DNA of 64,000 bases from a virus. Where the stretch lies: the IMG/VR virus record IMGVR_UViG_3300030106_006795, positions 16,746 to 80,745 of that record; one strand, given 5' to 3'. This document shows, in pieces, positions 1 to 64,000 of this stretch; within the stretch, counting starts at the first letter, position 1; each line of letters starts with the position of its first letter. The position numbers and the translations under genes were made by a program. The notes beneath the pieces were generated by a model that was not told the origin of the DNA, searched no databases, and saw only the letters and a list, made by a program, of their open reading frames with translations.

Positions 1-3000
1 ACTGTCTTGATCTGCGGTGATAGTGCAATCATTGTCAACTACATGGAATTGAATGTTTTGATTTATGTCTCTACCAAGAATAAGTCTGGGGTTAAGAGTT
101 TGAGTAGAGTTTAATATCCGAACACTGTCAAAATCACCCGTTCCTACTACATCTAGCTCTACAGCAGGACTGTTTGATCCAATACCGACATTGCCAGCGT
201 TAGTAATGGTGAATAACTCTGTTCCTCCATCACTATTTAAGAAACGAGTTCTATTAGAACCGCCCCTAAATTCTAATTGGTCGCTAATTGCTGATGCTCT
301 AAATAAATCTGCGCGAACTGTTGATAAGTCGAAGTTAACAATATCCGAATTAGTAACCTTTATCGCCTCAGAGCCGTTACCTGCAATGGTTAAGCGACCA
401 CTCTGTAAATGGAGTTTTGTGTCAGGATCAGTCGTTCCAATTCCAACATTACCTTCTGCTGTAAATCTTACTACTTCAGTTGCAGCAGAAACTCCGCTTG
501 TGGTGATTCTTACATAATCACCTCCTATTTTTAATGGGTGCGGGGTAGAGGTATCTCCATCAGAGGCTAATATCCTACCCTCATTCCCAACAGAGGGAGT
601 TATAGTTATAGCGTCATTGTTTGCTGGATATCTGATTTTTAAAGAACCATTCTCTATCTTTGCGGCAGTTCCTCCATCGCCATTAACATGAAGGGCTGCT
701 GTAGGAGCGGTTATTCCTACACCTACTCTATTATTACCTCTGTTTATGACTAAAGCATCTGAACCTAATGCTGTATTCCTAATACGGAACATGTCATTAT
801 TAGCTCCACCAGCATATTGGTTTTCAATCTCCCAAGTAGTGTATGTTCCTGCTAGTTTAAGGTGTGGACCAGCACTCCCAGCCCCAGTTACGAGAATGTT
901 TCCTGAGACCGCAAGTTTTTCAGATGGATCAGTTGTTCCAATACCAACATTTCCACCTTTTGTAAATCTTACTTTTTCAGAACCTTCAAAAAAGAAACCT
1001 AAATCACTATCATTTGATGCTTGTCTAATCCCAGCTATATGAATATCTGCATCATAATTACGCAGTTGAATCATCGCCATCGTATTAGTAGTCTCGCTTG
1101 TATTCTCTATGAGAATACCTTCACTACCCCAATCTCCACCGCTACCTCCAGCAAAACCTGTGTCGGTGTTAACGAATTCTAAATGAAGCTTTTGCGCTGG
1201 ATTAGTTGTTCCTATACCAACTCTTTGTGAACTATCTATAGTTATTGTTCTAGTTGACTCCCTATATATGCCTATTGCATCATTATAAACATTATTTGTG
1301 ATTCCACCGATGCGAACTTCATTGGGTGTATCAGCAAAACTAAAATGAGCGCCATATGCTGCATTTGAAGGATCGTTTATTCTTAAGCCTCCTGTGCTAC
1401 CAACGGCATTGCCACCTATAGTAAGGTCATATACAGGATCAGTTGTTCCTATACCTAAACCAATAGAATTCAATCTAGCTTTAGTTCCACCACCATTAAA
1501 TTCTAAATAATTATTAGTTGACCAAGAAAGTTTTGAGTTACCACCACCACCAAACTGGATGTTAGTAGAGGATAGCACCATCGCAGAGGATGCACTATCA
1601 ACTGCGAATCTCATCTGAGATAAAGGGTCGCAATATATTCCATTGTTTGATCCAGCGAATTGAATCGCCATGTCAGAGCTACTGCCTCCATCTAATATTA
1701 TATCCTCACCAGATATGCCTCCTACGACTTGAAGTGGTTTGCTAGGATCAGTTGTTCCTATGCCGACATTGCCAGCATTTGTGATAGTCATTCTGGTGCC
1801 TGTCGTGCCACCATTACAAGTATCAAAGAAAATATCACTGCTATTATTATTACCACCATAAATATGAGTATCAGTGGTGCTACTCATACCTATGATGTCA
1901 ACTGGAATAGAACCGCCATAATACCCCTTCAATGTTTTACCCTGCGGGATTAAAATGTTGCCGTCAACGTGTAGTAGTTCAGCAGGTCCAGTTGTTCCAA
2001 TGCCAACTCTACTAGTAGAACCTTGAACGAAAACAATATTACTATTGTTTACGCTCATGCTAACATTCTGACCTGCTTTAGCATTAATAGCTGAAGATCC
2101 AGCAGGGCTTTGCTTTAAAGCATAACTTGTTGAAGTAGCATTATCATAATGAGATAAATATAAATAGTCGGTTACATGAGATCCAAATCTTGCCCTGCCC
2201 AAGAAAACATTTTGGTCGGTATCAGCTTTAACATCTAGCAATCCTTGAGGAGTTATCGATCCTATACCAACATCGCCATCAGGTTTTATAGCCACTCTAG
2301 CCTCACCACTTGTGGCTAAATAAACACTTCCAAGAGCTTGTCTGTTAGTAACATAAGCATCATGACCATTGTTTCCAATAGTCATACCCACGTTGCTCAT
2401 AGTTCCATAGCTTGTCGTGCTATTCTGGAATTGAAGATAAGCTACTGTCCCCGTGCTTCTTAAATGTGCTAGAGCGTATCCACCGCTAATGGTTAAAGCT
2501 CCATACTCAGGATCATTACCATTATTTTCTATAATAATATTATTAGTTGTAATATTACCCTCATCAGTAACAGTCTGCAATGTATCTGACTCAAAAGCAG
2601 AAGTTCCAGTAACAACAGGATTACCATTTACAGTAATACCATTTGTAAAGTTTCCACTATTTCCATAAATAACATCGTATTTATTGGATGATTTTCCGAG
2701 ATCTGCTCCTCCATTTGTTACAGGATAAAGAGTAGAATAATGGCGACCATCATAATATTTATCAATATAATATTGACCACCGTAAGATAAGTCATTGCCA
2801 AGATCGTAATCAGCGGCATAAAGATTGTTTATTCTGAAATAGCTTCCCGCTTTAGCAAAACTATATCTTAATCCAGTGGTGGCATTTGCACCTCCTGCAT
2901 TACTTGCGATTCTTGCTATAAGTGCAGTTTTAGTATTCTCAGTTGTATCAAGAATGGTTTGCCATGCACCCGTTCTCAATGCCTCTATTTTGACATGAGT

Positions 3001-6000
3001 GGCTCTAAATGGATTAGAGCCAAATATTATAGCCGCTTGTGCGCTGTAGTTTAAAGATTTAACACCGTTGAAGTATAATTCAATAACACCAGTGCTTGCT
3101 ACGCCAGTTGTTATGTCTCCATCAGGACCAGAATCAGTATACCAACTTCCTATAGTATGGTTATTAGCTTGGAAGGCTCTATCAAAATCTCCAGTGCCAG
3201 CTTCATTACTATATGTATATGATCCTGCACTTCCTCCTCTTGTTTTATATAAACCAGAGGTTGCTATTGTTACACCAGCCCACTTTGTGAAACCAGCAAG
3301 GTCGTTCATTAATAACGCATTCTGGAATCCGTAATCTTCTGTAGATGTGCTTGCAAAAAACCCATCTATTGTTGTGCATGGACCAGTTCCAAATTGAGTT
3401 CCTAATAATCCTGATTGTGTTCTTATGATTCCGTTGACATCTAGAGGATAAGAAGGAGTAGAATCTCTAATACCAACACTATTAGCAGAAGCATCTACAA
3501 ATAAAGTATCTGTATCAACATAGAAATCACTACTGGAATTAAACCCTCCGAGAGTAGAATTATTTTTTCTGAAAAATAGTTGGTTACCATTATCACAATT
3601 TAAATATGTATCACCACCCGCACTCTGCAATAAAGCATAACTAGCTGAAGAGGCATTATCAATATGAGCAAATCCAGCATAATCACCACCGATCATAAAG
3701 CCAACATGAGCTTTACCAATAACAGCAGAAACATCTGTATCTGGTGCAACCTCTAATTTTTCTGTTGGATTAGTTGTTCCTATTCCGACATTGCCAGCAT
3801 TTGTTATACTAAAAGATTTACCTCCACCCGCAGTTGCTGTTTGAAATACATAATGACTAGCACTAGAACCAGCATTTTCAATAGCAAGCCCCGCATTTAT
3901 ATTGGAAAAAGTTTGTGTGCTATTACCTCCATATATATGAACCAGACTTTCTGGAACAGTTGTTCCTATGCCTACTTTACCATCACCACTAATACTAATT
4001 CTTTCACTACCGCCAGCATGTAACTGCAACCTAGATGGAACTCCATCAGTTCCCACTTGGTATTCATTTCCTGCGATTCTGTAAAATTTACCAGCAGAAA
4101 TTTTAATATTTCCGTCTACCTCTAACTTTGTATCTGGATCAGTTACTCCTATACCGACCTGACCCGCAGTATCGATACGCATAAACTCCGTATCGGTGCT
4201 TCCAGCCGTTCCAAGGAATATAAACCCTCCGTTAGCAGCATTAGCTCTAGAGTAGAGATAAGTATATACTCCAGCTTTTTCTATGTCAGTATAATGATCT
4301 GTTAAATCAGAATCTTTTAATCTTAAAGTAGGAACTGATGAAGCTATCTCTAGTTCTGCACTAGGGTCATCTGTTCCTATTCCAACATTGCCATCATGAT
4401 CTATACGCATCCTTTCGGTTGCGGCAGGATAATCGCTTCCTGTTATTTCATTTGTTGGTGAAGTGTGAAAGGTAAGCTCTGCATCATATCCTCCAGTTCT
4501 CTGGGCAAATATAGCAGATCTAGGATAACCTACTGTTGAATTTATAAACTCTATGCCACAATATGAGCCATCTGAATTGTTTGGGTTATCAATTGTTAGT
4601 ATTGCACCTTCAGTAGTCCCAGCTCTACTAACATGTAAACTTGTTCTAGGATTAACTGTCCCTACTCCTACATTGTCACCATTAGAAGCATTTAAAGCTA
4701 ACTTACCATCATGCTGTAATGTTATTTCTGCTCCTCCATTACCATCATAGGTTATAAAGAAATCACTATCTGTAGAGTCATCTGCAAAATATTGACGAAC
4801 GGTTTCTGTAGGGTTTGTGAAGATTAATCCTAAACTATTTCCAGTAGCATTACCTACATGAAGTCTAGATTGTGGACTAACTGTTCCTATACCAAATCTT
4901 TGATTTTCGGAATCAAACCTCGCCATTTCCACATCAGCTTCTCCTGCTTGGAAAATGATGTCATCTTCATCTCTATTTGATTGTAAATAAAGATGATTAA
5001 CTCTAGGTGTGATTATGCTTTTAGCTGAAGTTCCACTTACATAAATTGTTCCTCCATTTGTATTCCCAAGGGTCAAACTACCAGCGCCATTTGCTCTTAC
5101 TTGTCCATTATTTTGAACAAGAAGATCGGCAACTGTTATATCATTAGTTGTAGTCGCACCTCTATCAGTAACAGTCTGTAAGGTGTCTGACTCTGTTCCT
5201 GCCACATCTCCAGAAAGAAGATAACCTGTCCCCCCCAATGTGAGTCTTCCTCCAAATCCTGTTCCACCTGCATCTCCAGAGATTTCCAGAGTATGTTTGC
5301 CAGCAACATTCCCTGATATAATAGTAGTGCCTCCCAAGAACGCAGATTCCTCGCAATCTAATCCGTAGCGTGGTCCCGTATGAGGAGAACCTGCTGGTCC
5401 TATAGCAAGACCAACGTCAATCATGCCGAATGAACCAGATAGAGTATTTACTTTTATGTTGTTTGTTGTTGTGTTTCCTCTATCAGTAACACTATCTAAT
5501 GTATCTCCCTCTGGTGTTTCACCAGTGAGAACAGCATTGCCGTTTATGTAAAGTCCACTATCAGTTGTAACATAAACGCCGCTTTTAAAATCTAAAAGCA
5601 TTGTATTTGCTCCACTAGACAAGGCAGGAGTTGCAATAGAATCACTAAATACAAAAGCTCCTTGATGACCCTGTTGGACTTTTGAATAATTACCCGCAGT
5701 TACTGCGTCATTTGCTTTAATTTCTTGATGAGCGCCACCTAAAGTTGTTGATCTACTGCCAATAACTGTATTGTTATTTCCTCCTGCAATAGTGTTTTGT
5801 GCGCCACTAATAGTATTAGAAACACCAGCGCCTATAAAATTATATCCTCCATCAGTTAGTTGATATTTAATTTCATTACTTTGTCCTCCAACAATAGAAG
5901 AGTATTTATTGTGAACTTTATTATTGTTACCACCCCCTATGCTTCCTCCAGCCTCTCCAGTAATCTCATTACCTTGTCCTCCAGCTATAGTAGAAGTAGG

Positions 6001-7704
6001 AGAACCACTAATTAAATTATCAAAACCTCCCCCAATAACAGCAAAGTTACTTCCGCTAATATCATTGTTTCTTCCTCCAACACTTACAGAGAATTCACTA
6101 GATGCAATGTCAATCCCAGAGCCTCCTCCAATAAAGTTGGTGCTACCCCCTGTGACCATATTTTCAATTCCAGCAACAATTACATTGTAGTTACCGCTAA
6201 TATAGTTGCCTGAACCACCTATTATAACTGAACCTGTAGCTGGTGAATTATAAATAGTAGGTGTTGTGTCCTCTGGATATTCTCCTGCTCCAATTGTAAT
6301 TGAAGAATTCGGTGCTATTTGAACAGTATCTGAATGATCAAATTTAATTTGTGTTATACCTGCCCCAAGCTTTAAAGCAGTTTCAGATCCGTCATATCTA
6401 ATATCACTTTGTGTTCCGTTTCCTAGATACAGTTTGCCGTCAGCAGGAGTGCTTCCATCCTTGATTCTTACATCACCACAAATAAAAAGTTTTTCTGTAA
6501 AGCCGCCTAATGAATTTGTCCCAAGACCGACTTGGCCTTTTACATATGCGCCGTTTGTGGGAGGGGTTGTTGATCTATATGTAGCGTCACCTATTGATAG
6601 TGAATCTGCTCCCATAGAATTAGAGGTCGTAGACCCTTCATCTGTTACCTCTTGTAAATTTGGTGTGGAGTGAGACGGCTCAGTATGAGTTATTAATACA
6701 GTATCATTAGTGCTTCCAACTGAAGTGTATCCAATGCTGAGATTTGAGCCAGCAACAGCAATTCCTCTAAACTTAAATGGTCTAATAGAATTATCTACAT
6801 AGACTTTTGTTCCCCCTCCCCCTTCAACATTTATGGAATGACCGCCGCTAATTAAAACCCTGTCAGCGCTAGTGGGATCAATGAAGATATCAGTGTTATT
6901 TTGACCATTATCTGGTTGTTCTGCATTGCCAGTTAATGTTCTAAATTCAAATGGAGCAGATGAACCATCTTCGTAAATTTCTGCTGCACTACCTATATTC
7001 GCACAACTAGCTCCAACTGCGGTCTCTCCACTACCGCTAATTAGAATGTATTTATCAGTTTCTGTAACAGTAATATCTCCAGTTCCTTGAATAGCTCTTA
7101 CTCTAACTGGATTTGATTGCGATTCTTTTCCTCCACTAACAAGGATGTGAGCGCTATTTGTAGCTGCCTCATCTCCATTTTCATCTACTCCAACAAGACC
7201 TAATTGTTTAAATTGCCTATCCGAAAGATTAATATTGTCTCTTAAGGTAAGTTCATCAACAACACCTTCGACAAAAGAAAGAACGGGAAAGTAACCAGTA
7301 AACGGTTCTGTATCATTTTGATTTTCTAATTGTTCAAAAATGATTTCTGGAAATTGTGTCTCAGGTTGCTCTTCAGCAGCATCAAATCCTGTAAAATCAG
7401 CACGGGTGATTAAGAAATTCTCTCTATCAATTACAACTTCAACATAATATTTTTTACTTACATCAAGGGGCAAGTTGTGAACTTGCTGCATTTGACCGAT
7501 TACAGCAGCAGATCTATCTAATTGAGAATGAGAAACCCTGTTAAAAATATAACCCTGATTAAAAGTAACATCAAAACTTTCAGGGCTATCGTTACCACCA
7601 TAAACTATTTCAACTTGTGGTTGAAACGGTGTTACGTTATCTAATTCAACACCGATACCATTAACTGGAGTATTAGAGAAGTAGTCGTGTCCTTCTTCAG
7701 CCAT
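1..7704 (-). CDS. Giant tail fibre / adhesin-like protein, >=2568 aa, 3' end beyond the left window edge
   Basis: ATG at 7704 (MAEEGHDYFSNTPVNGIGV...) overlaps the stop of the upstream ORF. The frame is open wherever I translated it, and the ORF track reports no stop for it. It has about 16 'G[N/K/Q]VGIGTTxP' repeats (approx. 170-4900), four 'TLQTVTD[R/E]GxTTxN' motifs (approx. 2570, 5170, 5490, 6650) and a Gly/Asn beta-roll repeat region (approx. 5650-6240) ending in GAFVFSDS. Confidence 0.85.
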   Translation of the reverse strand, partial: MAEEGHDYFSNTPVNGIGVELDNVTPFQPQVEIVYGGNDSPESFDVTFNQGYIFNRVSHSQLDRSAAVIGQMQQVHNLPLDVSKKYYVEVVIDRENFLITRADFTGFDAAEEQPETQFPEIIFEQLENQNDTEPFTGYFPVLSFVEGVVDELTLRDNINLSDRQFKQLGLVGVDENGDEAATNSAHILVSGGKESQSNPVRVRAIQGTGDITVTETDKYILISGSGETAVGASCANIGSAAEIYEDGSSAPFEFRTLTGNAEQPDNGQNNTDIFIDPTSADRVLISGGHSINVEGGGGTKVYVDNSIRPFKFRGIAVAGSNLSIGYTSVGSTNDTVLITHTEPSHSTPNLQEVTDEGSTTSNSMGADSLSIGDATYRSTTPPTNGAYVKGQVGLGTNSLGGFTEKLFICGDVRIKDGSTPADGKLYLGNGTQSDIRYDGSETALKLGAGITQIKFDHSDTVQIAPNSSITIGAGEYPEDTTPTIYNSPATGSVIIGGSGNYISGNYNVIVAGIENMVTGGSTNFIGGGSGIDIASSEFSVSVGGRNNDISGSNFAVIGGGFDNLISGSPTSTIAGGQGNEITGEAGGSIGGGNNNKVHNKYSSIVGGQSNEIKYQLTDGGYNFIGAGVSNTISGAQNTIAGGNNNTVIGSRSTTLGGAHQEIKANDAVTAGNYSKVQQGHQGAFVFSDSIATPALSSGANTMLLDFKSGVYVTTDSGLYINGNAVLTGETPEGDTLDSVTDRGNTTTNNIKVNTLSGSFGMIDVGLAIGPAGSPHTGPRYGLDCEESAFLGGTTIISGNVAGKHTLEISGDAGGTGFGGRLTLGGTGYLLSGDVAGTESDTLQTVTDRGATTTNDITVADLLVQNNGQVRANGAGSLTLGNTNGGTIYVSGTSAKSIITPRVNHLYLQSNRDEDDIIFQAGEADVEMARFDSENQRFGIGTVSPQSRLHVGNATGNSLGLIFTNPTETVRQYFADDSTDSDFFITYDGNGGAEITLQHDGKLALNASNGDNVGVGTVNPRTSLHVSRAGTTEGAILTIDNPNNSDGSYCGIEFINSTVGYPRSAIFAQRTGGYDAELTFHTSPTNEITGSDYPAATERMRIDHDGNVGIGTDDPSAELEIASSVPTLRLKDSDLTDHYTDIEKAGVYTYLYSRANAANGGFIFLGTAGSTDTEFMRIDTAGQVGIGVTDPDTKLEVDGNIKISAGKFYRIAGNEYQVGTDGVPSRLQLHAGGSERISISGDGKVGIGTTVPESLVHIYGGNSTQTFSNINAGLAIENAGSSASHYVFQTATAGGGKSFSITNAGNVGIGTTNPTEKLEVAPDTDVSAVIGKAHVGFMIGGDYAGFAHIDNASSASYALLQSAGGDTYLNCDNGNQLFFRKNNSTLGGFNSSSDFYVDTDTLFVDASANSVGIRDSTPSYPLDVNGIIRTQSGLLGTQFGTGPCTTIDGFFASTSTEDYGFQNALLMNDLAGFTKWAGVTIATSGLYKTRGGSAGSYTYSNEAGTGDFDRAFQANNHTIGSWYTDSGPDGDITTGVASTGVIELYFNGVKSLNYSAQAAIIFGSNPFRATHVKIEALRTGAWQTILDTTENTKTALIARIASNAGGANATTGLRYSFAKAGSYFRINNLYAADYDLGNDLSYGGQYYIDKYYDGRHYSTLYPVTNGGADLGKSSNKYDVIYGNSGNFTNGITVNGNPVVTGTSAFESDTLQTVTDEGNITTNNIIIENNGNDPEYGALTISGGYALAHLRSTGTVAYLQFQNSTTSYGTMSNVGMTIGNNGHDAYVTNRQALGSVYLATSGEARVAIKPDGDVGIGSITPQGLLDVKADTDQNVFLGRARFGSHVTDYLYLSHYDNATSTSYALKQSPAGSSAINAKAGQNVSMSVNNSNIVFVQGSTSRVGIGTTGPAELLHVDGNILIPQGKTLKGYYGGSIPVDIIGMSSTTDTHIYGGNNNSSDIFFDTCNGGTTGTRMTITNAGNVGIGTTDPSKPLQVVGGISGEDIILDGGSSSDMAIQFAGSNNGIYCDPLSQMRFAVDSASSAMVLSSTNIQFGGGGNSKLSWSTNNYLEFNGGGTKARLNSIGLGIGTTDPVYDLTIGGNAVGSTGGLRINDPSNAAYGAHFSFADTPNEVRIGGITNNVYNDAIGIYRESTRTITIDSSQRVGIGTTNPAQKLHLEFVNTDTGFAGGSGGDWGSEGILIENTSETTNTMAMIQLRNYDADIHIAGIRQASNDSDLGFFFEGSEKVRFTKGGNVGIGTTDPSEKLAVSGNILVTGAGSAGPHLKLAGTYTTWEIENQYAGGANNDMFRIRNTALGSDALVINRGNNRVGVGITAPTAALHVNGDGGTAAKIENGSLKIRYPANNDAITITPSVGNEGRILASDGDTSTPHPLKIGGDYVRITTSGVSAATEVVRFTAEGNVGIGTTDPDTKLHLQSGRLTIAGNGSEAIKVTNSDIVNFDLSTVRADLFRASAISDQLEFRGGSNRTRFLNSDGGTELFTITNAGNVGIGSNSPAVELDVVGTGDFDSVRILNSTQTLNPRLILGRDINQNIQFHVVDNDCTITADQDS
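1750..3808. repeat. 37-nt direct repeat pair (1750-1786 and 3772-3808, 2 mismatches) within the fibre gene
   Basis: agttgttcctatgccgacattgccagcatttgtgata vs agttgttcctattccgacattgccagcatttgttata; both encode ITNAGNVGIGTT. Confidence 0.85.
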
Positions 7705-8041
7705 GTGCAAGCCCCTCGTTAAACGCAGAAGGCTCAGTGAAATCAGATTCTATCTTTTGAATCTCTCCTTCTTCGTCAAAATAATATAAACGATCAAACC
7801 AGTTAAATTTCTTAAGGTTGACTTGTTTAATCTCTTTCTCTACATCATTGCCATGAAGGGGCGAGTAAAAATATTTCGTCCCTCCACGTTTTAGAGAACC
7901 ATCAGGCCAGAGGAATTGTTTTTCAGCAAAAAAACAATCCGTCAAAGCGGCATTACGCCAAACTTCAATATATGCAAAATCATTATCAAAGTCGTGCCGC
8001 TTTGTTTCTAGTTTGATTACGTTTTTGACGATAGTTTTCAC
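7697..8041 (-). CDS. Hypothetical protein, coupled to the tail fibre gene
   Basis: 114-aa ORF with a GTG start, GTGTAA motif upstream, stop overlapping the next start. Confidence 0.7.
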   Translation of the reverse strand: MKTIVKNVIKLETKRHDFDNDFAYIEVWRNAALTDCFFAEKQFLWPDGSLKRGGTKYFYSPLHGNDVEKEIKQVNLKKFNWFDRLYYFDEEGEIQKIESDFTEPSAFNEGLAHG

Positions 8042-8062
8042 TTTAATAATGATATAAAATAG

Positions 8063-8068
8063 TTACAC
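8063..8068 (-). promoter_or_regulatory. GTGTA[A/G] putative phage late-promoter motif
   Basis: GTGTAA about 21 nt upstream of the 8041 start; one of nine similarly placed copies. Confidence 0.6.
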
Positions 8069-8136
8069 CTATTTCAATTATTTGTTCCCTATCGAAAATC
8101 TGTTACAATATTGATACATAGTTTTTTTTACCAAAC

Positions 8137-8165
8137 TTGAACATAACTGTAAGACAGTGTATAAT
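8137..8165 (+). promoter_or_regulatory. sigma70-type promoter
   Basis: TTGAAC-17 nt-TATAAT. Confidence 0.6.
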
Positions 8166-8196
8166 GGTAATAGATGAAGATTATCCAAGAACCCGA

Positions 8197-8325
8197 GTGA
8201 GCGAGCGACCAAGAACAAAAAAAGAAGCGAAAGACTTTAACGGTATAAAGCCTCCTTGGGACGATATACCTATAAAAATCCTAGTGGTTATGATTCTAGG
8301 ACTAATTTACCTTGCGTTTAGGTAA
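8197..8325 (+). CDS. Small membrane protein with one C-terminal TM segment
   Basis: Same frame as track ORF 8137..8325. GTG at 8197 is the first in-frame start downstream of the promoter. Hydrophobic tail IKILVVMILGLIYLAFR. Confidence 0.5.
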   Translation: MSERPRTKKEAKDFNGIKPPWDDIPIKILVVMILGLIYLAFR

Positions 8326-8338
8326 TTTAAATTAATTT

Positions 8339-9922
8339 TTAATCAGATTGATCGGAGCCTTTTGCTCTTTCCATCTGCTCTGATGTGGGTGCGCCTTTAT
8401 CACCCTTTTTCCTCATTTTCTCACCAGAACCTCTTTTAATTCTTTCTTTTTTCTTTCTGATGTTTTCCCAGAGACTACTATCTGACTTCTCTTTCTCTTT
8501 GAGAATTTCTTTATGGCGCTTCATGAAAGCCTCATGATTGGGGCCAGCCATATAAAGAGTCTTTCCGTCCTCTGTCTTATGGGTGTGGATTCCCTTTAAA
8601 CCCATCTTTTCAGCATCTTTCATGGCTTTTTCTTTACTATCGAAGTAGTGCTTATTTACATCAGGAGATCCATATGATTTTTTCTTATCGTGATGGCTAG
8701 CCTTACTGCTATTTCCTTTTTGTTTTTTTAGAATCTCTTTTTGTAGCCAAGTAGGAAGTTTTTTCTGTTTTTCTGTTAAGCCAGCTTCATTCTCTTCCAT
8801 TAAAGTTGCTCTATCCTTCTTATATTGAACAGCACAAGCAGACATTGTTTGGTCCATGTCCATGTCTTTAGTGTTTGTCATTTCCGCATCATTCCTCATG
8901 CAATGACTCATGTAAGACTTAAACATGGGTTTTTCTTTGTCCTCCATCTCCATGCCGTATACTTTCTTTCCCTTATATGCAGCTTTAGCAATGTCTTGAT
9001 CCGCTTTTCTATAAGATTCTTTTACCTTGCCTCCTCTCATCATCTTTAGAAATGTATTTACTCTAGCCATAGCCCATCCATGACGAGACATATTAGGGCG
9101 GTGAGATGTGCTAAAAGCGCCAGCACCGCGCCTGTAAACTCTCTTAAGTTGCCCCAAGGTGACTTTTTTAGAATACTTTGCGTTATGAGTTTTAACCTTT
9201 TCTTTTAAGGTATTTGTCGTCTTTTCGCTAAAAGTAATCTTTCCTCCTCCTTTTTTAGCGCTTCCTTTCTTATTTCTTTTAGAGCCTCTTTTTCTTTCAC
9301 TAGGCTCTGCTGGCGTTTGTGCGCCACTCTTTGGCCCTCTACGCTTTGCAGCCTCAGACTCTTCAGTAATTTCATCAACATATGCTAATGAAGGACAAAT
9401 AGCCAAAAGATCTGATTCGTTATATAAAGATTCTCCATCCCACTCCTCTTCAACAGACCCTTTGGTCACATTTGTGACGCTTTTCTTGCTCCACATTCTA
9501 CATGACCAGTATTTAGGAGTTGTTTTATCTTTTGCCATATCACAGTTATGCCTAGCCCTAAATGCCTTTCTTCTTTTGGGATCATCCCTCTTGATCTCCA
9601 TGTTTGGATCACCAAAGTTGACCTTAACAACATTTCCTTTTTTGTTTTTTACATAAACAGAAAACTTCTTTGGGCCTTTAGGTGTCCTAAATGGCTTATT
9701 TAAAGTCTTATTTTCGTTTGCTGCCTCAGTGAAGAACAAAGATGTGTCATCCCCGTCTTCAAAAACAACAGATGCCTTTGATTCAGCCTCTTTAAAAATA
9801 TTCATACAAACAGCTACTCGCTGCTTGTTATCGTTAAATTCATCTTTTTCGGTTAGGTCTGAAACGCAGCGACCCATGAAATCACCACGCTTTTCGTTGC
9901 TTCTAGGAGTTGGTAATGGCAT
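8339..9922 (-). CDS. Modular Lys/Arg-rich phage protein (putative polyprotein / internal head protein)
   Basis: Likely start MPLPTPRS at 9922, with GTGTAA 8 nt upstream. It concatenates short modules common in marine phages (FGDPNM..RARHNC..YWSC; LKRVYRRGAGAFSTSHRP..WAMARVN; GIHTH..YMAGPNH; LWENIRKKKERIKRGSGEKMRKKGDKGAP). Confidence 0.8.
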   Translation of the reverse strand: MPLPTPRSNEKRGDFMGRCVSDLTEKDEFNDNKQRVAVCMNIFKEAESKASVVFEDGDDTSLFFTEAANENKTLNKPFRTPKGPKKFSVYVKNKKGNVVKVNFGDPNMEIKRDDPKRRKAFRARHNCDMAKDKTTPKYWSCRMWSKKSVTNVTKGSVEEEWDGESLYNESDLLAICPSLAYVDEITEESEAAKRRGPKSGAQTPAEPSERKRGSKRNKKGSAKKGGGKITFSEKTTNTLKEKVKTHNAKYSKKVTLGQLKRVYRRGAGAFSTSHRPNMSRHGWAMARVNTFLKMMRGGKVKESYRKADQDIAKAAYKGKKVYGMEMEDKEKPMFKSYMSHCMRNDAEMTNTKDMDMDQTMSACAVQYKKDRATLMEENEAGLTEKQKKLPTWLQKEILKKQKGNSSKASHHDKKKSYGSPDVNKHYFDSKEKAMKDAEKMGLKGIHTHKTEDGKTLYMAGPNHEAFMKRHKEILKEKEKSDSSLWENIRKKKERIKRGSGEKMRKKGDKGAPTSEQMERAKGSDQSD

Positions 9923-9930
9923 ATTTTTCT

Positions 9931-9936
9931 TTACAC
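9931..9936 (-). promoter_or_regulatory. GTGTA[A/G] motif
   Basis: GTGTAA-AGAAAAAT-ATG. Confidence 0.6.
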
Positions 9937-10469
9937 TATAAAAGTTCCATAGGGGAACGATATTCTTCATATGGGAGGAACCAATGTTCGCAGGTATTTA
10001 GTATATCATACAGTAAAACAGTGGTCATTAAATCCTCTCTACCCTTCCTAGTATATCCTTTATACAGGGAATCTTTGAAATTTGAAACCTTTTTGGTCCA
10101 GTCACAAGTGTGGGCGAGGTCAAATAAATCGTCATTTTTAACACATAAGAAGAAAGCCCCATAGTCGAATGCTATCCATGCTGGCTTTTGTTCGCCATTG
10201 CACCAACCCATTTTCCCTTGCACGTTCTTTATTTCTAAAACTACCTTGCCTTCCTTTTGTGTTTGTTTTAGCCCTTTTACGTCAAATCCCACCCCATCAA
10301 CTACAAAATCAGTATGATTTTTTATATCATCCTGCTGGCTTGTTTTCTTTATTTGTTTTCCTGCCGCTCTACAAGAATCATAAAACCTTTGTTGCCCGTC
10401 ATTGCCGACATTGATTGATTTATTTATATGTCCTATCGAGGACATGCTTTTAGCTTTATTTGATATCAT
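9936..10469 (-). CDS. Hypothetical protein, possible PD-(D/E)xK nuclease fold
   Basis: 'TDFVVDGVGFDVKG' resembles D...(D/E)xK; coupled to the upstream gene by a 4-nt overlap. Confidence 0.5.
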   Translation of the reverse strand: MISNKAKSMSSIGHINKSINVGNDGQQRFYDSCRAAGKQIKKTSQQDDIKNHTDFVVDGVGFDVKGLKQTQKEGKVVLEIKNVQGKMGWCNGEQKPAWIAFDYGAFFLCVKNDDLFDLAHTCDWTKKVSNFKDSLYKGYTRKGREDLMTTVLLYDILNTCEHWFLPYEEYRSPMELL

Positions 10470-10807
10470 AAAGTAATTGTTTCTGTTTCTCCTGTTTTTG
10501 TATCAACCATAAAAAAATCGTCTACATTGTGCGCTCGATCATCAATCCAGTAGTCATATGACGGTTTGCCTAATCTTAAATCTGTTCTTTTAACACCCCA
10601 CTCATCAAGTTGTTTTCTGGTAAGTTCTGAATAATCTACTCCAGAATAACTACCTCTTGCTGTCCAATATATAATAGTGTGTCCAGCCTCGTAAAGCTTA
10701 TTGAAGAATTCTATTCTTGCTTTTATAGGTCTAGCCTCATCATACGGAGCGGTCCTATTATCATGAGTGCAAATTGTTCCGTCAATATCTACAATGTAAG
10801 TTTTCAT
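10466..10807 (-). CDS. Small HAD-superfamily phosphatase (capsule-biosynthesis phosphatase-like)
   Basis: Motif I DIDGT, motif II WTAR, motifs III/IV GKP..YWIDDR. Confidence 0.85.
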   Translation of the reverse strand: MKTYIVDIDGTICTHDNRTAPYDEARPIKARIEFFNKLYEAGHTIIYWTARGSYSGVDYSELTRKQLDEWGVKRTDLRLGKPSYDYWIDDRAHNVDDFFMVDTKTGETETITL

Positions 10808-11298
10808 TTCAATTTATTTATAATATCTGTAGTGCTAATATTTTCCACAAACGGGATCACTTTTAATATAGCTGGGCCTTTGGCCCTCATTTCTGATTTG
10901 TTTAAAGAGTCCTCATCATAGTCTCCCCCCTTGCACCAAAAATCTGGTTGCAATTCTTTTAAGTGTTTAGAGACTGTTTTGGTATTAAAGATAAAAACAT
11001 AATCTACAGCCTCATGGCAAGCAATGGTGTAAGCTCTCTGCTTTGCAGGTATTATAGGTCTATTATCGCCTTTTAAAGATTTAACGCTTGAATCGCTGTT
11101 AACACCAACAACTAATTTCGAGTTTAAGCTACAGGCATTTTTCATCCCGTATAATAAACTGGCATGTCCAGCATGAAATAAATCAAAACAACCGTTGGCA
11201 AAAATAAAGAATTTTTTTATTCCGCATTTTTCTAATTCTCTAGCGAACCGCCTCTCTCTTTTAATTTCTTCAAAAGAAACTATTTTTTTATGTTTCAT
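10804..11298 (-). CDS. hldC: Heptose-1-phosphate nucleotidyltransferase (RfaE domain II / HldC-like)
   Basis: NGCFDLFHAGH, VGVNSDSSV..LKG..RPI, KGGDY, ISTT. Confidence 0.85.
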   Translation of the reverse strand: MKHKKIVSFEEIKRERRFARELEKCGIKKFFIFANGCFDLFHAGHASLLYGMKNACSLNSKLVVGVNSDSSVKSLKGDNRPIIPAKQRAYTIACHEAVDYVFIFNTKTVSKHLKELQPDFWCKGGDYDEDSLNKSEMRAKGPAILKVIPFVENISTTDIINKLK

Positions 11299-12041
11299 AT
11301 GGTAGCAACCCCTTTCTTTCTAATAACTTTCTGGCAGCAATCTTGAGCAAATAAAATTGCCGTCTCTATATTTTTTGTAGCAGTGTAAGAATAAGCTAAC
11401 GCTGCTAGAAATGTGTCTCCTGCCCCAGAAACATCTCTGACTTCAGAAGGATTTACTATTTTATAATCTTTATAATTATACCAACAGCCCTTTGCTGCTT
11501 TTGTTACAATAATATTGTCTGCTCGGTGCTTCCATTCATTTTCCAAAAATTCTTTTTCATTTACCTTAATAAATGTGAAGTGATCTGCCCAATCAATATT
11601 AAAATTCTTTTTAGTATCTAAAAAGGAAAGGTTGCTTCTTGTGGCTATCTCCCTTAAATTATTTGCTGTCAAAAATCCCTTGTCGTAATCTGAAACGACT
11701 ACAGCGTCATATTCCTCTATATTGTCTGGTAGATTGCCACAATGAGGATAAGTATCTGTATCTACCCTTAAAAACATTTGGTTTGATTGAGAATCAATAT
11801 ATCTTGTCTTATGACCCTCTACCTCATTGGTAAACAAGTCTATTGAGTTCCTATATGGGATATTTTTAAGACTATCCTCATCAATCGCTAGCATATTTTG
11901 ATATACATTACTAGCCATGCCTAAATTTTCTACTCCGTCATCTGGAACAAAAACTGGGACAGGAGCTTCGGGGCAAAGTCTATTTGCTTTTCCATAACAA
12001 AATCTATCGCTACAACTTTCTCCAATAACTAGAAACTTCAT
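11295..12041 (-). CDS. hldA: PfkB-family heptose-7-phosphate kinase (RfaE domain I / HldA-like)
   Basis: RLCPEAPVPV, KTR, RVD, SDYDKG, DVSGAGDTFLAAL. Confidence 0.85.
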   Translation of the reverse strand: MKFLVIGESCSDRFCYGKANRLCPEAPVPVFVPDDGVENLGMASNVYQNMLAIDEDSLKNIPYRNSIDLFTNEVEGHKTRYIDSQSNQMFLRVDTDTYPHCGNLPDNIEEYDAVVVSDYDKGFLTANNLREIATRSNLSFLDTKKNFNIDWADHFTFIKVNEKEFLENEWKHRADNIIVTKAAKGCWYNYKDYKIVNPSEVRDVSGAGDTFLAALAYSYTATKNIETAILFAQDCCQKVIRKKGVATI

Positions 12042-12412
12042 TTTTGAGAAGCCCCCTTTTCTATCCTGTAAGAGTCTTCATTGAAGTGTTGTGTGCTTAC
12101 TTCAAAAACACTAGAATTTTCTAAAGCTGTTAGTTTGTGAGGAATGCACGGCTTTAGGTGAACAACATCTCCCTCTTGTAAAATTTTTTCTTTTTTTTCA
12201 GCCTTTTCTAAATCAAAAAACTCTAACTTTAATTTACCTTTTGTTACGCACCAAGTCTCTTCTTTTTTGATATGATAGTGCATAGAAAAAGAAGACCCCT
12301 CGTTAAAGCGAAGGATCTTCCCGCAATATTTTTCGTTATTAGCTATCCAAAGCTCATCGCCCCAACCTTTTGGGTGAGCTTCTAGTTTGGAAAAAATAGG
12401 CTCAATACTCAT
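12038..12412 (-). CDS. Cupin protein (sugar-phosphate isomerase-like)
   Basis: KGWGDE, SMHYHIKKEETW, IPHKL, FEVST cupin motifs. Confidence 0.8.
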   Translation of the reverse strand: MSIEPIFSKLEAHPKGWGDELWIANNEKYCGKILRFNEGSSFSMHYHIKKEETWCVTKGKLKLEFFDLEKAEKKEKILQEGDVVHLKPCIPHKLTALENSSVFEVSTQHFNEDSYRIEKGASQK

Positions 12413-12419
12413 TAAGAGT

Positions 12420-12447
12420 ATTATAACCTATTGAAATAATTATTCAA
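12420..12447 (-). promoter_or_regulatory. sigma70-type promoter, probably leaderless
   Basis: TTGAAT-16 nt-TATAAT, ending 7 nt before the ATG at 12412. Confidence 0.55.
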
Positions 12448-12454
12448 GGAATAA

Positions 12455-12646
12455 TTAATCTTCCGCTTTATCTTTTGCTTTGCCAATGTTCAAAGCAGCC
12501 CAGTCGATTAGACCGTAAACTTTTGCCCAAACAGACCCTTTTTTGGGAGTTGGGGTCGCTGCGGTAATGGCTGAAGCAAGAGCGATTGCGGCAGTTACTA
12601 CGCCGAACCAAGGATTGTCTTCAATTAATTTAATAATAATGTCCAT
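12455..12646 (-). CDS. Small membrane protein, holin-like
   Basis: 63 aa with hydrophobic helix WFGVVTAAIALASAITAATPTP and an amphipathic C-terminus; GTGTAA at 12673-12678. Confidence 0.6.
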   Translation of the reverse strand: MDIIIKLIEDNPWFGVVTAAIALASAITAATPTPKKGSVWAKVYGLIDWAALNIGKAKDKAED

Positions 12647-12698
12647 AATATATTATATGTGTTCTCTATATATTACACAATGGAAAATTTGCGGGGAA

Positions 12699-13460
12699 TT
12701 ATTGGTTTACCAAACCCTTTGGCTTTTGCTTATCTTTTAAAAAAGCTCTTTCTTTACCTATTTTTGTAACCTCTTTTGGGTCTTGAGGGCGACCAACAAA
12801 CAAAGCTTTATTTCTCTCTGTAGCCTCTCCGCTTTTTAAGTAGCTAAAAGTAATAGCCTTTCTTTCTGATTTTACGGTTGGAACACCATGATAAGAAGTG
12901 TCAGAATTTACAAAAATGACTAACCTATTATTAAGAGGTTCTAATTCATGTTTAGCTTCTTTCATTGAATCATCCCAAATTTCTAAACATCCTTGGTCTC
13001 TCTCTTTGCAATAGTCTTTTTTATTAAAATAAAATAGCAAAGTTAACTCTTTTCTTAAATTGTTTTCTGGGTGCTTCCGAGCATCACTATGTATCAATTG
13101 ATACGACTCAGGAAGCATTGTTCTCATGCCAGACCACCTCATGCTTTTGTCTGCCTCAATATCTTCTATTCCAGTGATATCTTTTATCTTGTTTAAAAAT
13201 TTGTCATTGTGAAAAAAGCTTACTAAATCTCCAATATTTTTAGGCATTTTCTCTAAATCACTAATAGCTAGCATTCTCTGTTCTAAAATATTTTTCTTTC
13301 CGTTAACTTCTTTATAGCCAGAGTGCCAGAGTGGAGAATCTTTATCGGGCCAATCTTTTTTAATTTGATCTACTAAATTTTCATCTAATAAATCATCAAC
13401 AACCCAAACAGGATATGGATCTTTAATAAAGCTTACTTTATAGTTTGTATTTATCTTCAT
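12699..13460 (-). CDS. 2OG-Fe(II) oxygenase
   Basis: HxD (IHSD), GCLEIWD, NRLVIF, SYHGV and distal R. Confidence 0.85.
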   Translation of the reverse strand: MKINTNYKVSFIKDPYPVWVVDDLLDENLVDQIKKDWPDKDSPLWHSGYKEVNGKKNILEQRMLAISDLEKMPKNIGDLVSFFHNDKFLNKIKDITGIEDIEADKSMRWSGMRTMLPESYQLIHSDARKHPENNLRKELTLLFYFNKKDYCKERDQGCLEIWDDSMKEAKHELEPLNNRLVIFVNSDTSYHGVPTVKSERKAITFSYLKSGEATERNKALFVGRPQDPKEVTKIGKERAFLKDKQKPKGLVNQ

Positions 13461-13463
13461 GCT

Positions 13464-13754
13464 CTAAAGATTTATTGAAATGGGAGCGATCTCCTCTAGT
13501 TCTTCGCAAATCCTGTCGATTTCTGCCTTGTCCATTTTTCTAGCCCTATTTCTTAATTTAGAAACTTCCCATTCAAATTTACAAAACTTCTCATCTTGAT
13601 CGATATTGCATCTTTCTTTGCTATCAAAAATAAAAGTATCAAAAACCTCATACCGAATAGGGTCAATGCATTTTTCAATAGGATCAAATGTAGAATTTCC
13701 TACGACATAATCAAAGATGTCATACCTGCTAACCTTGATTTTAGTTTTTTCCAT
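13464..13754 (-). CDS. Hypothetical protein
   Basis: 96-aa ORF packed in the operon; TATAAT 6 nt upstream of the ATG. Confidence 0.65.
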   Translation of the reverse strand: MEKTKIKVSRYDIFDYVVGNSTFDPIEKCIDPIRYEVFDTFIFDSKERCNIDQDEKFCKFEWEVSKLRNRARKMDKAEIDRICEELEEIAPISINL

Positions 13755-13785
13755 CTAACTATTATAAATGGAAAAATAAAGAATT

Positions 13786-14406
13786 CTACACAATTCTTAT
13801 TCTGCTTCTTATTTTTGAAACGTGTCTTTTCTTTTCTAAAACAGAGCCTCCTTCTCTGCTCCCCGCTCCGTTTGTATTACCCTCAATGGTAACTACATAA
13901 CCCTTTGAGTCTACGTCTTTTACAGCTAGCCCTATGTGAGAGAAAGTAAACACAACAATGTCTCCAGCTTTTATATCTTCGTTTGTGGGCTTGCGTAAAT
14001 CTATACCGCTCGCTCCTTGTTGCTTCGCCCAATTCTCAAAATCCCAAGCTCCAGCCGTTCTAGGTCTCTTAAATGATACATCTTCACCATCTATAGCCTC
14101 TCTTACTAACCAGCAAATAAAAGCAGCGCACCAAGGCCAGCCTTTATCTGCGTCGAGCCATGTAGCAGCTTTATATTCATCAACTCTAGGGCCGCAGTTG
14201 CTTCCGTCAACCTCAGAAACGCCAATCTCTTCACGAGCTAATTTAACCATTTTATCTGGAATGCTACCAGTTATTGTAGTTGTTTCTTTTGTAGATAATT
14301 TAGCCAAAATAGCATTCCAAGTAACAGGTCCATCAGCCCCGTCAGCAGAAACTTCAAGAAGCCTCTGCACTGCTCTAACTACTTCTTTTTTGCCTTTAAA
14401 ATTCAT
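13786..14406 (-). CDS. Endolysin: peptidoglycan-binding domain plus CHAP amidase
   Basis: VRAVQRLL..ADGADGPVTW (PG-binding), PWCAAF catalytic Cys, SHIGLA His, TIEGNT. Confidence 0.88.
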   Translation of the reverse strand: MNFKGKKEVVRAVQRLLEVSADGADGPVTWNAILAKLSTKETTTITGSIPDKMVKLAREEIGVSEVDGSNCGPRVDEYKAATWLDADKGWPWCAAFICWLVREAIDGEDVSFKRPRTAGAWDFENWAKQQGASGIDLRKPTNEDIKAGDIVVFTFSHIGLAVKDVDSKGYVVTIEGNTNGAGSREGGSVLEKKRHVSKIRSRIRIV

Positions 14407-15011
14407 TATTCACATCTCCTGCTAAACCCAGCACATATCGACATTACGATTGATAAAACGATAGCTAATATCATAAAGTCGCTATATTTTTTAATTTTAA
14501 TGTTTAATAATTCAGCTTGCTCTTCATTATAATACATTTTTGTATCCATAATGTTGTTAATAGCATCAATTGTAGGGTCAGTCATTTCATACATTTTAGG
14601 AACTGATGACTTAATCATTTCAATATTATTCGTGTTTCCCCATTCAATTAATTGATTAACATAAATATTTATTTTCTTTTCTTGCTCGAAAACAAACTCA
14701 GCATACTCTACTTCTTTAGGCGTTATATCTTTTTTATAACCTTCTAAATATTCATCCTTATATACTCTCTCTTCTTCTAAAGTTTCTACCATCTCTGCGG
14801 GTGTGATTACCCCATGAGAGGTTTTTACTACTGAATTCACTATAATTACTCCATACCAATCAAAACACATACCTATCTCCATGATTGAAGATTCTGATTG
14901 TCGGGCATTTTCTTTTAACGTGTTTTGGATATTTTCAGTGAGAAGCAATCCTTTGGCAGCGAAGGCCAAACAAATAGCGGCTAAACAATAAACTATAAAT
15001 TTTGGTCTCAT
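14406..15011 (-). CDS. Two-TM protein with a chemoreceptor-type four-helix-bundle periplasmic domain and no cytoplasmic signalling domain
   Basis: TM at aa approx. 5-24 and 180-196. YGVIIVNSVVKTSHG...Y....TPKE...MYEMTDPTIDAINNI resembles 4HB_MCP-type ligand-binding domains. Confidence 0.65.
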   Translation of the reverse strand: MRPKFIVYCLAAICLAFAAKGLLLTENIQNTLKENARQSESSIMEIGMCFDWYGVIIVNSVVKTSHGVITPAEMVETLEEERVYKDEYLEGYKKDITPKEVEYAEFVFEQEKKINIYVNQLIEWGNTNNIEMIKSSVPKMYEMTDPTIDAINNIMDTKMYYNEEQAELLNIKIKKYSDFMILAIVLSIVMSICAGFSRRCE

Positions 15012-15325
15012 TTCTTAATAAATTTTTCTGGATTCTTCTCAAATTTTTGACCCAAACGAACAATTCCTCCTATAAACTCAGGGCTTACTACTCCAATAAT
15101 TCCGTAAGTGATTGCTTTGGTAAGAGAAGAAACATCAGTTTGTTCTAAAACAAACCAAGCAATACCAGCGGCGATAGCTGCCGTTAAAATTCTTTTAAAC
15201 TGTTGTTTTAGTGATAAACCATTGTTGCCCGACAAAAGTCTAGCAAACATCGCAGCGGCTCCAATAAGAGGCACTAACCATCCACCACTCAAGAATTCTT
15301 TGATTAAAGACTTTTCGGGTTCCAT
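15008..15325 (-). CDS. Holin (about 3 TM segments)
   Basis: 105 aa, three hydrophobic segments, charged C-terminal tail, upstream of the endolysin; GTGTAA at 15337-15342. Confidence 0.7.
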   Translation of the reverse strand: MEPEKSLIKEFLSGGWLVPLIGAAAMFARLLSGNNGLSLKQQFKRILTAAIAAGIAWFVLEQTDVSSLTKAITYGIIGVVSPEFIGGIVRLGQKFEKNPEKFIKK

Positions 15326-15342
15326 ATATCTCTATGTTACAC

Positions 15343-15373
15343 AAAAAAAGCCTCCCGCGAAGGAGGCTTTTTT
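15343..15373 (-). terminator. Intrinsic terminator (bidirectional form) after the outer-membrane protein gene
   Basis: A-tract, GCCTCC-loop-GGAGGC, T-tract. Confidence 0.9.
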
Positions 15374-15398
15374 ATTTTATATATAAAACTAATTAAAA

Positions 15399-16079
15399 TT
15401 AGAATTTGTAAGACAATCCTGCGCTAACTCCCCAATCGTGGTCTAGCTCATAAAGAGTGCCGTCAGCATCATTATGAAGATAAGAAGCTTTAGCTCCAAC
15501 AGAAAGGCCATTTCCGATATCATAACCGAGTGCAACACCGATTTCTACAGAGTTGTAATCATTAGCTAAATTAGCAGTTAAAAAAGGAGTTGTTGTAAGA
15601 TTATCAACAAAAAGCTCTAGATCTTTAGAAACAGTAAGTTCAACGCCGTAAGAAGCGCTAGAACCAAGTTGATGCCAAACGGTAGCGGTAACATCTGCAA
15701 GGGCATCACTGTAAGTTAGCCCGAGGCCAAGTTGTTCCCAACCTCCATAAGAAGACTCGATCTTCTTAAAAGAAGCAACTCCTGCGAGATCCTGTCCTAG
15801 AATATTTACTGGACGACCCCAAGAGACTGAAATATCAGTATCTGTATTGCCATCTCCTTCTGCTAGACCAATGCCTACAGAAAGATCCCCATCTGCTACA
15901 GCAGTGCCAAGAGTAAGAGAATAGTTTGTTGTATCTTCTCTAACTGCAAGACCATTGCTAGTTGATAAATTACTAAAAGAAATACCACCTTCAGCAGAAA
16001 CATCTGCGATAGTAGTAGCTTTAACTGCGCCAACCATTGCAGCGCCCATCAGTAGTGTCGTAAGAATTAATTTCTTCAT
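15399..16079 (-). CDS. Outer-membrane beta-barrel (porin-like) protein
   Basis: Sec signal peptide MKKLILTTLLMGAAMVGAVKA, alternating amphipathic strands, C-terminal GLSYKF beta-signal. Confidence 0.8.
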   Translation of the reverse strand: MKKLILTTLLMGAAMVGAVKATTIADVSAEGGISFSNLSTSNGLAVREDTTNYSLTLGTAVADGDLSVGIGLAEGDGNTDTDISVSWGRPVNILGQDLAGVASFKKIESSYGGWEQLGLGLTYSDALADVTATVWHQLGSSASYGVELTVSKDLELFVDNLTTTPFLTANLANDYNSVEIGVALGYDIGNGLSVGAKASYLHNDADGTLYELDHDWGVSAGLSYKF

Positions 16080-16085
16080 AAATTA

Positions 16086-16114
16086 ACTATATATTACAGA
16101 ATTGTAATTGTCAA
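16086..16114 (-). promoter_or_regulatory. sigma70-type promoter, probably leaderless
   Basis: TTGACA-17 nt-TATAGT, ending 6 nt before the ATG at 16079. Confidence 0.75.
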
Positions 16115-16122
16115 GGGAAATA

Positions 16123-16335
16123 TTATTCCTCACCTTCAGGTTCTTCAGGAGCTTCTACAGAGTCTGCAAATTCAGGGGTATTATCAACCACTGGCGGTGG
16201 ACCTGCTTCTGCTCTAATTTTATTTACTAATACAACGGCTGCTTCAGCAACCCCTAATCCCTGTGACTTGACTGCAATATCAATTAATTGAGCCAAGGCA
16301 GAAAGTTCATCATCGGTGAAATCAATAGTTTTCAT
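16123..16335 (-). CDS. Hypothetical small acidic protein
   Basis: 70-aa ORF with a helical core and acidic tail. Confidence 0.7.
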   Translation of the reverse strand: MKTIDFTDDELSALAQLIDIAVKSQGLGVAEAAVVLVNKIRAEAGPPPVVDNTPEFADSVEAPEEPEGEE

Positions 16336-16379
16336 ATATATTTATATTATTCAAAGAATAATATTTATCCACTTTTTTT

Positions 16380-16610
16380 TTAAGGATTTGGATCATCAGG
16401 CGGCCAAATAACAGAATTTTTCAATTTAGATTTTTCTGCGTCCGTAAGAGTGCCTTGATCATCATCTGGTATACATAAAGCCCATTTGCCAGCTTTTGTT
16501 ATACTTGCTCCCCACCAAAATCTAGTAGTGCCAACGCAACCTCTAGCTTCAGCCTCTTGTGCAGTTCTGTTTAGTGCTTCTGTTTCTGTGTCAAATACTA
16601 AATATTTCAT
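16380..16610 (-). CDS. Hypothetical protein
   Basis: 76-aa ORF starting 3 nt after the upstream stop. Confidence 0.7.
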   Translation of the reverse strand: MKYLVFDTETEALNRTAQEAEARGCVGTTRFWWGASITKAGKWALCIPDDDQGTLTDAEKSKLKNSVIWPPDDPNP

Positions 16611-16613
16611 ATA

Positions 16614-19121
16614 TTAAAACATATTATAATAATTGTTCATTTGTGTTTCTATGCCAGTCCTAGTGCTTAACTGATCTCCTGTATAGATAAGAGTCTCTTG
16701 CATTAAACCTTCAAAGTTATGTGTTTCATTATTATTAGAAGCATAGAAACCTAAATTTAATATATTATCGTGAGTTCCTGTGTAAATAGCACTATTCCCT
16801 CCGACTACTGAATATAATTTATTGTGGTCTAATAATTGAAATGCGCCACTTCTTGTCAGCTCTGGATCATTTGGATCGTAATCAACTCCATTTACTCGTA
16901 ATGTTTTATTTACATTGCCTAATGAACCAATAGAAGTCGATGAAGATCCAGAGTCTATTATAATATAATTTGATGTGCCTGAAGAGGTAAACCAAATGTG
17001 TCTCTTTCTAAAGTTAGCGTTAGCGTTAGAAGCAGCGTTAGAAACATCAAAGTCGGACACGAAAAAAGCATCTAATTTAGTGCCACTGAATTGGCTACTG
17101 ATATACATATTCTTACCAACGTCCCACTTGACTCCAGCTTTACCATTTCCTCCTGTAATCATAGCACCGTTTTCAACTACTAAAGGTTGATATGATGCTG
17201 TTGTTTGTTGAAAGTTTTTTTGATCTGACCCTACTGCTGATTGATCATACCAAGTTGTGACGAATCCATTGGCCTCGTTAGGTGTTCCAATTGTTTTTGT
17301 ATATGTTCCTGCGCTTGATCCTTTGACTAGTTGAAACCCAAATACATCAGCAGAAAGAGAGGTTATAGTGCTTGATGTATGCAATCTCACTCTTAACCTT
17401 GTATGAGCTTGTGCGAATGTATGTGTCACTGTAAATCTTTGCCACTCATCTGTTGTGTTATTTAATGTGACTTCAGATTGCTCGTAATCACCACCTGCAT
17501 CTCTTGTCAATTGAAGTTTTACAACTCCTCCTGCAACACTAACATTTTTTACATAAACCGAAGCTGTAAAAACATCTCCTGCTTCTATTGCAGGGGTATT
17601 TGTTTCTGTTGTTTCTGTTATAAGTTTATTCCCCGCAGAAGCTGTCACTCTATAAAACCCATCATCATTAAGTGCGTTATCTCCAGCTATTTCTGTAGCC
17701 GTAATTCCATCAGCACTCCACTCACTTAAATCTTCAGAAAAAGGCACTAAATTTTGAATTCCAATATAATTACCAAGTATTTCTTGTGGTCTGTCTAGTT
17801 TAGTGATAGTAGAGCCGCTTGTTTTAATGTATTTCTCTACAGTTTGCCCGTTACTTAATTGCGCTCCAAAAAAGATAGTGTTATCAAGTCCATTATCTCT
17901 ATCTGGGAACAACCTCATTGAAAGTTGAGCCGTTGAAGCAGAGGGTGTAAATGAAAAACTTACTCTAGTAAACCCATTAGAAGAAGCTGTATATATTACA
18001 TTTGAAATAGATGTAGCTGTAGCTGTAGAAAAAGAACCATCGGCTGCAACATCAACTTTAAGTAATCCTCTGTTAGCATAGCCATTTTCATTATCTACAA
18101 ATTGAACTTGAAAGTTATCTGATGTTCCAGCTTTTACGAAAACGCTTCCATTGTATACTTGATTTGCAACTACAGTCGTTAGTATTTCTCTACGGGCTGT
18201 CCCTAGCACCTCCATAATAGTTAAATTAGTTACAGCAAGATTATTTGAACTTGATCGAAGCGCAAAAGCACCAGTAGCGGTTGCGGTAAAAGTGAAACTT
18301 TGATTATCTCCTACAGAGGTGAAAGTTCCTGCGTCTGATGGATCGTTTTTGTAAGTTACGCCGTTTGTTGCGTCATAAACATTACAAGTTCCATCATCTA
18401 AAGTTTTAACATCTATTATTACTTTATATGTTTTACCTGATTCTAAAGTCCAAGCACCATAAGATAAATTTGTTCCGCTTCCTCCTCCAGTTCTAGTAGC
18501 AAGTCCGTTTGTCGTATTTATGGCCCAATTAGTTCCTACTGTCCACCCAGCAGAAGATGAAAAATCAAATTCTACCCTCTCTGATTCAAAAAGAGTAGCG
18601 TTTGTGCCACCAAAAGGATCTGATTGACTCGCAGTTAAGGTAGTAGTCACATTACTCCAACTAGAAAAAGTCTCTGACTGAGTTACTAGGTTTTCTCTAT
18701 AATCAATAATTGGAGAATTTAAAGATAAAACTCCATCGTTATCACCTCTCACATCGACCTCTGTATTATCAGTAGATCTCCTTACCCTCACAATAGGACC
18801 ACCAAAACCAATATTTCTACAAGAAAAACCACACGCGATTCCACTTGGAAATCTAGCTATTAAAGGATCGCCTTTATATCTAAATCCAGCGTCATAAGGC
18901 TCAAGAAAAATTGACTCAGAGCCACTTATATTTAAATCATTTAATTTTCTATTATATTCTCTAAAAGTCCCGTCAGAAAATTCGTGATAATTTGAACCAG
19001 TTCCTTTTCTAGCTAAATAATCTCCTGTTAGCTGATTTCTATATTCAACCCAAACACCACTCGACGTAGAAAAATCGGTGTGAATTTGACCTTTGAGTGG
19101 ACTGCCTTCTTGATATGCCAT
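16614..19121 (-). CDS. Virion protein with repeated carbohydrate-binding-like beta-sandwich domains (fibre/spike-like)
   Basis: Two 'NLVxxSExxSxW...[F]G[A/F]QL..G....Y.KT' modules, plus IVRVRRSTDN and FVTTWYDQS motifs; Ser/Thr/Gly-rich; GTGTAG at 19131-19136. Confidence 0.7.
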   Translation of the reverse strand: MAYQEGSPLKGQIHTDFSTSSGVWVEYRNQLTGDYLARKGTGSNYHEFSDGTFREYNRKLNDLNISGSESIFLEPYDAGFRYKGDPLIARFPSGIACGFSCRNIGFGGPIVRVRRSTDNTEVDVRGDNDGVLSLNSPIIDYRENLVTQSETFSSWSNVTTTLTASQSDPFGGTNATLFESERVEFDFSSSAGWTVGTNWAINTTNGLATRTGGGSGTNLSYGAWTLESGKTYKVIIDVKTLDDGTCNVYDATNGVTYKNDPSDAGTFTSVGDNQSFTFTATATGAFALRSSSNNLAVTNLTIMEVLGTARREILTTVVANQVYNGSVFVKAGTSDNFQVQFVDNENGYANRGLLKVDVAADGSFSTATATSISNVIYTASSNGFTRVSFSFTPSASTAQLSMRLFPDRDNGLDNTIFFGAQLSNGQTVEKYIKTSGSTITKLDRPQEILGNYIGIQNLVPFSEDLSEWSADGITATEIAGDNALNDDGFYRVTASAGNKLITETTETNTPAIEAGDVFTASVYVKNVSVAGGVVKLQLTRDAGGDYEQSEVTLNNTTDEWQRFTVTHTFAQAHTRLRVRLHTSSTITSLSADVFGFQLVKGSSAGTYTKTIGTPNEANGFVTTWYDQSAVGSDQKNFQQTTASYQPLVVENGAMITGGNGKAGVKWDVGKNMYISSQFSGTKLDAFFVSDFDVSNAASNANANFRKRHIWFTSSGTSNYIIIDSGSSSTSIGSLGNVNKTLRVNGVDYDPNDPELTRSGAFQLLDHNKLYSVVGGNSAIYTGTHDNILNLGFYASNNNETHNFEGLMQETLIYTGDQLSTRTGIETQMNNYYNMF

Positions 19122-19146
19122 TACTAGAATCTACACTTAAAAGTGT

Positions 19147-19416
19147 TTATTTCCCACTAGGAAAATAAAGTTCTCTTTCTAGTTTTCTGAATCTAGCATC
19201 AGAATGCCAGATCTCATCATTCTGAGGCGTATAGACTCCTTTATTTGTTTGAATCGGAACTCCCTTCTCTAGATTCAGCGTAGAAGGCTGATAGATATTT
19301 AAAACTTGCGTCTTCACGGATGAGTTCGTCGCGCAAGAGGTCAGCACGATCAGGATCACCGCCATCGGCGCGAAGATCTTCGATCTCTTGAATAATTCTT
19401 TTCCTAGTTTTTTCAT
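19147..19416 (-). CDS. Lipoprotein, o-spanin-like
   Basis: Basic N-region, hydrophobic stretch and lipobox LTSC; overlaps the upstream ORF in another frame. Confidence 0.6.
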   Translation of the reverse strand: MKKLGKELFKRSKIFAPMAVILIVLTSCATNSSVKTQVLNIYQPSTLNLEKGVPIQTNKGVYTPQNDEIWHSDARFRKLERELYFPSGK

Positions 19417-19507
19417 GATTATGCCTTAATTCTATGTAGAAGAGCTTATTTTTTAAAGATAAATATAGCTCAATTGATTTTAAAACACTTTTAATTAAGG
19501 TAAGCAT
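19241..19507 (-). CDS. i-spanin-like helical protein
   Basis: 88 aa, amphipathic N-terminus then coiled coil; overlaps the lipoprotein gene as in Rz/Rz1 pairs. The TM segment is weak. Confidence 0.45.
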   Translation of the reverse strand: MLTLIKSVLKSIELYLSLKNKLFYIELRHNHEKTRKRIIQEIEDLRADGGDPDRADLLRDELIREDASFKYLSAFYAESREGSSDSNK

Positions 19508-20354
19508 CTATATTTTGGTCTACATATTGTTCTACAGTTTGCCACTTATAATCACCCACAACCTCTAATAATTTTGAATTATCTGCTTTTGTAAATTTTT
19601 GATATTGACCTTTTAATTCTTTTGGCATTGGGATCTCAGTAATAATTGTATGAGATCTAGATTTTATAATATCTGCAATATCTCTAAATGAAGTAGTTTG
19701 TCCTGTCCCAACATTAAATACTCCAGAAGCGTCAGACATTAGCATTCTATAATGCATTTCACATACATCATCTACAGAAACAAAATCTCTTTTATATTTT
19801 TCGCTTTTCTCAAAGATTTTTATTTCACCGTTTTTTTGAGCTTGTTTAATAAATTTTGATACAGGACTAGCTTGCTTTCCTTTTTTGTCTTCACCTAATC
19901 CATAAACATTGAAATATCTAAAACCTTGATATGGATAGCTCTGATTAAGAAGCCAGCAATCAAACATATACTTGCTAAATCCATATGGGTTCAATGGTTT
20001 GCAAAAATTAGATTCATTAAAGTTTCTTGATGCACCGTAAACGGAAGCGCTACTTGCATATTGAAATTTAACTTCTATTTGAGAGCAAGTTTCGTAGAGC
20101 TTTTTTGAGTATTCAAAGTTTTCTTCTACTATCTTTTTTACGTTGGTCTCTGTGGTGCTGGAATTTGCACCAAGGTGAATTACAATATCTTGGTTTAAGA
20201 TGTCTGGTTGTCCAGAATTGCCAAGATTTATGTCAAATCTAGTTACATCATAACCTCTATGTTCTAGGAACGCAGAAAGATTCCCTCCAATGAATCCTCC
20301 TGCACCAGTAATTAATACTCTATTCGCTTTCACTGTCTTCTTCTGGATTTTCAT
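19491..20354 (-). CDS. hldD: ADP-L-glycero-D-manno-heptose-6-epimerase-like SDR
   Basis: ITGAGGFIG, HLGANSSTTE, YASSASVYG, PLNPYGFSK, FRYFNVYG..E..KG.QAS, YQKFTKAD. Confidence 0.85.
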   Translation of the reverse strand: MKIQKKTVKANRVLITGAGGFIGGNLSAFLEHRGYDVTRFDINLGNSGQPDILNQDIVIHLGANSSTTETNVKKIVEENFEYSKKLYETCSQIEVKFQYASSASVYGASRNFNESNFCKPLNPYGFSKYMFDCWLLNQSYPYQGFRYFNVYGLGEDKKGKQASPVSKFIKQAQKNGEIKIFEKSEKYKRDFVSVDDVCEMHYRMLMSDASGVFNVGTGQTTSFRDIADIIKSRSHTIITEIPMPKELKGQYQKFTKADNSKLLEVVGDYKWQTVEQYVDQNIDAYLN

Positions 20355-20799
20355 CAGAAGCCTCTGAGTCTTTAGGCTTTTGAGGATACTCGCCTTGCAG
20401 CAAGCTATCTAGAATATAAGCTTTTATAACTGATTCATCAAAATCAGATTCGCCAATTTCACACAAGATTTTATCAAGATCTTCATCTCCCGTTTCTTTA
20501 TCTAAATCTGCTTTCGCAAAAAAATCAAAGTTATCAGAGACTGTAAATGATTGAATTAATTCAACAACTAATTCATCATTTTGGAAATACTTGTTAAGAG
20601 AGTAAGAGGAATGGCTAAATTTAGCTTCCTCCTCTGGTTCTTCCCCCTCTAAAAGTTCTACATTCCCTTGTTGTTTTTTATATTCTTTTAAAACCCAGAT
20701 TTTCTTGGTGTAATCTGAGGCATTAGGGAATTTCATGTCAGCATCAAAGGAAATACTTTGATACAACTTATGGTCCAAAAACTTTACTGTGTAAGGCAT
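20320..20799 (-). CDS. Hypothetical acidic protein
   Basis: 159-aa ORF; GTGTAA at 20810-20815. Confidence 0.7.
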   Translation of the reverse strand: MPYTVKFLDHKLYQSISFDADMKFPNASDYTKKIWVLKEYKKQQGNVELLEGEEPEEEAKFSHSSYSLNKYFQNDELVVELIQSFTVSDNFDFFAKADLDKETGDEDLDKILCEIGESDFDESVIKAYILDSLLQGEYPQKPKDSEASDENPEEDSESE

Positions 20800-20818
20800 T
20801 TAGAGTGTCTTACACTAA

Positions 20819-21043
20819 TTATGAACTTTTTACCTTTGAATTTTCGGGTTTAGACTCTTCTACTTTAGCGGTCAATTCTTCAAATGCAGAAGATTTTTCT
20901 TCATCTGACATTTTTTCAACATTTGCCTCTACCTCTTGAATAGCAAGATTGTGCATAATATTGATCGCTTCTGCCAAAGTAACCCGAGACACCATTTCAG
21001 AAGTAAGCATAGCCTTAAGGCTTTTAATATCCTCTTCTGTCAT
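20819..21043 (-). CDS. Hypothetical protein
   Basis: 74-aa helical ORF at the end of the replication operon. Confidence 0.65.
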   Translation of the reverse strand: MTEEDIKSLKAMLTSEMVSRVTLAEAINIMHNLAIQEVEANVEKMSDEEKSSAFEELTAKVEESKPENSKVKSS

Positions 21044-21045
21044 GA

Positions 21046-21258
21046 CTAATCCCTTTCTTTACTTGCATAAATCCTAATATCAGGCTGATTTGAACCCTTC
21101 TCTTTAAAAGAGTTTGGAAAACAGACAATTTTTACATCATTACCTTCTGAATCCTTAATGGACCCACTGTAGTAAGATTGTTTTTGCCCGTCAACTCTCC
21201 AAAGCGCACCTAATTCACGCTTCTTCCATTCATCGTTTTGTTTAGTGTTTTCACTCAT
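21046..21258 (-). CDS. Small DUF736-like putative nucleic-acid-binding protein
   Basis: ELGALW...YYSG.I...VCFPN..K...QPDIRIY pattern. Confidence 0.55.
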   Translation of the reverse strand: MSENTKQNDEWKKRELGALWRVDGQKQSYYSGSIKDSEGNDVKIVCFPNSFKEKGSNQPDIRIYASKERD

Positions 21259-21260
21259 AA

Positions 21261-21425
21261 TTATTTATTATTAAATCTACCTTCGACGCTTTTCCAAAAT
21301 TCTTCTGCGCCCATAGCAAGATATCTGCCCTTCAGGTGTTTGTAAAGTTTTTTTTGGATATGATTAGCATTTTTTTTATCGTAGCCAATAAGTTGACGAA
21401 TTTTAGTAGCAACTGATCCACTCAT
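21261..21425 (-). CDS. Hypothetical 54-aa basic protein (not in the ORF track)
   Basis: MSGSVATKIRQLIGYDKKNANHIQKKLYKHLKGRYLAMGAEEFWKSVEGRFNNK; ATGA overlap with the Clp gene, and it fills the gap exactly. Confidence 0.7.
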   Translation of the reverse strand: MSGSVATKIRQLIGYDKKNANHIQKKLYKHLKGRYLAMGAEEFWKSVEGRFNNK

Positions 21426-23764
21426 GCTTTATGATCAACCTTACTTGGCTTTTTTTCAATAAAAAGTTTAATATTCTTTTCTCCTTTTAGAACAGAGTCA
21501 GAGACAAACGGAGTTATTTCAGATAGAATCTTCTTGCTCAAAGCTTCTATCTTTACATTTTCATTGATAATACTTTTAATAGTTTGTTTTATGTATTTAA
21601 AATCGAAACTTAAATTAATATCATTGTCTTTAAGTCTATTTTTTAATCTTTTTAATTTCATCCATAAAAGTCTCCTCAACCCCTTCTCATCAATTTGTTT
21701 AAGAGGGAAACACTCATCTACAAGAGATAGTATGTCTGGATGTATCATCAAGTTGTCTTTATCTGAGGCAACACCTTGGAACCCCATTGATAACTGACTG
21801 TTAGAGATATCGCTTGTTAAGAATATTTTACAGTTCGTAAAATCAGCCATGTCTCCATTGCTCATCTGAAATTTACCATGTTTAAATATTTGGTTAAATA
21901 AAGGTATCGCGGAGTTATCGACCTTATGAAAATCATCTATAATGATTACGCTATTTGGAGATATTAAAACCTTTTCACATATAGATGTATTGTTTCCTTG
22001 GGATGTAGCAATCTTATGTGGTGCAAAGGTGTCTGCAAAATGGACTCCGCTGTAAGATAGAACATTTACTCCATGTTTTTGTAGAGTATCTTTAAACAAG
22101 TCCATAAAATAAGATTTACCACTGAATCTTGAACCGCTAACGACATAGCATTCTGGGGCAGAAAAATTATCTGTCTTTTTTATACCCAAACCAGAAAGAA
22201 TAATTTTATCTTTTAGTTTTTGAAGTAGTTCATCTTGACCTACAAGAGATTTGCTAACGCAAGAAAAAACTTTTTCTACTATTTTTTGATTATTAAGAGG
22301 ATTTGTTTTCTTTTTAAAGAAATCTTTTAGGTGACAGAGTTTTACCTCTGGTATCATATCTGACACTCCTTCGGTCCATTTTTCTAAACTTTCATTTAGT
22401 TTTTCTAAAAGTTTTGTGTGGTCTTTTTCTGGGTCTAAAGCAGCAGCCATAGTTTGTTCCTGCTGGCTTTTGATTGATGGTGTCACATGCCAAAAATTTA
22501 CTTTTGCTTGCGCTCCACAATGATCAATAATGTCTATTGCTTTATCTGGATAAAACTTATTTGGTATATATTTTTCACAGTAACCAATTATGTTGTCTAG
22601 GAATTCATCACTATATGTAATGGTGTGAAAATTTTCATAATAAGAAACTATCGTAGGTAAAATTTCTTCCATTTGAAACCTAGATGGCTCTCTGATTATT
22701 ACCCGTTCAAACCTACGGTCTAGCGCTGTATCTTTTTTGATTGTATTTGTATATTCATTGATGGTGGTAGCCCCAATGCAGCTTATTGTCCCTCTGGCTA
22801 GCTCTGGCTTTAATATATTAGAGGCTTCTAAAGAGTTGTTATTGGCTCCTCCTGCTCCAATCAATGTATGGACCTCATCTATAAACAAAATTAGGTTGCT
22901 ATATTTTTTAGCTTCATTTACAAAATCTTCTAGTCTCTTCTCAAACTGACCTCTGTATTCCGTGCCAGCAACCATGCTGGATAAACTAACAGAATATATC
23001 ACTTTGTTAGCAATAAGTTCGGGTGCATCTCCCGCTACAATTTTACAAGCTAACCCTTCTACTAGAGATGTTTTTCCTGTTCCTGCTGGACCAACTAAAA
23101 GAGCATTTGGTTTCTTTTTTCTACAGAGAATTGTTGCCACTTCATCAATCTTGCCGTCAAAATCTACAATTTTATCAAACTCTTTATTTAGTGCTTTTAG
23201 ATTTAAATTTTCTGCAAACTGACACAAAATTTCGTTCTTATCAAACATGTCAATCCAATCCTCTGGAGTTTCCACGTTCATAATGGAAGAGGCGGTAACT
23301 GGATCAAAATCTTTTACAACTAAAGAACACTCAGTAATAAAACCCAAAAACACTTCATCTGAATCTTCATCACCTTTTGGAAAAAGATTTTTTATAACCT
23401 TTGGATAATGGCAGTCATCAAAGAAAACCATAAGGATTACTTCAGGGGCTATGTAATCTAACTTAAAGTTTTCTTTACAGATTGTTTCTACTTCTTTTAA
23501 AAGTTTTCTTGTGTCCGTTTTTAAAGTCTTTTTAGAGTGTTTATTCTTGCGCTTTTTGCTCAAGACGCTTCTAGACTCCTTTAACAAGTCTTTAGGATCT
23601 ATATTTACTTTTTTAAAGATAGAAGCACATGATTGACTTAAATCACTCAAAAAACAATGGAAGAGCAAGTCAACATCTGCTCCGTTTCTGTGTAAAATAC
23701 CTGCAAGTTCTTTTGTCTTCTCAAGAACTCCTTGTATATGTGGGGTAAGGGGTAAATTAAGCAT
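21422..23764 (-). CDS. ClpA/ClpC-like AAA+ unfoldase
   Basis: Clp N-domain; D1 GPAGTGKT, AGTEYRGQFE, FIDEVH, GATT, ALDRRF, PDKAID; degenerate D2; MGF loop. Confidence 0.9.
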   Translation of the reverse strand: MLNLPLTPHIQGVLEKTKELAGILHRNGADVDLLFHCFLSDLSQSCASIFKKVNIDPKDLLKESRSVLSKKRKNKHSKKTLKTDTRKLLKEVETICKENFKLDYIAPEVILMVFFDDCHYPKVIKNLFPKGDEDSDEVFLGFITECSLVVKDFDPVTASSIMNVETPEDWIDMFDKNEILCQFAENLNLKALNKEFDKIVDFDGKIDEVATILCRKKKPNALLVGPAGTGKTSLVEGLACKIVAGDAPELIANKVIYSVSLSSMVAGTEYRGQFEKRLEDFVNEAKKYSNLILFIDEVHTLIGAGGANNNSLEASNILKPELARGTISCIGATTINEYTNTIKKDTALDRRFERVIIREPSRFQMEEILPTIVSYYENFHTITYSDEFLDNIIGYCEKYIPNKFYPDKAIDIIDHCGAQAKVNFWHVTPSIKSQQEQTMAAALDPEKDHTKLLEKLNESLEKWTEGVSDMIPEVKLCHLKDFFKKKTNPLNNQKIVEKVFSCVSKSLVGQDELLQKLKDKIILSGLGIKKTDNFSAPECYVVSGSRFSGKSYFMDLFKDTLQKHGVNVLSYSGVHFADTFAPHKIATSQGNNTSICEKVLISPNSVIIIDDFHKVDNSAIPLFNQIFKHGKFQMSNGDMADFTNCKIFLTSDISNSQLSMGFQGVASDKDNLMIHPDILSLVDECFPLKQIDEKGLRRLLWMKLKRLKNRLKDNDINLSFDFKYIKQTIKSIINENVKIEALSKKILSEITPFVSDSVLKGEKNIKLFIEKKPSKVDHKA

Positions 23765-26318
23765 TTTTAGCTTCTCTTAACTTCATGTAAATATTTGTCT
23801 CAACTGAGTTGATATTATCTACAAAAAATGTGTCTCTGCTTTTTGACCCATTGAGAACAATAACTTTGTTTTTAGCTAACTTATATCCACTTCTTAAGAA
23901 GTCGGAAAGCCTCTCTTCTCTTGCGTTATCCATGAATAGAAAGTTTTTTGTGGCTGTATTATCACAGATTGAAATCATCATGTATTTGTTACCATTCTGA
24001 GATGTTCTAGTAAAGAAATCTTTTACCTCACCCACAACTTGGAAGTTTTGTCTATCTACAAGGTCTTCTATTTGTTTTAAATCTATCAGTGATGAATATC
24101 TGTCTTGAAAACATTCTCGCAGATTATGGGAGTAACTATACCCAAGAAGAGAACTTTCGTATCTCCATTTAGCAAACATTTCATGCTTTCTGTTTTGATT
24201 ATAGATTTTTTTATACTGATCAAATTTACTTTTAAATGTTTTAAATCTTTTCTCTGCCATTATTGGTCTATTGTCATCTCCTAGAGTTTGTTTCTCTAGC
24301 ACCTCTGATATTGCATTCAGTATATCATAACCAAACCTATCTCCAATTTTGCAAAAGTTTCTCTTCTCTCTATCAGTAAGAAGATTAAAAGCTTGAGCCT
24401 CAAGGACCATGCGAGTTCTATTAGTTCTCGCATGATCCATTGTCCCAGCTTGAATTAAAGCAGCAAGGATTGATATGTTGATACCGCACTGCTTTGCAGC
24501 CAAGAAAACTTCATATTTATTGTTGAACTCCATGCCTCTGAAATCAATAAGACTTTGTATTGATTTGAGAGAGATGCCCTTAATGCTATTTAATCCATAG
24601 CGAATATTGCCATCTTCAATAGTAAAATCAAAATCAGATTTGTATAAGCAAGGTGGTAGCATTTCCATCCCGAAATCTGGAAGCTCTTCATTTACTCCAG
24701 AGATTGTTTGTAAGGGTTCTGGATCAAACTCGGCACACTCAAGAATAGATAAGAAAAATTCATGAGGATATTTGTGTTTTAGGTAAACTGTTTTGGCGGC
24801 GAGGTCAGCATAAGCGAAACTATGGGATTTGTTGAATGAATAGTGGGAAGCTGCTACTAGAGAGTTCCAATAAAAGTCTGCTATTTCTTCTGTTAAGTTT
24901 CTAGATGCTGCCGCATCATAAATTCTATCTTTCCATTTCGGCATCTCCTCTACTTTTTTCTTGCCAACAATTCTTCTTAAGACTTCTGCATCCTCAAGTG
25001 TTAGTCCGAAAACTTTATGAGCAATTTGCATTAACTGCTCTTGATACAGAATCACGTTTTTAGACCAAGATAAGATAGAGTCTAGCTCTGGATTTAAATC
25101 TAGTTGAGAAGGGAAATCTTTTTGTGTTTTATATACTCCAACAAACTCAAGTGCAGCAGGTCTAGCCAAAGCGACAACATCAGAAAGCTCGTTTATATCT
25201 TTTGGTTTTATCTCCCTGCAAACTTTAAAGTTTGTCTCAGCGGAAATTTGAAACAACCCCATAGGATGCTTAAAATCTTGCAGTATCTCATAGATCATCT
25301 CGTTATTAGCATCTATGTCTTCTATATTGATCCCAACTTTCTCGCAGGTTTTATGAGCGATTGTTAAAGTCCTCAAGCCAAGAATATCAAACTTAACCAT
25401 GAGGTCTGCGACATCGTTCATGTCATAGCCAGTAACCAAGTCTCCGTCTTTTGTTTTTTGTAGAGGAACAATGTTTTCAATGCTCTCTGAACAAATAGCG
25501 ATACCTGATGGATGAACTCCTGTATTCTTTGGTAGGTTCTCTATTTTTAAAGCATTTTTAAAAGTCATCTCATGGTTTTTAACCCACTTTTTAAATTTGT
25601 CAGTCTCGTCTCTAGCTTGTTTTAAGGGGAAAACAACACCGTGTAGCTTTGGTATCATATCAGAGACTTGATTAGCCTCATCCTCTTTAGCCTCGTCAAA
25701 ATATTTTGTAGCTTCTCTTATACAAAGCTTTGAACTAAAAGTATTAAATGTTAATATTTTAGCAGTCCTGCCTTCGTGTTTACGCTCAATGTATTGAATT
25801 ACTTTATATCTTTGATCATAAGATATGTCTGAGTCAACGTCAGGCAAAAGACTTCCTACAAGGAACTCTTTGCCCCTTTTGTCGGTAACTTTTTTGGCCC
25901 GTGATTTAGACACAAATCTCTCGAAGAAAAGATCGTGAGGGATAGGGTCGATATTGGTTACACCAAGGAGAAATAGAACAAGAGAGCCAGCAGCAGAGCC
26001 TCTACCAGCACCAGTAGGTATATTGTTGTCATGACAAAAATTTAAAACATCCCAGTTGAGCAGAATATAATCTGTAAACCCAAGTTCCTCAAATGTCTCA
26101 AGTTCTTGTTTTGCTCTTTCAAAGTAAACTATTTTATTTTCGTATTTTGTGATACCTTTGTCTCTCAAGCCTTTTCTAGCAAGCTCATATAGAATATCTT
26201 TTGTCGAACTATCGGGTCCAAGACCAATTTCTTCTAGTTTAGTCGGGTCAACGATTGTTTTGGGAAGATCTACTCCCGCAGGTTCACAATCGTCGTATGG
26301 TTCAAAGTCTTCAAACAT
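23757..26318 (-). CDS. dnaE: DNA polymerase III alpha catalytic part (no PHP domain)
   Basis: GAGRGSAAGSLV, FERFV, PDVDSD, GVHPSGI, KFDILGL, YQEQLM, YSFNKSHS, C-terminal OB fold. Confidence 0.93.
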   Translation of the reverse strand: MFEDFEPYDDCEPAGVDLPKTIVDPTKLEEIGLGPDSSTKDILYELARKGLRDKGITKYENKIVYFERAKQELETFEELGFTDYILLNWDVLNFCHDNNIPTGAGRGSAAGSLVLFLLGVTNIDPIPHDLFFERFVSKSRAKKVTDKRGKEFLVGSLLPDVDSDISYDQRYKVIQYIERKHEGRTAKILTFNTFSSKLCIREATKYFDEAKEDEANQVSDMIPKLHGVVFPLKQARDETDKFKKWVKNHEMTFKNALKIENLPKNTGVHPSGIAICSESIENIVPLQKTKDGDLVTGYDMNDVADLMVKFDILGLRTLTIAHKTCEKVGINIEDIDANNEMIYEILQDFKHPMGLFQISAETNFKVCREIKPKDINELSDVVALARPAALEFVGVYKTQKDFPSQLDLNPELDSILSWSKNVILYQEQLMQIAHKVFGLTLEDAEVLRRIVGKKKVEEMPKWKDRIYDAAASRNLTEEIADFYWNSLVAASHYSFNKSHSFAYADLAAKTVYLKHKYPHEFFLSILECAEFDPEPLQTISGVNEELPDFGMEMLPPCLYKSDFDFTIEDGNIRYGLNSIKGISLKSIQSLIDFRGMEFNNKYEVFLAAKQCGINISILAALIQAGTMDHARTNRTRMVLEAQAFNLLTDREKRNFCKIGDRFGYDILNAISEVLEKQTLGDDNRPIMAEKRFKTFKSKFDQYKKIYNQNRKHEMFAKWRYESSLLGYSYSHNLRECFQDRYSSLIDLKQIEDLVDRQNFQVVGEVKDFFTRTSQNGNKYMMISICDNTATKNFLFMDNAREERLSDFLRSGYKLAKNKVIVLNGSKSRDTFFVDNINSVETNIYMKLREAKNA

Positions 26319-26932
26319 TACAGATCCATGTGCTTCTTAAGTTTCAAGAAAACTTTATAACACATTTTGATGTCATAAAGAGCATCATGAAGTTTATCCT
26401 CTTCAAAATCTATATCAAAAAACTTTAGTAGTTGGTTTTGTGAAACCTTTGCTTTTAGGGTTCTATCATTTATGATTTTATACTGCCAGCTTAATAAATC
26501 ACCTCTAGGTTTATCTAGCTCTTCCCTGTATGCTTTGGCTAAAGCTCTTGTGTCGTATATTCTTGGTAGATAAGAGTAATCTGGCTCTTGACCAAGCATT
26601 CTTTGTAGATGAGACACCATATATACATCAAAACCAAGAAGGTTTTGCCCTACTACAATGTATTGTGGATCAAATAAATACTTCTCAAACTTTGACCAAA
26701 CAGAAATCAAAGATTCTGCTTTAGAGTTATATTTATCCCAATCAAAGCCTGTTAGTTTTCTAACAACCTCTGGTATATTTAACTCTTTGTGTTTTATAAA
26801 CTTATCGTGTGTTTCTAATACTTTACTGCCTTGACATACTATCCAAGATAGCTGCCAAGTTTTAGAAGAGTGTAAATTTAAACCTTCTGTTTCTGTATCG
26901 AATACTAAATATTTTTGATTACTTGGCAACAT
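26318..26932 (-). CDS. DEDDh 3'-5' exonuclease (DnaQ-like proofreader)
   Basis: FDTETEG, GQNLLGFD, HDALYD. Confidence 0.9.
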   Translation of the reverse strand: MLPSNQKYLVFDTETEGLNLHSSKTWQLSWIVCQGSKVLETHDKFIKHKELNIPEVVRKLTGFDWDKYNSKAESLISVWSKFEKYLFDPQYIVVGQNLLGFDVYMVSHLQRMLGQEPDYSYLPRIYDTRALAKAYREELDKPRGDLLSWQYKIINDRTLKAKVSQNQLLKFFDIDFEEDKLHDALYDIKMCYKVFLKLKKHMDL

Positions 26933-27617
26933 TTTCTAAAAAGGATTCATAGCTAAACTCGTCAGAACAAAAGTCATTGAGTCTTGGGTTAGTATAAGTA
27001 GGAACTCTGCCCTGCTTCCGATTGCAAATGGCTTTATACATTTGGAAGGCTTGAAAGTCTTCTTTGTCTCTGTAGTAAATGCTTTTTGCTTTTTCTGTTT
27101 TTACATTTAGCTTTTTCAAAGCAGCACTAATTTGGAAATCAAAGGGATGGTTGTTTGATTCCTCTATGTAAAAGTGGTCATACTTGTCTAGCCAAAGATC
27201 ACACATGCCAAAATGAAAAATATTGTTGAATACATAAGAGTCATAAAACGGCACTCCAATGCTGATGTCATCAAGCTCTCCCTCGCCCAGATCTGACATG
27301 TTTAAATATTCTCCTACGCTTGTAAAGCATTTAGTATAAAGGTTTCTAGCAACAGCTACGCCTTTGTTATTTTTAGGGAAGAAAATTAATTTACTGGGCT
27401 TTTCAGTAATACTAGAATGAACAACAGGCAACTTAACTCCATAGATCATAGGAACTTCTATGTGAAGAAATGCTTTGTTTATTACCCTGAATCCGTAGAA
27501 ATTATCTTCTACTAAAATCATCTTCTTAACATCGCCGCTCTGTGCAATGTCTACTAAATCCTCAACCCGCAGCAATGATCTTCCGATGCTGAAGGTGCTT
27601 TTAAATAATGGTATCAC
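26919..27617 (-). CDS. Stand-alone PHP domain of Pol III alpha, metal ligands apparently lost
   Basis: IPLFKSTFSIGRSLLRVEDLVD..., EDNFYGF, IYGVKL and FFPKNNKG...NL align by eye with the DnaE N-terminus. Confidence 0.75.
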   Translation of the reverse strand: MIPLFKSTFSIGRSLLRVEDLVDIAQSGDVKKMILVEDNFYGFRVINKAFLHIEVPMIYGVKLPVVHSSITEKPSKLIFFPKNNKGVAVARNLYTKCFTSVGEYLNMSDLGEGELDDISIGVPFYDSYVFNNIFHFGMCDLWLDKYDHFYIEESNNHPFDFQISAALKKLNVKTEKAKSIYYRDKEDFQAFQMYKAICNRKQGRVPTYTNPRLNDFCSDEFSYESFLENVAK

Positions 27618-27626
27618 TCCTGTATT

Positions 27627-28667
27627 TTACAAGAGTTCCATAGGTTTGTCAAAGGAAAAAGCAGGGCATCCTTCATATTTTGCTTTTTCTATTTTTAAAC
27701 CGTCTACAGCTTTTTTCTTTAAATCTTTTTTATGATCAGCAGACCCTACCCGCTCTCCTTTTTCATTTACTAGAACATAATAAGTTCTAGGAAACTTGAA
27801 TGGACAGTGCCACATTGGTGTTCCATCTTTTTTAAGCTGTCCTGCGTAGTCTGCTCTACCACAAACAACCTTGCCAGCAAACCCAGCATCCCTGTCAAGA
27901 TAACCCTTATCAAAGGCTAAATTTTTAGAAGCTGATACCTCATTAAAATTATTAATAATTTGTTGCACCTCTGTTAAAAAATATTCAAACCCCTCAAGTT
28001 CATCGTCTTCTAGGGGGTCCATAGTGCAATTCCCTTCGTTGTTGCAATCAAACTTTAAAAACAGAAACTCCATCTTTCTTTTCAAGAACTCTGGGTATAA
28101 GTGTTTTACAGCCAAACAATACATTAAGTTCTGCATGTTGTCTGTGTAGTCTTTGCCTGAAAATATTTGCTTTGATGTTTTAAAATCTCTTATGATAGCT
28201 TCTTTCTTTCTCTTGAATAAAAACAACTTATCAATAAACCCTAGTATTCTGTAGTTTTTACTTCCTTCTGTAACAGAAATATCGAAATCTTTTTCACTTA
28301 TTGATTCAGTTGGCTTGCCGCTTTTATCACCAAAGAAATCAAAATTTAACCCCTCTACTGTCATTTGATTTATGAGATCCATGTTCTCAAAATCATCTAT
28401 ACCGTGTTTTTTAGCATAATCCTCTATCATCCTTTTTACAGGAGCAGAAGCATAAGCGTTTTGTGTTTTTACTATCCTTGTATAATGTTTTCTATGCTTT
28501 GGGTTGCCGAGGTTTTCAAATACAGCATGGCAGATTGTTCCGCGCAAACTGCCCTCATTCGCTTTATCAGGCAGCTTTAAGTGATATTTGCACCAGTATT
28601 GCCAAGAGCATGTTTGAAGCGTCTTTATGCGTGATGCAGATAGAGGCTTGTTCTCAGAATTCGTCAT
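27627..28667 (-). CDS. PD-(D/E)xK RecB/Cas4-like exonuclease
   Basis: LSASRIKT..C, GTICH, GFIDKL...IRDFKTSK, Q..MY, C-terminal cysteines. Confidence 0.85.
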   Translation of the reverse strand: MTNSENKPLSASRIKTLQTCSWQYWCKYHLKLPDKANEGSLRGTICHAVFENLGNPKHRKHYTRIVKTQNAYASAPVKRMIEDYAKKHGIDDFENMDLINQMTVEGLNFDFFGDKSGKPTESISEKDFDISVTEGSKNYRILGFIDKLFLFKRKKEAIIRDFKTSKQIFSGKDYTDNMQNLMYCLAVKHLYPEFLKRKMEFLFLKFDCNNEGNCTMDPLEDDELEGFEYFLTEVQQIINNFNEVSASKNLAFDKGYLDRDAGFAGKVVCGRADYAGQLKKDGTPMWHCPFKFPRTYYVLVNEKGERVGSADHKKDLKKKAVDGLKIEKAKYEGCPAFSFDKPMELL

Positions 28668-29700
28668 AATGAAATGAGTTTTTCTTTACAAGCTTTGCTA
28701 AAGAAGAAGAAAAACTTTTGTTTACACCTCTCTGATTCATGCCTTTTGCAATCTTTATGATTTTAGACATGGATTCTTGATGTTGTATATTATAACAATC
28801 TGAAGCGTATTTTTCTATTTGATCTTTGGTCATTTCTCCAAAGTCATTTTCTTCTGGGGGTATGAAATATATTTTGTCAAAATCAATTGACTCAACCAAT
28901 TTAAAAATAGATTTAATTGCACCTTCAAAACCTCTGTTTACAGAAGAAGTGTGATCATTATTAAATGATATAAAAACTTTTTTTATTGGGAGTAGCGATA
29001 GTCTTGCTATAAACTTTGGCGAGATGTTCAAACCAAAAGAAACAAGAACATTTTTTACGCCATTGTTATATAGAGATAAGCAATCACCTACAGACTCTAC
29101 AATGTGAACAGCTTCTTTTTCTTCTATAGCTTGTTTAACTTCGCCTATATTGTAATATGGGAAGAACCAAGATGATGATTTGCCCATATGCAACCATTTA
29201 GGTCTATCGTCATTGGTCACTTTTCTACCAGAAAAACCATGTATTCTGCCATCTTTCCTAAATACAGGAAAAATAATTCTCTGATACATTTTGCCAGACA
29301 TCGCCAACCCACACTTAAAGTCCTCAAGAGTTTCTTTGCTAATACCTTTTTCTAGGTAAAAATCGTGATGAGGGACAAGGCGACTTAATACTTTCGTAGA
29401 AAATGTTTTTTCTTCTTTCAATAAGTGCTTTTGTTTGATTCTTGCACCTATGTTTACACCATTGTCTTTTAAATAGTGTTTTACCGCATTAGGATCTTTA
29501 GTGTTTAGAGTCTTTTGAAGCAGTGCCTCAAAAGGCATAAACTGAGAATCTTCTACATAGTCCTTCCAGACTCCAGTATCCTTATAAATCTGAAGGGCTG
29601 TCGAGTTATCGCCAGATCTGTATACTGCATTTGTTCTCCAGTAAGATCCATGATCCTTAAGGCGATACCCAAGGTTCTCTAATACTTCTTTATAATTCAT
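28654..29700 (-). CDS. dnaG: DnaG-type primase (TOPRIM)
   Basis: RIIFPV....G.IHGFSGR, PKWLH, IVESVGDCLSL, FNND, NDFGEM. Confidence 0.88.
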   Translation of the reverse strand: MNYKEVLENLGYRLKDHGSYWRTNAVYRSGDNSTALQIYKDTGVWKDYVEDSQFMPFEALLQKTLNTKDPNAVKHYLKDNGVNIGARIKQKHLLKEEKTFSTKVLSRLVPHHDFYLEKGISKETLEDFKCGLAMSGKMYQRIIFPVFRKDGRIHGFSGRKVTNDDRPKWLHMGKSSSWFFPYYNIGEVKQAIEEKEAVHIVESVGDCLSLYNNGVKNVLVSFGLNISPKFIARLSLLPIKKVFISFNNDHTSSVNRGFEGAIKSIFKLVESIDFDKIYFIPPEENDFGEMTKDQIEKYASDCYNIQHQESMSKIIKIAKGMNQRGVNKSFSSSLAKLVKKNSFHYDEF

Positions 29701-30128
29701 TCTAAAACTTCGTCTTGAAATGGTTCATTAAGATAGCGAATTGCTTTTTTTAAAACCTTTGGATCATCGTTAAATTTCCCAAGAGCATTATTGCAATCAT
29801 TACATATCCATCCTCTAAATTCTCCTGTTTCGTGATTGTGATCTAAAACAGGCTTGTCACACTCTCTACCACATATTGGGCAAATTATCCATTTAGGAGT
29901 TTTATGTGTCTTTTTAAGTTTAGCAGATTGTTGACCTATTATCTTGTAACAATTTTTGCAGCCATGTTTACGATATTGTTTTGGATTGCCGTGTTTATCT
30001 ATTGTTGTTAAATGGATTGGAAAAAAATCAATAGGGAGTTCTTGCTTACACATTTTTTGGCAAACTCTATATTCTTCTCCTTTTGGTTTATCATAAGTAT
30101 CCCAAAACTCTGTTTGTTCTCCTATCAA
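29697..30128 (-). CDS. Endonuclease VII-family (His-Me) nuclease
   Basis: CPICG...LDHNHETGEFRGWICNDCNNALG. Confidence 0.88.
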   Translation of the reverse strand: MIGEQTEFWDTYDKPKGEEYRVCQKMCKQELPIDFFPIHLTTIDKHGNPKQYRKHGCKNCYKIIGQQSAKLKKTHKTPKWIICPICGRECDKPVLDHNHETGEFRGWICNDCNNALGKFNDDPKVLKKAIRYLNEPFQDEVLE

Positions 30129-31663
30129 GCCCTTAAATTTATTGGTATTTCTTCTGCCTCGTTTGTATTTACCTCAACTCCCCCTCCATTGAAAGAATTT
30201 ACTATATCCTGCAAATCACCACACTCAGTAATTCTGAAATTTTCTATATTTAAATTAATAAAATTTTGTTTCTTGGCTCCATCTGGCATTTCAACTGGGT
30301 GTATCGCTCTCAGAGCATCTTTGCCAAGGTGTCTACACTTTAAATTAATTAGTTTGTGGGTTCCAAAGTTAGCTCCTTCTTCATGTATCTCATCTGCAAC
30401 TTTTCTTCTCAGTAGAAAAAGGTGTGAGCAGAACTGAGTGATTCCATCAGACAATGAAACAACACTTTCATCATCAACTATGCCACCTGCTCCTCTATTA
30501 TTGGTAATTCCTAGCCTGTTAGATTGAACAGAAGTAAGCATTGAAACGCATGGTTTGCCATCAAAAGACAAGTCTCTTTGGATAGTCTGTTTGAACTTGT
30601 GAACCATGTAGGAAACCTGTTGCCAACCATCAACCTTGCCAATGCTACCAAAGTCACTCTTAATATAGTCAAAGCTAAAAATCAAAGGGTTGCCTCTTCC
30701 TATCTTGGAGAAATAAAATCTTTTAAGTAGAGAACACATCTCATCTGGAGACAAACCTGCGACATTCTCGTAATAAAACTCCATGTCTTTAATTTTACTC
30801 CAAGCTGATCGGACTTTAGCTACGACTTGTTCTACTGTTAGGTTTTTGTATCCTGTTGTCCTCCATTTGCCTGTCTGTAGAAGCCATACAGGTATTCCTG
30901 TCATTGCAGAGCATTGCCTGAAGATAAGCTCCTCTTCGCTCATCTCACCGTTATCAAAATGAAGCACGGGGACATCATGTTCGGCAGAAACCCTAGTGCT
31001 ATAGTCCATGCAAAAGTTTGTTTTACCTACTCCTGATCTAGCGACAATAACAGATATGTTACCTGCGAGGAGTAAAGATCCATACATTTCATTAATTCTT
31101 TTGTGAGGACCAAGCATCCCAAAGTCTTCTACAGGATTATTCCCTCTATCTTCGACAAGCTCCTCCATCATATCAAACAAGTTGACTGGACCAGCTTCTG
31201 TCATCTCAAAATCTTTAATGTTTTTATTATAGATTTGATCAGACTGTTCTATAAGCTCTCCATATTTTAGATTTGGGTCTGCATTCTTAACAAATGATGC
31301 CACCTTCTTACAGCTAGTGTAAATCTCTCTACGAGCCGTATACTTCTTAAGCTCTTTGACAGAACTTAAAAATATATTTTCTGTGATCTTGTAAAAAGCT
31401 AACGAGAATACATATTCAGCAATATCTACACTGTCAGGAAAACTAACCTTAAGCTGCTGTATTCTTTGAACAAGAATTGTCTCGTCAATATTTTCTGCAT
31501 TATCTAATGCATTTTTTAATAATTTAAATATAGATACATTTACCTTGGAGTCCTCTGAATAAAAGTCACTTTCATTAACAAAACTAGATATCTCCTCCCA
31601 CTTGTGTTGGTGCTGAAGAATGCCGCTTAATACTTTTTTCTCTAGATCAAAGGAATAAATCAT
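30125..31663 (-). CDS. dnaB: Replicative DnaB-like helicase
   Basis: ARSGVGKT, DNGEMS, FDYIK, SVQSNR, KCRH; DnaB N-domain. Confidence 0.9.
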   Translation of the reverse strand: MIYSFDLEKKVLSGILQHQHKWEEISSFVNESDFYSEDSKVNVSIFKLLKNALDNAENIDETILVQRIQQLKVSFPDSVDIAEYVFSLAFYKITENIFLSSVKELKKYTARREIYTSCKKVASFVKNADPNLKYGELIEQSDQIYNKNIKDFEMTEAGPVNLFDMMEELVEDRGNNPVEDFGMLGPHKRINEMYGSLLLAGNISVIVARSGVGKTNFCMDYSTRVSAEHDVPVLHFDNGEMSEEELIFRQCSAMTGIPVWLLQTGKWRTTGYKNLTVEQVVAKVRSAWSKIKDMEFYYENVAGLSPDEMCSLLKRFYFSKIGRGNPLIFSFDYIKSDFGSIGKVDGWQQVSYMVHKFKQTIQRDLSFDGKPCVSMLTSVQSNRLGITNNRGAGGIVDDESVVSLSDGITQFCSHLFLLRRKVADEIHEEGANFGTHKLINLKCRHLGKDALRAIHPVEMPDGAKKQNFINLNIENFRITECGDLQDIVNSFNGGGVEVNTNEAEEIPINLRA

Positions 31664-31893
31664 ATAGTGATATCGTCATCTTTTTTACTCATTGCCATCT
31701 CTATTAGTTTACCAAGAGCCATGTCAACACAAGGATTTTCTGTTTTGCTTGTCATGCTAGGACAGCCTTCTTTGTTAACATAAAGTAAAATAAATCCCTT
31801 ATTGCCGCCATTTGCTGATCCTGTAGAGTCGTAAACTTTATCTAGCAAAGATTGAGGTATCCCTCCACTGCTTTCTTCTTCTTCTAATTTCAT
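31660..31893 (-). CDS. Hypothetical protein
   Basis: 77 aa with 4-nt overlaps on both sides. Confidence 0.7.
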   Translation of the reverse strand: MKLEEEESSGGIPQSLLDKVYDSTGSANGGNKGFILLYVNKEGCPSMTSKTENPCVDMALGKLIEMAMSKKDDDITI

Positions 31894-32306
31894 TTTAAAA
31901 GTTTTATTAAATTCTTTGGGTATTTTTTAGAGTCTAGCACATCAGACTCTAATACCCTAATAAGTTTTATTTTATTAATATCACAAAAGTATTCTTTCTT
32001 CTCGTCTCTCTGTAGTTGTTGGAGAAACTTCTGGCGAGAATTAGAATGAAAAAACTGATTATATCTATAGTGCTGATTGCCGTCCACTTCAATGGCAATC
32101 TTTTGAGTCGCGTTATAAAGATCTAGAGTCATTCTAGTTCCAGCGACAGGAAACTCTTCAAAAACAACATCTGCAAACCAATAAGGTTTAACTTGGTTTT
32201 TTACATCTTTTTGTATTCCACTTTTACAATCGGAGTCCCAGTCAATAAGATATTTACTGACATTTTTTATTTTTCTCTCTCGACCATTAGAACACAAAAA
32301 TATCAT
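31890..32306 (-). CDS. Vsr/DUF559-like endonuclease
   Basis: LDLY....IAIEVDGNQH...RDEKK..FC....IKLIRV. Confidence 0.8.
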   Translation of the reverse strand: MIFLCSNGRERKIKNVSKYLIDWDSDCKSGIQKDVKNQVKPYWFADVVFEEFPVAGTRMTLDLYNATQKIAIEVDGNQHYRYNQFFHSNSRQKFLQQLQRDEKKEYFCDINKIKLIRVLESDVLDSKKYPKNLIKLLK

Positions 32307-33427
32307 TGCTTGAGAATATTTTCTTTTACAAAGTCAACAAGAAGCGAAGTGATTTTTTCATCTGACTCTAAAAACTCATACACGGATTTAATTCCTTGAT
32401 AAGAATCTTTGGTTTCAATCTTGTTATCGGTTAGATAGGTTTTTATCTTCTCATCAAGTTTGATCCAAGCTCCTGATTTCTCTAGGTAGCCCCACATCAA
32501 AAGCATGTCAACAACTTCTCTCTCAAGCCAAATAGACCTACCGTTTTTGCGGCCATGTTTTATTGGATAAGTTACAAGTTGCCCTGTGGCTTCATTAGTC
32601 GATTTCAAAATCATGACCTTTGCGTTGTGACCGTAAATCTTGTTATCTGGAGTAATTTGCTCTGTTGGTTTCTCTAGAATCTTATCTCCTTTATTTTGTT
32701 TTTTGAATTGGAGAATCCAGTCTGGATAATGTAAAATTGCATTACCGCCGCTACTGTCTGTTTGATTATTGGGGTCTTGTTTAGCATACATGCTAGTAGT
32801 AATACTTGATCTTATTTGAGAGATCATAATGCACATGTGACCAAATTTACTCATACCTAAACTAATTCTTTTCAAGAAATCGGAAGTCATCAAAGCTCCT
32901 CCTGCTACCTTTCTAGCATCAGAAGACCCTTTTTCTAAATCTTCTTTTGTGATCAATCCATCCATGCTGTCGATTACAATGCAGAACTTTTCTTTATCTG
33001 GGTTATTTTTAAGTAACCCTCTGAGAAAGTCAATCATAGTGTCCATGATATGGCACTCAAGAACTAGACATGTCCCCACATCCCACTCTTCCGCTGACTG
33101 AACAAATTTAATACCCGCTCTATCTTTAATCTCTTGGCTGAGTCTCCCTTCAGCCATTACAAAAAGTCCTTTAGAGTTCTCTACATTTTTAAGCATGTTA
33201 TGCATAACATGAAGAGCTTCATTTGTTTTGCCTCCCTCGTTAGCTCCAATAAATCTGTGCAAACCAGAACCAAAACCACCACCCAGAACATGATCAAGAA
33301 TCATAGAGCCACTAGAAACTAGATAAGGCTCTGCTCCCTCCTCTAAATTGTAGTGATACTCTCTATTTGATTTGAGGAATGCCTCTGTGTAGTCCTTTGA
33401 TCCGCTTTTTTTCTTCATTTTAGTCAT
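32303..33427 (-). CDS. recA: RecA-like recombinase
   Basis: SSGSMILDHVLGGG, GANEGGKT, IVIDSMDGL, ISQIR, SGGNA, EKSGAW. Confidence 0.85.
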   Translation of the reverse strand: MTKMKKKSGSKDYTEAFLKSNREYHYNLEEGAEPYLVSSGSMILDHVLGGGFGSGLHRFIGANEGGKTNEALHVMHNMLKNVENSKGLFVMAEGRLSQEIKDRAGIKFVQSAEEWDVGTCLVLECHIMDTMIDFLRGLLKNNPDKEKFCIVIDSMDGLITKEDLEKGSSDARKVAGGALMTSDFLKRISLGMSKFGHMCIMISQIRSSITTSMYAKQDPNNQTDSSGGNAILHYPDWILQFKKQNKGDKILEKPTEQITPDNKIYGHNAKVMILKSTNEATGQLVTYPIKHGRKNGRSIWLEREVVDMLLMWGYLEKSGAWIKLDEKIKTYLTDNKIETKDSYQGIKSVYEFLESDEKITSLLVDFVKENILKQ

Positions 33428-33863
33428 TTAAAAAATCTCTTAATGTTTTTTTCTTTTTGCTCACTATATCTTCACCGAATTTTTGCTTTGTGTCAACAAA
33501 TTTATCTTTTTCTGGTGGCTTATAATTAAACTCTTTATATTTTTTTTCTAAATACTCTCTACCTTCTTTAGTTAAAAAGTATTTAATTGTATTTTTAAAT
33601 ACAAATGGAGGTTTAACCTTTGATAAAAAATCTACATCATTTTTAAATTGCTCAAAAACTTTGGTAGCAGTATGCATCTCCATTCTCCAGTCACTTGCTT
33701 TAGATCCAGCAAGCATTCTCTTTACAAATTCTCTACGCTCTGTAAAGAATGGTTTTGCTTGTTTCTTCTTTGTAGGAAGGAACTTATGACCACAATCGCA
33801 TACACTAACTCTAGCGCCGACTATAGCCTTACAAGATGGGCAGGTTTTTTTACCTCTTGGCAT
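33420..33863 (-). CDS. Hypothetical protein with an N-terminal zinc ribbon
   Basis: GKKTCPSC....ARVSVCDCGHKF. Confidence 0.7.
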   Translation of the reverse strand: MPRGKKTCPSCKAIVGARVSVCDCGHKFLPTKKKQAKPFFTERREFVKRMLAGSKASDWRMEMHTATKVFEQFKNDVDFLSKVKPPFVFKNTIKYFLTKEGREYLEKKYKEFNYKPPEKDKFVDTKQKFGEDIVSKKKKTLRDFLND

Positions 33864-33869
33864 AAAGCC

Positions 33870-33897
33870 AAGATATTCTCATGAATGTATATGTCAA
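33870..33897 (-). promoter_or_regulatory. sigma70-type promoter heading the replication operon, probably leaderless
   Basis: TTGACA-16 nt-TATCTT, ending 6 nt before the ATG at 33863. Confidence 0.6.
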
Positions 33898-34931
33898 GTC
33901 AACAGTTCTATGTCGTGCCTAACCATCTTATCCACAAGATTAATAAAATTAGTTTTTGGCTCCCAGCCTAGTTCTTTTCTAGCTTTTGTAGAATCTCCCA
34001 AAAGAAGATCTACTTCTGCTGGTCTGTAGAATTTCGAGTCAACCTCCATAAGCAAATCAGTAGAATGATAATATTTTGTATCGATTCCTTCTCCCTCCCA
34101 TCTACAGATTGATCTGTGAAAACCAGCAAAATTAAATGCCTCTTCTACAAATTCTCTGATTGTATGAGTTTCATCTGAAGATAACACATAATCTTTTGGT
34201 TTATTTTCTTGGTTCAACATTTTCCACACACCATCTACAAAATCTTCAGCGTCACTCCAATCTCTTTTTGTATCAACATTGCCTAGCTTTAATGTTTCAA
34301 AAGGACGCTCAGAAACATAATTCTGTGAAATTTCAGCGACTGCCTTCGTTATCTTTCTTGTCACAAATTCCTCTCCTCTTCTAGTCCCTTCGTGATTAAA
34401 TAGCCAACCTTGAACAGCATATAAATTATAAGAGTCCCTGTATACCTTGACTAAATGCCTTGCGGCGCATTTAGAAGCTCCGTATGGACTTCTAGGTCTT
34501 AATGGATGCTCTTCTGATTGTGGTTTACTTACTACGTCTCCAAACTCTTCAGAACTACCAGCATTATAATATCTGCATTCAGGACAATGTTTTCTAATCG
34601 CTTCTAGTTGATGCAGAACAGCCATACAGTTAGTTTGCATGTGATTCACTGGCATTTGCCAACTTGTGCCTACAAATGAATTAGCCGCAAAATTTATAAA
34701 AAAATCGGGTTTGTGTTCAGAGATTACTCTGTCAATGTTTTCAGCATCAGTGACATCTAAATCAATTAAAAAGAATCTTGGGTTATCTAAAACATGATCT
34801 ATATTTTCATGATTTTTAACACTTAACCTACGAACACCCCCTATGATAGTATGCTCTGTATTTTCAAGAAGGTAGTCCACCATGTGACTTCCGTCTTGCC
34901 CAGTCACTCCTGTTACAATTATCTTTTTCAT
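33894..34931 (-). CDS. gmd: GDP-mannose 4,6-dehydratase
   Basis: TGVTGQDGS, PRSPYGASK, FNHEG.RRGEEFVTRKI, RDW, RPAEVDLLLGD. Confidence 0.93.
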   Translation of the reverse strand: MKKIIVTGVTGQDGSHMVDYLLENTEHTIIGGVRRLSVKNHENIDHVLDNPRFFLIDLDVTDAENIDRVISEHKPDFFINFAANSFVGTSWQMPVNHMQTNCMAVLHQLEAIRKHCPECRYYNAGSSEEFGDVVSKPQSEEHPLRPRSPYGASKCAARHLVKVYRDSYNLYAVQGWLFNHEGTRRGEEFVTRKITKAVAEISQNYVSERPFETLKLGNVDTKRDWSDAEDFVDGVWKMLNQENKPKDYVLSSDETHTIREFVEEAFNFAGFHRSICRWEGEGIDTKYYHSTDLLMEVDSKFYRPAEVDLLLGDSTKARKELGWEPKTNFINLVDKMVRHDIELLT

Positions 34932-35776
34932 TTATTTTTAATCCAATCTTCTAAATTATTTTTTGCTTTCCAGCCCAAGTGTTTTTTAGCTAATTCATCG
35001 TTGCATTCTACGCTTTGAGCTTCTCCTTTTTTGTCTTCAAGGTAAGTTATACCAAATGATGGTTTATACAGCTTTGCAGCTTCATTTAGAGAAAATTTTC
35101 TACCCCTTCCTAACTCAAAAATTATTCCATAACTTTTTGTTTCCCATATTTTAATTAAGCCATCAACAATGTCATCAACATGAGTAAAATCTCTTTCTTT
35201 ACTGCCGTCACCATAAATGGTAAGAGGTTTTTTCTCTCTGTGCGCCTTATCCCATTTTGCTATTACGGTGGCGTATTCTCCGTCCTCTATGTGATTAGGT
35301 CCATAAACATTATAAAATCTCGCTATGCTTTGTTTTAATCCATAAGTCTTATCGAATAAAAGGCAAAGCTCTTCTGATGAATCTTTAGTAAATGTATAAG
35401 GGTTTTTAAACTTACCGCTGTGGTGAGAGGATGAGCCAGAAAAAATTACAGGGATTCCAAAAGCCGAACCAAGCTGGCAAATGTTAAATGTTCCAACTAC
35501 ATTTGAGTCAAAATATTTTTTAGGGTGACGAAATGACGGCTGTATGCGAGCGAGGGCGGCTAGATGAAAAATAATACTAGCTCCTTGAATAAGTTCTTGC
35601 ATAGCATCATAATCAGAAATGTCTTGTGAAAGATATTTAACTCCTTCCACATGATTTGTTACAAAGCCTGTAGAGTAGTTGTCAATAGAGGTGACATCAT
35701 AACCCAAAGAAACCAATTTTTTACATAGATTATAACCTATAAAACCAGCACCTCCTGTAACAATAACTTTTTTCAT
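34928..35776 (-). CDS. NAD-dependent NDP-sugar epimerase/dehydratase
   Basis: VTGGAGFIG, HLAA, PYTFTK, RFYNVYGP, GDGSKERDFTHVDD. Confidence 0.9.
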   Translation of the reverse strand: MKKVIVTGGAGFIGYNLCKKLVSLGYDVTSIDNYSTGFVTNHVEGVKYLSQDISDYDAMQELIQGASIIFHLAALARIQPSFRHPKKYFDSNVVGTFNICQLGSAFGIPVIFSGSSSHHSGKFKNPYTFTKDSSEELCLLFDKTYGLKQSIARFYNVYGPNHIEDGEYATVIAKWDKAHREKKPLTIYGDGSKERDFTHVDDIVDGLIKIWETKSYGIIFELGRGRKFSLNEAAKLYKPSFGITYLEDKKGEAQSVECNDELAKKHLGWKAKNNLEDWIKNK

Positions 35777-36555
35777 TTCCAGTCTAAAACTTCATCTATT
35801 TGCTCTTGTATATTAGGAACTTGCATGTCACTTTTCAAACATTTATTTACATAGCTTGATCCTTGGAACTTCATGTTAACAAATTTTTTCAGTTTCATTG
35901 CTTTATTTAATGTCTCTAGTAAGGTTCCTTTAGATATATAATCTTCTGTCCCAACTTGTAGAAACCTAGTTTTCATACCGCTTTCTAGAAGCTGTTTACA
36001 TATTTTAGACCATTGTAGAGTTGTTATTCCGTTCCATAAGTGGTTAACATAACCATCTACAGATTGTTCTTTGTTTTTGGCAAACCAATCCCAAAGAGAA
36101 TATTGAGTATTTAATTCTCTGCCTATAATTGAAGTTCTTATGATCGTTGTATTATCAGATTCTAAAAGGTAATCTGAAGCTAAAATTTTGCTTTTGCCGT
36201 AAGGGTCTGTGGCATCTTTTTTGCAATCTTTTGTGTATCTGTGTTCAGCATTATTTGACCCTATAAATTCGCAGTCCGTGGTTGGGTGAATAACCCTGCC
36301 TTTAAAATTGTTTGCTAAAAATACTGGAAGAAAAAAATTGTTTATTAAGTATTCTTGCTCTTTTGGTTTTTTTTGAGGGATACATCCAAGACAGTTAACA
36401 ACAGCATCTGCTTTAGATTTTAAAATTGTTTTTGTATAATTTAAATCAGGCCATCGGCAGTCGCTTATAGTATCAACTTCCATACCATTTTCTTTTAAAT
36501 ATCTAGAAAGAGTGCTTCCAAGCATTCCTTTATGACCTAAAACCAATACTTTCAT
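35773..36555 (-). CDS. RmlD-like NDP-4-keto-6-deoxysugar reductase
   Basis: LGHKGMLG, TTDCEF, YGKSK, IRTSIIG, WNGIT. Confidence 0.85.
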   Translation of the reverse strand: MKVLVLGHKGMLGSTLSRYLKENGMEVDTISDCRWPDLNYTKTILKSKADAVVNCLGCIPQKKPKEQEYLINNFFLPVFLANNFKGRVIHPTTDCEFIGSNNAEHRYTKDCKKDATDPYGKSKILASDYLLESDNTTIIRTSIIGRELNTQYSLWDWFAKNKEQSVDGYVNHLWNGITTLQWSKICKQLLESGMKTRFLQVGTEDYISKGTLLETLNKAMKLKKFVNMKFQGSSYVNKCLKSDMQVPNIQEQIDEVLDWK

Positions 36556-37499
36556 TTTTTATAAAAATTATATTTTTTTAGAAATGACCAACACTCTTCT
36601 GTTGAAAGTGTATAATCTCTGCTGGAAAATTCATTGTTCTCAAATTTTTCGTTATTACCCACTTTTTTGTAATGCATTAGATAATAGTCGTCTTCAGATG
36701 ATACTCTAGGGATTTCTTCCTCCGAAATCATTAGTTCATGAATTTTTTCTGAAATTCTTGGGTTACCTAGTTTATATTTTAACCCAAACTCTTCTTTATA
36801 TATCTCAAAAACATCTTTAATTAAAAAGCTCTTTGCCTTTGGTATGACGTTGTATCCAGTTTTTGTTAAAGCAAATTCAATAAGTGATACCGCTCTTTCT
36901 ATTGGAAGCATGAATCTGGTCATAGACTCTGAATATAAAGTTAATTCGTAGTCCTTGTCTATCGCATCCCAAATTAAAGGTATTAGACTCCCTGTTGAAT
37001 TCATTACGTTGCCATATATCGCTGCTGATAATTTAATCGGCAATTTTTCTGCGTTTACTATAAAGCTTTCTCCAGCTACAAACTTCATTGCTCCATATAA
37101 AGTAGTCGCTGCTCTAGATTTGTCAGTAGATACAAAACAAGCAGATTCTTTTATGTTTTCTTCTGCTATTCTTCTGCTGTTCAATCCACCATTTATAATG
37201 ATCTCATGAGCTTCGTTTACGTTTTCATCAACAGCCTCTATCTGTTTTAGACTAGCTGCGAAAATACCCACATCATGGTCCAAAGAAGCTTTTCGTAGTG
37301 ACTCGTAATTTCTAACGTCACCTATTACAAAATTAATTTTTGGGAATCTTTTCTTTAAGAAATAATGTTTGGCTTCATCTCTACTAAAAACTGTTAATTC
37401 ATTGTCATTATAGAATTTTTTAACGAGATTGGTGCCAAGATACCCAGCCCCGCCAGTTATAAATATTCTTTTGTTTTTCAATGTTTTAATCTCTTTCAA
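36552..37499 (-). CDS. UDP-GlcNAc 4,6-dehydratase-like (FlaA1/PseB/FnlA family)
   Basis: ITGGAGYLG, FSRDEAK, IGDVR, STDK, YGAMK, YGNVMNSTGS, MTRF, EKIHE. Confidence 0.85.
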   Translation of the reverse strand: MKEIKTLKNKRIFITGGAGYLGTNLVKKFYNDNELTVFSRDEAKHYFLKKRFPKINFVIGDVRNYESLRKASLDHDVGIFAASLKQIEAVDENVNEAHEIIINGGLNSRRIAEENIKESACFVSTDKSRAATTLYGAMKFVAGESFIVNAEKLPIKLSAAIYGNVMNSTGSLIPLIWDAIDKDYELTLYSESMTRFMLPIERAVSLIEFALTKTGYNVIPKAKSFLIKDVFEIYKEEFGLKYKLGNPRISEKIHELMISEEEIPRVSSEDDYYLMHYKKVGNNEKFENNEFSSRDYTLSTEECWSFLKKYNFYKK

Positions 37500-38337
37500 G
37501 CCTTAAATATTCTAGTGGACCAAGTTCCATGTCTTTGTCTGTAATAATGAATCCTATCTTCATTGCATCTCTGAATTGAGGTATGCTCATTCCAGTTTTT
37601 TCCAAGAACACTTCTTCATTTGAAGACCTTCTGTTTTTTGGTTTCTTTTTGTTTGTTGCTGAAGATGCATGATAGACATGGGATTTTTTAGATGTTACAA
37701 ACCTAAAATTACTGTTGTGTAATTTATATAATAAATAAGGGAACATATCGTCTCTTCCATAGCCGCTAAAAAAGTCCATATCCCAGTTGCCAGAATATCC
37801 ACCGACTTTAAATAAATCGCTGCATTTTACCATTATTGGATGGCAGTAAGCTTGTAGTTTGTATTGGGTATCATATGTGCCACTTTTTGCTTTTTCTTTA
37901 AAAAGATTGCGCGATTCTTCACTGTAAAAATCTTTTAAAGATGTGTCTACTGTTACTGATATATTGTTACTGTGGAAACTCTCTACCAATCTACAAGAAG
38001 CAGAGCAAGGATAATGTTTTTCTATAATTTCAATTAAATCATCAGCAAAATTGCCACAGAAAACCATATCATCATTTGAATTCATAAAATACTCTGCGTT
38101 TTGAGCAAAGGGCAAAAGATAATCAATCGCGAGTTCTCCTCTGTTTTCTGGCACTGCAACAAAGGGTATTTTTAAATCTAATAAATATTTTATAGATTCA
38201 ATATCTGCCTCATTTAATACGACTGCTATTCCATCTTTTGAGAGGTCCATGCATTCTAGTAGGGAATCTACTGTTATTTTTAGTAGTTCTGGGTTGTCCC
38301 AAGAACACATTCCTACAAGTAATCTTTTTTTATACAT
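37486..38337 (-). CDS. GT-A fold glycosyltransferase
   Basis: NSNDDMVF, VGGY...D, GRDD, HVYH. Confidence 0.7.
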   Translation of the reverse strand: MYKKRLLVGMCSWDNPELLKITVDSLLECMDLSKDGIAVVLNEADIESIKYLLDLKIPFVAVPENRGELAIDYLLPFAQNAEYFMNSNDDMVFCGNFADDLIEIIEKHYPCSASCRLVESFHSNNISVTVDTSLKDFYSEESRNLFKEKAKSGTYDTQYKLQAYCHPIMVKCSDLFKVGGYSGNWDMDFFSGYGRDDMFPYLLYKLHNSNFRFVTSKKSHVYHASSATNKKKPKNRRSSNEEVFLEKTGMSIPQFRDAMKIGFIITDKDMELGPLEYLRLERD

Positions 38338-39100
38338 CTTTTATAACTTTTGGTATTGGTATATTATGCTTCTCATGGAAGCTTTCGTCAAATTCTAGAC
38401 AATGTTTAGCATTGTTCCATTTATACCCACAATGACCAAAATGCCTGTGCTGATATTCTACCTTCCTCTTGCCAATTCTGTCGTTCAGCCATGTGTAGTG
38501 AGGTATATATGCTACTTCTTTTGGTATGATTTCTAGCTCCTCTATTCCCTCGTAAGAAATCATGCTGCCATTGTCTTCTCCTTCTTTATAGCAAATATCG
38601 TTATCCCAATAGAACCCCTCCAAAGAAAGGTTATTTTTAATCTTTGTTTTGAAAATTCTGGGGGGACAGAAAGGTTCTTCTAGATAATGGTCTAAATCAA
38701 AAACATGGTTCTTTAAAGATAATTTAAATAAATTTTTATTGCTGGACTCTACATATTCTTCAATTTTATTGATGTGTTCATCTGTATAAAATTCATCTGA
38801 GTCTACAAGCCATACATAATCTATATTATATTTTTTAAGATAAAATAAAGCAAAGTTTCTTGCTTCTGCTTCTGTCACATACTGAGGGCTATCTACAAGA
38901 TATTTTAGTTTTTTCTGTTCTACTAACTCTCTTAAAAGATCTGTAGTGTGGTCATGTAGTGTATCTATGCCTTTATATTCTTTGAATGGCACTGAAACCG
39001 CAGAAACAATGTGGTTGTCTCGATTTAAAAACGGTTCGATTGATTTTAAAACATAATCTTCTGTATTATATCCACAATAAATTATTCCATATTTTTTCAT
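38330..39100 (-). CDS. GT-A fold (GT2-like) glycosyltransferase
   Basis: YN.EDYV..SI, EARN, WLVDSDEFY (DxD), PRIF. Confidence 0.75.
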   Translation of the reverse strand: MKKYGIIYCGYNTEDYVLKSIEPFLNRDNHIVSAVSVPFKEYKGIDTLHDHTTDLLRELVEQKKLKYLVDSPQYVTEAEARNFALFYLKKYNIDYVWLVDSDEFYTDEHINKIEEYVESSNKNLFKLSLKNHVFDLDHYLEEPFCPPRIFKTKIKNNLSLEGFYWDNDICYKEGEDNGSMISYEGIEELEIIPKEVAYIPHYTWLNDRIGKRKVEYQHRHFGHCGYKWNNAKHCLEFDESFHEKHNIPIPKVIKDV

Positions 39101-39891
39101 ATTTTAGGCCAAAGTGGTTTTGGTAGATTGTGAAGTTTTGTAGGGGGATCGAATTCACTAACATCTGTAAGCACGTTAGTTGCTTCTACTTTCTTTTTTT
39201 GGCTTAAAGTTTTTCTTTCTGACCAAATATCCTTCCAGAAATTTTTATTTAAATTAGCCCTCCTTTGTATGTCTAAAAATCCAAGATGGATAACTTTTGG
39301 ATCATTGTCTGTAAATGCAATTTTACCAATGCATGGTATTAAATTACCTTTTTCATCAATTAGTTCACAAGTGTCGCTTTTCTCTGGATCAAAGTTCCCG
39401 TCATTTTTTAAGGCAAAATTCACTGGACCTCTAAAGGTATGTTCTCTTGTGTGCATATACCATTTATATCCCACATCTGCAAAGTGATCTAAATCTCCAT
39501 ACAGATTAATAGTTGGAAGCATAACGCTACAAGGAAAATCATGTTTGTTTATCTCTTTGGCTATCTGAATATACCCCTTTTTATCACCAGATAGACGCTC
39601 ATCAAGATCAACTTGGATAGCTACGTTATATCTGCATGACTGCAAGCTTGTGTTTTTTAGTTTACCATCCCAATATACATCTTCGGGTATGTCTAAATCC
39701 GCTGATACTAAAGTTATTTTTTCTGAATCAGAAAATTTGCTAGATGTTATTTTTTCTCTTACATCTTCTTCATCTTTTTTTAAAGTAGCTATAACTATCT
39801 CATCAGCATAGTAAAGCCAATTAGCAAAGCAATCATCTAAATCTACGTTAAAGTCTTTTAAATTAAACGCTGTTGTATAAAGAGAAATCAT
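39097..39891 (-). CDS. GT-A fold glycosyltransferase
   Basis: ADEIVIA, LKN.SL..C, QVDLDERL (DxD), IHLG. Confidence 0.7.
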   Translation of the reverse strand: MISLYTTAFNLKDFNVDLDDCFANWLYYADEIVIATLKKDEEDVREKITSSKFSDSEKITLVSADLDIPEDVYWDGKLKNTSLQSCRYNVAIQVDLDERLSGDKKGYIQIAKEINKHDFPCSVMLPTINLYGDLDHFADVGYKWYMHTREHTFRGPVNFALKNDGNFDPEKSDTCELIDEKGNLIPCIGKIAFTDNDPKVIHLGFLDIQRRANLNKNFWKDIWSERKTLSQKKKVEATNVLTDVSEFDPPTKLHNLPKPLWPKI

Positions 39892-40721
39892 ATTTTTTTA
39901 ATTAATGTAAAGTCATGTTTGTCAATTAGGTCTCTAGCATCCAAGAATTCATATCTATACCAATCATTTAGTATTTTTTCTGAATTTATACATTCTTTCA
40001 AGATTTCTGTTAGCTCATTTTCTATGCAATTTTTAACAGATTTTAAGCAGTGTGGATTAAATCCCAAATTAGAAATTTCTTGTAAAAACTTTGATCTTAC
40101 CAGATATCTTTCTTTTACAAAGTTTTGATTATTCTCAAAGTGCAATAGAAGGTGGTTGGTGGTTGGAAAGATATAATATTTCATTGCAGACATGAATATC
40201 GCAAATTTATCTCTAGCTTTATTCCTGACGTTAGAAAAAAAATAATCTTTCCAAAAATCCGATTGTGTAACTTCTATAGCTTTAGAAATTCCATTAATAC
40301 CCTCATGAGGGTTCCCTACAAATTTCGTTTCTTCTTTTAGTTTTGCTGCAAACCTTTTGCCATGTAAATATATACCATCTATGCCTTGTTTTTCAAATAA
40401 TGGTATCATTGTCTTTATTGAATCAACAAATTCTTTTGTAATCCTTTCATGGCAATCTATTGTAATAAACCAGTCACCAACTTTCATTGGACCTTGATAT
40501 AGACAATGATTTCTGCTATAGTCTAACCTATTGCACCATTTTGCATAAATGATTTCACCTTCTCCTTTTACAGTTTCTAAATATTCTGCCCCTTTATCTT
40601 TTGGATAATGAAAGGTCCAAATAAAGCCATGAAAGCAACTTTTTATTGGCTCTATTAATTCTTTTAGGTGTTCATGGTTTCCCTCATGAGTTACTCCTAT
40701 AAACCAAAGTTTTCTTTTCAT
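39888..40721 (-). CDS. Putative GT-A fold glycosyltransferase
   Basis: DYSRNHCL, WFITIDCHERI, FVGNPHE; cluster context. Confidence 0.6.
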   Translation of the reverse strand: MKRKLWFIGVTHEGNHEHLKELIEPIKSCFHGFIWTFHYPKDKGAEYLETVKGEGEIIYAKWCNRLDYSRNHCLYQGPMKVGDWFITIDCHERITKEFVDSIKTMIPLFEKQGIDGIYLHGKRFAAKLKEETKFVGNPHEGINGISKAIEVTQSDFWKDYFFSNVRNKARDKFAIFMSAMKYYIFPTTNHLLLHFENNQNFVKERYLVRSKFLQEISNLGFNPHCLKSVKNCIENELTEILKECINSEKILNDWYRYEFLDARDLIDKHDFTLIKKI

Positions 40722-41479
40722 CCTATGTGTTCTGAAAATATTTTTTTAGGGTTAAAGAAAGAAAAAGGGTATCGAGTGTCTGTTAGTTGCGTAAAAAGAT
40801 GCCCAGACATTATCTCGCAATGAATTTCATCTAGCTTGTTTAGATAATTTTGTGCGGCCTTCCATGTTATAAAAGCTTCATTCGTTCTAGTTATGTTGGG
40901 CTGAAACGTAAATGTTGGACCAAACTGAGTATAGTTGAGATCTTGACTGTAAATATTATGACAGTGTTTTATAAATTTTTCTGGTTTATGAAAATCTTGT
41001 CCTAAATTAAACCTAACGCATAATTTTTCTGGATTTTCATCTAAAAATTTAATTGATTGTTTTATCCCATTGGTCAAACTAATTACCCGAGAGCGTAGAA
41101 GATAGTCATCTTCAAGCCAAAGTGTATATTTTTGTTTTCTTACTTCTTTTTGTGAAAAAGCTTTATATACATCTTTGAAATATTCCGCAGCATGATTTTG
41201 AGCATCTTCGCTATGGTGTTGAACTTCTGCTTTAGTTTCTAGCACATTTATATTTTTGCTTTCACAAAAACTTTTAATTTTATCTGCCACATCTTCTTCT
41301 TCAGGTCTGGTTTTTAGATGTAATAATTTATTTTTAAAAATATCTGGATTAACTTGTTTAAACAATGAATTAATTGTTCTCTCATAGGTATAATCAGAAA
41401 CATAGCCCTCTGAATTATTCCCATGCCCATATTTGGGAATTGTGGTGCAAAAAATAATTAAGTTTAAAGGTAATTGCAT
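40718..41479 (-). CDS. Putative glycosyltransferase
   Basis: RTINSL, YTLWLEDDY, FTFQP, HIG C-terminus. Confidence 0.6.
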   Translation of the reverse strand: MQLPLNLIIFCTTIPKYGHGNNSEGYVSDYTYERTINSLFKQVNPDIFKNKLLHLKTRPEEEDVADKIKSFCESKNINVLETKAEVQHHSEDAQNHAAEYFKDVYKAFSQKEVRKQKYTLWLEDDYLLRSRVISLTNGIKQSIKFLDENPEKLCVRFNLGQDFHKPEKFIKHCHNIYSQDLNYTQFGPTFTFQPNITRTNEAFITWKAAQNYLNKLDEIHCEIMSGHLFTQLTDTRYPFSFFNPKKIFSEHIG

Positions 41480-42105
41480 TAGTCTAATAGTTGTTTAACT
41501 TTGAAAGATTCAACTTTTTCTAAACCTCTCTTGTGGCATGGGTAGTTTGAATGGAATGATAATAAAACATCTTCTTTAAAATACCACTTATTCTTTTGAC
41601 TTTCAAATAGTTTTAACAAACCAAGTTTTGTTGGATAGAAAGGGGTGATCTCTGAAAATAAGTTAGGAGTCCACTCGTCTAAAGTGCTTGGGGTTTTGTA
41701 TTCAACAATACTTAAGCGTTTGTTTCTTGTTAATGCAGGAGCTAAATTATTAACAATTTTGTGTTCAAAGTGAGAATCATCATAGGTGGGGACAAAGAGA
41801 CAGTCATATTTACTTTCGTCTAAAAATCTATTTTCAATTTCATCTACCCAGTAATCTTCGGCATGATTCTTGATAAAATCAAATCCAGCAAAAGATAAAG
41901 ACACATTATCAAATGTCTTCCAAACTTTTAAATTTTCAGACCACCTGTCTTCGTGTGTCGATTTATCAAAATCTCCACCTTTACTCATACAATAAATATC
42001 AAAATGGGTATCCTTATATTTATTAATAGAACCTAACATGCTATATTCCACATCATCTGGGTGTGGGGATAAACATAAAGCTTTATTAAATCCGAGAAAT
42101 TTCAT
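41479..42105 (-). CDS. PIG-L/LmbE-family de-N-acetylase
   Basis: SPHPDDVE, DSHFEH, K...L..FESQ. Confidence 0.88.
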   Translation of the reverse strand: MKFLGFNKALCLSPHPDDVEYSMLGSINKYKDTHFDIYCMSKGGDFDKSTHEDRWSENLKVWKTFDNVSLSFAGFDFIKNHAEDYWVDEIENRFLDESKYDCLFVPTYDDSHFEHKIVNNLAPALTRNKRLSIVEYKTPSTLDEWTPNLFSEITPFYPTKLGLLKLFESQKNKWYFKEDVLLSFHSNYPCHKRGLEKVESFKVKQLLD

Positions 42106-42980
42106 TCTTTTACAATTTCTTCAAAATATCTTGTTACTATAATTTCTTTAGCCTCTTTTGCTTCTGGTTTTTTATTTTGCAAAAGATCAAAATATATATC
42201 AGCACAGTTTACTCCAGCTAATGTAGAAATATATGTGCCTCCACCTAGTCTTGGATTACATTCTATCAAATAAGGTATACCAAATTGGTCCACTATAAAT
42301 TGCATACATGACGGGCCTTTAAGTTTAAGTTCTTTTACAACTTTTTCAACTTGTTCTGTTATAGCTTGATTTTTACAAACTCTTCCTACAACTGAAATTC
42401 CTGCTTTTGTAGAAACTCTTTCTCTTATAACATTAGAAATAATATTGCTTTCCATGTCGCAAAAGACATCAACTGTATATTCTATGCCTGAAATATACTC
42501 TTGTATCATGGTATCTCTAGAATTAGACACTTCAATACCTCTACTGCCACTGCCAGTAATTGGTTTTTTGATAAATGGACCCCTAATGCTCAGAGGCAAA
42601 TTTATATCTTTTTCTTTTAGATATTGATAAAATCTATGTTTTTGTTGGCACGTTTGAATGGTAAATGTGTCAGAACAAAATATCTGACAGCCGTTCATTT
42701 TGAATTTATCTTTATTCCAAGATAGTTTTACAAGATCATGCTCTCCTGTTGGTATGATTAAATCTATTTTTTTACTTACTACAATTTTAAGAAGTTTTAG
42801 TAGATATTCTTCATCTGAAGCCAAAGGAACAACAATCCCTTCGTCTGCTAAAAGATTACCAGCAGAAAGTTTATTAGCGTCTACAGCATAAACCTTTGCT
42901 TGATATTTTGATTTTTTAATACTTTTAATTAATCCTATGGCAGCAGGTCCACCAGATTCTGTAACTAATATATTAATCAT
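42102..42980 (-). CDS. ATP-grasp ligase
   Basis: KKP..GSGSRG, IQEYISGIEYTVD, IECNPRLGGG; likely start MINILVT at 42980. Confidence 0.88.
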   Translation of the reverse strand: MINILVTESGGPAAIGLIKSIKKSKYQAKVYAVDANKLSAGNLLADEGIVVPLASDEEYLLKLLKIVVSKKIDLIIPTGEHDLVKLSWNKDKFKMNGCQIFCSDTFTIQTCQQKHRFYQYLKEKDINLPLSIRGPFIKKPITGSGSRGIEVSNSRDTMIQEYISGIEYTVDVFCDMESNIISNVIRERVSTKAGISVVGRVCKNQAITEQVEKVVKELKLKGPSCMQFIVDQFGIPYLIECNPRLGGGTYISTLAGVNCADIYFDLLQNKKPEAKEAKEIIVTRYFEEIVKE

Positions 42981-42981
42981 A

Positions 42982-44526
42982 TTAACAAAAAATAAAATCT
43001 TCGATGACAACAGAGTCTATTTCTGTAGTGTCTAAAATTTCCAAAGCTGTTTTAGCTTTAGATAATATTGGTTTGCCGTTTACGTTAAAAGATGTATTAA
43101 GTAACACAGGAGTTTTGGAGAAGGCTTCCTGACTTAATAGGTCATATATAAACTGATTCTGTTCTCTGGTAACTGTCTGTAGTCTACAGGTTCCATCAAT
43201 GTGTGTTATAGACAGAAGATCTTTTTTATATTCTTCTCTCACCTTTGGGCAATAAACCATAAAATCACACTCTTGGTTTTCTTCTACATGAAAGAACTTA
43301 TGAGCGTCCTCTAGTCTACACATCCCCGCAAATGGTCTATACCACTCTCTCTTTTTTATCTTTGCGTTTAATGTATCTTTCATCTGAGGGAATATAGGAT
43401 CACACAATATGGATCTATTCCCCAATGCTCTAGGCCCAACCTCAGAGCCTCCTCTGCAAACACCAACTATCTTGCCAGATTTTATCTGCTCTGCTAAAGA
43501 AGCTAAATCAACAGTCGAAGCTTTTCTTTCTTCTGCAATTTTAGGTAATTCGTCAGAGTCCTCAATCCATAAACCAGAATATGTTATTGGTTTTGATTTG
43601 TAAAATTCATTAGTAATCAACCAGTTGCCATAAACTGCATAACCAAATGACAAACCACAGTCACTTGGGTTAGGAGGAATAAACAAGTTAACTCCTAAAT
43701 CTCTAATTTGTTGATTTATAAGAATATTCAAAGCGCAGCCGCCTGTTAGACAAAGCCTTTCTGGGAAGCCGTGTTTATCAAAAAACTCTAAAACTAATTC
43801 TTCTGAAGCTTTCTGTATAGTGGCGGCAAACGATGCTCCCATAGTTCCAGATAAGACCGCTTGACTGCTTGGTATGCCAATAATTTTAAAGAACTTTTGA
43901 TATTTTTCTGCTTTATGATCTATAAAGTAGACTTCCATAAACTCTTTCATTGCGGGAATCACCGCCTCTATAGGGGTTCCATACCCAGAGAAACCCATGA
44001 GTTTCCCCGCCAAAGCTAAATCTACTTTTGTTTTAGCAGAAACATCTAAAACATATTTAGATAAAACCTGATATCCCCAGCCAACATTTGTTTCTAGTTT
44101 GTCTATGATGGAGAATTGATTTTTATCAAAGCTATAAAAATTAAAACACCCATCATTGCCTGATCCGTCATAAGACAAAATACAACAATCATCAAAGTCT
44201 GATAATGAATAAGCTCCTATAGCGTGACCTAAATGGTGGTCACAAAAAACTAATCTAGAATAGTTTAATAAAGAAAAATCTAGATTCATTGTAGGCTCGT
44301 CCTTACTCAGAACCAGCATATCAAATTTGTTATCAACACCCCTTTGAGATAAGAGCTTTAATAGATCCCCTAAAACGCTATTACAACTTGCCTGATCAGT
44401 GGGAAATTTGTAATATCTTTCCTCATAAATTCTTTCTAGTTCAAAAACAATACAATCGTTCTTTTCTGTATCTAAAAAAGTTACATTAGAATCGTGACCA
44501 AGATGAATAGATAGTATTTTAGACAT
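42982..44526 (-). CDS. NodU/CmcH/TobZ-family O-carbamoyltransferase
   Basis: GHDS, ELER, HHLGHA, DGSG, GKLMG, GGCALN, SDCGLS.G, E.GPRALGNRS, KKREWYRPFA, HIDGTCRLQTV, LNTSFN. Confidence 0.93.
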   Translation of the reverse strand: MSKILSIHLGHDSNVTFLDTEKNDCIVFELERIYEERYYKFPTDQASCNSVLGDLLKLLSQRGVDNKFDMLVLSKDEPTMNLDFSLLNYSRLVFCDHHLGHAIGAYSLSDFDDCCILSYDGSGNDGCFNFYSFDKNQFSIIDKLETNVGWGYQVLSKYVLDVSAKTKVDLALAGKLMGFSGYGTPIEAVIPAMKEFMEVYFIDHKAEKYQKFFKIIGIPSSQAVLSGTMGASFAATIQKASEELVLEFFDKHGFPERLCLTGGCALNILINQQIRDLGVNLFIPPNPSDCGLSFGYAVYGNWLITNEFYKSKPITYSGLWIEDSDELPKIAEERKASTVDLASLAEQIKSGKIVGVCRGGSEVGPRALGNRSILCDPIFPQMKDTLNAKIKKREWYRPFAGMCRLEDAHKFFHVEENQECDFMVYCPKVREEYKKDLLSITHIDGTCRLQTVTREQNQFIYDLLSQEAFSKTPVLLNTSFNVNGKPILSKAKTALEILDTTEIDSVVIEDFIFC

Positions 44527-44600
44527 AAAACCTCTGGGCCTAGGGTGAGTAGACCCAGAGGTCTACTATGACCTCAAGGAAATAAATCCTCGACCTGTCC
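44527..44600 (-). promoter_or_regulatory. Structured 5' leader with mutually exclusive hairpins (attenuator/riboswitch-like, or a small RNA)
   Basis: Hairpins at 44574-44593 (7 bp), 44548-44567 (8 bp) and 44530-44562 (13 bp, followed by UUU-AUG). Confidence 0.55.
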
Positions 44601-44601
44601 T

Positions 44602-44630
44602 ATTGTAAGATCGCGACTATCTTATGTCAA
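44602..44630 (-). promoter_or_regulatory. sigma70-type promoter of the sugar-tailoring operon
   Basis: TTGACA-17 nt-TACAAT, overlapped by inverted repeat TAAGAT-N7-ATCTTA. Confidence 0.8.
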
Positions 44631-44744
44631 CTAATCTTCAATAATCTCTTCGCTGATTCTACCTAAAATATAGGCTAGGGTTTCATCAGCATAAAAATCA
44701 GGATCTTCGTTTTCCTCTTGTTTTTCTGTGTCTAGGTCAGTCAT
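44631..44744 (-). CDS. 37-aa highly acidic peptide (not in the ORF track)
   Basis: MTDLDTEKQEENEDPDFYADETLAYILGRISEEIIED; GTGTAG motif at 44757-44762. Confidence 0.55.
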   Translation of the reverse strand: MTDLDTEKQEENEDPDFYADETLAYILGRISEEIIED

Positions 44745-44782
44745 AGTGTAGATCTTCTACACACAAAAAATAACAAAGGGAA

Positions 44783-46429
44783 TTATCCTTCACATGAAGT
44801 GCAGTTTAATATAGATCTAGCTAATTCTTGACTAGGGTTAGCACTCCTCTGGTAGTAGAAGCTTTTTACACCCTGCTCCCAACCAAAGATTAGTAACTCA
44901 CTAACTTGCTTTGGAGGGCATTTGGGAGAAATCATAACATTTAAGCTTTGACCTTGGTCAATATACTTTTGTCTCTGAGCCGCCTGTATTACTATTTCCT
45001 TCTGGGAAATCTCTCCAAAAGTTTTAAATACGTCTTTTTCGTGATCTGAAAGAAACTCTAGGTGCTGAACCGATCCTCCTTTTACTAAAATCGACTTCCA
45101 AGTAGTCGCATTATTTTTACCCTTCTCTTCAAGAAGCTCTTCTAGGTGGGGATTTTTATATGTAAATTTGCCTTTCGCTAAATCCTTGGTAAAATAATTA
45201 CTATTTAATGGCTCTATAGAAGGAGAAACCTGACCAAGAATAAACGAACTAGATGTAGTCGGCGCAATCGCCATAGTGGTCATATTGCGTCTACCATAAC
45301 CGCGAAGATGTTCTGGTTCTCCAAACTCCTCTGCTAGTTTTGAAGTAGCCCTGTCGCAACGCTCTCTTATGATGTTGTGAATTTCTGCGTTTAAAAATTG
45401 CGCTTCAAGACCTTCAAACGCAATGCTTTTAGATTGTAATAATGAATGCCACCCCAAAACACCGAGACCTAAAGCTCTTTGTCTTTTAGCAAAGTTGTGG
45501 CAAGACTTCATAAAAGGAATGTTTTCTGTTTTATATATATATTCCTCCATAACTGCGTCAAGAAATTGAACAAGGGTTTCAACCGCATCAGTTTCTTTTA
45601 TTTCATCCCACCTGAGAAGATTTAAAGAAGACAAACAACAAACAAAAGATTCATCCTCTGATGAATGTAAAGCTATCTCACTGCAAAGATTAGAAGCATG
45701 AATTTTTAGTTTCTTATCCTTGTATGCTTGTGGAGCGTTGTTGTTAGCGTTGTCTGTAAAAAATATGTATGGGTATCCTGTTTCAAATCTTTTCTTTATT
45801 ACATTAGCCCAAACTTTTCTTTTATCTTTGTCTCCATCTACCATTGACTGCATCCATTTGTCATCAATGCAGACAGCAAAAGACATTTCTTGTATAGGAT
45901 TCCCTTCACTTCTAATTCTTAAAAATTCCTCAATATCAGGGTGATCTATGGGAAGATATGCTGCAAAAGATCCTCTTCTTACATGACCTTGAGAAACAAT
46001 AGATGCTACTTTATCAAATAGTTCCATGAAATAAACCGCTCCAGCAGAAACTCCTCCTACGCTAATAGGAATACCTCTAGCTCTCAAATCACCAAAATAA
46101 CCTGATGTTCCAGAGCCGTGTTTTGTTTGCATTCCAACCTCTGCTTGCTTATGAAGAATGGAATCCATTCTATCATCAACATAAACACCATTACAAGAAA
46201 TGGGTAATCCTCTATCTCTACCAAAGTTAGACCAAACAGGACTAGCTAGGGAGTAGAATCCCCTCTTCATGTAATCTTCAAATTTATCAGCAAAGCCACT
46301 TTGCCTGAGATATTTTTCAGCCGCCTCCGCGATGGATCTAATTCTCTTTTTGGCGCTTTCCCCTTTTTGTAAATAACCTCTCTCAAGGAATTGTTTAGAG
46401 TCTTCGTTTAACCAGTAATAATCTTTCAT
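44783..46429 (-). CDS. nrdA: Ribonucleotide reductase class Ia alpha subunit (short, no ATP cone)
   Basis: PISC, RRGSFA, SNLCSEI, CCLSS, IAPTTSSS, IDQGQSLN, YYQR, C-terminal CxxC. Confidence 0.95.
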   Translation of the reverse strand: MKDYYWLNEDSKQFLERGYLQKGESAKKRIRSIAEAAEKYLRQSGFADKFEDYMKRGFYSLASPVWSNFGRDRGLPISCNGVYVDDRMDSILHKQAEVGMQTKHGSGTSGYFGDLRARGIPISVGGVSAGAVYFMELFDKVASIVSQGHVRRGSFAAYLPIDHPDIEEFLRIRSEGNPIQEMSFAVCIDDKWMQSMVDGDKDKRKVWANVIKKRFETGYPYIFFTDNANNNAPQAYKDKKLKIHASNLCSEIALHSSEDESFVCCLSSLNLLRWDEIKETDAVETLVQFLDAVMEEYIYKTENIPFMKSCHNFAKRQRALGLGVLGWHSLLQSKSIAFEGLEAQFLNAEIHNIIRERCDRATSKLAEEFGEPEHLRGYGRRNMTTMAIAPTTSSSFILGQVSPSIEPLNSNYFTKDLAKGKFTYKNPHLEELLEEKGKNNATTWKSILVKGGSVQHLEFLSDHEKDVFKTFGEISQKEIVIQAAQRQKYIDQGQSLNVMISPKCPPKQVSELLIFGWEQGVKSFYYQRSANPSQELARSILNCTSCEG

Positions 46430-46430
46430 T

Positions 46431-47057
46431 TTATTTACTTATGTTTTCTACTAGCACCATTGGAATATGCTGTCCTTGAAATTTATCTTTTCTATAAAAA
46501 GATGTTTTAACTTTTAGTTTGTCTTTGAATTCCTCAAACCAAACCGTGGGAACCGATTTAAATCCACCTACAGGTTGGACCCAATCATCAACTAACCCAT
46601 ATTTAATATCAAGATCAAGCATTAGTTGGAAATCATTTCTAATTCCATCTTCCCAATGGTCTCCATCAATGTAGATCATGTCAAAAGATTGTCCTTCTAG
46701 ATCTGGTCTAACATCTTGAGATCTTTTTCTGATAAAGGTAAATCTATCTGAAAAATTTTCACATATTGTCTCAATTGCTTTTTCCTCTCCAGAAAAATCG
46801 GTTTGTCCTGTCATTTCTGTTGATACATTTTGAACAGGGTCCACAGAGGTTAGCTTAAGGTTTTCATCTAGAGACATCATGATGAAAGCACTACCACCTT
46901 TATAAAAACCTATTTCTAAAACATTTTTAGGCTTTATATAATTTAAGCACATCTCAAAGATCCAGCCATCATCGGCGGGAACTGAGCAGGAATCTAGGTT
47001 ATATTCTTCGTATTTTTTTTGTATCTCTTTAATATTAAAACAAGTCATCAGCGTCAA
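46431..47057 (-). CDS. Class I SAM-dependent methyltransferase (Methyltransf_24-like)
   Basis: VLEIGFYKGGS, SVDP, FDMIYIDGDH, VDD. Confidence 0.85.
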   Translation of the reverse strand: MTLMTCFNIKEIQKKYEEYNLDSCSVPADDGWIFEMCLNYIKPKNVLEIGFYKGGSAFIMMSLDENLKLTSVDPVQNVSTEMTGQTDFSGEEKAIETICENFSDRFTFIRKRSQDVRPDLEGQSFDMIYIDGDHWEDGIRNDFQLMLDLDIKYGLVDDWVQPVGGFKSVPTVWFEEFKDKLKVKTSFYRKDKFQGQHIPMVLVENISK

Positions 47058-48006
47058 ATGTTTGAGAGTTTTTTGCGTATTCTACAGGTCGCGTATGGAA
47101 AAAATCGGTAGCATTGTTTCCAAGTAACTCTTCTTCAAACCAGATTGTATTCACTAATAATTGTTTGTCAACATCAAATGCCTTCTTGAAGCCAATTTGT
47201 TCTAATGACTCGTTAATTCTATTCTTAATAAATTCTTTTAAAATAGGTGCGCTGATTCCTTTTTTGTTATATCCATTGATCATCCAGTCCACCATGTTTG
47301 ACTCAGCTTTAAATGCCGCTTTAGATTCCTCTAGAATCTTTTCTTCTAAACCTTCATCAAAAAGTTCTGGATGTTCCTCTCTAATTGTATTGATGATTTT
47401 AATTCCTGCTAAAGCATGAATATTCTCCTCATTCCTAGTATATTTTACCTGCTGACCAGTGTCCTTAAGAACATTCCTATACCTGTTAAACCAATTGATT
47501 ACATAAAACTGACTAAACAGTGAGACATTCTCTACAAAAAGAGTAAATAAAATAAGGGCATAAACATACTGTTTCTTTGAGTCCTTGTAGAAACGATGAT
47601 TATATTTTCTGAGGTAATTTACCCTACCTTCAATAAAATCTAATTTTAGGTTCTCCTCAAACACATCTTCTAGTCCTAGAACCTTTAGAAGTCTTTCATA
47701 AGCATTATTGTGGATAACCTCCACATTAGCCATAACATACCCAAGGTCTGTTAAACTTGGATGAGGCAAGTTGTCTCCAAGCTTGCTCCAAAATTTCTTT
47801 ACTGCAACTTCAATTTGCCCAATAGCAGAGAGAGTTCTTATAATCATCTCTCTCTCAGTGTCATTTAATTCTACGGTAAAATCTTGGACATCACTGGTAA
47901 AACTAAACTCTTTATCAGTCCAAAACCCGTTATGCATTGCCTCAATAAATTCCTGCGCCCACGGGTAGTGGTCTGGTTTCCTAGATACTTGTTCTTCAAA
48001 AATCAT
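47035..48006 (-). CDS. nrdB: Ribonucleotide reductase class Ia beta subunit
   Basis: FW...E, EVIHNNAY, ENVSLFSQF, EENIH, DFFH.RPVEY. Confidence 0.95.
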   Translation of the reverse strand: MIFEEQVSRKPDHYPWAQEFIEAMHNGFWTDKEFSFTSDVQDFTVELNDTEREMIIRTLSAIGQIEVAVKKFWSKLGDNLPHPSLTDLGYVMANVEVIHNNAYERLLKVLGLEDVFEENLKLDFIEGRVNYLRKYNHRFYKDSKKQYVYALILFTLFVENVSLFSQFYVINWFNRYRNVLKDTGQQVKYTRNEENIHALAGIKIINTIREEHPELFDEGLEEKILEESKAAFKAESNMVDWMINGYNKKGISAPILKEFIKNRINESLEQIGFKKAFDVDKQLLVNTIWFEEELLGNNATDFFHTRPVEYAKNSQTFDADDLF

Positions 48007-48015
48007 TTCGTAAAG

Positions 48016-48050
48016 TTACACATGTTAGGGGGTTGATAGAATTAGGTCAA
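48016..48050 (-). promoter_or_regulatory. Tandem sigma70 promoter and GTGTAA motif upstream of nrdB
   Basis: TTGACC-17 nt-TAACAT (48050-48022) immediately followed by GTGTAA (48021-48016). Confidence 0.55.
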
Positions 48051-48063
48051 AGTCTTTTTTTGT

Positions 48064-48197
48064 AAAAAAGAGCATCGCTCATTAAATTAATATGAACGTA
48101 TGGGTAACGTAAGGAATATTATTTTAATACGTATCCAATACGTTCGTATCCCATACGCTGACTTTTTGTAGATTAGACCTATTTTTTTAGGTGTCAA
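48064..48197 (-). other. Structured divergent intergenic element (candidate sRNA or replication origin)
   Basis: Promoter TTGACA-16 nt-TAATCT (48197-48170), inverted repeat CGTATGGG/CCCATACG (48097-48157), six TACG/CGTA cores, mini-hairpin GAGC-GAT-GCTC plus T6. Confidence 0.45.
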
Positions 48198-48244
48198 GAA
48201 AAAATTTAATTGATTTTTTGGGATTTTGGCATATAGTAGAAGAG

Positions 48245-48841
48245 TTGATTGAAGATCTTACAGATTCTGCCTTAACTGATTTGATCAAGGCTGACAATGA
48301 TGAGGATGCTTTAGATGAGTTAATATCAAGGCATTCTGGTATTTATGTGGACATGCTCAAAAGATTTGGCATGAATTGCTTGACAGAAAATCAAGTTATT
48401 GACATCATGAAGGATAAGGATTATACGATCTACAAAGCAGCTTTGGAATATGATGAGAGCAAAGCAAAGTTTTCAACACATCTAGCTAATAAAACTAAAT
48501 ACATGTGTTTGACACAGAAAACTAAAAATAAAAACAATAAGGTTACTGGCAACTTTGATGATATAGAGTTTTTCCAAAAAGACAAATCCTCACCACCTGA
48601 TGAATCTTGTAAGATTAATGATTCTTTTAGTAGAATTTTGAATTTAATAGATAAACATAAAGATCATAGACTTAAGACAATCTTTCATGAAAGATATTTT
48701 TGTGGAAGAAGAGGTAAATTAAAACCTTGGAAAGAGGTCGCCAAAAAAATAAATTTGTCAGCGCAGGGTTGTATTAATATTCATGACAAAGCCATAAAAG
48801 AATTCAGTTACAGAATCGACAATGAAAAAATTAAATTTTGA
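48245..48841 (+). CDS. Phage sigma70-family-like transcription factor
   Basis: Region-2-like ALDELISRHSG...YD.SK.KFSTHL and region-4 HTH WKEVAKKINLSAQGCINIHDKAI. Likely TTG start at 48245, 7 nt after TTGATT-16 nt-TATAGT; the track starts it at 48191. Confidence 0.75.
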   Translation: MIEDLTDSALTDLIKADNDEDALDELISRHSGIYVDMLKRFGMNCLTENQVIDIMKDKDYTIYKAALEYDESKAKFSTHLANKTKYMCLTQKTKNKNNKVTGNFDDIEFFQKDKSSPPDESCKINDSFSRILNLIDKHKDHRLKTIFHERYFCGRRGKLKPWKEVAKKINLSAQGCINIHDKAIKEFSYRIDNEKIKF

Positions 48842-49919
48842 TGGGCCTATAAATGGATTAAGTTTAGGCAACGTCTGCGTTAACTTTTTAAGAGAGTTAA
48901 AAGAGAGAGATTTAGATATTGGGTTTTTCCCAGTCGGGGATCAAGGTCAGTTTGAGGCTTATGATAAATTAAACGACGATTTTAAAAAGTGGGTAGAACA
49001 CACTGCTACATCTAGGTTAAAAAAATTAAAACCAGAAACACCTACATTAAAAGTTTGGCACATTAATGGTTCTGAGAAAGTATTACCAAACCAGTATTTG
49101 TATAGTTTTTATGAAGTAGATTCCCCAACTGAAGAGGAAATCAATATTGTAAAACTACAAAAACATGTTTTCTTTTCTTGCTCAGAGGCCGCTGAGACAT
49201 TCAAGAAAAGTGGTTGTGACAATGTTTCTTATATACCCCTTGGCTTTGACCCAGATTTTCATGAAGTCGATAAAGAACATTTAAAAGATACAATCCACTT
49301 CGGTATAATTGGAAAATTTGAAAGAAGAAAAAATACTCAAGCAATTATACAACTCTGGACTCAAAAGTATGGCAATAACCCGAAATATCAATTAAGCTGC
49401 TTGGTTCATAATCCATTTTTAAAAGATGAACAAATGAAGCAAGCTATGGTTAATTCTTTGAGCGGTCAAAACTGGTCAAATGTTAATTTTCTACCTCACC
49501 TGAGAACTAATTCTGAAGTAAACGATTTTTTAAATTCAATAGACATTGATTTATCTGGACTATCAAATGGAGAGGGCTGGAATCTACCTTCATTTAATGC
49601 TACAGCACTTGGCAAATGGTCTGTTGTAAGCAATTGTTCCGCTCATAAAGATTGGGCAACAGATGAAAACTGTATTTTAGTAGATCCTGTTGGGAAACAA
49701 GACTGTTATGATAACTTCTTTTTTAAAGAAGGAATGCCATTCAACCAAGGACAATACTACAAATTAAACGGAGATGATATCCTAGCTGGCTTCGATAAAG
49801 CTGTCGAAAAGGCGGGACAAAAAAACACAGAAGGGACAAAATTGCGGGACAAGTTTACCTATTCTAAAACCGTCGATTCTATTTTAGACTATATATACAG
49901 TGATTTAGAAACGGTATAA
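48822..49919 (+). CDS. GT-B (GT4-like) glycosyltransferase
   Basis: IPLGFD, GKFERRKN, GEGWNLP...ALGK. Confidence 0.85.
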   Translation: MKKLNFDGPINGLSLGNVCVNFLRELKERDLDIGFFPVGDQGQFEAYDKLNDDFKKWVEHTATSRLKKLKPETPTLKVWHINGSEKVLPNQYLYSFYEVDSPTEEEINIVKLQKHVFFSCSEAAETFKKSGCDNVSYIPLGFDPDFHEVDKEHLKDTIHFGIIGKFERRKNTQAIIQLWTQKYGNNPKYQLSCLVHNPFLKDEQMKQAMVNSLSGQNWSNVNFLPHLRTNSEVNDFLNSIDIDLSGLSNGEGWNLPSFNATALGKWSVVSNCSAHKDWATDENCILVDPVGKQDCYDNFFFKEGMPFNQGQYYKLNGDDILAGFDKAVEKAGQKNTEGTKLRDKFTYSKTVDSILDYIYSDLETV

Positions 49920-49941
49920 AAAATGTTAATAGTAATATATT

Positions 49942-50268
49942 ATGAATTATAAATTAAATACTCACTTATTGGATAACTTCTTTGATGCATTTGGAACAAG
50001 TAAACACGCTGATGTTAAAGACTGCGGCGATGTATACAGTGCTGAATTTGAGCTTGCTGGCTTTGCCAAAGATGACATTGATATTACAGCAACAAACGAT
50101 AATTTAATTATCAAAGCAAAAAATGACAAGCGTCAAAAGGAATTTAAATTAAATTTATATGGCGCTGTATCAGTAGAGAACATTAGTTGCGATACTGAAA
50201 ATGGCTTACTCACTATCACAATGCCTAAAAAATGTGTTAGTGAACAACGCAAAATTAGCATTAATTAA
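49942..50268 (+). CDS. Small heat-shock protein (Hsp20)
   Basis: ELAGFAKDDIDI, NGLLTITMPK alpha-crystallin motifs. Confidence 0.9.
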   Translation: MNYKLNTHLLDNFFDAFGTSKHADVKDCGDVYSAEFELAGFAKDDIDITATNDNLIIKAKNDKRQKEFKLNLYGAVSVENISCDTENGLLTITMPKKCVSEQRKISIN

Positions 50269-50645
50269 TGCCGATTTACGTTTATAAACATCCCACTGAG
50301 GAGAGGTATGAGGAAGTCGTTCAGTCAATGAGCGAGCCTCATACTTTCTCTAAAGATGGAGTTGAATGGCAAAGAATTTTTTTGCCGCCAAATACATCAA
50401 TTTCTGCCGATGCAGATCCATTTAGCCAAAATTCTTTTGTAGAGAAAACAGCAAATATGAAAGGAACCTTTGGAGATATGATGGATTATTCTGCTGAACT
50501 CAGCGAGAAAAGAGCAGCAAAATCAGGAGGAGAAGATCCTTTAAAGAAAAAACTGTTTAAAGACTACGAAAAAAGAGTAGGCAAAAAACACGTTGCTGAT
50601 AAAAAACCTACAGACAATAAATCTTTTAAGATTGATTTAGATTAA
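50268..50645 (+). CDS. FmdB-like ribbon protein lacking cysteines
   Basis: MPIYVY.......EVVQSMSE...WQRIF. Confidence 0.6.
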   Translation: MPIYVYKHPTEERYEEVVQSMSEPHTFSKDGVEWQRIFLPPNTSISADADPFSQNSFVEKTANMKGTFGDMMDYSAELSEKRAAKSGGEDPLKKKLFKDYEKRVGKKHVADKKPTDNKSFKIDLD

Positions 50646-51463
50646 GGTGTGCTGCCAGAAATAGCAATACCCCTCCATGCACTCGCTCCTACATAAACTA
50701 ACAATGTAGATCCTGAGATAGCCAAAGCTCCAGTCGCTGGAGCAGCAGCAGTTCCCGCTATACTGCTATTTCCTGACCAAAGCGGAAGAGCAAAACCTGT
50801 TTCAAATCTTGCTGCTTCTGTAAATGTTGCTGTGTTCGTAAATGTTGAAGCTCCTCTTATAAAGGACGAGCCTAAAACTTCTAAATTTCCACTAAATACT
50901 CCAGAATTATCCGACTTTAAGTTTGCCGCTACGTTAACGTCTCCATCCTCAAAGAAAAAGCCAGAATCAAACTGAAGGTGCATGGTGTTTGGTTCCGAAA
51001 CAGTTAGACTGCTTGCTGATTTTGTATCCTTTATTGCGACACAACCAGTTGCCGTTTGCGTAAAAGAGATATTCCTTCCTATTGCTGTATTTTGCTGAGT
51101 TCCAGTTGAAAAGTCTGCATTGTATCCATTTATAACTAAATTATTGGTTCCACTAATCTCTGAAGAATTAGCTATAATAGCAACATTAAAACCATCATTT
51201 GGTCCATCTCCGAGATCTGTATCAGTTCCTTGAAAAAGCAAGTTCCCAGAATCAACATTAAAATTATTATTTCCAGTATTTGCTAGGCCAAATACAGACT
51301 TTCCATTGGTCAGAAGCTGTCCAGTAAAAGCAAAATCACCAGTTAACCCTCTAGAAATATTGAGTTTAACTCCAGTATCAAGTTGCCCAATTCTGATATC
51401 GCCAGAATCACTAAAAAAAGTTGCTAACTGAATCTGTTCAGGTTGAATTTTGTTGAATGCCAT
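50642..51463 (-). CDS. Putative virion protein, [S/T]-G rich
   Basis: Beta-rich composition; GTGTAA at 51489-51494; sits antisense within a plus-strand block. Confidence 0.7.
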   Translation of the reverse strand: MAFNKIQPEQIQLATFFSDSGDIRIGQLDTGVKLNISRGLTGDFAFTGQLLTNGKSVFGLANTGNNNFNVDSGNLLFQGTDTDLGDGPNDGFNVAIIANSSEISGTNNLVINGYNADFSTGTQQNTAIGRNISFTQTATGCVAIKDTKSASSLTVSEPNTMHLQFDSGFFFEDGDVNVAANLKSDNSGVFSGNLEVLGSSFIRGASTFTNTATFTEAARFETGFALPLWSGNSSIAGTAAAPATGALAISGSTLLVYVGASAWRGIAISGSTP

Positions 51464-51501
51464 ACTACAATAGATTATCTTTTATAAATTACACGAATTC
51501 A

Positions 51502-52062
51502 ATGAAATTTACTCTTTATAAGCCAAACTCTAAAAATACAGGTGCTGCATTTAGTTTTGATCTAGCAAAGGATAAAAAGGGGAATGCAGTAATGTATGTC
51601 TCAATGATCCAACAACATAGCTGGAATGATAAGACAAAAAGCGGCTCTTTTAAGGAGAATGCCAAAAATCCTGAAAAATCTGGCACAATTAAACTATCAG
51701 CAAATGAAGCTGGAGAGGTTCTCTCTTCATTTAAGACTAGAATCCCTTTTGTGGCATTTCATAGGAGAAACGACGATACAACAATTATTAAATTCACACC
51801 TTGGGATAAAAAAAGAAAAATTATGGGCAAGGATGGAGACACTTGGCACGAAACTCCAGCATTTGGAGTTAGCGTCACAAGAAATTCCACCATGACATTC
51901 AAACTCCCGCTAGAAGCAGGAGAAACAGAAGTCCTAGCAGAACTTCTTAAAAAATACATTCTAGAATCTTTTATTGTTGCAGACGCATATAAACCACAAG
52001 CGCCTAAAGAGGAAATCCAAGAAGATACACCAGATATTGAAGATTCAGATGTCCCATTCTAA
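51502..52062 (+). CDS. Putative single-stranded DNA-binding protein
   Basis: Beta-rich basic core with SSB-type acidic tail DIEDSDVPF; likely ATG at 51502. Confidence 0.55.
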   Translation: MKFTLYKPNSKNTGAAFSFDLAKDKKGNAVMYVSMIQQHSWNDKTKSGSFKENAKNPEKSGTIKLSANEAGEVLSSFKTRIPFVAFHRRNDDTTIIKFTPWDKKRKIMGKDGDTWHETPAFGVSVTRNSTMTFKLPLEAGETEVLAELLKKYILESFIVADAYKPQAPKEEIQEDTPDIEDSDVPF

Positions 52063-53758
52063 AAAGCTGAAAGTATTATTCCATTCCAACCATAGTAGAT
52101 TAGTAACTGGTTTTGGAAAAAATGCTAAAAATATATTATTAGCTCTCCATGAAGACCCAGACATAGAAGTTGTAGAGGCTGGAAACGGAGCAAAATTTGG
52201 TGCGGATTTAATGACACCTTGGGAAAGCTATGGAACTCATCCAAGCAACCCGAGCATTCTTCAAGCTATTCAAGGAGATGGGCCAAAAGAAAGAATAGCT
52301 CAATATGGTTTTTATACTATAGATGAAATTGTAGAAAAATGTAAGCCTGATGTATATCTTGGAGTTGAAGACATTTGGGCTTTCTCGGAATATCAAAATA
52401 AACCGTGGTGGAATAAAATAAATAAAGTCCTTTGGACAACTTTAGATAGTCTACCAATTTTAGATCAAGCCCTACAGATGGAACCACATTGCGACAAAAT
52501 GCTTGTGTGGGCGACCTTTGCGGAAGAGGAGATGAAAAAACTTGGTCATAAAAATGTAGAAACGCTTCATGGCGCTGTTGACTATACACACTTTAATCCA
52601 TTAGAAAATAGAGTAGAGATAAGGAAAAAATTTGGCATAAATGATAGTTTTAATATAGGTTTTGTATTTAAAAATCAATTAAGAAAATCAGTCCCAAATT
52701 TATTGCAAGGTTTTAAATTGTTTCAAAAAGATAACCCAGAAATAAAAACAAAACTTTTACTTCACACAGACTGGGGAGAAATAGGACAAGGGTGGGATAT
52801 ACCTAGATATATAAGAGAAATGCAAGTCGATCCAAACGATGTTTTGGCGACTTATATTTGTCACTCTTGCAATTTTTACCATGTAGGACCATATCAAGGA
52901 GAAGATAAAACCTGTCCAAAATGTGGTAAGGAAAAAACATTTAAGACAAAAAATAGTCTAAAAGGAATAACAGAAAAAGAACTTAACGAATTATATAATT
53001 GCATGGATGTTTATTGCCATCCATTCACCAGCGGGGGTCAAGAACTACCAATTCAAGAAGCTAAAGCTGCTGGGTTGATAACTCTAGTCACTGAATATTC
53101 TTGCGGGACAGACTCTTGTTATGATTACCAAGGAGGCATTCCTTTAAAATGGAATGAATACAGAGAACCTCAAACACAATTTGTAAAAGCTTCAACTTGT
53201 CCTCAAGACATAGCAAACAAACTATATAAAGTTTATAGCATGGAAGATGTAGATAAATGGACTTTATCAACAAATGGAATGAAACATGTTAAAGATGAAT
53301 TTTCTGTAGAAACAATTACAGAAAAACTAAAAAATATTTTATATTCTTTAAAAAAACCAATTGAGACAAAAACCGAAAAGACAGAAAAACAGGAACCTCT
53401 CAGCATAGATGATGTTTTAGGAGATGAAGGAGTCGAAAATAGAATAGCAGTTGTCTTGCCAGAATCTGCTGGAGATATTTTGATACTCAACTCACTAATG
53501 GATAATTTAAAATCATTATATCCTGAAAAAAATATTTATGTTTTTACAAATCCGCAGTTCTATCAAATGATAGAAGATAATCCAAGTGTTCATAAGCTTC
53601 TCCCTTATCAACCATCTTTAGAAAATCTTCTTATGCTAGAAGGAAGGGGTGACCACAAGGGTTATTTTGAAATGGCATTTTTACCAAACATAGGAACACA
53701 GAGGCACCTCAATTATCTCCACAACGGCAAAGATAAAACACAATTTGAATTAAGATGA
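52049..53758 (+). CDS. GT4-like glycosyltransferase with an inserted zinc ribbon and a C-terminal GT9-like N-domain
   Basis: TGFG, KNQLRK, CHSC...CPKC, GGQELPIQEAKAAG; then IAVVLPESAGDILI...LK.LYP...NP.V. Likely ATG at 52049. Confidence 0.8.
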   Translation: MSHSKKLKVLFHSNHSRLVTGFGKNAKNILLALHEDPDIEVVEAGNGAKFGADLMTPWESYGTHPSNPSILQAIQGDGPKERIAQYGFYTIDEIVEKCKPDVYLGVEDIWAFSEYQNKPWWNKINKVLWTTLDSLPILDQALQMEPHCDKMLVWATFAEEEMKKLGHKNVETLHGAVDYTHFNPLENRVEIRKKFGINDSFNIGFVFKNQLRKSVPNLLQGFKLFQKDNPEIKTKLLLHTDWGEIGQGWDIPRYIREMQVDPNDVLATYICHSCNFYHVGPYQGEDKTCPKCGKEKTFKTKNSLKGITEKELNELYNCMDVYCHPFTSGGQELPIQEAKAAGLITLVTEYSCGTDSCYDYQGGIPLKWNEYREPQTQFVKASTCPQDIANKLYKVYSMEDVDKWTLSTNGMKHVKDEFSVETITEKLKNILYSLKKPIETKTEKTEKQEPLSIDDVLGDEGVENRIAVVLPESAGDILILNSLMDNLKSLYPEKNIYVFTNPQFYQMIEDNPSVHKLLPYQPSLENLLMLEGRGDHKGYFEMAFLPNIGTQRHLNYLHNGKDKTQFELR

Positions 53759-54879
53759 GTCATTTAGCTGAAGAATATGCAAAATCCTGTGGAGTCAAAA
53801 TTGGCAAACCAATTTTAAAACCACACTACTTCCCAGTTCTGCACGAAAAATATATTACCATTCACAATGATAAAAAGGTTCAATCTAAAGAATATAACAT
53901 GTGGACAGATGTCATCAATCTACTGAAGCCACAACTAGGTGATATAAAAATTATTCAAGTAGGAGCATTCGGAGAGGATAAAATTGAAGGAGTTGATGAA
54001 CACTTGCCAACAGCAACACTGAAACAGTCATCATATGTAATTCAAAAAGGAATGGGACATGTGGGAATAGATAGTGTTCCTGTCCACATAGCTTCAGCTT
54101 TAGACAAGCCTGTAGTTGCAATTTATTCTCATACTTATGCATCAACTTGCGATCCCTTATGGAATGATAAAAGCAAAGCCATCACCATTGAATCAGACAG
54201 AGGGGGTAAGAAACCTTCTTTTTCTCTACAAGAAAACCCTAAAACAATTAATTTAATTAAACCAGAAAAGATAGCGCAGTCAGTTTTGGATGTTTTAGAA
54301 ATAGATAAAAAGATAAAACACAAAACTCTTTTTATAGGCAACTCATATGTATCTAATTTTGTAGAAGTAATTCCTACAGAAAACACCAGTGTTCAATCAA
54401 AACATATTGATGTAAGGATGGATTACTGTCACAACGAAGAAGTTTTAGCAAACATTATTCAGAGAAATGAAGTAGAAGTAACCTTATCAAAACCGATACA
54501 TGAAAATTTTCTATCCTCTGGTCGAATTAAAAAAGTTATTTACAAAACGGAAAAGTTTGATGCAAAATTTATTGAGATAGTAGAAAAATCTGGAATACCC
54601 CACATGTTTATATGCACCTCATCTAAAAACCTATCTGAACAAAGATCAAAGTTTTTTGAGGTTTTAATAAATCATTTAGACATAAACGAGGTAATTAAAA
54701 ATAATAAAAAAAGAATTGAAGTCAAAGACTTTGAAAAAATAAAAATCAAAAGCGGTAAAAAAGTTGTTTGTGGAAACAAAATTTACGAGAGCTTTTATGA
54801 TCTTAATGAAAGGAAAAATTTAAACCATTTTTATCTTGATTTAGATTTCTTTAGGGTTTATACTGAAGGAGATGAGTAA
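53755..54879 (+). CDS. GT9 (heptosyltransferase-family) C-terminal domain protein
   Basis: K.Y..W..VI..L, IIQVG, HVGIDSVPVHIASALDKPVVAIY. Confidence 0.8.
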   Translation: MSHLAEEYAKSCGVKIGKPILKPHYFPVLHEKYITIHNDKKVQSKEYNMWTDVINLLKPQLGDIKIIQVGAFGEDKIEGVDEHLPTATLKQSSYVIQKGMGHVGIDSVPVHIASALDKPVVAIYSHTYASTCDPLWNDKSKAITIESDRGGKKPSFSLQENPKTINLIKPEKIAQSVLDVLEIDKKIKHKTLFIGNSYVSNFVEVIPTENTSVQSKHIDVRMDYCHNEEVLANIIQRNEVEVTLSKPIHENFLSSGRIKKVIYKTEKFDAKFIEIVEKSGIPHMFICTSSKNLSEQRSKFFEVLINHLDINEVIKNNKKRIEVKDFEKIKIKSGKKVVCGNKIYESFYDLNERKNLNHFYLDLDFFRVYTEGDE

Positions 54880-55642
54880 GAAAACTACCTACGGTCCAGA
54901 TATCTACAAACGCAATGAGCATGGGTTGCTTGAAAATGTAGACTATGAATTTAACGAGGATGGCTCTGTGAATTGGAGAGCCATGATTAAGGAAGAGTTC
55001 CTCTACCCTAATAAGGATTGGTTTGTATCTAGGAAGAAAGATGTTCCTACTTCTAGTGAAGGGTTAAACGACAAACAACTACTGATTATGCTCGGAGGAA
55101 TTAAAGAATTAGCTAAAATGCGTGGATATTCTACCGTTGCTTTTGATGTAGTTCATTCTTCAGATGGCTATGTTACCGCTAAATGCACAATCAGTTGGAA
55201 TAAGAACTACGAAACACAAGACGAGGTTGTTTATCAAGACTATGCCAATGCCACTCTTGCCAATACAGACAATTTCTGTGCTAAATTCCTAGAAACAATC
55301 GCCTGTAATCGCGCTTTTGTCCGTTGTGTGCGTAATTATCTCAATATCCACATTGTGGGTGCAGATGAGATTGATAAGTCAAAAGGAGCTAATAATTCCA
55401 ACACTGTGGAATATGATGCCTCTAGCGACTCTGCTATGTTGCCTTTAACGCCAGCAGGAACGCTCCAGAAGGCTTTGGATGAAGATAATGGAGTAAAGTC
55501 CTTTGATGACTTCAAGTCTCTTCTCAGGACATTCTGGAAGGAAGAAATCTATAAAAACGAGGAAGCGGCAAACTGGAAGTCTTACGACGATATTCCAGCA
55601 AAAGAATGCAGAAAGCTTATTGCAATCTGCAAAAAATCATAG
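54872..55642 (+). CDS. Putative Rad52/Sak-like single-strand annealing protein
   Basis: GIKELA..RG, beta-hairpin, A.A...ETIACNRAFVRCVRNYLNI pattern. Confidence 0.5.
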   Translation: MSKKTTYGPDIYKRNEHGLLENVDYEFNEDGSVNWRAMIKEEFLYPNKDWFVSRKKDVPTSSEGLNDKQLLIMLGGIKELAKMRGYSTVAFDVVHSSDGYVTAKCTISWNKNYETQDEVVYQDYANATLANTDNFCAKFLETIACNRAFVRCVRNYLNIHIVGADEIDKSKGANNSNTVEYDASSDSAMLPLTPAGTLQKALDEDNGVKSFDDFKSLLRTFWKEEIYKNEEAANWKSYDDIPAKECRKLIAICKKS

Positions 55643-58102
55643 ACCCATAATATTTCTCTGAGAAGCGGTAAATACGCTTGATATGTATGACTTTCTAACA
55701 GAGGTGTCCATTCCTCTATCAGTTAGCAGTCCCTGATCTGGTGGAATCAGTTTGATTGTTGATTCGTTAATTGTCGTTGTTATGCCTTGAGGCCCAACCG
55801 AGATTGATAAAGAGTTTATAGTAGGAGTAAAAGTGGGGATTTCTAAACCATAGACAGTTCTTGAAGAGCTTTTAGGAATATCAACTGCATTAGCATAATT
55901 ACCACGCTGACTTTTAAGCGCTCTCATTTCTGTAACATTTCCAGAAGCGGAAAAAATAGTTAATTGATTTGTAATGCTGTGGGCTGGCGCTTGAATATCA
56001 AAAGATTTTAAATCAAAGCGGTCAAATAGGTCAGATATCTGCTGATCTCCACTTGAGCTTTCTGATATAGCATCATCCTCTGCATCCTCTCCATCTTCAG
56101 AAAGTGGATTTACCCTTGTTTTAGCTCTATCATAGGCAACTTTTATTTGTTTTTTTACCTTCAGTGTGGCGTTTTGAAAATTCTTGCTAGACTGGTTTGC
56201 CATTCTCATCATATTTCTAATAGCACCTCCAGCGGTAAATGGTGTCACTTTTTCATTTTCTCTTGTAGGACCGCCCAAGACCATTGGATACGTGGAGTCA
56301 GCAAATTGTTTTAATTCTACTAATTGTTCTAGATATCTAAATTCTACGGCATCATCATCGTGTTTAAGCTCTCTCCTTTTTAATTGTCTTATTCCAACAA
56401 AATGAAAGGGATTTACTGTTTTTGCTTTGCCATTTGTGGCATTTGCTAAATGCCCAATTCTTACTCTTGGATGACCTACTAATTTAAAGAATTCATGAAC
56501 ATCTGATAATGCGTCTATTTCTGAGAGTAAATCTCGCTGATGAAATGGACCTATAACGCTAATGCTATTAGTATTTTTAAAATCCATTCTGTCTGATTTG
56601 TATTTGCTATATCCATTTGATATAAAAATACCACCAGCAAACTCAAAATATGTTTTAAGAAATGTGTAAAGTTTTGAGTCTCTAGGCAACGACATGCCTA
56701 CCGCCTTATTTTTACGACTTGCTAAATTAATATATTCAAATTTATCTCTTATTCTATCAAACTTAATATCTCTAAATTCTATATCTGTTTTTCTGTGTTC
56801 ATCCGCTTTTTCCTGTGTTGGGTAAACAAACAAACCATCACGATCTGGTTGCCCTTCTTGGGGTTTTGGTCCAAATTTAATTATATCTCCTGATATGGGC
56901 CTATCAGTATAAAGACCTGCTAAATTAATTTTAGCAGCCTTCTCATTACCAAGGTGTTTTTGCAAAAGAGATCTGTTTTGACCTCCTCCGAACTTTTCCA
57001 TAGCATATCTTAAAAAGTAAGTATATTTGTCAAATATATCTTCGTCTGCATCTCTTTGGTTGAATAAAAAATAAAATATACCCAAAGTTTCTCTGTTTAA
57101 TTTAAACTCTTCTATTTTTTCTGGGAAGACTCTTTTGAATGACGCTTTTCTTCCTCTAAAATCATCTTTTGGAGATTTTTTGTCAGGCTTCTCAGCGGAA
57201 CCTATATAAGCATTTACAAGCTTCCCCGTAGTTTTTGCCTTTGTAAAAGAGGCTGAAGTTATGGATTCGTCAGTTGTATCCGTGTGATCAATTATATTTA
57301 TACTAGAGGCTTGCTCTGTGTTTATGAACTGAACAGAGCCATTTGCAGGATTCACAAACCAAAAGTATCCAAAAAAAGATGCGATAGCACCCAAAATACT
57401 ATCAAGGGTTCCAGTGTTCTCAAATAATATATCTTCACTATCTGGCAAGCCCACTAGGTTTATCCCAACCATAGATAAAGCCTGTTTAAATTCTCTGACA
57501 GTATAACCATATTTTAAATCATATTGAGACAAATCTGGAGCGCCCTTATAAGACTCGCTAACAAATTCATCATTCAAAGAAAGCTCTGGCTTTAACTCTT
57601 TGTCTTGATAAACTAAAGTTATTTTTAGCCCATCAAATTTTGCTGCTGACTCGTAATTATATATTCTACCGAGCATTATAATTGAACCAGATTGATCTAG
57701 GGTCGGACCTTGAGATTTAAATGATTTTAGCGGTGAATTTATAACCTCTGTAAAATAAGGTATTGGTCCTTCAAAGTTTAAAGTTTCTGGTCCACAGTTT
57801 ATACCTCTAACCATGACAACATGAGACTTCAATATTAGAGAAGTTCTATCTACATATTTCCTGCTGATAGTTTTTTTTGTAGGATCTGCTCCAATGCTAT
57901 GCTGAGTGCAAATGAAGTTTGTCATCATTTCAGCAATTTCTTCATTTGAAAAAGAGTTTAATTCACCCAAGGCTCCGACAACAGTTCCTAAACCGTCTGA
58001 TCCATCTAAATTTTTTGCGTTTAAAAGAGTGGTAACTGATGCGGTATGACCACCACCAGCATTAGAAAAGTTTAAATCTATTTTTTGTATTGTTTCACTC
58101 AT
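55637..58102 (-). CDS. Putative tail/baseplate hub-like virion protein
   Basis: 821 aa in the structural operon; G.FWFVNP..G.VQF and SLSISVGPQGITTTI are typical of tail hub proteins. Confidence 0.55.
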   Translation of the reverse strand: MSETIQKIDLNFSNAGGGHTASVTTLLNAKNLDGSDGLGTVVGALGELNSFSNEEIAEMMTNFICTQHSIGADPTKKTISRKYVDRTSLILKSHVVMVRGINCGPETLNFEGPIPYFTEVINSPLKSFKSQGPTLDQSGSIIMLGRIYNYESAAKFDGLKITLVYQDKELKPELSLNDEFVSESYKGAPDLSQYDLKYGYTVREFKQALSMVGINLVGLPDSEDILFENTGTLDSILGAIASFFGYFWFVNPANGSVQFINTEQASSINIIDHTDTTDESITSASFTKAKTTGKLVNAYIGSAEKPDKKSPKDDFRGRKASFKRVFPEKIEEFKLNRETLGIFYFLFNQRDADEDIFDKYTYFLRYAMEKFGGGQNRSLLQKHLGNEKAAKINLAGLYTDRPISGDIIKFGPKPQEGQPDRDGLFVYPTQEKADEHRKTDIEFRDIKFDRIRDKFEYINLASRKNKAVGMSLPRDSKLYTFLKTYFEFAGGIFISNGYSKYKSDRMDFKNTNSISVIGPFHQRDLLSEIDALSDVHEFFKLVGHPRVRIGHLANATNGKAKTVNPFHFVGIRQLKRRELKHDDDAVEFRYLEQLVELKQFADSTYPMVLGGPTRENEKVTPFTAGGAIRNMMRMANQSSKNFQNATLKVKKQIKVAYDRAKTRVNPLSEDGEDAEDDAISESSSGDQQISDLFDRFDLKSFDIQAPAHSITNQLTIFSASGNVTEMRALKSQRGNYANAVDIPKSSSRTVYGLEIPTFTPTINSLSISVGPQGITTTINESTIKLIPPDQGLLTDRGMDTSVRKSYISSVFTASQRNIMGL

Positions 58103-58941
58103 AACACAAGAGAAGATCCAGATAATATTTCTGCTAGTCCTCCACTAATAGTAGCGTCAAAGCCTGTCTTAATAGTATTTACACCTATAAACAATTCTAG
58201 ATAATTGCTCTGAGGCTGAAGAATACCATTTACATAATAGTTATTTCTTTTCTCAATATATCCATCAGCAAATACAACATCAGAATATCTACCTGTTTCG
58301 GAGGTTGTTTTTAATCTTTTTCTATGAGCAGTGTATTTAAATTTATTTTTATTCTCAGTTTTAACAACTCCTCCTGCGTTTGCCGAAGTCGAAAAAAGTG
58401 GAATAAAGAGAGGACTCGATACTCCACCGCCAACCTGAACCCCTACCCCAACACCAGAATACACTTTTTGCCCATTTAAAAAGTAGTCATAATCAGAAAA
58501 AGTAGAGCTAGTATAACTACCGCTTATTCCTGATTTTAAAGAAAGTCCGAAATCTCCAGTCCCTGCAAATATTCCCCCAGTAATTATATTATAAGTTACT
58601 TGGGATTCTCCATTTACTGGCGTGGTGGAATCAAAGTATAGTTTAGACTGATCAAAAACATTAGACTCGTCCCCTTTTGTAAAAAAATCACCCGTTTTTA
58701 TATTATAAAAAACTTCATTTGTGATTGTTTGAGTGAAAGGTATTTCTTGTAACAAACTTTGCCCGTTCAGATATGATGAAACTTCCCTCTGACCAGTGCT
58801 TATGGTTCTATCGTAATAAAATTCACCAAGACTACCAACACCCTCTCTATTTAAGATATCAAAAGTATTTGTCTCCAGCGCATCTGAAGAGCATCCAGAA
58901 ACCGAAACATCACCTGTGCTAAAAACAACATCGTATATCAT
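58099..58941 (-). CDS. Putative virion protein, [S/T]-G rich
   Basis: Three [Y/F][L/V]NG[Q/I] repeats; operon context. Confidence 0.65.
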   Translation of the reverse strand: MIYDVVFSTGDVSVSGCSSDALETNTFDILNREGVGSLGEFYYDRTISTGQREVSSYLNGQSLLQEIPFTQTITNEVFYNIKTGDFFTKGDESNVFDQSKLYFDSTTPVNGESQVTYNIITGGIFAGTGDFGLSLKSGISGSYTSSTFSDYDYFLNGQKVYSGVGVGVQVGGGVSSPLFIPLFSTSANAGGVVKTENKNKFKYTAHRKRLKTTSETGRYSDVVFADGYIEKRNNYYVNGILQPQSNYLELFIGVNTIKTGFDATISGGLAEILSGSSLVL

Positions 58942-60332
58942 TTTCTCTCCCCCTTATAATAAACGTAATCTTTTTTAAATAATTTTGACGGCCCAGATAA
59001 AATTATTCCAGAACTACTAATAGAAGGTCTATCTGTTACAGTTTGGAACAATGGTATTTGAGAAACTCCACTGACATCTGGCAAATCTCCAGCTTGGAAT
59101 CTAAACCCATAAAGCTTCACTGCCACTGTTGCCGCCCCAGAAATAGCCTGTCTTTCAATATAGTTTTGAACTTGATTCTGAACATGCAGGAGTCCTAAAG
59201 TTGCAAAGGCACTGTCTCCACTAGGCAAGTATTGATAACCAGAATCGGGGTGAAGTATACCGACTTGTTCTTTGTTAAATGTGGTTACTCCCCCTTGCTC
59301 AAACGTGTGATAATTTAAATATACATCCCCTTCAAATTTATTATCAGTCGAACTCGCAGTAAGACCTCCTGTTAACATATATCTTCCTGTAGAAATATCT
59401 AATGATCCAGTAGCTCCATAATCATATCCAGTTATACCTGTTTTATAAGTAACGACTTGTCTATAGCCAGTGATTATTTGTTTCTCTGTAGCAGTTGTTG
59501 CACTTTGAAAAAATGAACCAATTAAACCACTTCCAATAGTTAATCCTATACTTGGTGGAATATATCCCGAAAAAAGACAAAAAGAATTTAAACTTATGTC
59601 TGAGGTTCTAAATTCCCCAGATGGTCCAGCAGCGCCGCCTCTAAAATATTGATTAGATCCACCTAGATAAAATTCTGAATTATTACCAATAAAACTAGAA
59701 TTTATAGTAAATGATTCTGTTTCTATTTTGTTATTTAAGTAATCAAATTTGGAAAGAGATAATGTATTGCTTCCTAAAGAAAATCCTACAACATTTCTTC
59801 TTGATAACTCTATAGAGTTTGCTGTGTGGATATAATCTCCATTCTTGCCAAAAGATTGATAGAAAAGCTTTCCCCTGCTATTAACACCAAAATTAAAACC
59901 TTTTGCTCCAGTGACAATTAAGCCATCTACACTGGTAGAAATTTTTTCTAGAGAGCCAAAAATTACAGAATCTGAAACACCAGTGTTAAATTGAAAATCT
60001 ACTAAATTAGACAAATCTGAGTATCTTACAGATGGAGTGTTTACCTTCAAGGTTGACTCACTCAAATCTGCCATATTGCTATTTACGAATGTTCCTGTGG
60101 TAAAAAGTTTAGCACCTGCAACAGTCCCTTGTCCTGAGTGAGTAACTATTCCACTATATAAACCAGTGTTAGCAGCGGGATCACAATTTTCTATTACTCC
60201 AAAATTCAAGCCTCCTGCTTCCTCGTTACCAATATGTCTACCGCTCATCCCAGAAAAATCATAATGCACTAAAAGCCTATCGGTGCTTCCGAAGGCTTGA
60301 TACATACTATAATTTAATCCTGATTGACTCAT
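58938..60332 (-). CDS. Putative virion protein with a LamG/ConA-like domain, [S/T]-G rich
   Basis: LLVHYDF, GFNFGVNSRGKLFY, FYLGG. Confidence 0.65.
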   Translation of the reverse strand: MSQSGLNYSMYQAFGSTDRLLVHYDFSGMSGRHIGNEEAGGLNFGVIENCDPAANTGLYSGIVTHSGQGTVAGAKLFTTGTFVNSNMADLSESTLKVNTPSVRYSDLSNLVDFQFNTGVSDSVIFGSLEKISTSVDGLIVTGAKGFNFGVNSRGKLFYQSFGKNGDYIHTANSIELSRRNVVGFSLGSNTLSLSKFDYLNNKIETESFTINSSFIGNNSEFYLGGSNQYFRGGAAGPSGEFRTSDISLNSFCLFSGYIPPSIGLTIGSGLIGSFFQSATTATEKQIITGYRQVVTYKTGITGYDYGATGSLDISTGRYMLTGGLTASSTDNKFEGDVYLNYHTFEQGGVTTFNKEQVGILHPDSGYQYLPSGDSAFATLGLLHVQNQVQNYIERQAISGAATVAVKLYGFRFQAGDLPDVSGVSQIPLFQTVTDRPSISSSGIILSGPSKLFKKDYVYYKGERK

Positions 60333-60333
60333 A

Positions 60334-61956
60334 TTAATAATATCTACTCATATTATAAGAAATAGTTTGATCATTTAAACTGCTACTTTCCGCAAAGGAG
60401 AAAACTCCGCTAGCATAACCACTAGATATTTCTATTAATTTTTGTAAATCTCCTGTCGATGCCTCACAACTAGCTGACACGCTATATTCACCAGCCCTTC
60501 TATTCATAAGCTTTTGTTTAGCAAATCCACCTAAACTTGGAACTATGCCACTTAACTCAATAGGTCTTTTGTCAGTTATGGATATCTGTAATCCAGATAA
60601 TTGACCAGATGATAAATCAATCCTGTTATCAAACTCTAGTGCATATGAAATTAAACTCTGCAAAGGATTTTTTGTTATTTGCCTAGAGGTCGGAGTCGGG
60701 TTCAAAAAATCTCCACTTATGTGATAACCCGTAGCATCTCCTGTAAAATCCTGTAAAGCTTCTATAGCTAAATTTAAAAACCCTGAGTTAGCAAGAACAC
60801 CACTATATTGAGAATCTACTTGTTTAAATCTTTCTCCCGTTGCTGGATCGCCAGTCCCCACTATATCAAACGGACCCTTGTATTTAAATTCTCCGTTTAT
60901 TGATACTCTTACTATAGATTCATCTTTACTAGCTGAAACTGTGGCAGATCTTGTATGAAGAACATTCCCGCTTCTGTCTAAATTTTCTGGGTCTGTAAAA
61001 TTGTATGTGAAATTTACAATATTAGATCCAGTGTCTAAATCGTAATTAACAGAGGACGGTCCATTATCTATAAAAGTATAAGCTCCTGTTTCATAATCAG
61101 AAAGTGATGACGCTACAGCATTTACAGCTAATTGAGCAGCTTGGGTTGAATCAAAAATACCAGTGTCAAGCAATCCTGTTCCAAACTGAGGTTTATCAAA
61201 ATCTCCTTTTACAGAACCATTAACCACAACATTCAATCCATCTTCTTTACTAAAAGATATTTTTGTTGAACAATTTAGTATACCAGATTTTGAAACTCCT
61301 GTTGTAGTAAGATCTTCACTAGTGCTATAATTATAAACTTCATCAATAGAATAAAGATTATTTGATTTATCTATATTCTCAGTTCTCGAAAACAAGAAGG
61401 CATTATTGTTTGCTCCAGTTTGGAATAAGCTTAAATCTCTGCAACCAGTAGTTCTTCCTGTTACAAAGTTTCTAGCATTTGCTAAAGGATCATCGCTGTT
61501 TACTTTAACTCCTCTTGCAGAAACGGAGTGATTAACTTCTGTTATTCTTCCCTCTTGCTCTTGAAATGTCCATCTATCTTGAGGGTCTTCTATACCAAAA
61601 AACTCTGAAAAACTTTCTTCTGAATAACTTTCAAAAGAAACAGAATATGGCATTATTGTTGTTAAATCAGAAGAATCAAAAGAAATAGATATTGGTTTAG
61701 CTGTAGAAAATGCTTTTACAGTTAAGTCATCATTAGTTACATTTAAGGTCTGAAACTCCGACAGCATACCACTGATCATTTGCATTTTTTGTAAATGCAA
61801 ACCACTTAAATTAGATCCAGTCAGATTACCTACTATCTCTATAGTGTTTTTTGTATGATCTACCGCTCCTTGAATATAAATAGGTTCTACGCCATATCCT
61901 ACTAGTGGAGTTGGATATGGGAAGTTGTAAGATCCATATGTTACACTTTCTGCCAT
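60334..61956 (-). CDS. Putative tail protein, [S/T]-G rich
   Basis: 540 aa, repeated beta-rich modules, coupled operon. Confidence 0.65.
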   Translation of the reverse strand: MAESVTYGSYNFPYPTPLVGYGVEPIYIQGAVDHTKNTIEIVGNLTGSNLSGLHLQKMQMISGMLSEFQTLNVTNDDLTVKAFSTAKPISISFDSSDLTTIMPYSVSFESYSEESFSEFFGIEDPQDRWTFQEQEGRITEVNHSVSARGVKVNSDDPLANARNFVTGRTTGCRDLSLFQTGANNNAFLFSRTENIDKSNNLYSIDEVYNYSTSEDLTTTGVSKSGILNCSTKISFSKEDGLNVVVNGSVKGDFDKPQFGTGLLDTGIFDSTQAAQLAVNAVASSLSDYETGAYTFIDNGPSSVNYDLDTGSNIVNFTYNFTDPENLDRSGNVLHTRSATVSASKDESIVRVSINGEFKYKGPFDIVGTGDPATGERFKQVDSQYSGVLANSGFLNLAIEALQDFTGDATGYHISGDFLNPTPTSRQITKNPLQSLISYALEFDNRIDLSSGQLSGLQISITDKRPIELSGIVPSLGGFAKQKLMNRRAGEYSVSASCEASTGDLQKLIEISSGYASGVFSFAESSSLNDQTISYNMSRYY

Positions 61957-63503
61957 TATTCCTTTAAAAATAAATATTGTATATTTCTGCTTGAGCTACC
62001 CTGTCCTAAATTTAAATTTATAGTGTCATTAATTATATGGATAACATTCTCATCTACCAATTCATTCATTTCAGTTGTTTTAGATTCTAAAACACTCCTA
62101 GCATCATAAATCCCCATACTTTGACTAGTTATAGCTTCAGCGGTAACAGTAGCTTGACCGACTGTTTTTTTATTGCTGCTAATAATTTGATCTTCTAAAT
62201 TCACTAAATCTAAAAATTTAAATACTCTATCAATTTGATGAGTTTTACTTAAGGTCTTTTTAAATTTTAATACACCATCATTTGTATCTTTGTAAGCAAG
62301 ATCTGTAGTGAAAGATATTTCCTCTGTCACAAACCCCTCAGATTTTTCAAAAGTTGTAGATCTAGATTTTTCTACTATATCTGATACAGGATGAAACAAT
62401 CTTTTTATTTTGTCTTGAATGTATGTTTGTTCACTAATCCAAAGTGTTTTAGAGTTTAAAAATTTTTCTCTATTGTTTCTTCCTTGACTTTTATATGAAA
62501 TTGATAGCTTGTATTCAATGAATCTACCTTGTTTGGCCTCTGATCCAAAGTATGATATTCTATCATCTTGAGATTTAGATGGATCAGTGCTAAAAACAAT
62601 TGTTATGCTAGCTGTATTGCCATCTTTTGTTATTCCTTTTTCAATAGATGTAGGTGTCCCAAACTGTGCGTTATCTTGAGAGGCTATATCATCAATAATC
62701 CCTGCCATTGCAGAAGTTAAAACATTTTCAGAATCTTGTCTGAGAGAAATTAATTCAATCTGGTGTCTTTTTGTTATAAAGCCATTCTCTCCTATTTCTA
62801 TAGATTGAGTTTGCTTTTTACTGACACTTTTAGATTCATCAACAAAAGACGAATCTACTTTTTCACTTAAAGAAACAGAAAGTCCAATTAGATCATAAGT
62901 TTCTGATATGAGACCTCGAAAAGCTTTATCAATTTTAGCTTTTTCTGAAATTCCATCTTCTTGATATCCTAAAGATGGTCTATTTGCGAAATAATAATTA
63001 GTTAAAAATGTCTTCGCGTCATTTAAAAACTCATCACCCGCCTCTTGTTTGTATTTTAGGGATATATTTCTGGTTGAACTATAGTCTGCGCCTGATCTGT
63101 TGAAATCATAAGTCTCACTAAAATCTTCAACCAAATGCGGGTTAGGAATTAATTTAGAGAATGTTTTAGAAGAATAATCATCTAGCCTTCTTGATTCTTG
63201 TATTACTATAGAAACTGTCTCAGAGCCAACTAAAGTCCCAGCCGAAAAATTAAAAGACTGTATTCTTCCTTTTAGATAATCATCTGCTCCTATTCTAGCT
63301 ACTATGTTTGGTTTCTCGTAAGCAGCTATGATTGCATCTCTTCCCTGTATTAATACAGTATCATTTTGCTCAAAGTTAATATCAGAGAGATCAATTTCAT
63401 ATGTCCCAACTACCTCATAGCCAAATATTTCTTCTGTTTCTAGATAAGAATAATTTACCTCTAAAGAAGAAGATAAGACATTGTTAACTATTAACGCTGC
63501 CAT
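61956..63503 (-). CDS. Putative tail protein
   Basis: 515 aa, architecture similar to the downstream gene; TAATG coupling. Confidence 0.65.
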   Translation of the reverse strand: MAALIVNNVLSSSLEVNYSYLETEEIFGYEVVGTYEIDLSDINFEQNDTVLIQGRDAIIAAYEKPNIVARIGADDYLKGRIQSFNFSAGTLVGSETVSIVIQESRRLDDYSSKTFSKLIPNPHLVEDFSETYDFNRSGADYSSTRNISLKYKQEAGDEFLNDAKTFLTNYYFANRPSLGYQEDGISEKAKIDKAFRGLISETYDLIGLSVSLSEKVDSSFVDESKSVSKKQTQSIEIGENGFITKRHQIELISLRQDSENVLTSAMAGIIDDIASQDNAQFGTPTSIEKGITKDGNTASITIVFSTDPSKSQDDRISYFGSEAKQGRFIEYKLSISYKSQGRNNREKFLNSKTLWISEQTYIQDKIKRLFHPVSDIVEKSRSTTFEKSEGFVTEEISFTTDLAYKDTNDGVLKFKKTLSKTHQIDRVFKFLDLVNLEDQIISSNKKTVGQATVTAEAITSQSMGIYDARSVLESKTTEMNELVDENVIHIINDTINLNLGQGSSSRNIQYLFLKE

Positions 63504-63509
63504 AATTTA

Positions 63510-64000
63510 TTATTCGGTTAATTGATCTACCTTTCCTTGTAATACTGTGACAGTAGTCTCTAGTCTTTCTAGCTCTTTTACCTTCCCATCTATAAAGAGT
63601 TTTGTCTTTTCAACAAGGTCTGCTGCACTACCCGCTGCCTCTAAATTAGTTTTAGCAAATTCTTTCACTTTATCAAATGATCCAACAGAGGTTTTTAGTT
63701 CACCTTGCAATTGTTTAAGATCTGCTGCGAATTCTTTAGTTGCTTCATTGTTGTGTAAGGAATTAAATGCAGTTGCTGATGCTCCCATTTCTGCTCTTAA
63801 GTTATTTTGCTGTTCTATCAACAATTTAGTTGATTCATCTAATCCAGCGCCAAAGCTTTTCTCTGCTATCGCTTGAAGGCGTTCTGCAAATTTTTGATCT
63901 TTCTCGCTGTCAACATTTCCTGCAATTTGATCTTTTACAATAGACCGCCTAGCATCTTCCATTATTTTTTTAGCCTCTGCCAAAGCTGCTTTGGCCTCTT
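63510..64000 (-). CDS. C-terminal part of a long helical protein (tape-measure-like), 5' end outside the window
   Basis: Frame stays open past the track's TTG at 63983 to the edge; Ala/Lys/Glu/Gln coiled-coil; upstream of tail genes. Confidence 0.55.
   Translation of the reverse strand, partial: EAKAALAEAKKIMEDARRSIVKDQIAGNVDSEKDQKFAERLQAIAEKSFGAGLDESTKLLIEQQNNLRAEMGASATAFNSLHNNEATKEFAADLKQLQGELKTSVGSFDKVKEFAKTNLEAAGSAADLVEKTKLFIDGKVKELERLETTVTVLQGKVDQLTE

Follow-up and report, generated by a model that had tools for sequence, protein, structure and literature searches.

The lysis cassette of an uncultured marine phage, which we analysed within a stretch of 64,000 nucleotides (the window), consists of three open reading frames on the minus strand that encode a LydA-like holin, a partner protein of 201 amino acids with two transmembrane segments (TM1 and TM2), and a CHAP endolysin. 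The periplasmic part of the partner is almost certainly a remote homologue of the 4HB_MCP ligand-binding domains of chemoreceptors, and the protein is likely to be a holin-linked lysis accessory. The explanation that we consider best overall, with a chance a little short of even, is that of a holin partner whose chemoreceptor-derived sensor relays a periplasmic cue to lysis timing.

The holin gene (15008-15325, minus strand) encodes 105 amino acids with three hydrophobic stretches and a charged C-terminus. It is followed by the partner gene (14406-15011, minus strand) and by the gene for a soluble endolysin of 206 amino acids (13786-14406, minus strand), the N-terminus of which is weakly peptidoglycan-binding-like. 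At 15011-15008 the holin stop overlaps the partner start (ATGA), and around 14406 the stop of the partner overlaps the start of the endolysin (TAATG). The initial annotation had described a chain of three genes joined by these overlaps, and both its coordinates and its overlaps matched the open reading frames and the sequence. The CHAP domain of the endolysin was detected in Pfam at E 6.2e-8 (33.5 bits, cutoff 26), and the protein matched the endolysin family phrog_9589 at E 4.3e-16. Its hydropathy revealed no hydrophobic segment, and neither a signal nor a SAR segment. The upstream gene is a putative LydA-like holin on the basis of sub-threshold family matches and its neighbourhood. Phage_holin_3_3 of Pfam matched eight of eight diverse members of the holin family (best E 9.9e-6), members of the family were also matched by the holin family phrog_6384 (best E 3.1e-6), and the holin of the window itself scored 17.8 bits against a Phage_holin_3_3 cutoff of 28.4. 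In different phages this holin family adjoins CHAP and Amidase_2 hydrolases. The holin has short loops only and no large periplasmic domain.

Between the holin and an upstream gene for an outer-membrane-protein-like product, a consensus scan and the sequence itself gave a candidate terminator, a GC-rich hairpin followed by a T run (15351-15363, minus strand). Just past it, 11 nt before the holin ATG, is the word GTGTAA (15337-15342, minus strand), which had been reported as a motif in front of the cassette. The word is present, but its count is not significant: the window has 15 copies on the minus strand and 13 on the plus strand, and the longer word TTTTGTGTAA occurs once, with at least one match reached by 37 of 100 shuffles. 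These counts give no support to GTGTAA as a promoter word. Similar words stand just upstream of the minus-strand starts at 12678, 48021 and 8068. Only three metatranscriptome contigs, all short and from two runs, fell on the cassette (14367-14530, 14637-14790 and 15322-15474), and DNA may be present in such libraries. A tRNA search of the window found none and hence gave no clue to the host.

The relationship to chemoreceptors was apparent in profile comparisons. When the window lineage (A1) was aligned by hhalign with five bona fide MCP-type proteins carrying Pfam 4HB_MCP_1 (A5), the match scored 98.4% (E 4.3e-15, 149 columns), and an independent hhalign comparison of a distant partner lineage (A2) with the same proteins scored 98.1% (E 8e-14). 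A profile search of 1.84 billion representatives yielded 50 matches, among them four proteins of 362-541 amino acids with both 4HB_MCP_1 and MCPsignal (hmmsearch E 1e-6 to 1e-4), three of which also contained HAMP. With both TM segments removed, the family profile matched true MCPs at E 6e-10 to 7e-6 at the size of the whole library; a TM-less profile made from the window lineage alone did so at E 7e-4 to 0.29. The top structural matches were sensor domains of chemoreceptors and histidine kinases. In the PDB, Foldseek found nothing at E 0.001 or better, and sensor domains headed its list at E about 0.1. Among the BFVD matches was one fragment with a 4HB-MCP domain labelled as ssRNA phage (E 2e-3); annotated lysis proteins were absent from them. 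Sequence searches of solved structures with the A1 and A7 (partner) profiles returned chance or designed-repeat matches only. The initial annotation had seen a chemoreceptor-type four-helix bundle by eye, and the hhalign score of the window lineage, the TM-less profile and the top structural matches agree with it.

A Pfam search of the window protein down to E 1 gave no match, and two of 24 short relatives gave 4HB_MCP_1 matches that were in register but below the threshold (16-17 bits, cutoff 27). Because the Pfam threshold was not reached, we filed the partner as a remote homologue of 4HB_MCP_1 (PF12729) below the threshold for membership. The plan expected of 4HB_MCP_1 is present, with TM1, an antiparallel four-helix bundle outside the cytoplasm, and TM2. 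Pfam detected neither HAMP nor MCPsignal in the window protein, which stops five residues past TM2, as had been noted for the HAMP and signalling domains; with no cytoplasmic HAMP or MCPsignal the partner does not qualify as a methyl-accepting chemotaxis protein. A search for fused or longer forms of the partner found none, which is weak evidence.

Hydropathy placed the hydrophobic segments of the partner at residues 1-26 and 175-200. Residues 1-26 (14934-15011, minus strand) comprise the N-terminal MRPK and TM1, and residues 175-201 (14409-14489, minus strand) comprise TM2 and the tail SRRCE. Residues 27-174 (14490-14933, minus strand) correspond to the periplasmic four-helix bundle according to hhalign, the TM-less profile, the AF2 model and the structural matches. 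The AF2 model was all-helical (residues 3-65, 71-93, 98-126, 130-135 and 137-196; mean pLDDT 85.7), and its plan of TM1, four-helix bundle and TM2 recurred in a relative with about 20% identity (pLDDT 87.8). Hydropathy and model thus both display the two-TM topology with a long helical middle that was first read from the sequence. The tail of about five residues, noted at the same time, is real in the window protein but lineage-specific, since the basic tails of relatives extend to 39 residues. In the TM1 region I13, F17 and G21 were near-invariant in a superfamily alignment of 40 sequences. Median net charges were +2 for the N-terminus, -8 for the periplasmic part and +2 for the tail, and the basic residues at the two ends would put both termini in the cytoplasm.

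This topology bears on a unimolecular spanin, the reading that we considered first. Superficially the partner looks like T1 gp11: its N-terminal segment is hydrophobic and contains Cys9 and Cys14, a TM lies at its C-terminus, and it is encoded in the lysis cassette. T1 gp11 shares the cassette position and has an N-terminal hydrophobic signal-like segment and a C-terminal TM (PMC6139136, in the portion available). We rejected this reading as contradicted by the sequence and extremely improbable. The predicted cytoplasmic location of both termini argues against it, the partner has no lipobox (IVYC, AAIC), and relatives such as L150 lack any N-terminal Cys. Its periplasmic part is helical and contains Cys49, whereas the available portion of PMC6139136 describes u-spanins as beta-rich with a periplasmic Cys in 0 of 58; among the u-spanin features set out there, only the C-terminal TM is present in the partner. 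The phage moreover has a separate overlapped gene pair of Rz/Rz1-like architecture (19147-19507, minus strand), made up of an 88-amino-acid helical protein (19241-19507) and an 89-amino-acid lipoprotein with an LTSC lipobox (19147-19416). A PHROGs search gave no match for the pair, which from its architecture probably serves the outer-membrane step of lysis. The same pair adjoins the holin cluster in L085, L087, L090 and L163.

Among the matches listed, 118 of 120 close homologues were exactly 201 amino acids long, and dN/dS was about 0.07 across 78 gene copies, with dS saturated. Because homologue length is constant and dN/dS is low, the partner gene is real and under purifying selection. The phage lineage was found in marine samples from several studies; a collection of cultured phages contained no match to the partner protein, to 4 kb of the DNA or to the holin.

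Coupling of the partner to the holin was examined across five partner clusters, defined at no less than 50% identity. The LydA-like holin was located directly upstream of the partner in 155 of 155 loci with room for it (105 distinct sequences), spread over all five divergent clusters, and the two genes overlapped by 4 nt in 152 of them. This agrees with the earlier expectation that homologues are linked to lysis genes. The pairing was also kept where no endolysin adjoins, and in four of the five clusters a CHAP endolysin 3' of the partner was absent (0 of 16 loci). The holin and its partner are therefore a two-gene module in which adjacency of the endolysin is optional. Of the holin-sensor-endolysin unit that had been proposed, the link between holin and partner stands and the endolysin falls away as a constituent. 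PHROG and Pfam lysis families gave no match to the window protein or to nine relatives and mini-forms. A complex prediction for partner (A7) and holin (A6) scored 0.00 in two runs without controls, a value that speaks neither way on binding.

The invariant coupling also bears on a different fate for the sensor, in which a truncated receptor joins the chemoreceptors or sensor kinases of the host, or sequesters the ligand of these proteins, and thereby blocks chemotaxis or sensing, with the position beside the holin reflecting late co-expression only. The partner is in effect a chemoreceptor cut after TM2, and truncated receptors could form mixed dimers. We nevertheless regard such a decoy as very improbable. 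It does not account for a translational coupling to the holin that is invariant in five divergent clusters, nor for hairpins without a sensor that are kept in the same place, and the family motif found no relative when searched against 185,579 species genomes, so that no close host receptor is evident.

The holin was found on 420 contigs, giving several hundred natural holin-partner pairs, and variants without the sensor were common. At 80 holin loci the partner was 198-202 amino acids long in 15 cases, 79-81 in 10 and 49-57 in 31, and 24 loci had none. Both short classes have two TMs, and all 56 partners overlapped the holin stop by 4 nt. The encoding next to the holin and the co-inheritance looked for in an antiholin were thus found, with a holin at 155 of 155 loci and a two-TM partner at 56 of 80. 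Since 24 of 80 holin loci are partnerless, the holin works without a partner. In L220 an 81-amino-acid protein corresponds to the window protein minus residues about 30-155 (z 25.7); it keeps TM2 and the tail, and the gene order is that of the window (outer-membrane protein, holin, partner, CHAP). L164 and L160 have flanks 97-98% identical and partners of 51 and 202 amino acids, respectively. The mini-partners had dN/dS values of 0.09-0.30. A common origin of the whole size series is unproven for the smallest forms (49-51 amino acids), because these resemble the full-length partners weakly (z 2.7-4.2). PHROGs gave no informative match for mini-partners or distant partners, and a comparison of holins with full, mini and absent partners revealed no class-specific positions. 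As two-TM partners without a sensor occupy the position next to the holin, we take the membrane hairpin to be the conserved core, to which a sensor module may or may not be added, and the partner as a whole to be an accessory. This picture suits a holin regulator that receives a periplasmic input.

These variants are an argument for a constitutive holin accessory, that is, an antiholin or co-holin that times lysis by its TM helices alone and in which the bundle is a non-sensing spacer or dimerisation domain. We judge this reading unlikely. Sensor-less partners of 49-81 amino acids, with the same position and overlap, are found at 41 of 80 holin loci, which means that the bundle is dispensable for the basic function. 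Timing by two membrane proteins has a precedent in Ms6, where Gp4 and Gp5 are adjacent small membrane proteins that interact and jointly time lysis, each being dispensable for viability (PMC6116114, in the text available); the Ms6 host has another envelope, and neither protein has a sensor domain. The residues that the partner shares with MCPs (D51, Y53, K63, G67, Y92, E100 and P146) are conserved family-wide, and they may be structural instead of ligand-binding, which would suit a spacer. On the other hand, constraint within the protein is strongest in periplasmic helix 1 (dN/dS 0.028, compared with 0.11-0.18 in the membrane segments), and conserved positions of a ligand-binding family are kept across lineages with about 20% identity, which is unexpected for a mere spacer.

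We return to the partner as a sensor-bearing accessory of the LydA-like holin, for which we propose the following mechanism. The two TM helices would be the conserved working core, and their most likely packing in the inner membrane is against the holin or, in a dimer, against one another; this packing would shift the time of holin triggering, giving the protein an antiholin-like or timing-modulator role. The loop between the TMs in the window lineage is the periplasmic four-helix bundle of 4HB_MCP descent, and occupancy of this sensor would displace TM2 relative to TM1 in the manner of chemoreceptors. Because there is no HAMP or kinase-control domain, the signal could only go to the membrane hairpin and thence to the holin, and lysis timing would come to depend on a periplasmic cue. 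We infer three elements here, namely contact with the holin, ligand binding and the effect on timing. An intramembrane output has indirect support, because the sensor-less variants keep both TMs in place. Cue-dependent control of lysis is a tentative proposal that we place below an even chance, and the reading of the initial annotation, a candidate ligand-controlled lysis switch, is partly supported. In its most specific form the proposal is a ligand-gated clock for lysis, in which a ligand-binding domain from a chemoreceptor has shed all cytoplasmic signalling parts and would act through the holin. Lysis would come earlier or later according to a chemical cue perceived in the periplasm of the infected cell, and the sensor would be a plug-in that is gained, lost or swapped between otherwise about 97%-identical phages; as a joint reading this is possible but on balance doubtful.

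Lysis time sets burst size and is one of the main fitness traits of a phage. To our knowledge, none of the few known regulators of lysis timing (T4 RI, P1 LydB and dual-start antiholins) has a recognisable ligand-binding domain, and literature text searches found no precedent for a chemoreceptor sensor on a holin partner. In the present case gene order ties a holin to a sensor that is recognisably descended from chemoreceptors, and nature provides controls, since the cassette also occurs with a sensor-less partner and the holin with no partner at all. If true, the proposed mechanism would give the commonest of the bacterial sensor folds a new class of output, and would mean that small molecules feed into lysis timing by a new route in phages that are abundant in the sea. 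Should the coupling be real, a membrane protein alone would read the piston-type signal of a chemoreceptor without HAMP, which would interest receptor mechanists and could offer synthetic biology a ligand-triggered lysis switch. The question raised is whether phages read their chemical environment to time lysis.

Among known systems, T4 RI and T resemble the pair as proposed here: a phage-encoded protein that is not essential carries a periplasmic domain and through it informs the holin of conditions beyond the cytoplasm, as far as the available sources describe it. RI, an antiholin located in the periplasm, binds T and reacts to superinfection (PMC11413866 and PMC8385771, in the portions available), and a sensor of the lysis-inhibition type would likewise perceive a signal from phage or from envelope damage, superinfection for instance, and delay the holin. 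An accessory that is often lost is what would be expected of such a conditional regulator. We hold it to be improbable, since the ancestral family of the domain is known for binding small ligands, PHROG and Pfam gave no lysis-inhibition match and no similarity to RI, and the holin offers no large periplasmic domain for the partner to bind. RI itself is made with a signal peptide that can be cleaved off, and what it binds on T is the large periplasmic domain, whereas the partner is an integral two-TM protein with a short-looped holin and a chemoreceptor-descended sensor, and no relation in sequence or fold to RI was detected by Pfam or PHROG.

The gene arrangement has a precedent in P1, where the antiholin gene lydB lies directly 3' of the holin gene lydA and the operon of the two is not linked to the endolysin (PMC9025707, in the portion available). 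The present pair shares with it a LydA-like holin, a second lysis-associated gene directly downstream and a location that is sometimes away from the endolysin. The published description of LydB, in that same portion, gives it neither a predicted membrane segment nor any known homologue, which sets it apart from a partner with two TMs and a periplasmic domain. In its architecture the partner resembles the 4HB_MCP_1/TarH domains of Vc1313-LBD, MCP2201-LBD, Tar, Tsr and NarQ, in which TM1 and TM2 likewise flank an antiparallel bundle of four helices about 150 residues long; conserved positions are shared with this class of domain, which also supplied the best structural matches. The partner differs from these receptors in that HAMP, methylation helices and any signalling or kinase domain are missing, and in being phage-encoded and translationally coupled to a holin.

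The window has a G+C content of 35% and belongs to the large genome of an uncultured marine phage, for which our searches found no cultured relative. The putative lysis cassette lies on the minus strand. A terminator-like hairpin (15363-15351) precedes three open reading frames, whose coordinates are exactly those of the initial annotation: a 105-aa membrane protein, the holin (15008-15325), a 201-aa partner (14406-15011), and a 206-aa CHAP protein (13786-14406). Read in the sequence, the junctions are ATGA and TAATG. The GTGTAA motif proposed to lead the cassette is indeed present 11 nt upstream of the holin start, but counts give no ground for calling it a signal. GTGTAA(C/T) is found 10-35 nt before several start codons (minus-strand positions 15342, 12678, 48021, and 8068) and may be a phage promoter word, although simple counting gives it no significance. 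Three short contigs from RNA libraries lie on the cassette and weakly suggest that it is expressed. One DNA run labelled as organism, not metagenome, contained 96% of the sampled cassette words (13400-16200) at approximately 22-32x contig depth, which may hint at a host or an association.

The window also encodes DnaE, DnaB, a primase, RecA, ribonucleotide reductase, many sugar-nucleotide enzymes, and tail fibre-like proteins. An open-ended reading frame of more than 2570 aa occupies the window start (1-7710, minus strand), sugar-nucleotide and carbamoyltransferase/ATP-grasp genes form a long run (33894-44526, minus strand), and heptose-pathway-like kinase and cytidylyltransferase genes are located at 10804-12041. 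Surface-glycan chemistry seems to be a major investment of this phage.

Hydropathy placed the membrane segments of the partner at residues 1-26 and 175-200, and only five residues follow TM2, as originally described. In an AF2 model (pLDDT 85.7), TM1 leads into a long helix followed by three more helices, the last running into TM2. Both termini of the protein are basic and its central part acidic, which places the bundle on the periplasmic side. Pfam and PHROGs yielded no match to the partner. A profile built from 27 close homologues and searched against 1.84 billion representative proteins returned 50 proteins, including short relatives of 195-257 aa. Four of the matches were 362-541 aa long; by Pfam all four contained 4HB_MCP_1 and MCPsignal, and three contained HAMP. 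Two shorter proteins among the 50 matched 4HB_MCP_1 well above threshold. Membrane segments were cut from the profile, since such segments can inflate scores. The resulting periplasmic-only profile of the whole family matched true chemoreceptors at E-values of 6e-10 to 7e-6 (full library size), and that of the window lineage alone (the partner's close homologues) at 7e-4 to 0.29. Profile-profile comparisons gave 98.4% for the window lineage against chemoreceptors (E = 4e-15, 149 columns, 26% identity), 98.1% for a lineage approximately 20% identical to it, and 99.8% for the two phage lineages against each other. Sensor domains of Tar, NarQ, Adeh_2942, MCP2201, Tsr, and Vc1313 made up the top Foldseek rows, a fold match that is not discriminating, and a language-model comparison pointed to 4HB_MCP_1/TarH clusters as a lead only. 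The chemoreceptor resemblance first noticed by eye thus reflects real homology, supported by profile searches without the membrane segments, profile-profile comparison, and agreeing structure searches. Residues common to the partner and chemoreceptors may be structural. That the partner serves as a decoy of host receptors we consider very unlikely.

We collected 162 partner genes of at least 150 aa (161 loci and the window; 105 distinct sequences), forming five clusters at an identity of at least 50%. A LydA-like holin was encoded directly before the partner in all 155 loci with room upstream, and the two genes overlapped by 4 nt in 152 of these. Within the window's own cluster, 128 of 134 loci had a CHAP endolysin after the partner. 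In the other four clusters none of the 16 loci had one in that place, and structural genes, e.g. a head-tail adaptor, were found instead. Of the proposed holin-sensor-endolysin synteny, the upstream half therefore holds throughout and the downstream half only in the window's cluster, and for this reason we regard the holin and its partner together as the conserved unit. Holin identity is 56-87% where that of the partner drops to approximately 20%.

IMG/VR contained 420 viral contigs with a relative of the holin, and the best 80 were analyzed. Of these 80 loci, 15 had a 198-202-aa two-TM partner with the four-helix bundle, 10 a two-TM partner of 79-81 aa, 31 one of 49-57 aa, and 24 no two-TM partner after the holin. 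All 56 partners overlapped the holin stop by 4 nt. The 81-aa protein of one contig (L220) equals the window protein minus residues ~30-155: it matches the window protein at each of its first 15 residues and almost throughout TM2 and the tail, and the alignment scores 25.7 sd over shuffles. Its cassette is also the same, with an outer-membrane-protein-like gene, holin, partner, and CHAP endolysin. TM1 and TM2 of other short forms are similar to those of full-length partners (z 7-11). For the 49-51-aa forms the likeness is weak (z 2.7-4.2) and weakly suggests a common origin of these smallest hairpins. Holins are identical between loci L164 and L160, and the flanks agree at 97-98%, yet the former encodes a 51-aa partner and the latter a 202-aa partner with the sensor; the slot acts as an exchangeable cassette. 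The swap is clean, and no nucleotide similarity could be detected between the exchanged stretches. No holin positions specific to a partner class were seen. Short partner genes are under purifying selection (pooled dN/dS 0.09-0.30, small samples). The dN/dS is approximately 0.07 for the full partner and 0.028 for periplasmic helix 1, its most constrained region, both rough values with dS saturated. Because the membrane hairpin is what stays when the sensor is absent, it is most likely the core element paired with the holin. Some holins have no partner at all, so the partner is probably accessory, which fits a regulator and not an essential hole-former or spanin.

The 206-aa protein scored 33.5 bits against Pfam CHAP (cutoff 26), matched PHROG endolysin families at E-values down to 4e-16, and has no hydrophobic segment by hydropathy; judged by its sequence, it is a soluble endolysin. 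The window's holin copy is below the Phage_holin_3_3 threshold of Pfam (17.8 vs. 28.4 bits). Eight of eight diverse members of its family matched both this model (best E 9.9e-6) and phrog_6384 'holin' (best E 3.1e-6), and in other phages the family adjoins two unrelated peptidoglycan hydrolases, CHAP and Amidase_2. We infer that the 105-aa protein functions as a LydA-like holin. An overlapped out-of-frame gene pair (19147-19507, minus strand) has the gene architecture of Rz/Rz1: one product is an 88-aa helical protein, the other an 89-aa lipoprotein whose lipobox reads LTSC. The pair had no PHROG match, and in four related contigs (L085, L087, L090, and L163) it adjoins the holin cluster. From this architecture, the putative pair probably serves the outer-membrane lysis step from elsewhere in the genome. 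Its existence argues against the partner being a unimolecular spanin, as defined in PMC6139136, and so do the partner's missing lipobox, helical domain, and periplasmic cysteine; this alternative is extremely improbable.

A gene for a 226-aa protein (15399-16079, minus strand) immediately precedes the holin gene and holds this position in most window-lineage loci. The protein has a signal peptide and weakly matches outer-membrane beta-barrel models (OMP_b-brl, E 0.0015). Its identity across loci is 41-100%, compared to 84-100% for the holin, and the product is predicted to be a rapidly evolving outer-membrane protein of the phage, encoded next to the lysis genes. A 63-aa single-TM protein (12455-12646, minus strand; phrog_9685, unknown function, E 5e-5) is retained a few genes past the endolysin in most loci and lies near the holin in L163 and L224; it may be a further small membrane protein involved in lysis.

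The periplasmic bundle is a module of ligand-binding descent under its own strong constraint, and a role as input is its simplest reading. Since HAMP and cytoplasmic domains are absent, changes in the bundle would act only via TM1 and TM2. We propose that the bundle may receive a periplasmic input, possibly by binding a ligand, that the signal would pass via the TM1/TM2 hairpin, and that the hairpin would contact the holin and shift lysis timing. Alongside the observed anatomy, homology, linkage, modularity, and selection, we tentatively adopt as best explanation the initial idea of a sensor with output through its membrane helices to the holin; dependence on a cue is the more doubtful part. 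A constitutive accessory whose bundle senses nothing is somewhat unlikely, and a lysis-inhibition-type sensor of phage-derived signals is distinctly improbable.

In the full text of open-access papers and preprints, no report combined 4HB_MCP with phage and holin, none joined methyl-accepting chemotaxis, ligand-binding domain, holin, endolysin, and bacteriophage, and nothing relevant was found on phage-encoded sensor domains and lysis timing. The partner may thus be new in two respects, as a holin-timing protein by its kind of input and as a chemoreceptor sensor by its kind of output. The nearest known systems are T4 RI with holin T, P1 LydA/LydB, and Ms6 Gp4/Gp5 (PMC6116114), none of which is known to use a recognisable ligand-binding domain. 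The unit of holin and partner resembles the P1 lydA-lydB operon, which, according to PMC9025707, is likewise unlinked to the endolysin.
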